DNA of 20,000 bases, taken from the IMG/VR virus record IMGVR_UViG_3300015245_000036. One strand, given 5' to 3'. This stretch comes from an uncultured virus (IMG/VR IMGVR_UViG_3300015245_000036) (taxonomy: Duplodnaviria; Heunggongvirae; Uroviricota; Caudoviricetes). Below, one piece after another: positions 1 through 20,000 of the stretch (the first letter of the stretch is position 1; each line of letters begins with the position of its first letter). Position numbers and translations under genes: made by a program. The notes beneath the pieces are model-generated. The model had not been told where the DNA came from and made no database searches. It saw only the letters and a list, made by a program, of their open reading frames with translations.

Positions 1-3000
1 CTTCGGACTGCTGCGGCGTCTCGCCGGCGCCGGGGTCGGGTTGCGCGATACTGGTCGCGATCGGCAGGAACGCGTCATCGCGTCGCTTGCGTACGGCATC
101 CAGCAGGTGCCGGATCGAGAACGCCGTGATCAGCTCGAGCTTCTGGCACGGACCCATCACGTCAACCAGCCGCTCCAGCGTGCGACTGTCCCGAACCTGG
201 TCCGGAGCCACGTGGTGCGGCGAGCGCTCCGACACCTGCTTGAGAAACGTCGGGCTGTCCTGCTTGTACCGGGTGTTGGAGAGCACACCCTGCTGGGCCT
301 CGACCCAGTTGACAATCAGCCACTCCATCTTGATGTCGAGATAGACTCCCTGCTTGGTCTTGTTGATGTCGTCTAGCTCGTTGAGGCTGGCCAGCATGAT
401 CCGGATCGTGGTGCCGTTGCTGATCCTCTCGCTGTTCCGGTCGCTCTGCAGGTGGATCACCGATCCGAGGATCGTCTCGAAGATCTGCTCGTTCTCCGAG
501 GTCGCCTTGAGCCGGGTCAGCTGGTCACGTCTCGAGTTCGAGAAATCGGTCGCGAATCGCTTGTGGTCGGGTATCAGGTCTGCCTTCTTGCCCGTTCTCA
601 CGGCCTCCTCGCTCAGGAAGCGCAGCATGGTCAGCACGGGATACAGCGCCTCCCGAAAACGGGCCTGGGCGTGCGGCGGGAGTAGGGCGCCCGAGGCGAA
701 CTCGCTCTCGACCTTCGTCTGCACCGACCGAAGCTCGGCCATGTGACGAAGCAGCCCGACAGCCAGGTCCCGCCGCGTCGATCGAATCCCAATTTCCCCG
801 TACCGCTCGATGAGCACCACGGCGGGGTCGACGCGAGCCGAGTCGTGAACAAGCTCGAAGGTCACGAACCGCGACAGCGACGCCGCGTCCCGCAGCGGGC
901 GAATCGCCGCGGCCACCATCGGGAACCGAAGATGGTAGGTCTTCGCCTCGCCTGACGTCGTGCCGATCGAGATGTTGGCCGCGTTCTCCGAGATCAGATC
1001 GCGCGTCATCTCCAGGACGCCGCGGACCTGCACCGCCTTGCGCTCGTTGTTGCCGTAATCCTCGAATTCCTCGAGGCACAGGCACAGCGAGCTTCCGTTC
1101 CGCATCTGCCGAATGGAGGCCGGCGTGTACTGGCTCATCGCGAGCGCGTGCGCCACGATGTTGATGCTGGAGAACCCACTGCCGCCGATGAAGCCCGACA
1201 CGAACCGGCTCTTGCCGGACGTCGACTCGGCAGTGACGAATATCGAGGTCTGCCGCTTGAACGCCGTCATGACCGGCAGGCACATCACGTAGGCCGCCAG
1301 GAAGGTCGCGTCGAGTCCCTGGTGCCGCCAAGACCATCCGTCGTTGATCATCTCGCGCAGCCGAACGAAGAGGTCCACCACGTCAACCTTGGCCAGGACT
1401 TGGTCCAGGGTCAGCCCCGGGAGCCAGGCCCCGCCGCGGTTCGAATCGACCGAGCCGTCCGTGTTGAACACCACGCCCTCGTGGCTCGGCCCGTCGAGCA
1501 GGAACGCGGAGAACCCGCCGTCCGACGCGTGCTCGAGGCAGAACACATCTCGTCCGTTCACCAGGTACGAGCGCAACGCCGGCCCGTCGACGTGCGCGAG
1601 GTGGATGCCCTGGCCCTTGCTGCCGGAGATGTCGAGCGACGGGAGCCCACGCGCCATCCTGAGCAGCGCCAGGGTCAGGTACTCGCGATAGCGCTTGATC
1701 TTGATCGGGATGGGCAGGGCAGCCTCCTCCCCCTCCATGGAGAGGAATGACGGATCGCCGACGTGCTCGCGCACAAACTCGTAAAGCGCGCCGAAGTAGC
1801 GCGACAGCAGAGTCTCCACCCCGCGCTCGTCGTTGAGGACCACCGAGTCCATGGCTCGCGTAGACTTGTTCCACAGAATCAGGAGCCGCTTGCGACCCTC
1901 GGCGTTCTGCACGCCGACTGGATAGAAGTGCTCTAGCAGCGCGCGGCCGAGGCGCTCGATGAACGCCTCCTCGTCTTCGTCCTTCGCGCAGATGTCGCGC
2001 TCCAGGATGCGGGCGTCGAGATCGTAGGTCCGCTCGACGTCCTTGCAGAACCGGCCTAGCTCCTGGCGATCGGTGACCAATTGACCCCACTCCTGGGCGA
2101 TCCGGCTTTGCTGGCGCACGTCGTTGACCGCCGTCCGTCGAACGTCGTCAACCACCCGGTCGAAGCACCACTCGTGCATCGACGAGTAGCAGTCCGGATC
2201 GTCGACGACGCGAGCCCATCGCGGGTACCCGAGCGTCTTGACCGCCTCGTCCGCGTCCTTGATGCGCTTCGACGGGTTAGTCGGGTCGGTCCACGTCTTG
2301 TACTCGTCCGGCCACGCGAACACCTGGAACGAGATCAGCTTGGTCCGCGTCCGCTCAAGACAATTCTTAGTGAAGTCGACGCCGCCCGCGTCGTCGTCCG
2401 GCACGATCCGAGCGCGGGACACGCCGTAGTTGACCAGGCGATCGAGCGGCTGGGCGCTGCCGCCGCCGAGGCCGAGCGCCACGAAGTCATCAGTGCCGCG
2501 ACGAATCTGCTGCGCGATCGCGGACAGCGAGTCGAACTCGCCCTCGTGAGCGTGAACGGTGCGCGTGTACGAGTCGTCCGGGGACTTCGGACCCAGGTAG
2601 GTCCTGTAGTAGTTGAGCCCGAAGAACCCTCGGAACCCGCCCATCTCCGCCTCATACGCGTCGTCGACGAAGAACATCTCCTTGAGGTCGTTCGGGGAGC
2701 GGATCTTCATCCGGCACACCGACCGAGGTCCGTCGTGCATCATGAACACGACCCAACCCACGAACTTGTTGCCCTCAGCCAGGAACTTGTCGAAGTAGCT
2801 CGAGTAGAACTTGAACGTCTCGCTGTCGACGCCGAAGTGACCCTGCACGGTCGCCAACGGAGGTAGCACGCCCACGAGCTGGCTCCCGCAAATCGCCTGC
2901 CACACGCCCCACGGGTCAGGTCCCGCGGGTGTGGTCTCGCCAGCGGGGCGAAGCTCGCCCGGCGCGGTCTCGCCCAGGCGCCGCGACATCAGGTAATCCA

Positions 3001-3514
3001 CGGTCGGCTTCGCCCAGTAAAGCTGGGCCTTGCCCAGGGCCTCCTCCGAGGGCCACAGACGAATCGCCTCGAGCAGCTGCGACGACATGAAATCTGCGAT
3101 GTCGCCCTTGAGTTGTTGGTGCCTCTCGTGATCGCGCACGCGCTCGAACAGCGCTTCGGGGATCACGGACTTCAGGCCGAACCGCTTCCGCAGGAACAGA
3201 ATCGCATCGCCGTGGTTGCAGCGCCGCAGCGCCGCCACCAGCTTCACGGGATCGGTGAACAACCGGTTGCATCCGAAGCACTTCGCGATCCCGGTCCCGC
3301 GGTGGCTGACCGGCGTGATGCAGAACGACGGCCCCGGGTCGTCGTGGAACGGGCAACGGCCCTTCACGTGCGGACCATGCCGGGTGAACATCGACTCCGG
3401 TCGAAGCTCGGCCGCCATCAGCAGCCAGTCTGCGACCGACACCTCGCTCCAAATCTGATCGAGCTTGGCGAAGAGGACGCGCTTGTCCCCGCCGCCCTTA
3501 GCTCGTTTGGCCAC
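1..3514 (-). CDS. DnaG-type primase (CHC2 Zn finger + TOPRIM) fused to C-terminal P-loop ATPase/putative helicase; >1170 aa, 3' end outside the window
   Basis: Translated by hand; absent from the ORF track because there is no in-frame stop before the window edge. GTG start at 3514 preceded by AGGAG and overlapping the end of the upstream nuclease gene. Begins MAKRAKGGGDKRVLFAKLDQIW. Motifs: CPFHDD...KCFGC (3269-3355), TOPRIM EGEFD (2531-2545) and VPDDDAGG (2381-2404), Walker A-like AESTSGKS (1208-1231), Walker B-like LCLEEFE (~1060-1085). Confidence 0.88.
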   Translation of the reverse strand, partial: MAKRAKGGGDKRVLFAKLDQIWSEVSVADWLLMAAELRPESMFTRHGPHVKGRCPFHDDPGPSFCITPVSHRGTGIAKCFGCNRLFTDPVKLVAALRRCNHGDAILFLRKRFGLKSVIPEALFERVRDHERHQQLKGDIADFMSSQLLEAIRLWPSEEALGKAQLYWAKPTVDYLMSRRLGETAPGELRPAGETTPAGPDPWGVWQAICGSQLVGVLPPLATVQGHFGVDSETFKFYSSYFDKFLAEGNKFVGWVVFMMHDGPRSVCRMKIRSPNDLKEMFFVDDAYEAEMGGFRGFFGLNYYRTYLGPKSPDDSYTRTVHAHEGEFDSLSAIAQQIRRGTDDFVALGLGGGSAQPLDRLVNYGVSRARIVPDDDAGGVDFTKNCLERTRTKLISFQVFAWPDEYKTWTDPTNPSKRIKDADEAVKTLGYPRWARVVDDPDCYSSMHEWCFDRVVDDVRRTAVNDVRQQSRIAQEWGQLVTDRQELGRFCKDVERTYDLDARILERDICAKDEDEEAFIERLGRALLEHFYPVGVQNAEGRKRLLILWNKSTRAMDSVVLNDERGVETLLSRYFGALYEFVREHVGDPSFLSMEGEEAALPIPIKIKRYREYLTLALLRMARGLPSLDISGSKGQGIHLAHVDGPALRSYLVNGRDVFCLEHASDGGFSAFLLDGPSHEGVVFNTDGSVDSNRGGAWLPGLTLDQVLAKVDVVDLFVRLREMINDGWSWRHQGLDATFLAAYVMCLPVMTAFKRQTSIFVTAESTSGKSRFVSGFIGGSGFSSINIVAHALAMSQYTPASIRQMRNGSSLCLCLEEFEDYGNNERKAVQVRGVLEMTRDLISENAANISIGTTSGEAKTYHLRFPMVAAAIRPLRDAASLSRFVTFELVHDSARVDPAVVLIERYGEIGIRSTRRDLAVGLLRHMAELRSVQTKVESEFASGALLPPHAQARFREALYPVLTMLRFLSEEAVRTGKKADLIPDHKRFATDFSNSRRDQLTRLKATSENEQIFETILGSVIHLQSDRNSERISNGTTIRIMLASLNELDDINKTKQGVYLDIKMEWLIVNWVEAQQGVLSNTRYKQDSPTFLKQVSERSPHHVAPDQVRDSRTLERLVDVMGPCQKLELITAFSIRHLLDAVRKRRDDAFLPIATSIAQPDPGAGETPQQSE

Positions 3515-4325
3515 CGAAGGTCTCCTGGAACGGTCCGCAGCTGCCCTGGTACGAGCACCACTCGCAGGGCCACCGGAGCTTGGGCTTCGCGGGGAACGGC
3601 TCGACGAGCGTCTCGGCGATCTCGTTGATGCGCGAGAACAGCCACGGCGCGTACACCTCGCGTACGCGCGTCGCGTCGTCGAAGTTGGGCATCCACTGGA
3701 TCGCCTTGGCCTCATCACCCTGCAGGAAGTGGATCGCGCCCCGCACCCCGTTCACGCCCGGCGTGTTCGGGATCGCAAGGATGTAGTACGACCACAGCTG
3801 CATCTGCTTCTTCTTGTCCTTCGCGAGGTCCTTGGCCACGCCGGACTTGTGGTCGATGACAACGAGGTCATCGTGCCGCGTGATGACGCCGAGGTCGACC
3901 TTGCCGCGGAAGAACACGTTCTTGTCAAAGAACCCAGCCGGCTTGAACTCCGCGGTGATCCCCCACGCCTCCTCCACTAGGAGACGCTTCACGCCCTCGC
4001 GCCTGCAGAACCCGTCGAACTTTCGCATGAACGAGTCCATGCGCTCCTCGAGCGTGCGGAGCGTGTCCTGCTCGTCCGAGGTCAACGGCGTGTTCTCCAG
4101 CGCGACCTTCTTGGCGTCAGATGCGTTAGCGCCCTTGACCCGGTGCTCCAAGATGCCGTGGGCAGCGGTGCCGACCACGGTCTCCGGCGCAGACGGCCCC
4201 GCGGCGGTCCGCAGTACGTGCTTGTGCTTGAACTGCGCAGGGCAGGACTCGCCTGTTTCCATCTTCGAGAACGACCACGCGGCGTGCTTCAACGCCGCCG
4301 GGGTCACGGTCAATGCGTGGGCCAC
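3498..4325 (-). CDS. PD-(D/E)XK nuclease, RecB/AddB/Cas4-like, with 4-Cys (putative Fe-S) staple
   Basis: WSFSKM...CPAQF, VGTAAHGILE, GKVDLG...VVIDHKSG, QLWSY and C-terminal CEWCSYQGSC. GAGGT precedes the GTG start. Confidence 0.85.
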   Translation of the reverse strand: MAHALTVTPAALKHAAWSFSKMETGESCPAQFKHKHVLRTAAGPSAPETVVGTAAHGILEHRVKGANASDAKKVALENTPLTSDEQDTLRTLEERMDSFMRKFDGFCRREGVKRLLVEEAWGITAEFKPAGFFDKNVFFRGKVDLGVITRHDDLVVIDHKSGVAKDLAKDKKKQMQLWSYYILAIPNTPGVNGVRGAIHFLQGDEAKAIQWMPNFDDATRVREVYAPWLFSRINEIAETLVEPFPAKPKLRWPCEWCSYQGSCGPFQETFGGQTS

Positions 4326-4387
4326 GGCCGCACCTCGTTGCTAGGGGATCTGGGTCATCAGAGGCCGCCGAGGGCGCGGCCGACGCG

Positions 4388-5479
4388 TCACATCGGCTTG
4401 GCAGAGGACCGAACCGAACCCGCGCCCGCCGGCGGCGGCGTCGCCCCCTCGCCCAGATCGTACGACTCCGTCTCCCCCGCGAGGCCTGCGTCCAACTTGC
4501 TGCCCTCGAACGACGCCTCCGCCGCGGCCGCCACGGCAGGTGCCGAGGCCATCGCGACGTAGTGACCAGCGAGCGCGCGATCGCGCTCCGCGCGGTACAG
4601 GTTGCAGAGTGCCTGGGCGATCCTGCTGACGTGCTCGTTGTTGGCCTTGCCCGTCGGCTCGACCTTCATGGTGAAGTACGCGCCCTGCGTGCCCGTACCC
4701 TTCTCGGTCGAAAGCAGAAAGCTGTTGTCCCACATCCGGTTGCTCGCGCCCGCGAGCGACTGGAGGGCGCTTCCGGCCTTCCTCGAGGTCTTGGCGAATT
4801 GGATCATGTAGACCTTGCTCATGTCCGCGGTCGCCACGATCGCCACCACCTGGTTCTGGCAATCGGTGACCTTCTGCTCATCACCGGGCTGCATGCCGTA
4901 GGGCAGATGCGGGCACTCCAGGCACTTGCCGAACGGGTTGCCGAGGTGCGCGTCGGGGGCGACGCACGCGGGAACCTTCGCGCCCTGTGGGAAATTTACA
5001 TTCTCGTAGAAGATGCTGAAGACGAGAAACGGGAACGGCTTCTCGAGAATCTTGCCCTCGCTCGTGTACAGTTCGCCGAGCTTGGCGGCCTCCGGCCGAG
5101 CGGCCGCGGTCGTGGTGGGCTGGTTAATCGTGATGCGCGGGACCTTCCACCCGGTCACGACTTCCTCCATGCCCGGCTTCTCCGTCGAGGCCTGACTCAC
5201 GAGGCCTTCGACGATCTTCTGGTATTCCGTGGGCAGCTTCGGATCAGTGGACAAGGTCACCAGCTCCTCCATCGCTGCGCCCACCGCGTTGTCCAGCTCG
5301 ACAGGGTCCTTGTTCATCAGCTCGAGTCCGCGAGCCGGCTTAGCGGGGCGCCGGGCCCGCACCATCTTCGCCGGCTTGATCGGAGCCGCCATGGCGGTTT
5401 CGGTGGTCTCGACCGGCTTCTCGGCGGTCTTGGTCTCAGGCTTCGTCTCGACCTTGTCGTTCTTGTTCTTTACGCTCAT
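4388..5479 (-). CDS. Putative phage ssDNA-binding/recombination protein with Cys cluster
   Basis: 363 aa, AAGGA RBS. VPRITINQP...CVAPD..G...CLECP...CQN...QFAKTS resembles phage SSB-like proteins found next to nuclease/primase genes. Termini are low complexity. Function inferred from pattern and context. Confidence 0.55.
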   Translation of the reverse strand: MSVKNKNDKVETKPETKTAEKPVETTETAMAAPIKPAKMVRARRPAKPARGLELMNKDPVELDNAVGAAMEELVTLSTDPKLPTEYQKIVEGLVSQASTEKPGMEEVVTGWKVPRITINQPTTTAAARPEAAKLGELYTSEGKILEKPFPFLVFSIFYENVNFPQGAKVPACVAPDAHLGNPFGKCLECPHLPYGMQPGDEQKVTDCQNQVVAIVATADMSKVYMIQFAKTSRKAGSALQSLAGASNRMWDNSFLLSTEKGTGTQGAYFTMKVEPTGKANNEHVSRIAQALCNLYRAERDRALAGHYVAMASAPAVAAAAEASFEGSKLDAGLAGETESYDLGEGATPPPAGAGSVRSSAKPM

Positions 5480-5546
5480 GATTCGTGTCCTTTATTCCCG
5501 TTGTTGTAACCATCTCAATCGATGGTTTCGACTGATTCGGTCTCGC

Positions 5547-5576
5547 AGTCTAGGCGCCCGAGTGCCGTAAAAGCAA
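5547..5576 (-). promoter_or_regulatory. Candidate sigma70-like promoter for the leftward SSB-nuclease-primase operon
   Basis: Minus strand TTGCTT-N18-TAGACT, ~70 nt upstream of the ATG at 5479, in a non-coding divergent gap. Confidence 0.45.
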
Positions 5577-5663
5577 GCAGGCTTGGTTTCGTTCGAGAGT
5601 CCGACCGGGCGCGTCCATCCCGGCCGTGAGACGCGCGTGGGGATTCAGCGCGTCGATGGTCTC

Positions 5664-5692
5664 TTGAAGATGCGACCCCGCTCCGCTAGTGT
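5664..5692 (+). promoter_or_regulatory. Candidate sigma70-like promoter for the phage sigma gene
   Basis: TTGAAG-N17-TAGTGT ending 12 nt before the ATG at 5705; no obvious Shine-Dalgarno, consistent with a very short leader. Confidence 0.5.
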
Positions 5693-5704
5693 GGTCGAAG
5701 CCGC

Positions 5705-6583
5705 ATGGATCAGTCTTTTCGTCCTAGGACAAGCGACCGTCCGCGTGTGGCCCGCCACCTGGCGGACGAAGAGGACAGCCGCCGCTCGTACTACGCGAGC
5801 ATAGGAAACACCCGGCCGGTGACGGACCCCCACGAGGAGCGCGTCCTGATCCGGCTGTGGCAGCGGCACAGGGACGTGCGGGCGCGGGACATCGTGGTCC
5901 AGAGCCACCTCCGTTTCGTGGTCCGCCAAGCGCATCGCAAGACCAACGACCGAAACGCCCTCCAGGACTACATCGCCGCCGGCAACCTCGGCCTGCTGCG
6001 CGCGATCGAGCCGGGGCACTTCAATCCCGAGAGGACGCCGTACATTAGGTTCCTCACTTACGCGGGGACTTGGGTCTACAAGGAGATGATGGACCAGGAC
6101 TACGCGTCCAGCTCGACGGTCCACATCCCTACACACAAGCAGAAGGAGCAGCGCAAGCAGGCACACGCGCAGCGAATGGCGGCAGCCCAGCACGGTCCCC
6201 GCTCGGAGGCGGCGTCCGCCGTCGAGTGCGTCACCTACCCCGTCGTCCGAATCGAAGACGTGTGTGACGAGGAGCTTTGCGCAGGCGTCGAAATTGCGAG
6301 CGAATACCACGCGAAACAGCTCTCCGATCTGCTCGAGGCAGCGTTGTCCAAACTACCCACGCGCGAGGCGACCATCATCCGCCTTCACTTCGGTGTCCGG
6401 AACGAGCCTCGCAGCCTCGAACAGATCGGAAAGATCATGTCAATGACCCCGGAGCGTGTCCGGCAAATCAAGGTCATCGCGCTCCGTCTCGTTCGACGCG
6501 ACCTCGAGTCCGACGTGCTCCGCCGCGACCTCGAGGCGGACGCCGCGCTCTTCGGCCTAGTCAGCTCGGCCGAGTCCGCATAA
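5705..6583 (+). CDS. Sigma70-family RNA polymerase sigma factor (regions 1.2, 2, 4)
   Basis: Region 1.2-like YYASIG...EERVL; region 2 SHLRFVV...DYIAAGNLGLLRAIE..F.PER...RFLTYAGTWV; region 4 HTH LPTREATIIRLHFG...SLEQIGKIMSMTPERVRQI. Confidence 0.92.
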   Translation: MDQSFRPRTSDRPRVARHLADEEDSRRSYYASIGNTRPVTDPHEERVLIRLWQRHRDVRARDIVVQSHLRFVVRQAHRKTNDRNALQDYIAAGNLGLLRAIEPGHFNPERTPYIRFLTYAGTWVYKEMMDQDYASSSTVHIPTHKQKEQRKQAHAQRMAAAQHGPRSEAASAVECVTYPVVRIEDVCDEELCAGVEIASEYHAKQLSDLLEAALSKLPTREATIIRLHFGVRNEPRSLEQIGKIMSMTPERVRQIKVIALRLVRRDLESDVLRRDLEADAALFGLVSSAESA

Positions 6584-7067
6584 ATTCCCTAGCCGCGGCC
6601 GCGATCGCCGCGTCGCACATCGCCTGGACCCGCTCCAGGATCTCTGGCCCCTCGGGCTCGTAGCGGCGGAACGGCGTGAGCTGCCCCGCCTGGTTGAGAA
6701 CCAGCGTGCTGACACTGGAGTCCATCAAGTCGATCCGCACCGCGGCCGCGACGTTGCCCGCGTCGTTTCGCGCGAGCACGCGAACCACGCCGAAGTCGAT
6801 CCCGCTGAACACCCACTCGCCCGGGCTGTTCTGCTGGATCGTGGCGAACAAGTTGAGCGGATCGATGGGCGCCTGCGCGATCAACGACATCAGCACATCG
6901 CCATTGAGCAGTCCGATCCGGTCCAGCTTCGCGAGTCGCTCCAGAAGCGTGGGCGGCGCGTGATCGCGGAGCTGAATGACGACCTCGCGCGCCACGGGGT
7001 CCAACGAGGCGTCCCTGCGAGGATCCGCACCCTCGCGCAGGGACATCACGTACTCGGCGAGCTTCAC
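6561..7067 (-). CDS. Hypothetical protein (168 aa)
   Basis: GTGA overlap with the ParB stop, protein-like composition, ends convergently overlapping the sigma gene by 23 nt. Confidence 0.7.
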   Translation of the reverse strand: MKLAEYVMSLREGADPRRDASLDPVAREVVIQLRDHAPPTLLERLAKLDRIGLLNGDVLMSLIAQAPIDPLNLFATIQQNSPGEWVFSGIDFGVVRVLARNDAGNVAAAVRIDLMDSSVSTLVLNQAGQLTPFRRYEPEGPEILERVQAMCDAAIAAAAREFMRTRPS

Positions 7068-8011
7068 AGGGTGTCACGCAGGCCGAGCACGTATTCGATG
7101 GCCTGAAGCTGATACTTGGTCTTGTCCGTCGCGTGACGCTGCTCGCGATTGACGAGCGTGCCGAGCGCCTCCAGTAGGGCCGGGCGCGGCCGTAGCGTGA
7201 TCTTCTTGTCCACGTAAGTCTCCTTGGCAAGGATGATCTTGTCCTGGTCGAACGTGTTCGCCTTGCGCCCAGTCTTCTTCTTCGGCGATGGGATCTTGGC
7301 AATGTCCTCCTTGACGTCCTCTACCGTCGGATACTTGCCCGAGGCGGCCTGCTTGCGTAGGGATTGGACCAGGCCCGGCTGCTTGTCCTTGGGCAGATCC
7401 GTGATCTCCCGGACCATCGTCGCGGAAATGATGCCGTCGTCGTATGCCTGCTTCACCTCATCGCTGGAGTTGCGGAGCATGGACAAGCGCTGGGACACCC
7501 AGGGCTCGGACTTTCCGAGCCGGCGGGCGACCTCGGTCTGCGTCGTCTTATGCTTCTCCATGTACGCCTTGATCGCGGCGCCCTCCTGGTAAGGATCGAG
7601 ATTGAGGCGCTGGAGGTTCTCCACTAGGTTTCGGACATCCTGGTCCTCCTCATCGCCCTTCACGTAGCGAACCGGGATCTGGTTCCAGGACGACGCCTTC
7701 GTCTTCTGCCCCGGAACCTTGTTCTCGCGAAGCAGCCCGATCGCGCCGTACCTGCGGTATCCACAGTCGAGCACGACCTTGCGCTTGCCGGTGGTTCGAG
7801 CAGGCCCACCCTCCCGAACGGCTAGGGGCGAGATCAACCCCTCCCGATCGATGCTGAGCGTGAATTCGAGATCCACCGAGTTCTCGAGGTCGAGCTTCAT
7901 CCGTCCCGTCTTCTGATCGCTGATGTTGTCGCCGATTTCGATGTCGGCGAACGCCACGAATGGCGGCTTGAACTTCACCGCCTGCGTATCTTCCTCGGTT
8001 GCGTTGCTCAT
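7064..8011 (-). CDS. ParB/Spo0J-like protein (ParB N-terminal domain + HTH)
   Basis: SIDREGLISPLAV, CGYRRYGA (GxRR), ENLQRLNLDPYQEG, HTH TQTEVARRLGKSEPWVSQRLSML. Confidence 0.88.
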   Translation of the reverse strand: MSNATEEDTQAVKFKPPFVAFADIEIGDNISDQKTGRMKLDLENSVDLEFTLSIDREGLISPLAVREGGPARTTGKRKVVLDCGYRRYGAIGLLRENKVPGQKTKASSWNQIPVRYVKGDEEDQDVRNLVENLQRLNLDPYQEGAAIKAYMEKHKTTQTEVARRLGKSEPWVSQRLSMLRNSSDEVKQAYDDGIISATMVREITDLPKDKQPGLVQSLRKQAASGKYPTVEDVKEDIAKIPSPKKKTGRKANTFDQDKIILAKETYVDKKITLRPRPALLEALGTLVNREQRHATDKTKYQLQAIEYVLGLRDTL

Positions 8012-8024
8012 GAGGTCCTTGGAG

Positions 8025-8183
8025 TCATCCGGTCAGTTGGCGCGCCATCTGACCGAGCTGGTTGATCGCAGCCGCGCGGGCCTTGGGGTCCTTGAGTACC
8101 AGGACCGCCGAGCCCAGCGTGGCGACGCGTAGTAGGAACAGGCCCGCCTCCCGAACGCGGGGGCTGGCGGTGATTCGTCGCAT
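8025..8183 (-). CDS. Small hypothetical protein (52 aa, hydrophobic core)
   Basis: Translated by hand: MRRITASPRVREAGLFLLRVATLGSAVLVLKDPKARAAAINQLGQMARQLTG. TGATG coupling with the upstream stop; fills the gap before ParB. Confidence 0.6.
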   Translation of the reverse strand: MRRITASPRVREAGLFLLRVATLGSAVLVLKDPKARAAAINQLGQMARQLTG

Positions 8184-8431
8184 CAGGCGTCCTTCGCGTG
8201 CTCGAGCACGCGGATCTTGGAAATCCTGTAATACGTCAGGTCGGCCAGCGACATGCCGCTGAGCACGTCGCCGACCTTGCTGTAGAACTCGTCGGACAGA
8301 TCGGCCATGGAGTAGGTCGGGTCATTCATCACAGCGAAGTACAGCGCCCGGATCGCCTTGAGACGTCCGACCACCTCGCCAGTCACCCGCTGGCTTGCGC
8401 CGCTGGACCCCTTGCGCGGCTTTCCGCTCAC
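8183..8431 (-). CDS. Hypothetical protein (82 aa)
   Basis: ORF track gives 8183..8482, but GTG at 8431 overlapping the upstream TGA (GTGA) is the more plausible start (MSGKPRKG...). Confidence 0.65.
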   Translation of the reverse strand: MSGKPRKGSSGASQRVTGEVVGRLKAIRALYFAVMNDPTYSMADLSDEFYSKVGDVLSGMSLADLTYYRISKIRVLEHAKDA

Positions 8432-8598
8432 GGCTTCCGGATCGTTGGCGACTCGAACGGCTTGGTCCCACAACGCGGGCACTTGGGCACGTTCGAAGAC
8501 GACTCGAGCCTGGAGCCGCAGGCCCCGCAGCGCGGGGTGACCGTTAGGTCCTCGGACACCTTGGTAGTGTCGGTGACATCGACTCCGTACTTTTCCAT
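8428..8598 (-). CDS. Small zinc-ribbon protein (56 aa)
   Basis: Translated by hand: MEKYGVDVTDTTKVSEDLTVTPRCGACGSRLESSSNVPKCPRCGTKPFESPTIRKP. Two CxxC pairs; below the ORF-track length cutoff. Confidence 0.75.
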   Translation of the reverse strand: MEKYGVDVTDTTKVSEDLTVTPRCGACGSRLESSSNVPKCPRCGTKPFESPTIRKP

Positions 8599-8616
8599 GA
8601 CTTCAGGTTACTCCGG

Positions 8617-9087
8617 TTAGCCGCGCAGCGAGACGCGTACTTCAGGAACCGTGATTCGCCCACGAACCATGATGTAGTCCTTGGCCGGCGGAGAGTCCTT
8701 GAGGAATTTCTGCGCCTTCGCGAGGCTCTTGAACGGATGAATGGTGCCCGTCGTGATGAACCACTCGTTCACCAGGGAGACCTTTCCGTAGATCACCGTG
8801 CACTGAGGAGCTTCGGGCGAATTCAGAAACTTCTCCGCCTTGGAGACGTCCGGAAACGTCTCCACTTTCCCCACGATGATGAAGTACTGGATCTTGTCCG
8901 TTTCGTTGCCTTCCTCCGACGAGGCCCCTTCGGACGAGAACGCCGAGGACGCGGGCGTGGACGCGGGCGGAGCCCCGTTTCCCACGGAAACCTTGACGTC
9001 GCTGGGGGTGACCGTCGGCTTCGCGGACGACGAGGCCGGAGGCGGGGTGGTGGTGGCAGAGGTGTTCTTGTTTGCGTTGTTATTCAT
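8617..9087 (-). CDS. Hypothetical protein with disordered N-terminus and internally duplicated ~38-aa module
   Basis: AAGGA RBS; S/T/P-rich N-half; two similar C-terminal units. Confidence 0.75.
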   Translation of the reverse strand: MNNNANKNTSATTTPPPASSSAKPTVTPSDVKVSVGNGAPPASTPASSAFSSEGASSEEGNETDKIQYFIIVGKVETFPDVSKAEKFLNSPEAPQCTVIYGKVSLVNEWFITTGTIHPFKSLAKAQKFLKDSPPAKDYIMVRGRITVPEVRVSLRG

Positions 9088-9105
9088 GTCGGTTTCCTTG
9101 CGATG

Positions 9106-10026
9106 TCAGCCGGCGCCCCTGCAGTGTCCCCACACGGGACACCACTTCTCGGAGCACCACCAGTTGTCTGGATCAGTGGGGGGAAAGTGACCTAGCGCGA
9201 TGGAGCGTGCGGCGCCCTCGAGGACCCTCAGCGCGTGCTTGGCCTGCCGCGGCGTGATGACACCCGTAATCTTCTCGTAGCGGGGTCTCGGGACCTTGGC
9301 GCGCCCCTTCACCAAGTTATCGATCTGAATGTCGGGAATGCCCTCGACGTGCGCGTACGTGGCGAACTGGAGACTGTTCTCGATGTCAGCCTCGTTCTTC
9401 TTGTCGGCGCTGACTTTCAGGTCGTGAATGCGGAGGGGCTTGCGCGACGGCCGACCCGCGGCGATGTCCTCTCGGATCTGCTGGTACTCGGCGTCGGTGT
9501 GCGCCTGGACCTGCGTGCTGTCGATGCGACCGAGGATGGGAAGGCGAACCTTGCCGTCCTCGGACTTGATCACCACGTGGAACGTAGTCTCGACCGAGAC
9601 CGGCGTGGAAGTCGGTCCCGCGTTCTGGTGAAAGATCTTGGCGCACTCAATGCCAACGTCCTTGACGGTGCCAGGCTGCGAGTCCTCCCAATCGTCGATC
9701 AGATTCTTGTTGGCTTCGAAGGCGTCGGAGAAGGAGTCGGTCGCAAGCGCCAGCGGCGGAAGCTTGCCGGTCGCCAGGATCTCCTTGAGCACAACTTCCA
9801 CCGCGGCGTGCACGAAGACGCCCTGCAGCATCCGCGCGGACGCGCGCCGAGCCTTCTGCTCAACGTACAGGAGCGCCCATTGGCGCGGACACTTGATAAA
9901 TGTCGCGGCCTGCGACACCGACAAATACCCACGCGGCAGGAGATCGGACATCTCCGGCTCGACGTCGGACGGCATGCTGATCGCCGGGTCAATGAGGTCC
10001 TCGACGTCCTCCATCCCGGTCGCCAT
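9106..10026 (-). CDS. Second PD-(D/E)XK nuclease, RecB/Cas4-like, 4-Cys
   Basis: YLSVSQ...KCPRQW, GVFVHAAVE, GRIDS...IHDLKVS, QFATY and C-terminal WCSEKWCPVWGHC. Confidence 0.85.
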   Translation of the reverse strand: MATGMEDVEDLIDPAISMPSDVEPEMSDLLPRGYLSVSQAATFIKCPRQWALLYVEQKARRASARMLQGVFVHAAVEVVLKEILATGKLPPLALATDSFSDAFEANKNLIDDWEDSQPGTVKDVGIECAKIFHQNAGPTSTPVSVETTFHVVIKSEDGKVRLPILGRIDSTQVQAHTDAEYQQIREDIAAGRPSRKPLRIHDLKVSADKKNEADIENSLQFATYAHVEGIPDIQIDNLVKGRAKVPRPRYEKITGVITPRQAKHALRVLEGAARSIALGHFPPTDPDNWWCSEKWCPVWGHCRGAG

Positions 10027-10478
10027 CAGCGCCCCCTTGGGGTAGTGCTGGGATATTCGGTCGACTCGTCGTCGGACAGACGCCGTTTGACGCGGTCGGG
10101 CGAGAACGGACCTACACCACCCGCGCGTGCGATCTTGGTGCTGGCGGCCGTGATGTCTTCCACGGTGCCCGGCGGCTCCCCGATGTCACCGATCGCCAAC
10201 GTGGGCCTGTTGCGGGGGGATGGCGCTTCGTCAAGCAGGTCCGCAGGCGCCGACAAGGCGTCGTCGTTCAGCTCCGGTTCGCGGTGACGAGACCGCATGG
10301 GGACCTCGCTCCAAGACACGTTGGCCTCGATCTCGATCTCCTTGACGCTGATACGCGCCCCGTCAACGCGAACCCAGATCTCGACCGACGCCGAGTCCGG
10401 CTCGAGCCCCTTTTCCTCGAGGTCTCTCGTGATGAGACCCATGATGTCGTCCATCTCGTAGGTGGTCTTGTTCTTCAA
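10026..10478 (-). CDS. Hypothetical protein (150 aa)
   Basis: TTG start after GGAGGA, overlapping the helicase stop; TGATG coupling to the downstream nuclease. Confidence 0.7.
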   Translation of the reverse strand: MKNKTTYEMDDIMGLITRDLEEKGLEPDSASVEIWVRVDGARISVKEIEIEANVSWSEVPMRSRHREPELNDDALSAPADLLDEAPSPRNRPTLAIGDIGEPPGTVEDITAASTKIARAGGVGPFSPDRVKRRLSDDESTEYPSTTPRGR

Positions 10479-12433
10479 GGTTCCTCCATGTCCGGCGCGT
10501 CGGCTCCCTCGAACGAGCGAGCCCGCGTGACCGGCCTGTCAATGGTCCTCTTGTACACGGAGCACCCGGCGTCAAACGGATGAACGCCCGCCGGGATGCA
10601 CGTGGGATTGTGCTCGCATCGCATGCAATCAGTACGTCGCGTGAGCGCATCGTCGACGTCGATCTTGACGTCGAGAAGGCGAGCGATCGCCGGCTCGGGC
10701 GTCCCCTCGCCCTGCATCCTATACACCGTAACCTTCCGTGTCTGCCCGATCCGGTAGTTCCGGTCCTTGGATTGCTCGTAGACGATCAGCGAGAACGGAA
10801 GCGCGTAGTAGATCATGTAGGAGGCCGCGTTGATCGTCACCCCGACGCCCGTCGAGACCTGCGCCAGGTACACGCGCAGTCCGGCGTCCGCGGTGAACTG
10901 ATCGATAAGCCCCTGGGCCTCCCGGCTGTTGGACCCGTCGACCCGGACGTGACCCCACCCTCGCCGATCGAGCATGGCGGACACGATGTTCAACTCGTTC
11001 TCGAACGTGCACCAGATGATCGTCTTGTTGACGGGGTCGGCCAGGATCATCTCGAGCAGCCCCTCGGTCGCGTCGAGCTTGGGATTCTCATCGAACGTCG
11101 TGAGCACGTCGGGGAGCTTCGTCGAGTCCACCAGGCAGCGAGGGGTGTGTGGGCGGATCCGGGCCTCGACGCAGGCCTCGAGATGCCGGCAGCCATGGGG
11201 CTCTGCCTGGTCGCAGAACGCGTCGTCGATCGGATTGGTGATGAGGAACCCCGACGCGATCTGCAGCAGCTTGATCAACATCGCCGCGCGATGAGGCATG
11301 CGGGACGCTGGCGGGAGCGACGCCTGTCGTCCGAACATGAGGATGGCGAGGATGTTAGGATCGACCTCCATCTGCTCGACAAGCTGGTTGTGCACCACCT
11401 TCTGCGTCCTGGACAACACGTAGGGAACGTCCACGATGACCTGCTCCGGAAGGTCGAGGCACTCCTCCTTCGTCTTGTGCAGCGACAGGAACGTCACCCG
11501 CCCGTTGAGCACGTCGAGATTCTTAAACCCGGTCACCACGTGGGACCGCGGGCTCGGCGTCACCAGGAACTTGCGCTTGAACTGCGAGTAGTCCTCCGGC
11601 ATGAAGCAGTCGCCGAGGACCTTGTACTGGCCGTAGGTGTCGCGCGGATCTCCCTGCGTCGGGGACCCCGTCATCAGGATTCGCCGGGAGGCCTTCTGCG
11701 CAATGTCGTAGGTCGCGACCGTTCGGCCCGACTCCCACGACTTCACAAGGTGAGACTCGTCGCATATGACCGCGGCGTACGGCACCCGGCGTACGAGGTC
11801 GGTGGACATCGCGCGCGCTCCGTCATACGTGAGAAGCACGACGTCCGGGGGGTGTTCCACGATCGTGGACAGGATGTCGACCCGCTCGGCCGGGGAGCCG
11901 TGGAGGATCACCCACCGAAGCTGGCCGCCGGAGTGCCGGTCGATCTCCCGGCCCCAGTTGGTGACGGTGACGAGAGGTCCCAGGACGAGGACCGTGCCGC
12001 GCTGGCCGACGTGACGCATCAGCCGAATCAGGTCGACCGCGATCTTGGACTTCCCAAGCCCCGGGGCGTAGAAGATCGCGGCACGGAGCATCCACCACGC
12101 GTGGCACAACCCCAGAACCTGGTGATCGTAGGGCGGCGTAACGAACTCGAACCCCACGGGAAGCGCCCGATTCGCTACACTCTCCTCGACGTGCTCGAGA
12201 TCCACCACGTGACGCCTGGCGACATCGGAGAACGTGACGTGGAAGTCCTTGGACATCACCTCCAGGTCGGACAACACCTTCTTCGAGGCAGGGTAAAACG
12301 CCGGGTACATCCAGAGCCGACGACCGGAATCGTACACAGCCCCGAACGGGCGTCCCAGCGCCGGATGGCTTCCGGTCGCCATGAACACGGGCGTCCCGTT
12401 GCCCGCGGCGCCGACTCGAATCTCAAGGTTCAC
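10475..12433 (-). CDS. SNF2-family (SF2) helicase/ATPase with two Cys/His-rich modules
   Basis: PYDHQ, APGLGKS (Walker A), ICDESH (DExH), MTGSP, RVDGS, GVGVTINAA, QSKDRNYRIGQ. Start moved from 12475 to GTG 12433, which follows AGGAGG. Confidence 0.9.
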   Translation of the reverse strand: MNLEIRVGAAGNGTPVFMATGSHPALGRPFGAVYDSGRRLWMYPAFYPASKKVLSDLEVMSKDFHVTFSDVARRHVVDLEHVEESVANRALPVGFEFVTPPYDHQVLGLCHAWWMLRAAIFYAPGLGKSKIAVDLIRLMRHVGQRGTVLVLGPLVTVTNWGREIDRHSGGQLRWVILHGSPAERVDILSTIVEHPPDVVLLTYDGARAMSTDLVRRVPYAAVICDESHLVKSWESGRTVATYDIAQKASRRILMTGSPTQGDPRDTYGQYKVLGDCFMPEDYSQFKRKFLVTPSPRSHVVTGFKNLDVLNGRVTFLSLHKTKEECLDLPEQVIVDVPYVLSRTQKVVHNQLVEQMEVDPNILAILMFGRQASLPPASRMPHRAAMLIKLLQIASGFLITNPIDDAFCDQAEPHGCRHLEACVEARIRPHTPRCLVDSTKLPDVLTTFDENPKLDATEGLLEMILADPVNKTIIWCTFENELNIVSAMLDRRGWGHVRVDGSNSREAQGLIDQFTADAGLRVYLAQVSTGVGVTINAASYMIYYALPFSLIVYEQSKDRNYRIGQTRKVTVYRMQGEGTPEPAIARLLDVKIDVDDALTRRTDCMRCEHNPTCIPAGVHPFDAGCSVYKRTIDRPVTRARSFEGADAPDMEEP

Positions 12434-12485
12434 GCGGAAAACCTCCTGCGCACCGTTACACGACGCGCGCAGCAATGTCTACAAA

Positions 12486-12500
12486 GTTTATAGGATAAAC
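12486..12500. repeat. AT-rich perfect inverted repeat GTTTAT-AGG-ATAAAC in the 73-bp divergent gap
   Basis: Read directly; ends 6 nt before the portal ATG and contains TAGGAT. Confidence 0.55.
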
Positions 12501-12506
12501 ATCTCC

Positions 12507-14303
12507 ATGTTGGACAACGATCCTGGTGGCGCAGATCTCTCCTTCCACAACGTGTCGAGCCACGGCTCGCCGTTGTTCGACTTCCTCACCGCGTTCGCGC
12601 CGAGGAAGCTGAAGGACCTCTTCCGGCTGTGCGAGTACCTCTACTTCAACTGCAGCCAGATCTTCGCCGCGCTTCAAAAGTTCTGCACGTACCCGATCAC
12701 GGACATCGTGTACGACACGACCAACGAGGGGCTCAAGTCCAAGTACGAGGACCTGCACAACAAGAAACTCAAGACCAAGCGCTGGCTGATCAAGGCGGCC
12801 ATCGATAAGTTCGTGTACGGCAACGCCTTCTACTCGATGTACTCGCCGTTTGTGCGGTTCCTGCGGTGCCCGGCGTGCAGCCAGCTGTCCAACGCCGGAT
12901 CGGTCAGCTACAAGTTCCGCCTCAAGAAGCTCTCGTTCAGCTACACGTGCGCCTCGTGCCGGGCCAAGGTCGACGTTGGACCCGAGGCGGTCGTCGACAA
13001 GCCCATCACGCGCCCCGACAAGATCGCGATCATCCGATGGGACCCCAAGCTGGTCGACATCGACTACAACCCCATCACCGGGCACAGCGAGTACTTCTGG
13101 ACGATCCCGAAGGAGATGAAGGAGCGCGTCGCCAAGAACAACAAGCACCTCATCGACAGCCTGCCCATGGAGTTCCTCAAGGCCATGAGGGACGACAAGA
13201 TCTTCAAGTTCGCCGAGAACCAGGTCTTCCACATGAAGATGGACGCGCCCGCCGGCATCGAGGCCCAGTGGGGCTTCCCGCCGCTGGCATCCACCATCAA
13301 GCTCTTCTTCTACGCGGCCGTCCTCCGCAAGGCCAACGAGGCGATCGCGCTGGACTACATCGTGCCGCTCCGCATCGTCAGTCCGAAGCAGTCGACCGGG
13401 AACGCGGATCCGCTCCTGTCGATGAACCTGGCGACCTGGACCAACGAAATGAAGCACTCGGTCAAGCGCTGGCGCCGCGACCCGCTGCACATCATGTGGT
13501 CCCCTGTCCCCGCCGAGGTCACGCATCTCGGCGGGCAGGCCCGTGCGCTCATGACGCTCGGCGAAGTCCAAGCGGCGGAGGACAACATCATCGCGGCCAT
13601 GGGCCTGCCGAAAGAGTTCATCTACGGCGGGTTCTCCGCGATGGGCTCGGGGATCCAGCTTCGCGTCCTAGAAAACCAGCTCGTTCACCAGACCGGCGAT
13701 CTCAACGACTTCCTGCAGTGGATCACCGACAACGCCGGCCGCAAGCTCGGCTGGGGACCGATGCCGACGGAGCTTGCGCCGTTCAGGTTCATCGACGATG
13801 TCCAGCAAAAGGCGCTGCTGATGCAGCTCAACATGGCTGATCCCCAGAACGGTCCCTGGATCTCCAAGACCACGATGGGCAAGCCGTTCGACGTCGACCC
13901 GATCGAGGAGCGCAAGAAGCGGAAGCAGGAGATGCTCGACGACGCCCGCATGAACGCAGAGACGCAGGTCGAGCTGCAGAAGCGCCAGACCGAGCTTGGC
14001 GCCCGGGTCCGCGCGCAGGCGCAGCTCGGTCAGCAGGGCGCCGCCTACGACCCCCAGCAGATGATCGACCAGGCCGACAGCGTCGTGGAGCAGCTGATGC
14101 CGCTCGACCAGGGCACGCGCCAGTCGCAGATGCACCAACTCCAGACCACCGACCTGCCGATGTACGCGCTGGTCAAGGAGCGGATGGAGAACGCGGTCCA
14201 CCAGCAGAACAGGGCCGCGATCAGCGTGGCGCGCACCGGGCAGGACCCGACCGCGGGCGGCGCGGACGTGGACGGCGTTGGCGCCTCGGATCAGATAGGA
14301 TAG
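12507..14303 (+). CDS. Putative phage portal protein with CxxC...CxxC insertion and Gln-rich C-terminus
   Basis: Portal-like segments DKFVYGNAFYS, FHMK...WGFPPL, IIAAMGLPKEFIYGG; ~600 aa. Start set at ATG 12507 because the track start at 12381 overlaps the helicase head-to-head. Confidence 0.65.
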   Translation: MLDNDPGGADLSFHNVSSHGSPLFDFLTAFAPRKLKDLFRLCEYLYFNCSQIFAALQKFCTYPITDIVYDTTNEGLKSKYEDLHNKKLKTKRWLIKAAIDKFVYGNAFYSMYSPFVRFLRCPACSQLSNAGSVSYKFRLKKLSFSYTCASCRAKVDVGPEAVVDKPITRPDKIAIIRWDPKLVDIDYNPITGHSEYFWTIPKEMKERVAKNNKHLIDSLPMEFLKAMRDDKIFKFAENQVFHMKMDAPAGIEAQWGFPPLASTIKLFFYAAVLRKANEAIALDYIVPLRIVSPKQSTGNADPLLSMNLATWTNEMKHSVKRWRRDPLHIMWSPVPAEVTHLGGQARALMTLGEVQAAEDNIIAAMGLPKEFIYGGFSAMGSGIQLRVLENQLVHQTGDLNDFLQWITDNAGRKLGWGPMPTELAPFRFIDDVQQKALLMQLNMADPQNGPWISKTTMGKPFDVDPIEERKKRKQEMLDDARMNAETQVELQKRQTELGARVRAQAQLGQQGAAYDPQQMIDQADSVVEQLMPLDQGTRQSQMHQLQTTDLPMYALVKERMENAVHQQNRAAISVARTGQDPTAGGADVDGVGASDQIG

Positions 14304-14307
14304 CGCC

Positions 14308-14679
14308 ATGAACAAGCCAAACGTGGGCGGCTTTCAGGACGTGATTGACCAGGCGAACCAGATGACGCAGGGCCCGATCGCGAGCCCATTCGGCATCCCA
14401 CAGCAGGCGTTGGCGCAGGGACCGCGTCTGCCGATCCGGCAGACGACCCAGGTGTTCAACCTGCCGCGGAACATCGCCGCCTACGACGAGCTGTGCAACG
14501 AGCTGTGGGCCGGACGGGGCAAGATTCGATTCGAGGACAGAACCTTCACCAAGGAAGGCGAGGTCGTGATCATCCTGTCCTACTTCACCGACGCGCCCGC
14601 GCAGCGCCCACAGCCGGCAGTGGTTGGCGGCGCGGGTGGCGGGGAAGAAGCTGCCGTAGTGCCATACAGGATCCCATGA
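14308..14679 (+). CDS. Hypothetical protein (123 aa)
   Basis: 4 nt after the portal stop; its TGA overlaps the RNAP ATG (ATGA). Confidence 0.75.
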   Translation: MNKPNVGGFQDVIDQANQMTQGPIASPFGIPQQALAQGPRLPIRQTTQVFNLPRNIAAYDELCNELWAGRGKIRFEDRTFTKEGEVVIILSYFTDAPAQRPQPAVVGGAGGGEEAAVVPYRIP

Positions 14680-17600
14680 CGGATGCTTCTACCAAAACAC
14701 AGCCGGTTCTAAGGCCCGTCCTCGAAGACAGCACCACGCGCAGGGAGAAGATTCGGCAGGCGGCCATCCAGGGTCTCGGCAAGGCCTTCCCCATGAAGGC
14801 GGGCAAGTGGACGGTCGAGCTTGCCGACGCCCGCATCGAGCCGCGCGAGTTCTCGTCGCGCGAGCAGAAAATGGCCATTCTCGAGGGAAAGACGCTGTCG
14901 GAGCGCGTCCGCGGCGATCTGACCGTCCGCGACGCGCAGGGCGCGGTGGCTAGCCGCGCCCAGGGATTCACGTTGCTCCATCTCCCCTACTTCACGCCGC
15001 GCCACACGTTCATACTCGACGGCACGGAGTACTCCGTGTCCAACCAGCTCCGGACCAAGCCGGGCGTCTACGTTCGTCGGCGAGGCAACGAGGAGCTGGA
15101 GGCGGCGTTCAACCTGTCAAAGGGTGCGAACTTCAAGGTCATGATGGAGCCCGAGAAGGGTCTTCTGTACATGCAGCCGGGGCACACGACCGCCCGCGTC
15201 GCGCTCTATCCCGTCCTTCGAGCGCTCGACGTCCCGCACCACGACATCGTTCGAAGCTGGGGACCGCAGGTCGCGGCCATCAACCGCGACGCTTTTCGAT
15301 CTCCCGACGCCCATGTCGGGCGTCTCTACGAGGCCCTGATCCATCCGGCCAAGCGGAATCACGCCACGCCCGAGGCCCGCGTCGGGGCCATCCGAGAGTA
15401 CCTCGAGGCCACGTCGATGGACCCGGAGGTTAACCGCGTAACGCTCGGAAGCCCGTTCGACAAGGCGTCGGGACAAGCCATGCTCGCCGCGTCGAACAAG
15501 ATCCTCGAGGTTCATCGCAAGTCCGCCGACGTCGACGACCGCGACAGCCTTGCGTTCAAGACGTTCCACTCGGTGGACGACTTCGTCAGGGAGCGCTTGC
15601 AGCTGGACGCGCGCGCCATGCGCAACAAGCTGGGTTGGAAGCTCGACGCCAACCGGGGCTCAATCAAGGAAGCCCTGCCCGCCGCGCCGCTCACGCGAGC
15701 CGTCACGGGATTCCTGACGACCAGCTCGTTGTCCGCGGTCCCGATGCAGATAAACCCGATGGAGCTTGTCGACGAGGCGTCACGCGTCACCTTGCTGGGC
15801 GAGGGCGCGATCGCTTCGGAGCGCGCGATTCCGCTCGAGGCCCGAGACGTCCATTCCACGCACCTCGGCATCATTGATCCCACGCGCGTGCCCGAGTCCT
15901 TCAAGGTCGGCGTCGACCTGCGCGTCGGGATCGGCACGCGGAGAGACGACCATGGCAACCTGTACGCGCCCGTGCGGAACGTCCGGACCGGCAAGGACGA
16001 GTACCTCAAGGCTGCCGACATGGCCAAGGCGGTGGTCGCGTTCCCCGGAGGGGATCTCGGCGCGGGGAAGATCGTCGACGTGATGAAGGACGGATCCGTG
16101 CAGCGCGTGGCGTCGTCGGAGGTGACCTACCAGATACGGCACGCCTCGGACATGTATGGCGCGACGACCAACCTTCTCCCCTTGCTCAACGGCATGCAGG
16201 GCAACCGCGCACTGATGGCGTCGAAGCACCAGGGGCAGGCGCTTCCCTTGCTGCACCGCGAGGCGCCCCTGGTGCAGGTCGAGTCTTGGAATCCGGGCAT
16301 GTCGGTCGAGCGGGAGATGGTGCGGCTGATCGTGCCAACCGCGCCGACAGCCGGCCGCATCGACAAGATCGACGCAGACTACATCCACTTCGTTCCGAGC
16401 GGCGAGAAGCGAGCTGCCGACGGGCCCATCCGCCTGCACTACGATCACGACCTCCCGCTCGCGGCCAAGACCTACCTCGACAACAAGCTGACGGTGAAGG
16501 AGGGAGACCTCGTGCGCGAAGGCCAGCCGCTCGCCGAGTCCAACTTCACCAGGGACGGCGTGCTCGCGCTGGGAACCAATCTGCGCGTGGCGTACATGCC
16601 GTATCGCGGCCTGAACACTAACGACGGGATCGTGGTCAGCCAGGGCGCGGCGGACAAGCTCACGTCCGAGCACATGTTCCATCACGTGCTGAGCAAGGCC
16701 GGCGATGTCGAGACCAACAGGGAGAAGCACCGCGCGTACTTCGGTGGGCGGTACTCGGCTCGGCAGTACGACGCGCTCGACGAGAGCGGCGTCGCCCGGC
16801 CGGGGACCGTCCTGCAGAAGGGCGACCCGATCATCATCGGTGTGAGGCCAGAGACCGCGACGGGCGACGCCGCGCTGCTAGGGAAGCTCTCCAAGTCGCT
16901 CGTTCGCCCCTACGCCGAGGTCGTCGAGACATGGACGCACGACCACCCGGGGATCGTGACCGATGTCTCGAAGACCGGCGAGCGCCACAGCGCGACGGTC
17001 AAGACGCAGGAGACCCTGCAGGTCGGCGACAAGATCTCAAACCGCTACGGCGCCAAGGGGGTGGTCGCCAAGGTCGTGCCCGACGCCCAGATGATCCAGG
17101 ACGAGAAGGGTCGCCCGGTCGACGTCATCCTCACCAGCGCCGGCATCATCACGCGCATCAACCCGGCCCAGCTGGTCGAGGCGTCGCTCGGCAAGGTCGC
17201 CGATCATCGAGGCGAGCCCATCCTCGTCCCGCAGTTCGCCGCGCGGGACGCCGTCGCCTACGCCAAGGACCTGCTCAAGGCCAACGGCCTGTCAGACAAG
17301 GAGACGGTGGTCGACCCGATGACGGGCAAGAGCGTGCCAGGCGTGTTCGTCGGCAAGTCGTACTTCCTCAAGCTGTTCAAGACGACCGACAGCAACTGGG
17401 CGGCGCACGGCGCCGAGCGCTACGACTACAACCAGCAGCCGGCCCGCGGCGGCGATGACGGAGCCAAGGGCATCGGCAAGATGGAGTTCGACGGTCTCGT
17501 CGCGCACAACGCCCGCGCCGTGCTTCGCGAGTCCGCGGCGATCAAGAGCCAGCGCAACGACGAGTTCTGGCGCTCGGTGCAGCTCGGCACCCCCGCACCC

Positions 17601-19052
17601 GCGCCGCGCACGCCGTTCGCGTACGACAAGCTGCACGCGATGCTCTCGGGTGCGGGCGTCAAGATCTCCAAGGCCGGCTCGAGGCAGGCGCTGGGACCGC
17701 TCACCGACGCGGACATCCTGAAAATGTCCTCGGGCGTGCTCCCGGAGCCGAGCAAGATGGTCAGGGCCAAGGACCTGCGTCCCGAGACCGGCGGGATGTT
17801 CGACCCCGCGAGAACCGGCGGAATGGCCGGGACGAAGTGGTCGCACGTCGAGCTGTCCGAGCCGATTGTCAACCCCGTATTCGAGGAGCCCGTGCGCCGG
17901 CTCCTGGGCCTGACGCAAAAGGAGTTCACGGAGAAAACCGGCCACGGTGGCGAGTGGTTCCGCGCGGCGCTGGGTCGAATCGACGTGCCGTCCCGACTCG
18001 AGGAGCTGCGCGATCGATCGAGACGCCTGCGCGGCGCGGCGCTCGACGATGCCGTCAAGCAGGCCAAGTACCTGGCGGCTCTCCAGGCGCACGGGCTGAA
18101 GCCCGCCGACGCCTACGTGATCAGCAAGGTGCCGGTCACGCCGCCGGTCATTCGACCGATCCTTCCCCTCAAGGACGGCAGGCTCCAAGTCGGCGACGCG
18201 AACCTGCTCTACCGCGACGCGTTTCTGGCGAACGACCAGTTGAAGGACTCGGTGGGCGTTCTGCCCGGGCCCGAGCTTCACGCGCCGCGTAGGCACCTGT
18301 ACGACGCGGTCAGCGCGTTGTTCGGCGTCGGCGATCCGGTCAGCCCGGGGGTGCAGCGTCGCGGCGCCAAGGGGTACATCGCGACGATCACGGGAAGCCG
18401 ACCGGGCTCGGGGTTCTTCCAGTCCAAATTGATGAAGCGCCAGCAGGACGTCAGCGGGCGCGCGACCATCGCGCCGGACCCGACGCTGTCCATGGACGAG
18501 ATCGGGGTGCCCACTGACATGCTTTGGGGCATGTATTCCAAGTTCGTAATCGGGCGACTCGTGCGTCGAGGCTATTCGGCTATCGATGCACAGAAGTTAG
18601 TGGAGGACAAGGCGCCGATCGCCAAAGACGAGTTGATCAACGAGACCAGGGAACGCCCGGTCATGGTGAACCGCGCACCCTCGCTGACCCGCCACAACAT
18701 CATCGGCGCCTATCCGAGGATGACTGAAGGCAAAACGATCACGCTCAACCCGTTCGCCGAGCGTGGAACCAACGCGGACTATGACGGCGACGCGATGCAG
18801 ATCCACGCTCCGGTGACGCCTGCGGGCGTGGAGGACGTCAAACGAATGACGCTCTCGCACCAGATCTTCGCGGATCGGAGGCCGGGCATGCTCAACGTCG
18901 CACCCGACATGGAAGCCGTGCTCGGTCTCCACCGAGCAACCCAGCCGGCCTCCGATCGAGCCGCGAAGAGGTTCGCGTCGCTGCAGGATGCCCGTGCGGC
19001 GTACCATCGCGGCGAGGTCGCCCTGAACGACCATATCCACGTCGGCGAGTGA
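14676..19052 (+). CDS. Multisubunit-type DNA-directed RNA polymerase: beta-like subunit fused to N-terminal half of beta' (1458 aa)
   Basis: Collinear beta motifs: FILDGTEYSVSNQLRTKPGVY, RDVHSTHLG, NRALMASKHQGQALPL, ALGTNLRVAYMPY, GDKISNRYGAKGVV, YFLKL, QQPARGG, IGKMEF. Then beta' motifs: HVELSEP, VPVTPPVIRP, DVSGRATI, NRAPSL, NADYDGD (18771-18791), VLGL. Start at ATG 14676 (ATGA coupling) rather than 14493. Confidence 0.95.
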   Translation: MTDASTKTQPVLRPVLEDSTTRREKIRQAAIQGLGKAFPMKAGKWTVELADARIEPREFSSREQKMAILEGKTLSERVRGDLTVRDAQGAVASRAQGFTLLHLPYFTPRHTFILDGTEYSVSNQLRTKPGVYVRRRGNEELEAAFNLSKGANFKVMMEPEKGLLYMQPGHTTARVALYPVLRALDVPHHDIVRSWGPQVAAINRDAFRSPDAHVGRLYEALIHPAKRNHATPEARVGAIREYLEATSMDPEVNRVTLGSPFDKASGQAMLAASNKILEVHRKSADVDDRDSLAFKTFHSVDDFVRERLQLDARAMRNKLGWKLDANRGSIKEALPAAPLTRAVTGFLTTSSLSAVPMQINPMELVDEASRVTLLGEGAIASERAIPLEARDVHSTHLGIIDPTRVPESFKVGVDLRVGIGTRRDDHGNLYAPVRNVRTGKDEYLKAADMAKAVVAFPGGDLGAGKIVDVMKDGSVQRVASSEVTYQIRHASDMYGATTNLLPLLNGMQGNRALMASKHQGQALPLLHREAPLVQVESWNPGMSVEREMVRLIVPTAPTAGRIDKIDADYIHFVPSGEKRAADGPIRLHYDHDLPLAAKTYLDNKLTVKEGDLVREGQPLAESNFTRDGVLALGTNLRVAYMPYRGLNTNDGIVVSQGAADKLTSEHMFHHVLSKAGDVETNREKHRAYFGGRYSARQYDALDESGVARPGTVLQKGDPIIIGVRPETATGDAALLGKLSKSLVRPYAEVVETWTHDHPGIVTDVSKTGERHSATVKTQETLQVGDKISNRYGAKGVVAKVVPDAQMIQDEKGRPVDVILTSAGIITRINPAQLVEASLGKVADHRGEPILVPQFAARDAVAYAKDLLKANGLSDKETVVDPMTGKSVPGVFVGKSYFLKLFKTTDSNWAAHGAERYDYNQQPARGGDDGAKGIGKMEFDGLVAHNARAVLRESAAIKSQRNDEFWRSVQLGTPAPAPRTPFAYDKLHAMLSGAGVKISKAGSRQALGPLTDADILKMSSGVLPEPSKMVRAKDLRPETGGMFDPARTGGMAGTKWSHVELSEPIVNPVFEEPVRRLLGLTQKEFTEKTGHGGEWFRAALGRIDVPSRLEELRDRSRRLRGAALDDAVKQAKYLAALQAHGLKPADAYVISKVPVTPPVIRPILPLKDGRLQVGDANLLYRDAFLANDQLKDSVGVLPGPELHAPRRHLYDAVSALFGVGDPVSPGVQRRGAKGYIATITGSRPGSGFFQSKLMKRQQDVSGRATIAPDPTLSMDEIGVPTDMLWGMYSKFVIGRLVRRGYSAIDAQKLVEDKAPIAKDELINETRERPVMVNRAPSLTRHNIIGAYPRMTEGKTITLNPFAERGTNADYDGDAMQIHAPVTPAGVEDVKRMTLSHQIFADRRPGMLNVAPDMEAVLGLHRATQPASDRAAKRFASLQDARAAYHRGEVALNDHIHVGE

Positions 19053-19072
19053 CGGCCTATACTTAGGGTGCC

Positions 19073-19540
19073 GTGCCCTTTCGATCCGAAGCGCAGCGAA
19101 AGTACCTATGGGCCAACCACCCCGAGGTCGCACGGGAGTTCGCGGACCACACGCCCAAGGGCGAGATGCTCCCGGAGCACGTCAAGCGCGCGAGCGCGTC
19201 GGGCGTGCTTGCCGCGCTGGAGCGCTTCGGCCTCAAGCACGCCGGGGAGGAACTTCGGCTCAAGATTCCGGATCGGACCTTCCACGGATTCGACGCGGCA
19301 GGCAGGACAGTGGCGGCGAAGGGCCACGCCAAGAAGGCGAACACCTACGGCGACCGACGGTCGTCGGAGGACCTGGCGCGCATGCTTCAAGCGCTCGACG
19401 AGCCACCACAGCCGGGCGGGCTCGTGGCGTCCAAGAACCCGCTCGATCGCTCGACCAACTGGGGTCCGCCGAGCAACATGGCCGCCGGTGATGTCGGCGG
19501 CCGATCTGGTGTTGGTCCATCTGCGTTTGGAGGCGTCTGA
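19073..19540 (+). CDS. Hypothetical phage protein with MPFRSEAQRKYLWANHPE-type N-terminus
   Basis: 155 aa. The N-terminal basic motif resembles one I recall from uncharacterised phage proteins (not verified). TGATG coupling to the next gene. Confidence 0.75.
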   Translation: MPFRSEAQRKYLWANHPEVAREFADHTPKGEMLPEHVKRASASGVLAALERFGLKHAGEELRLKIPDRTFHGFDAAGRTVAAKGHAKKANTYGDRRSSEDLARMLQALDEPPQPGGLVASKNPLDRSTNWGPPSNMAAGDVGGRSGVGPSAFGGV

Positions 19541-19953
19541 TGCTGTCGGCTCGCGTCACCTCGTTTGCTCATGCGGGCGTCCAGCGCGCCCTGGCAAGGT
19601 TCAAGATCGCGGACGTCGCGCCAGCAGGGATCCTCGACAAGCTCAAGACGTTCGGGTCGGGCCAGGTCGGGGCCGCGAAGGATTTGTTCCACAACCTGCG
19701 CGGCGGCCTGGGCGGACAGATGAACTCCGCCCTGGTCACGGGGGCCGTGCCGCCGCAGAGCATGGACCTCGCGCGAGCGACTCACCGACAGCAGGCTCTC
19801 GGAAACGTGGGCAAGCTCGCACCGACGCTCGCCGGTGGCGGATTGTACATGTGGCACCGACGCAACCAAGAGCAGGATGAGCAGTCGCGCCGCCGAGCCA
19901 TGATGGCCCAGCAGGGCTATGGCGGGCCCCAGGGCTACCCGCCCTCGATGTGA
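19540..19953 (+). CDS. Hypothetical Gly/Ala-rich protein (137 aa), possibly virion-associated
   Basis: Translationally coupled start; Gly-rich amphipathic stretches with short hydrophobic LAPTLAGGGLYMW. Confidence 0.7.
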   Translation: MLSARVTSFAHAGVQRALARFKIADVAPAGILDKLKTFGSGQVGAAKDLFHNLRGGLGGQMNSALVTGAVPPQSMDLARATHRQQALGNVGKLAPTLAGGGLYMWHRRNQEQDEQSRRRAMMAQQGYGGPQGYPPSM

Positions 19954-19954
19954 C

Positions 19955-20000
19955 ATGCGAACGCTGGGACAACACCTCGTCGACGCCGTGCTGCCCAAGG
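19955..20000 (+). CDS. Start of probable RNA polymerase beta' C-terminal-half subunit (truncated by window)
   Basis: ATG 1 nt after the previous stop. MRTLGQHLVDAVLPK resembles the beta' segment TTVGR-hh-xx-h-LP/VPK that normally follows the point where the fused protein ends. Only 15 codons are visible. Confidence 0.55.
   Translation, partial: MRTLGQHLVDAVLPK

Follow-up and report, generated by a model that had tools for sequence, protein, structure and literature searches.

Multisubunit RNA polymerases (RNAPs) are normally built upon an alpha-dimer platform, and to our knowledge the only exceptions are the very divergent enzymes of phiKZ-type phages. The RpoBC proteins of Helicobacter and Wolbachia (PRK09603 and PRK14844), which operate with alpha and omega, are complete fusions of about 2840–2890 positions that join the beta C-terminus to the beta′ N-terminus and contain all of beta′. 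Cyanobacterial and plastid RNAPs, which also have alpha and omega, carry a beta′ that is broken after the catalytic barrel into RpoC1 (gamma) and RpoC2. The RNAPs of phages phiKZ and AR9 are described, in the parts of the publications available, as multisubunit phage enzymes without alpha or omega; RNAPs of this type function without alpha, the break in their beta′ lies behind the barrel at the position known from cyanobacteria, and virions carry one of the sets (PMC7598289). According to the same available parts, their beta is split in two or three pieces, there is no fusion and two enzyme sets are encoded (PMC7598289, PMC7824862), and a sigma-70-family factor is lacking (PMC7824862).

The mReC phages are uncultured tailed phages whose beta and beta′ are alignable with cellular RNAP and form a separate long branch. 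For these phages separate beta and beta′ hits were reported, and the available text describes no fusion (Weinheimer & Aylward 2020, PMC7481178). On one mReC contig, Rpb1_2 and Rpb1_5 are found in separate genes that are located away from the beta genes, and the available text also lists single-chain RNAPs with two barrels, namely YonO and a crAss-like phage enzyme (PMC7481178). When six metagenome identifiers of the related loci described below were checked against the available mReC supplements, one of them occurred once, for a TerL reference that belongs to another contig, and the related contigs themselves are not among the entries (PMC7481178). In literature searches, partly based on incomplete texts, we found no description of a layout in which beta and the N-terminal half of beta′ form one chain and the C-terminal half of beta′ (beta′C) another.

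We analysed a stretch of 20,000 nucleotides (the window) from an uncultured virus (IMG/VR IMGVR_UViG_3300015245_000036). Taken as a whole, the explanation that we consider likely is that an uncultured phage of ~160–195 kb makes a bacterial-type RNAP core of two chains, and that the window contains the gene for the large one. The chain is encoded by a single ORF with an ATG at 14676, which overlaps the stop codon of the upstream ORF as ATGA, and a stop codon at 19050–19052 (Table 1). The NCBI rpoB model PRK00405 pairs aa 268–997 with profile positions 320–1092 of 1096, that is, the beta part reaches to within 4 positions of the bacterial beta C-terminus. Solved beta chains align over aa 100–1015 (E 5e-58) and solved beta′ chains align with E 4e-45, and at these values chance is not an issue. 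The identity of the chain family to bacterial RNAP is 27–30%. Residues 1005/1006–1043 pair with mycobacterial beta′ residues 14–50 in a sub-alignment that is weak and not significant on its own. From the end of the PRK00405 alignment at aa 997 and the beta′ start at aa 1005/1006, a link of about seven residues can be deduced. The motif GDKISNRYGAKGV is presumably the one that holds the catalytic lysines of beta, and in the NADYDGD region aa 1368, 1370, 1371 and 1372 (D1110, D1112, G1113 and D1114 in the numbering of the first row of the alignment) are invariant in 32 sequences. Judging from these similarities, both double-psi barrels are located within one chain of 1458 aa.

Table 1. Features of the RNAP locus in the window.
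Feature	Nucleotides	Strand	Residues	Evidence or remark
Phage sigma-70-family factor (regions 2 and 4)	5705..6583	+		Pfam Sigma70_r2, r4; phrog_351 E 3e-31
Portal-like protein	12381..14303	+	640-aa ORF	homology to Arash gp204; true start perhaps further in
ORF directly upstream of polymerase gene	14308..14679	+	123-aa ORF	conserved in L005
Large RNAP chain gene (beta and N-terminal half of beta′)	14676..19052	+	1458 aa	Pfam, solved chains, PRK00405
Beta-like part	14676..17666	+	aa 1-997	Pfam; PRK00405; solved beta chains
Rpb2_3	15747-15911	+	aa 358-412	Pfam
Rpb2_6 (PF00562)	16539-17423	+	aa 622-916	Pfam, E 3e-42
Beta lysine motif GDKISNRYGAKGV	17025-17063	+	aa 784-796	
Motif PRTPFAYDKLHAMLSGAGVKI	17604-17666	+	aa 977-997	
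Link SKAGSRQ, beta C-terminus to beta′ N-terminal region	17667..17687	+	seven residues	alignments
Beta′ N-terminal half	17688..19049	+	aa 1005-1458	Pfam, solved beta′ chains
Motif ALGPLTDADILKMSSG	17688-17735	+	aa 1005-1020	
Motif RPETGGMFD		+	aa 1035-1043	
Rpb1_1	18075-18248	+	aa 1134-1191	Pfam, below Pfam cut-off
Rpb1_2 (PF00623)	18648-18848	+	aa 1325-1391	Pfam, E 1e-19
Catalytic motif NADYDGD	18771-18791	+	aa 1366-1372	
Motif AYHRGEVALNDHIHV		+	aa 1442-1456	
ORF between the two polymerase genes	19073..19540	+	155-aa ORF	conserved in L005 (E 2e-92)
ORF between the two polymerase genes	19540..19953	+	137-aa ORF	conserved in L005 (E 2e-78)
Beta′ C-half gene, cut by window end	19955..20000	+	first 15 codons (MRTLGQHLVDAVLPK)	start identical to P0124 of L005

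A preliminary description of this DNA had proposed a single chain of beta and the first half of beta′ with a linker of less than 10 aa, still alignable with cellular RNAP. The single ORF, the order of the Pfam domains and the alignments of both parts bear this out, all the motifs it quoted are present, and the linker is indeed shorter than 10 residues. It had also expected Rpb2 domains to be followed by Rpb1_1, Rpb1_2 and part of Rpb1_3. The Rpb2 domains are followed by Rpb1_1 and Rpb1_2 as expected, but Rpb1_3, as well as Rpb1_4 and Rpb1_5, gave no match in the 1458-aa chain at E≤0.1 (Pfam). The reported absence of a bridge helix and a trigger loop holds for this chain, but not for the predicted enzyme, which has both in the beta′C gene at 19955.

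This beta′C gene starts ~0.9 kb downstream of the large-chain gene, past two small ORFs, and for the phage of the window it is visible for 15 codons only. Rpb1_5 gave no match in the window's own record, whose DNA holds just these codons of beta′C. In the 96%-identical relative L005, the complete beta′C (P0124, 592 aa) matches Rpb1_5 (PF04998) and aligns to solved beta′ chains across the bridge-helix and trigger-loop regions. Of 26 related loci, 21 have a same-strand beta′C ORF downstream, and the DNA of the remaining five ends less than 1.4 kb past the large-chain gene.

Like the RpoBC proteins of Helicobacter and Wolbachia, the phage chain joins the beta C-terminus to the beta′ N-terminus, but its beta′ is cut after the catalytic barrel. 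With respect to this break it resembles the cyanobacterial and plastid enzymes: the phage beta′C begins within ~10 aligned residues of the RpoC2 start. Cyanobacterial gamma, on the other hand, extends ~67 residues beyond the end of the phage-chain alignment, and beta is a separate subunit there. The beta′ N-terminal half of the phage chain (P0001) does not contain any cysteine and is therefore without a zinc ribbon. The phiKZ and AR9 RNAPs are far more divergent from cellular enzymes than this chain, and in contrast to these phages, the phage of the window has one set, with beta intact and fused, and encodes sigma genes.

We found 468 proteins that match the large chain at E≤0.001. Among the 120 matches listed, 89 have a length of 1438–1493 aa, 29 are longer and two are shorter; all 120 harbour PF00562 and PF00623, and none harbours PF04998. 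Homologues of 1457–1460 aa span 100% of the chain. In the 29 longer proteins, inserts occur at four positions (~aa 408, 581, 788 and 1377), none of which is at the junction. The preliminary description had considered the partition to be different from those described. It does differ from that of Helicobacter and Wolbachia and from that of phiKZ, but it is the standard layout in a family with over 100 protein clusters and in cultured phages that are already present in GenBank. There, the long chain is labelled 'beta' or 'hypothetical protein', and surveys for separate rpoB and rpoC genes can thus misread such phages.

Among the cultured phages, the same two-chain layout is present in Salmonella phage Arash (OQ632216), with gp206 (1525 aa) and gp216 (606 aa), and in Vibrio phages D69, D148 and D181 (OZ195729, OZ196545 and OZ196140). 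Their chains show 33–35% identity to that of the window over 99–100% of its length and belong to the same split-form clade. All four phages have the order portal, small ORF, polymerase and encode sigma factors too, while they differ from the phage of the window in hosts and GC content. In Arash the two polymerase genes are separated by 4.8 kb with nine opposite-strand genes, compared to 0.9 kb in the phage of the window. In the Arash paper the chains go by the names 'beta' and 'beta′', and its available text makes no mention of a fusion (PMC10585845). In the virion proteome of 116 proteins, as given in the available parts of that paper, Gp206 has the most spectra of any protein (3516), above the major capsid protein, with 100% coverage; Gp216 is abundant, and the proteins detected include the sigma factor Gp10 and the helicase Gp217 (PMC10585845). 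Ribonucleotide reductases are among these proteins, and the authors state that the preparation may carry contaminating proteins that are abundant during infection (PMC10585845). The sigma factor gp196, the positional counterpart of that of the window, is not among the available parts of the virion table (PMC10585845).

The surroundings of the polymerase gene are those of a phage. As the preliminary description had assumed, the gene resides on an IMG/VR viral contig, and around it we found a portal-like gene, a primase, nucleases, a ParB and a SNF2 helicase, and no ribosomal-protein genes. The 640-aa ORF gave no Pfam or PHROG match. Its homologue in Arash is gp204 (E 3e-79), which is annotated as the portal, and L004, L005, L027 and L039 have it at this position as well. 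We had considered this ORF as the missing beta′ half and rejected it, given this homology and the lack of any RNAP domain. The order portal, small ORF, polymerase is common to Arash, D69, L005 and L027. The sigma factor of the window is syntenic with Arash gp196, matches NCBIfam sigma models below their cut-offs, and is the probable specificity subunit.

To take an inventory of subunits we used five long relatives, three of which are at least 94% complete, and in each search the controls were positive in all 14 of the 14 genomes. Each of the five has one Rpb2_6 frame, Rpb1_5 within a frame of 594–609 aa, and sigma region 4. The alpha N-terminal domain (PF01000) and omega (PF01192) over the cut-off were found in none of the five with the two Pfam profiles, which a divergent or non-homologous assembly factor, or host alpha, could escape.

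Related viral contigs also encode beta–beta′ in one chain of 1994–2527 aa (P0139–P0141, P0146, P0163–P0166; loci L039–L041). These forms show 31–39% identity, have the same beta-to-beta′ join and lack the zinc ribbon, and one of the three loci, L039, has a portal gene upstream, being the only one with a detectable portal homologue. In contrast to the split forms, their beta′ is unbroken, and the sequence is continuous where, in the phage of the window, a stop codon is followed by two ORFs and then a second start. Since related phages encode beta–beta′ unbroken, the break is probably secondary and the ancestor probably had one chain. All split forms fall in one clade (SH-aLRT 99 in both trees). 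The one-chain forms as a single clade were not rejected (AU p = 0.129) and are unresolved in the beta tree; a tree-based claim of their paraphyly was dropped for this p value, so that the derived state of the split is mainly an argument from parsimony.

In the enzyme that we propose, the first chain comprises all of beta, about seven linking residues and the first half of beta′, and holds both barrels, and with them the lysine motif of beta and the magnesium site NADYDGD. The second chain, from the separate gene starting at 19955, contributes the rest of beta′, including the bridge helix, the trigger loop and the second zinc site. Because beta and beta′ are covalently tied, the two chains may form an active core with neither an alpha dimer nor omega, the link keeping in place what is otherwise brought together by alpha. 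Phage sigma-70-type factors, including the one encoded at 5705–6583, would guide the enzyme to promoters. As the gene adjoins the portal gene and the chains are found in the Arash virion proteome, we suggest that the enzyme could be packaged in the head, injected and start transcription. The beta′ break may have arisen secondarily from an ancestral single beta–beta′ chain. What is said here about activity, subunit composition, dependence on sigma and independence from the alpha of the host is, for every member of the family, predicted from sequence. The full version of this mechanism, with a sigma-70-dependent two-chain RNAP that is free of alpha and omega, packed into the capsid with sigma and injected, and with a secondary beta′ break at a permissive site used independently in cyanobacteria and phiKZ-like phages, is put forward tentatively, with slightly more doubt than confidence.

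A different course would be that the two-chain RNAP is real but unpackaged, takes alpha (and omega) from the host for its assembly and acts as a middle or late enzyme with the phage sigmas. This would fit with the search for alpha and omega by Pfam profiles only, with the contamination allowed for by the Arash authors in the available text (PMC10585845), and with the good alignment of the beta and beta′ parts to cellular enzymes, by which alpha-binding surfaces might persist. However, in all relatives examined the gene belongs to the head module and comes immediately behind the portal gene, Gp206 tops the Arash virion spectra in the parts available (PMC10585845), and phiKZ-type RNAPs are described there as functional without alpha (PMC7598289). 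We regard this course as unlikely, although it is the strongest competitor of the mechanism proposed. It is highly improbable that the 1458-aa chain can act by itself as a minimal polymerase of the YonO or crAss-like type, with beta′C dispensable. Both catalytic barrels are in one chain and such single-chain enzymes are known (available part of PMC7481178), but beta′C is present wherever the DNA suffices (21 of 26 loci and all five long genomes), retains bridge-helix and trigger-loop sequence, is abundant alongside Gp206 in Arash virions (PMC10585845, available part), and is a portion of the same protein in the one-chain relatives.

The fusion could also be an artefact, either by a frameshift or mis-assembly of rpoB and a truncated rpoC, or a decaying pseudogene. 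The junction was checked in assembled Logan contigs, with shares of 0.16–0.32 of the sampled words, and one low-depth contig (2.5x, run X2) has an odd joint that skips 17587–17688. Nevertheless, contigs of runs X1 (9558 nt), X3 (4144 nt) and X2 (593 nt) span the junction with 0 gaps and no indels listed, and the third-position GC is 0.84–0.94 in the same frame throughout 14701–18301. In addition, all 32 sequences of alignment A1, with identities as low as 31%, retain the junction, and its length is constant among the 26 two-chain rows; the four cultured genomes have the same layout, and Arash Gp206 has full peptide coverage. The continuous codon bias, the gap-free contigs from three other runs and the homologues with both domains indicate that the fusion is not an assembly error, and we consider the artefact or pseudogene reading effectively refuted. 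Equally remote, and effectively refuted as well, is a cellular bacterial rpoBC fusion on a contig mislabelled as viral. Two relatives (L042 and L043) are on contigs filed as bacterial MAGs and the best NCBIfam match is the Helicobacter-type model PRK09603, but the scores are far under the equivalog cut-offs of cellular proteins (PRK09603 334 vs 5372; PRK00405 285 vs 896; rpoC_TIGR 177 vs 964; gamma PRK02625 139 vs 1117). Moreover, the neighbours are phage genes rather than ribosomal-protein genes, and the relatives are viral records of 156–188 kb, two with terminal repeats. The phage clade is placed on a long branch, apart from the 20 sampled bacteria, in a tree with a biased bacterial sample and no archaeal or eukaryotic outgroup, in which long-branch effects are likely. 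The deep-branching lineage that the preliminary description had tentatively suggested is a candidate reading of this long branch.

The two-chain family is much nearer to bacterial RNAP than the phiKZ-type enzymes, has ordinary sigma-70-type factors and apparently only two chains, and its cultured members, Arash on Salmonella and D69 on Vibrio, offer a tractable system. It poses the questions of whether a covalent beta–beta′ link can replace an assembly platform, why a break in beta′ is tolerated at one and the same position by three separate lineages and whether a virus can inject a sigma-dependent holoenzyme. If the proposed mechanism is true, a complete cellular-style holoenzyme would be delivered by a virus, and the family would be a natural experiment on the minimal subunit number of a bacterial-type RNAP.

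Of the small ORFs flanking the large-chain gene, the 123-aa ORF has a weak match in Vibrio phage D69 (E 3e-5), and its position equals that of Arash gp205. The 137-aa ORF has no Pfam or PHROG match, and its stop is located 1 base ahead of the beta′C start codon. The 155-aa ORF has one weak PHROG match and a homologue after the one-chain polymerase gene in L041 (E 2e-12).

The large polymerase chain (P0001) is encoded by an open frame without internal stops, whose ATG overlaps the stop codon of an upstream 123-aa ORF as ATGA. The start at 14676 proposed in the preliminary description is right, because homologues of 1457-1460 aa span P0001 from end to end; a longer GTG frame from 14493 was ruled out as the gene on the same ground. 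All motifs quoted in that description were found at their places in the sequence. In a Pfam search, P0001 matched Rpb2_3, Rpb2_6, Rpb1_1 (sub-threshold) and Rpb1_2 in this order. The predicted succession of Rpb2 and Rpb1 domains was thus recovered, but the partial Rpb1_3 expected at its end was not, as there was no match to Rpb1_3 to Rpb1_5.

Residues 100-1015 of P0001 align with solved bacterial beta (best E 5e-58) and residues 1084-1456 with solved beta', corresponding to approximately 161-530 of the E. coli chain and to 186-558 of the 625 residues of cyanobacterial gamma. The NCBI rpoB model can be followed to position 1092 of its 1096, which pairs with residue 997, and residues 1005/1006-1043 pair with mycobacterial beta' 14-50, a weak local match that is not significant alone. 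Together, these limits indicate that beta ends at about residue 997 and is followed by a link and then beta'. The junction consists of beta up to about this residue, the seven residues SKAGSRQ (17667-17687) and beta' lacking roughly its first dozen residues.

The joining of beta and the first half of beta' in one chain, as originally proposed, is real and conserved. Both the coding frame and the GC3 signal are unchanged across the junction. We also used contigs assembled from public sequencing runs other than the source. Contigs from runs X1 (9558 nt, 46 differences), X2 (593 nt, spanning 17295-17884) and X3 (4144 nt, 75 differences) all cross the junction without gaps, and no insertions or deletions are listed. 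A protein search with P0001 gave 468 relatives. Among the best 120 of these, PF00562 and PF00623 were both present in every protein and PF04998 in none; 89 had a length of 1438-1493 aa. Another 29 were longer, with inserts at four recurring sites (after residues ~408, ~581, ~788 and ~1377 in P0001 numbering) and none at the beta/beta' junction. In an alignment of 32 sequences with identities as low as 31%, the junction was conserved with no change in length in all 26 two-chain rows.

One X2 contig of 2.5x coverage contains a joint that skips 17587-17688 (100 bases), a stretch that coincides exactly with the C-terminal tail of beta plus the link. In metagenomes, joints with such low support often stem from other organisms, and this contig may represent a divergent relative. 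The inserts in the longer relatives measure about 340-360 aa after residues ~408 and ~788, and about 100-210 aa after residue ~581, where some have GNAT acetyltransferase Pfam matches. One insert of ~514 aa after residue ~1377, just before NADYDGD, matches LAGLIDADG. The large inserts look like inteins, which we regard as putative; P0001 carries none of the inserts found at these four sites.

The preliminary description reported no bridge helix or trigger loop. These elements are absent from P0001, but the phage does have them, in a separate gene (beta'C) that starts in the window. The next polymerase gene encodes the second half of beta', so the enzyme is not truncated. In L005, a relative with 96% identity, two small ORFs come after the polymerase gene, and then the gene for P0124, a 592-aa protein that matches Rpb1_5 and aligns with solved beta' from about mycobacterial residue 666 on, through the bridge-helix and trigger-loop regions. 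The same small ORFs are present in the window, and the beta'C ATG lies one base past the stop codon of the second (see table). Of 26 related viral loci, 21 have a beta'C ORF on the same strand downstream; in the remaining five, the DNA that follows the fusion gene is shorter than 1.4 kb. The gap between the two genes ranges from ~0.5 kb (locus L029) to 4.8 kb with nine opposite-strand genes in the cultured Salmonella phage Arash. Moreover, Rpb1_5 was found in a frame of 594-609 aa in all five long relatives.

Features of the window and the basis of their assignment
Feature	Position	Strand	Basis or remark
Large DnaG-type primase ORF	2-3718	-	family profile matches
PD-(D/E)XK nuclease	3498-4325	-	family profile matches; PHROG 69 'exonuclease'
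Sigma-70-family factor	5705-6583	+	family profile matches
ParB-like protein	7064-8011	-	family profile matches
Second PD-(D/E)XK nuclease	9106-10026	-	family profile matches; PHROG 69 'exonuclease'
SNF2 helicase	10475-12475	-	family profile matches
640-aa portal-like protein	upstream of polymerase gene		homology to Arash gp204, no family match
Large polymerase chain, P0001 (1458 aa)	14676-19052	+	beta joined to N-terminal half of beta'
Small ORF, same as in L005	19073-19540	+	between polymerase genes
Small ORF, same as in L005	19540-19953	+	between polymerase genes
beta'C start	19955 to window end	+	ATG 19955, then MRTLGQHLVDAVLPK; identical to P0124 start

The N-terminal zinc ribbon of beta', in its usual form a four-cysteine element, is missing in P0001, since mycobacterial beta' has about 200 residues in the stretch for which P0001 has 40 (between residues 1043 and 1083), and the whole chain has no cysteine. 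P0124 has four cysteines (residues 211, 260, 267 and 270), of which the last three presumably fit the C-x6-C-x2-C zinc-site pattern of beta'. In some lineages (P0125-P0137 and P0142-P0161; loci L027-L030), the beta'C chains have long C-terminal extensions and reach 1040-1775 aa in total; P0161 has added NUDIX and SNF2-helicase domains. In Arash, the gene of a virion-detected helicase, gp217, directly follows beta'C. A helicase partner for the polymerase may be characteristic of the family.

The subunit inventory covered five long relatives with lengths of 156-188 kb, of which three are at least 94% complete and two have terminal repeats. Controls were positive in 14/14 reference genomes every time. 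Each relative has one Rpb2_6-bearing frame and so, in contrast to phiKZ, one polymerase set. These five genomes gave no match to the alpha N-terminal domain and none to omega above the cut-off (one match had E 0.02), and sigma region-4 matches numbered one to three per genome. Beta and beta' are completely covered by the two polymerase genes. Phage sigma genes are encoded as well, and neither alpha nor omega could be recognised. The two chains would form the catalytic core, with promoter recognition supplied by a phage sigma. The beta C-terminus and beta' N-terminus are neighbours in bacterial RNAP, and an artificial beta-beta' fusion is tolerated in E. coli; in the phage, their covalent join might provide the tethering that the alpha dimer otherwise gives.

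A tblastn search of GenBank phages gave four records with 33-35% identity over at least 99% of the chain: Arash and the Vibrio phages D69, D148 and D181. Arash gp206 (1525 aa) is labelled 'RNA polymerase subunit beta' and its Vibrio phage counterparts 'hypothetical protein'; homologues of beta'C are Arash gp216 (606 aa) and D69 0264. The portal-like protein of the window has a homologue (E 3e-79) in gp204, the annotated portal of Arash that was also detected in its virions. Arash, D69, L005 and locus L027 share the gene order portal, small ORF, polymerase. Arash is described as a 180.8-kb myovirus with no characterised relatives, and mass spectrometry of its virions gave the most spectra of all proteins for Gp206 (3516, 100% coverage), with Gp216 (1210 spectra), sigma Gp10 and helicase Gp217 also detected (PMC10585845). 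Its authors suggested a role in early transcription and also allowed for carry-over of abundant proteins (PMC10585845). Judging from its place in the head module and from the Arash proteome, the enzyme may travel in the capsid and begin transcription upon injection.

A beta'C search for longer proteins yielded one-chain beta-beta' proteins of 1994-2527 aa with Rpb2_3, Rpb2_6, Rpb1_1, Rpb1_2, Rpb1_4 and Rpb1_5. They are on viral contigs, and a homologous portal again lies upstream of the polymerase gene in L039, the sole one of three loci with a detectable homologue. In alignment, these proteins continue without a break across the position at which the two-chain forms end and resume, and in P0140, one of them, this position falls within a complete Rpb1_3 match. 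In quick maximum likelihood trees of the beta'C region (52 rows, 615 columns) and the beta region (41 rows, 882 columns), all split forms make up one clade (SH-aLRT 99 in both), which supports a single origin of the split. The one-chain forms occupy successive deeper branches in the beta'C tree and an unresolved fork in the beta tree, and an AU test did not reject their monophyly (p = 0.129). That the split of beta' is secondary rests on parsimony, since fusion followed by splitting takes two events versus three or more for the alternative. The boundary between cyanobacterial RpoC1 and RpoC2 falls within ~10 aligned residues of the phage break, and phiKZ-type beta' subunits are broken at this cyanobacterial site according to a review (PMC7598289).

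P0001 scored under all NCBIfam cellular equivalog models, by wide margins. The bacterial sample in the beta tree, 20 rpoB sequences from a pattern-biased scan of reference genomes, and 21 phage rows lie on opposite sides of a long, fully supported branch, in a tree with obvious long branches and rooted by no archaeal or eukaryotic outgroup. The enzyme class, multisubunit RNAP, is already known, and the partition into beta-beta'N and beta'C is not unique to the window. It is apparently undescribed: we found no description in the full-text literature covered, which lies mostly outside the subscription journals, nor in passages of the mReC paper (PMC7481178), the jumbo-phage RNAP review (PMC7598289), the comparative survey of Iyer et al. 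(PMC7824862), a 2026 jumbo-phage review (PMC13282480) and the Arash paper (PMC10585845), which nowhere contains the string 'fus'. What makes the system valuable is the biology of a putative two-chain, alpha-less, sigma-using and possibly injected polymerase with cultured models.

Relatives also occur in bacterial MAG bins. L042 is a 131-kb contig in an Acidimicrobiaceae bin with a two-chain polymerase relative of 41% identity, and L043 a 204-kb contig in a Bacteroidales bin, where the relative is a 2873-aa open frame. Both are probably phage contigs swept into these bins, which possibly hint at the hosts.

The window corresponds to the first 19,936 bases of an IMG/VR viral record of 21.1 kb (11% complete by CheckV), read as the reverse complement. 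Its last 64 bases (19937-20000) lie beyond this record, are in frame as the beta'C gene start and are identical to L005; the window must derive from a longer version of the contig. GC content is 61-68%, and coding frames are clearly marked by third-position GC. The primase ORF (>1239 aa) runs off the window start and combines a zinc finger of the DnaG type with a weak match to Toprim and, at residues 787-1127, matches to primase PHROGs. A further domain may be fused to the primase here, and GC3 suggests a true start at ~3300 instead of 3718. The two nuclease genes are both Cas4/RecB-like and lie separately, 5 kb apart.

Follow-up and report, generated by a model that had tools for sequence, protein, structure and literature searches.

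In cellular RNA polymerases (RNAPs), beta and beta' are two whole subunits, which are held together by alpha. Natural beta-beta' fusions are found in Helicobacter and Wolbachia, where the two are joined head to tail in one frame into a chain of ~2900 aa, with beta' uncut and with alpha and omega present. In cyanobacteria and plastids, beta is a separate subunit and beta' is divided, between the catalytic barrel and the bridge helix, into the products of rpoC1 (gamma) and rpoC2 (beta'). Among phages, the RNAPs of the phiKZ/AR9 type of jumbo phages are, in the available parts of the source reports, virion-packaged enzymes without alpha or omega, in which beta' comes in two pieces (PMC7824862, PMC13282480). 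Bacterial-like beta and beta' that branch apart from those of cells have been described in mReC, a metagenomic clade of tailed phages (Weinheimer & Aylward 2020, PMC7481178). The text of that study reports neither a fusion of beta with the N-terminal part of beta' (beta'N) nor a split: the word 'split' does not occur, while 'fused' and 'fusion' occur once each, both concerning crAssphage.

A further system is the cultured Salmonella phage Arash (OQ632216.1), which encodes gp206 (1525 aa, with the Pfam domains Rpb2_3, Rpb2_6, Rpb1_1 and Rpb1_2) and gp216 (606 aa, the C-terminal part of beta', or beta'C, with Rpb1_5). Virion proteomics, as given in the available part of the report, detected Gp206 with 3516 spectra (the most of any protein), Gp216 with 1210 and the sigma factor Gp10 with 467 (PMC10585845). 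As far as this source goes, packaging of both chains and sigma in the virion is known only for Arash, from mass spectrometry. The same part of the report names the two chains beta and beta', and the words 'fusion', 'fused' and 'split' do not occur in the text of the paper (PMC10585845). We found no paper describing a fused-and-split layout, that is, beta-beta'N plus beta'C.

Here, we analysed a stretch of 20,000 nucleotides from an uncultured virus (IMG/VR IMGVR_UViG_3300015245_000036), referred to below as the window. A preliminary description had proposed that beta' is split in this DNA and that an ORF at 19955 is its missing C-terminal half. The end of a fusion gene, two coupled small ORFs and a new ORF at 19955 are all found in the sequence where it had placed them. 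The window is very probably part of the transcription module of a large tailed phage, which would encode one bacterial-type RNAP as two chains, beta-beta'N and beta'C, the cut being a derived state. The fused-and-split layout is not special to the window, which adds another member to a large phage lineage to which Arash also belongs.

The first chain is encoded on the + strand at 14676..19052 (1458 aa if the start is the ATG at 14676), as assigned from Pfam domains and from the alignment to Arash gp206. Beta and beta'N form one ORF, and the catalytic NADYDGD motif can be read in its translation. The chain comprises a whole beta followed by the N-terminal third of beta' (~390 aa, made up of the clamp core and the Mg-binding catalytic double-psi barrel that bears NADYDGD), and matches Rpb2_3 (1.9e-5), Rpb2_6 (3.4e-42) and Rpb1_2 (1.1e-19), as well as Rpb1_1 under the curated cut-off (6.1e-5). 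It aligns with gp206 over its full length, with 35% identity across 1533 aligned columns, and its C-terminus reads ...RFASLQDARAAYHRGEVALNDHIHVGE before a TGA stop at 19050-19052. The listed start of the long ORF, a GTG at 14493, is probably too early. The alignment with gp206 begins at residue 68, the counterpart in a related locus (L002) is 1458 aa long from an ATG, and the upstream ORF (14308-14679) has its stop overlapping the ATG at 14676, which together make 14676-19052 the most likely gene. The fusion protein of L002 is ~96% identical to that of the window. Over the last 200 fusion codons, the two differ by 61 synonymous and 3 non-synonymous codon changes, and judging from this stretch both polymerase halves appear to be under strong purifying selection.

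The second chain begins at 19955, on the + strand, with an ATG one base past the stop of the preceding small gene, and its translation opens with MRTLGQHLVDAVLPK. Only its first 15 codons (19955..20000) lie in the window, where the gene runs off the end. The record of the window's genome ends at window position 19936, and the last 59 bases of the window have no exact match in the viral contigs or in the metagenome contigs; the body of beta'C was therefore read in L002, not in the window's genome. The L002 gene at 15460-17238 opens with these 15 residues, its codons for them differing by 3 synonymous bases, and continues as a beta' C-terminal half of 592 aa. A search for an Rpb1 domain and for bridge-helix and trigger-loop motifs, which the preliminary description had suggested as a check on its proposal, was made on this gene and found Rpb1_5 (9.4e-17) together with both motifs. 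Moreover, 77 PDB beta' sequences were matched at E<=0.01 (best 1.4e-40), and the bridge-helix stretch (SGGRGNAAQLMRAVG) and the trigger loop (AAQALSEPLTQ...KHGG) could be aligned to solved bacterial beta' chains. Four cysteines (C211, C260, C267 and C270) are invariant across 40 aligned beta'C sequences, the L002 protein having exactly four Cys; we take this conserved cluster in the C-terminal part of beta' to be a zinc site. These similarities support the reading of the ORF at 19955 as the missing half of beta'.

The position of the cut is also as proposed. Chain 1 ends after the A-[YF]-H-x-G...I-x-[VI]-G helix and chain 2 begins at the T-x-G-Q/R...LP motif; AYHRGEVALNDHIH aligns to AYRSGQASLHARVK of a solved beta', and TLGQHLVDAVLPKGW to TLGRVMFNELLPKSY of the mycobacterial beta', at residue 666. 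The further claim that this site is very near the split of cyanobacteria is only approximately right, given that the latter is found ~10-45 residues downstream, after the TTxGR...LP motif and not before it, and so not at the same residue. In solved structures, cyanobacterial gamma chains extend beyond the phage cut by ~65 residues (in 8h3v_E, residue 558 of 625 is matched at query position 348 of 350), and residue 35 of the cyanobacterial beta' 8gzg_Z aligns to beta'C residue 44. This offset argues that the two cuts are independent, as had been suggested. The independence is further supported by the unsplit state of the basal members of the viral family: unlike the cyanobacterial cut, the phage cut arose inside a viral clade. 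Cyanobacterial beta also remains a subunit of its own, whereas phage beta is fused to beta'N.

Arash and the Vibrio phages D181, D148 and D69 share the two-chain layout and the cut site with the window, gp206 and gp216 ending and starting at the window's cut residues, and Arash, like the window, has a phage sigma (gp10). Their RNAP chains are only ~29-35% identical to those of the window, and the halves in Arash lie 4.7 kb and nine genes apart, several of these on the other strand, unlike in the window; in Vibrio phage D181, three tiny ORFs lie between the halves. In the phiKZ/AR9-type enzymes, according to the available descriptions, beta is also split (two or three polypeptides), nothing is fused and no sigma homologue is present, whereas the window has a whole, fused beta and a sigma. 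Their sequences are also described there as far more divergent, while here the similarity to bacterial beta' reaches 1e-40 (L002). Compared with the fusions of Helicobacter and Wolbachia, the chains of the phage family are compact (~2050 aa when unsplit) and, in the clade of the window, cut again inside beta'. With respect to mReC, the window fusion would pass the filter used there (at least 800 aa and an NADxDGD motif; PMC7481178), and the mReC TerL family (PF03237, Terminase_6N) is present in 5/5 relatives of the window at E<=0.001, two of them over the curated cut-off. The mReC capsid family PF07068 was found in 0/5 related records, but also in 0/14 controls. Several mReC contigs carry two beta genes and the family of the window one, and of three sample numbers tried in the mReC supplements one occurs, only as a reference in a terminase tree.

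The order of fusion end, gap genes and beta'C start recurs in related loci, far beyond chance. The fusion C-terminus was matched to query residue 198-200 of 200 in 25/26 loci, the contig of L003 ending earlier, and beta'C was matched from residue 1-3 in 22/26, the other four contigs ending first. The cut falls at the same residue wherever both halves are readable, that is, in viral loci, Arash, Vibrio phage D181 and database representatives. A database sweep gave 5405 matches at E<=1e-3, of which the best 150 were taken and 5 dropped for coverage; these best 145 usable matches comprise 111 stand-alone beta'C chains starting at the cut site, 18 contiguous beta-beta' chains, 7 beta' without beta, 4 with a short N-terminal extra piece and 5 ambiguous cases. 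An unsplit single chain of ~2050 aa is thus seen in 18 relatives, which branch basally, and a single open frame, of 2063-2181 aa, is present in each of the 12 unsplit-type viral loci. In such relatives the two chain ends are contiguous, the corresponding parts lying ~6 residues apart (P0032).

Trees were rooted on 3 bacterial beta' chains of partial coverage (326-472 aa), with support from fast methods only. The viral family forms one clade (100) in which unsplit forms are basal, and split forms fall in one clade, which has 129 rows in one tree (SH-like 97, FastTree) and 33 in the other (SH-aLRT 99, IQ-TREE quick). Given the basal position of the unsplit relatives, the cut is read as the derived state. 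The main split clade leaves out three rows that are split at this site (P0150, P0046 and P0051), which cluster with a full fusion (support 85-90); more than one origin, or a reversal, is therefore possible.

Mobile elements are frequent around the cut. Endonuclease_7 was found in the gap of L011 (2.2e-14) and L018 (3.4e-21) and LAGLIDADG_3 in that of L016 (7e-6), while the window's own gap holds no endonuclease. The beta part is itself interrupted, by a homing endonuclease gene in Vibrio phage D181 and by an in-frame LAGLIDADG-bearing insert in L011 and L013. Inteins are very common in the family, many beta'C representatives having Hint or LAGLIDADG inserts at ~185-200 and ~300-325. Foreign genes landing in the loop probably gave rise to the split, and homing endonucleases are still present in the gap of relatives.

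Could the two halves be something other than two mature chains? Since the window shows just 15 codons of the second half and derives from a metagenomic fragment with a completeness rating of 11%, one might suspect an artefact or a gene in decay (frameshift, mis-assembly or a pseudogene broken by an insertion). We regard the chance of this as negligible, since the same cut is seen in independent assemblies (22/26 loci, two cultured phage groups and 111/145 representatives, from the best 150 of 5405), since the halves show the strong purifying selection described above, and since both chains are detected as proteins in Arash virions in the available part of that report. The abundance of inteins in the family, together with the in-frame insert in beta of L011 and L013, brings to mind a split intein that would re-join the halves by trans-splicing and leave mature beta' intact. 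This is very improbable: no Hint or intein family was found on the fusion or on L002 beta'C, orfA and orfB are separate genes, and the chains are, in the part of the Arash report available, annotated as separate in virions. Moreover, the chain ends abut residues that are contiguous in unsplit relatives, too tightly to accommodate an N-intein (~100 aa) or a C-intein (~35 aa). More plausible than either, though still improbable, is that the split is ancestral in the viral family and that the single chains of ~2050 aa came later, by loss of the gap and gene fusion. The root, with its 3 outgroup rows of partial coverage, is insecure, and the unsplit forms are several basal lineages whose order is weakly supported; in both trees, however, split forms are nested within unsplit ones, and since bacterial beta' is continuous at the cut site, a continuous chain is the simpler ancestral state. 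The reading that we prefer remains two separate chains with a derived cut.

The window's own contribution to this lineage is a pair of conserved small genes in the cut. The gap contains orfA (19073..19540, + strand, GTG start, 155 aa) and orfB (19540..19953, + strand, ATG start, 137 aa, Gly/Ala-rich), the stop of the former and the start of the latter overlapping as TGATG. Two other ORFs listed there, 19068-19880 and 19108-19491, are alternative frames in a sequence of 65% G+C. The frames of orfA and orfB are the conserved ones, as indicated by alignments of 14 sequences each (A1, 55% mean column identity for orfA; A2, 41% for orfB) and by the pattern of their differences from L002: 39/56 nucleotide differences in orfA and 30/52 in orfB fall at third codon positions, with synonymous to non-synonymous codon differences of 35:17 and 27:20, respectively. 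The preliminary description had called these small genes unrelated; instead, they belong to conserved families, with homologues between the RNAP halves in 20/26 (orfA) and 17/26 (orfB) loci by tblastn, and are not random passengers. OrfA has an N-terminal PF+SxAQR+YLxA motif and a C-terminal DPLDRxTxWGxPSNLxxGD motif. No Pfam family was found for either protein; PHROG gave a weak match only for orfA (phrog_1375, E 5.5e-4) and no family for orfB. The models are poor, with a mean pLDDT of 54 and a pTM of 0.21 for orfA (AF2 on alignment A1) and a pTM of 0.25 for orfB (Atlas). Atlas language-model neighbours of the two score 0.77-0.79, a level often reached by shuffled proteins.

Whether these genes serve the polymerase is a separate question. 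They might be functional partners, either accessory or assembly subunits replacing alpha or omega, or capsid-loading adaptors. They stay between the halves even across deep divergence, and loci with an RNAP of only 45-50% identity still have the C-terminal module of orfA in their lone gap gene, where it is recognisable in the distant locus L026 (hhalign 93.5%, E 2.2e-7). We also considered this lone gene as an orfA-orfB fusion, which was unsupported, the hhalign probability of orfB against L026 being 0.1 and only the orfA module being common. OrfA and orfB are translationally coupled to each other and to beta'C, and in P0101, one of 162 proteins examined (150 of them database representatives), the N-terminal motif of orfA (MPFKSKSQMRAMFA) is fused directly to beta'C. 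The nearest language-model neighbours of orfA are prohead-protease or prohead-core clusters (0.77-0.78), which we treat as a lead only, and neither alpha nor omega was found in the 5 related records with Pfam profiles. On the other hand, within ~6 kb, none of 12 loci with an unsplit polymerase shows either motif or a homologue of orfA or orfB (HMM E<=1), and neither orfA motif was found in the loci of Arash (L030) or Vibrio phage D181 (L035), whose gaps hold other genes. The polymerase evolves far more slowly than either gene (between the window and L002, 3 non-synonymous codon differences in the last 200 fusion codons, compared with 17 in orfA and 20 in orfB), orfA alone folds poorly, and conserved synteny within one phage clade is expected without any functional link. 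On balance a partner role is possible but unlikely. A more specific version seems to us slightly more doubtful still: the polymerase would be bound close to the cut by orfA, and perhaps orfB, as a small assembly subunit of an enzyme lacking alpha and omega or as a procapsid-loading adaptor, and the cut would have been made, and be maintained, because the loop is a landing site for mobile genes (homing endonucleases). If orfA and orfB were part of the machine, the phage clade would be a natural experiment in re-partitioning a cellular RNA polymerase. In the reading that we prefer, they are conserved residents of the gap.

For the enzyme itself, chain 2 would supply the rest of beta', with the TTxGR-like motif, bridge helix, trigger loop and C-terminal parts of the clamp, and the cut lies in a short surface loop with nothing lost. 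Given that nothing is lost and that the two parts are ~6 residues apart in unsplit relatives, we infer that the chains assemble non-covalently into a normal catalytic core. Promoter specificity would probably come from a sigma-70-family protein encoded 9 kb upstream (5705..6583, + strand; Pfam Sigma70_r4 9.7e-13 and Sigma70_r2 8e-6; phrog_351, sigma factor, 3.2e-31), which is likely the promoter-recognition subunit of the phage polymerase; a Sigma70_r4 gene over the cut-off is present in 5/5 related records. Pfam profiles recovered alpha (PF01000) in 0/5 of these records and omega (PF01192) over the cut-off in 0/5, one candidate falling below it (13 bits, E 0.02). Host alpha and omega subunits could be borrowed, and the tether between beta and beta' may replace the assembly role of alpha. 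By analogy with Arash, at ~29-35% identity, early genes are probably transcribed by this enzyme after its packaging into the virion and its injection.

A lineage that joins beta to beta', cuts beta' elsewhere and keeps a sigma, with alpha and omega unrecognised in its records, bears on how the core is assembled and on which surface loops tolerate cuts, the phage and cyanobacterial cuts being near but separate. It also bears on how mobile endonuclease genes and inteins reshape essential genes, and on how virions might come to hold a holoenzyme of the cellular type. Since cultured members exist (Arash and the Vibrio phages), these questions can be tested at the bench.

Searches of the surroundings with Pfam and PHROG (window ORFs 4313-5509, 9235-10287, 10580-12493, 12381-14303 and 14308-14679, and the L002 genes after beta'C) gave only a weak tape-measure match. 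No terminator-like site was found on the + strand at 18800-20000, and a scan of the gap gave no promoter-like site and a single terminator-like one, which lies on the opposite strand, a yield not above that of shuffled sequences. The fusion, orfA, orfB and beta'C are packed head to tail, with junctions that overlap or span 1-20 nt, and probably form one operon. There is one RNAP per genome, Rpb2_6 occurring in a single ORF in 5/5 records, and the related complete records are 185-188 kb long with terminal repeats.

The window (G+C content, 65%) corresponds to the reverse strand of a viral fragment in IMG/VR with a completeness rating of 11%. The IMG/VR record reaches window position 19936; the final 64 bases lie outside it, so the window stems from a longer version of that contig. 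On the + strand, a long ORF ending at 19052 carries the beta domains Rpb2_3 and Rpb2_6, followed by the beta' domains Rpb1_1 and Rpb1_2 (Pfam; the Rpb1_1 match is under the curated cut-off), holds the motif NADYDGD and ends in ...AAYHRGEVALNDHIHVGE. This fusion of beta with the N-terminal part of beta' (beta'N) probably starts at ATG 14676, since the alignment of gp206 from Salmonella phage Arash begins at residue 68, the ORF of the related viral locus L002 has 1458 aa, and this ATG overlaps the stop codon of the upstream ORF. After a 20-nt spacer comes orfA (GTG, 19073-19540, + strand), then orfB (ATG, 19540-19953, + strand), whose start overlaps the orfA stop as TGATG. One base past the orfB stop, a further + strand ORF starts at ATG 19955 and opens with MRTLGQHLVDAVLPK. 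The succession of fusion end, two coupled small ORFs and new ORF given in the preliminary description is therefore present in full in the window sequence.

The fusion (window 14676-19049, 1458 aa) contains no cysteine. Bacterial beta'N carries zinc-binding cysteines, which must therefore be missing here. Upstream of the polymerase genes, on the opposite (-) strand, lies a gene for a ParB-like protein (window 7064-8011). Another - strand gene, at window 2-3718, encodes a primase-like protein of at least 1239 aa (CHC2 zinc finger, Toprim-like, PHROG DNA primase).

The ORF at 19955, of which the window itself shows 15 codons, had been proposed to be the missing C-terminal half of beta' (beta'C). 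Exact searches of viral and metagenome contigs gave no sequence of this genome past position 20000, and the gene was read in L002, the nearest of 26 related viral loci (~96% protein identity in the fusion), which shares the gene order and opens its beta'C with the same 15 residues, encoded with 3 synonymous base differences. Counted from that Met, the L002 beta'C is 592 aa long (L002:15460-17235). It matches Pfam Rpb1_5 (9.4e-17) as well as 77 solved beta' sequences (E down to 1.4e-40), to which its bridge-helix region and trigger loop can be aligned. Moreover, its four cysteines, exactly the total of the chain, are invariant across 40 aligned family members. The Rpb1 domain and both motifs expected of a beta' C-half are thus found in the L002 continuation, and these findings together indicate that the earlier reading of beta'C was right.

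The last helix of the fusion lines up with ...AYRSGQASLHARVK in a solved beta', and residue 666 of mycobacterial beta' (TLGR motif) aligns to beta'C residue 3; the cut therefore falls within the variable loop that separates these two segments. Where relatives are unsplit, with beta, beta'N and beta'C in one frame, the two parts are separated by only about 6 residues, so that no structural element has been lost at the cut. The preliminary description placed the split very close to the cyanobacterial one, and the two are indeed nearby, but they do not coincide. Solved cyanobacterial gamma chains run on ~65 residues beyond the phage cut and cyanobacterial beta' residue 35 aligns to beta'C residue 44, so that the cut in cyanobacteria falls about 10-45 residues downstream of the phage one.

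The fused-and-split layout is a real finding, correctly read, and it is not unique to the window. Among the 26 related viral loci, the fusion C-terminus was matched up to its last residues in 25 and beta'C from residue 1-3 in 22, the missing matches being contigs that end before that point. In Arash, gp206 (1525 aa) has the four Pfam families of the fusion and gp216 has 606 aa; the end of the former and the start of the latter are the residues homologous to the cut in the window, with 4.7 kb between them. The layout was also found in Vibrio phages D181, D148 and D69. An exhaustive HMMER search with beta'C returned 5405 proteins at E<=1e-3 (1134 at E<=1e-30), of which the best 150 were considered for classification by local phmmer against the three parts; 5 were left out (coverage <470 residues). 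Among the 145 classified best matches, 111 were stand-alone beta'C proteins beginning at this site (many of them contain inteins and some are extended at the C-terminus), 18 had beta, beta'N and beta'C contiguous in one chain of about 2000-2560 aa, 7 were beta' without beta, 4 had an extra short N-terminal piece and 5 were unclear. All ten beta'C protein clusters looked up were metagenomic. The single-chain type formed one open frame of 2063-2181 aa in 12 of 12 IMG/VR loci. The layout is the defining feature of a very large lineage of phages, some of which are in culture.

As far as the available text of each source goes, the Arash paper refers to the two chains as beta and beta', and the words 'fusion', 'fused' and 'split' are absent from it (PMC10585845). 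Two reviews of jumbo phages say that those encoding an RNAP have no sigma, and cover the phiKZ/AR9 type alone (PMC7824862, PMC13282480). Weinheimer and Aylward (2020) described mReC, a tailed-phage clade whose beta and beta' resemble those of bacteria; the fused-and-split layout is not described in the available text, and the supplementary PDFs, which were term-searched, could hold more (PMC7481178). The phage family of the window may fall within mReC. The fused-and-split enzyme represents a variant form of bacterial-type polymerase, and our literature search, itself no proof of absence, found no description of it in print.

To place the cut in evolution, two trees were built from the beta'C region, one with FastTree (164 rows) and one with IQ-TREE quick LG+G4 (66 rows), each with three beta' chains of bacteria as the outgroup. 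In both, the viral polymerase family was one clade (support 100), the basal lineages were single-chain and unsplit forms, and the split forms, including the family of the window, Arash and D181, made up one well-supported clade (FastTree: 129 rows, 124 split, support 97; IQ-TREE: 33 rows, 31 split, support 99). The two apparent exceptions within it, the database proteins P0101 and P0105, are cut at the same site and carry N-terminal additions. Three further split rows (P0150, P0046 and P0051) grouped with one full fusion just outside the split clade (support 85-90), and one or two origins of the cut are therefore possible. The outgroup that roots these trees consists of few rows, and their coverage is partial. 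Independently of the root, the continuity of bacterial beta' at this site marks the cut as derived.

The gap between fusion and beta'C measures about 0.5 to 2.5 kb in relatives, where additional genes occupy it. L011/L013 and L018 have an Endonuclease_7 gene there, L016 has a LAGLIDADG_3 gene, to which L020-L023 have a look-alike, and L018 also has a ferritin-like gene. No endonuclease gene was found in the gap of the window itself. The beta part of the fusion is itself broken into two genes by an annotated homing endonuclease gene in Vibrio phages D181 and D148 (in D181, L035:1815-7329, with small ORFs beside it), whereas D69, without the extra split, has its beta part in one piece. Another cut, at beta'N position about 389 in P0145, matches an intein site of four single-chain relatives. 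From the gap endonucleases, the beta split of D181 and D148 and this coincidence, we infer that the polymerase genes were broken into pieces by mobile endonuclease genes that inserted at loops able to tolerate them. Genes in pieces created in this way are known from phage ribonucleotide reductase.

Other insertions occur in these chains. In-frame insertions of about 330-350 aa are present in the fusion gene of L011/L013 (~12334-13388) and of L019 and L020-L023 (~11269-12269, L020 coordinates); the L011 insert sits within Rpb2_6, matches LAGLIDADG_3 (2.3e-5) and resembles an intein, and the L020 insert has no Pfam match. Inteins are very frequent in beta'C of the family (Hom_end_hint, LAGLIDADG_3, Intein_splicing; e.g., P0003, P0034, P0060, P0064), with hot spots at about residue 185-200 and about residue 300-325 (trigger-loop region), and some proteins have two. 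In its beta part, the L015 fusion contains an in-frame insertion of a GNAT acetyltransferase domain (L015:11612-12340; 5.5e-7), and another such domain lies at residues 613-720 of P0004, in a ~500-aa C-terminal extension of beta'C (1.5e-9). In P0105, a ~400-aa N-terminal extension with a HELRH (HExxH-like) motif (residues 1-400) is fused to beta'C.

Judged from alignments of their homologues, orfA and orfB are real, conserved protein families. Their substitutions between the window and L002 are skewed to third codon positions and synonymous changes, and they evolve much faster than the polymerase. A Pfam scan gave no family for either; orfA has only a weak PHROG match, to a family of unknown function, and orfB has none. 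When modelled alone, orfA is predicted to fold poorly, and the Atlas neighbours of both have scores <0.8. Loci whose RNAP is 45-50% identical have a single gap gene, which keeps the C-terminal module of orfA (WGxPSxLxxGD) and in which no similarity to orfB was found. In L017 (12252-13599), orfA is present as two ORFs (N-part, 79 aa; C-part, 124 aa) that are separated by an unrelated gene of 136 aa. Given the deep synteny of orfA and orfB between the polymerase halves, their translational coupling and the N-terminal motif of orfA joined straight onto beta'C in P0101 (residues 1-60), they could be regarded as functional partners of the polymerase. We consider this unlikely, however, as neither gene lies within about 6 kb of a single-chain polymerase in any of 12 loci, and the gap of Arash and D181 is filled by other genes.

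The window also carries a sigma-70-family gene (5705-6583, + strand; Pfam, PHROG). Such a gene, one RNAP set and a terminase are present in each of five related records (156-188 kb; two with terminal repeats, three at least 94% complete), and Pfam profiles detected no alpha and no omega above cut-off in any of the five. In purified Arash virions, according to the available text, Gp206 was the protein with most spectra, and Gp216 and the sigma factor Gp10 were also there (PMC10585845). The enzyme is therefore likely to be used by being packaged and injected, which for the window's clade is argued by analogy with this relative (29-35% identity). As a side observation, the terminase open frames of two of the five records are about 900 aa long (G002:C1:69177-69488 and G003:C1:81332-81637), against 541-551 aa in the other three, and these long terminases may also carry inteins.
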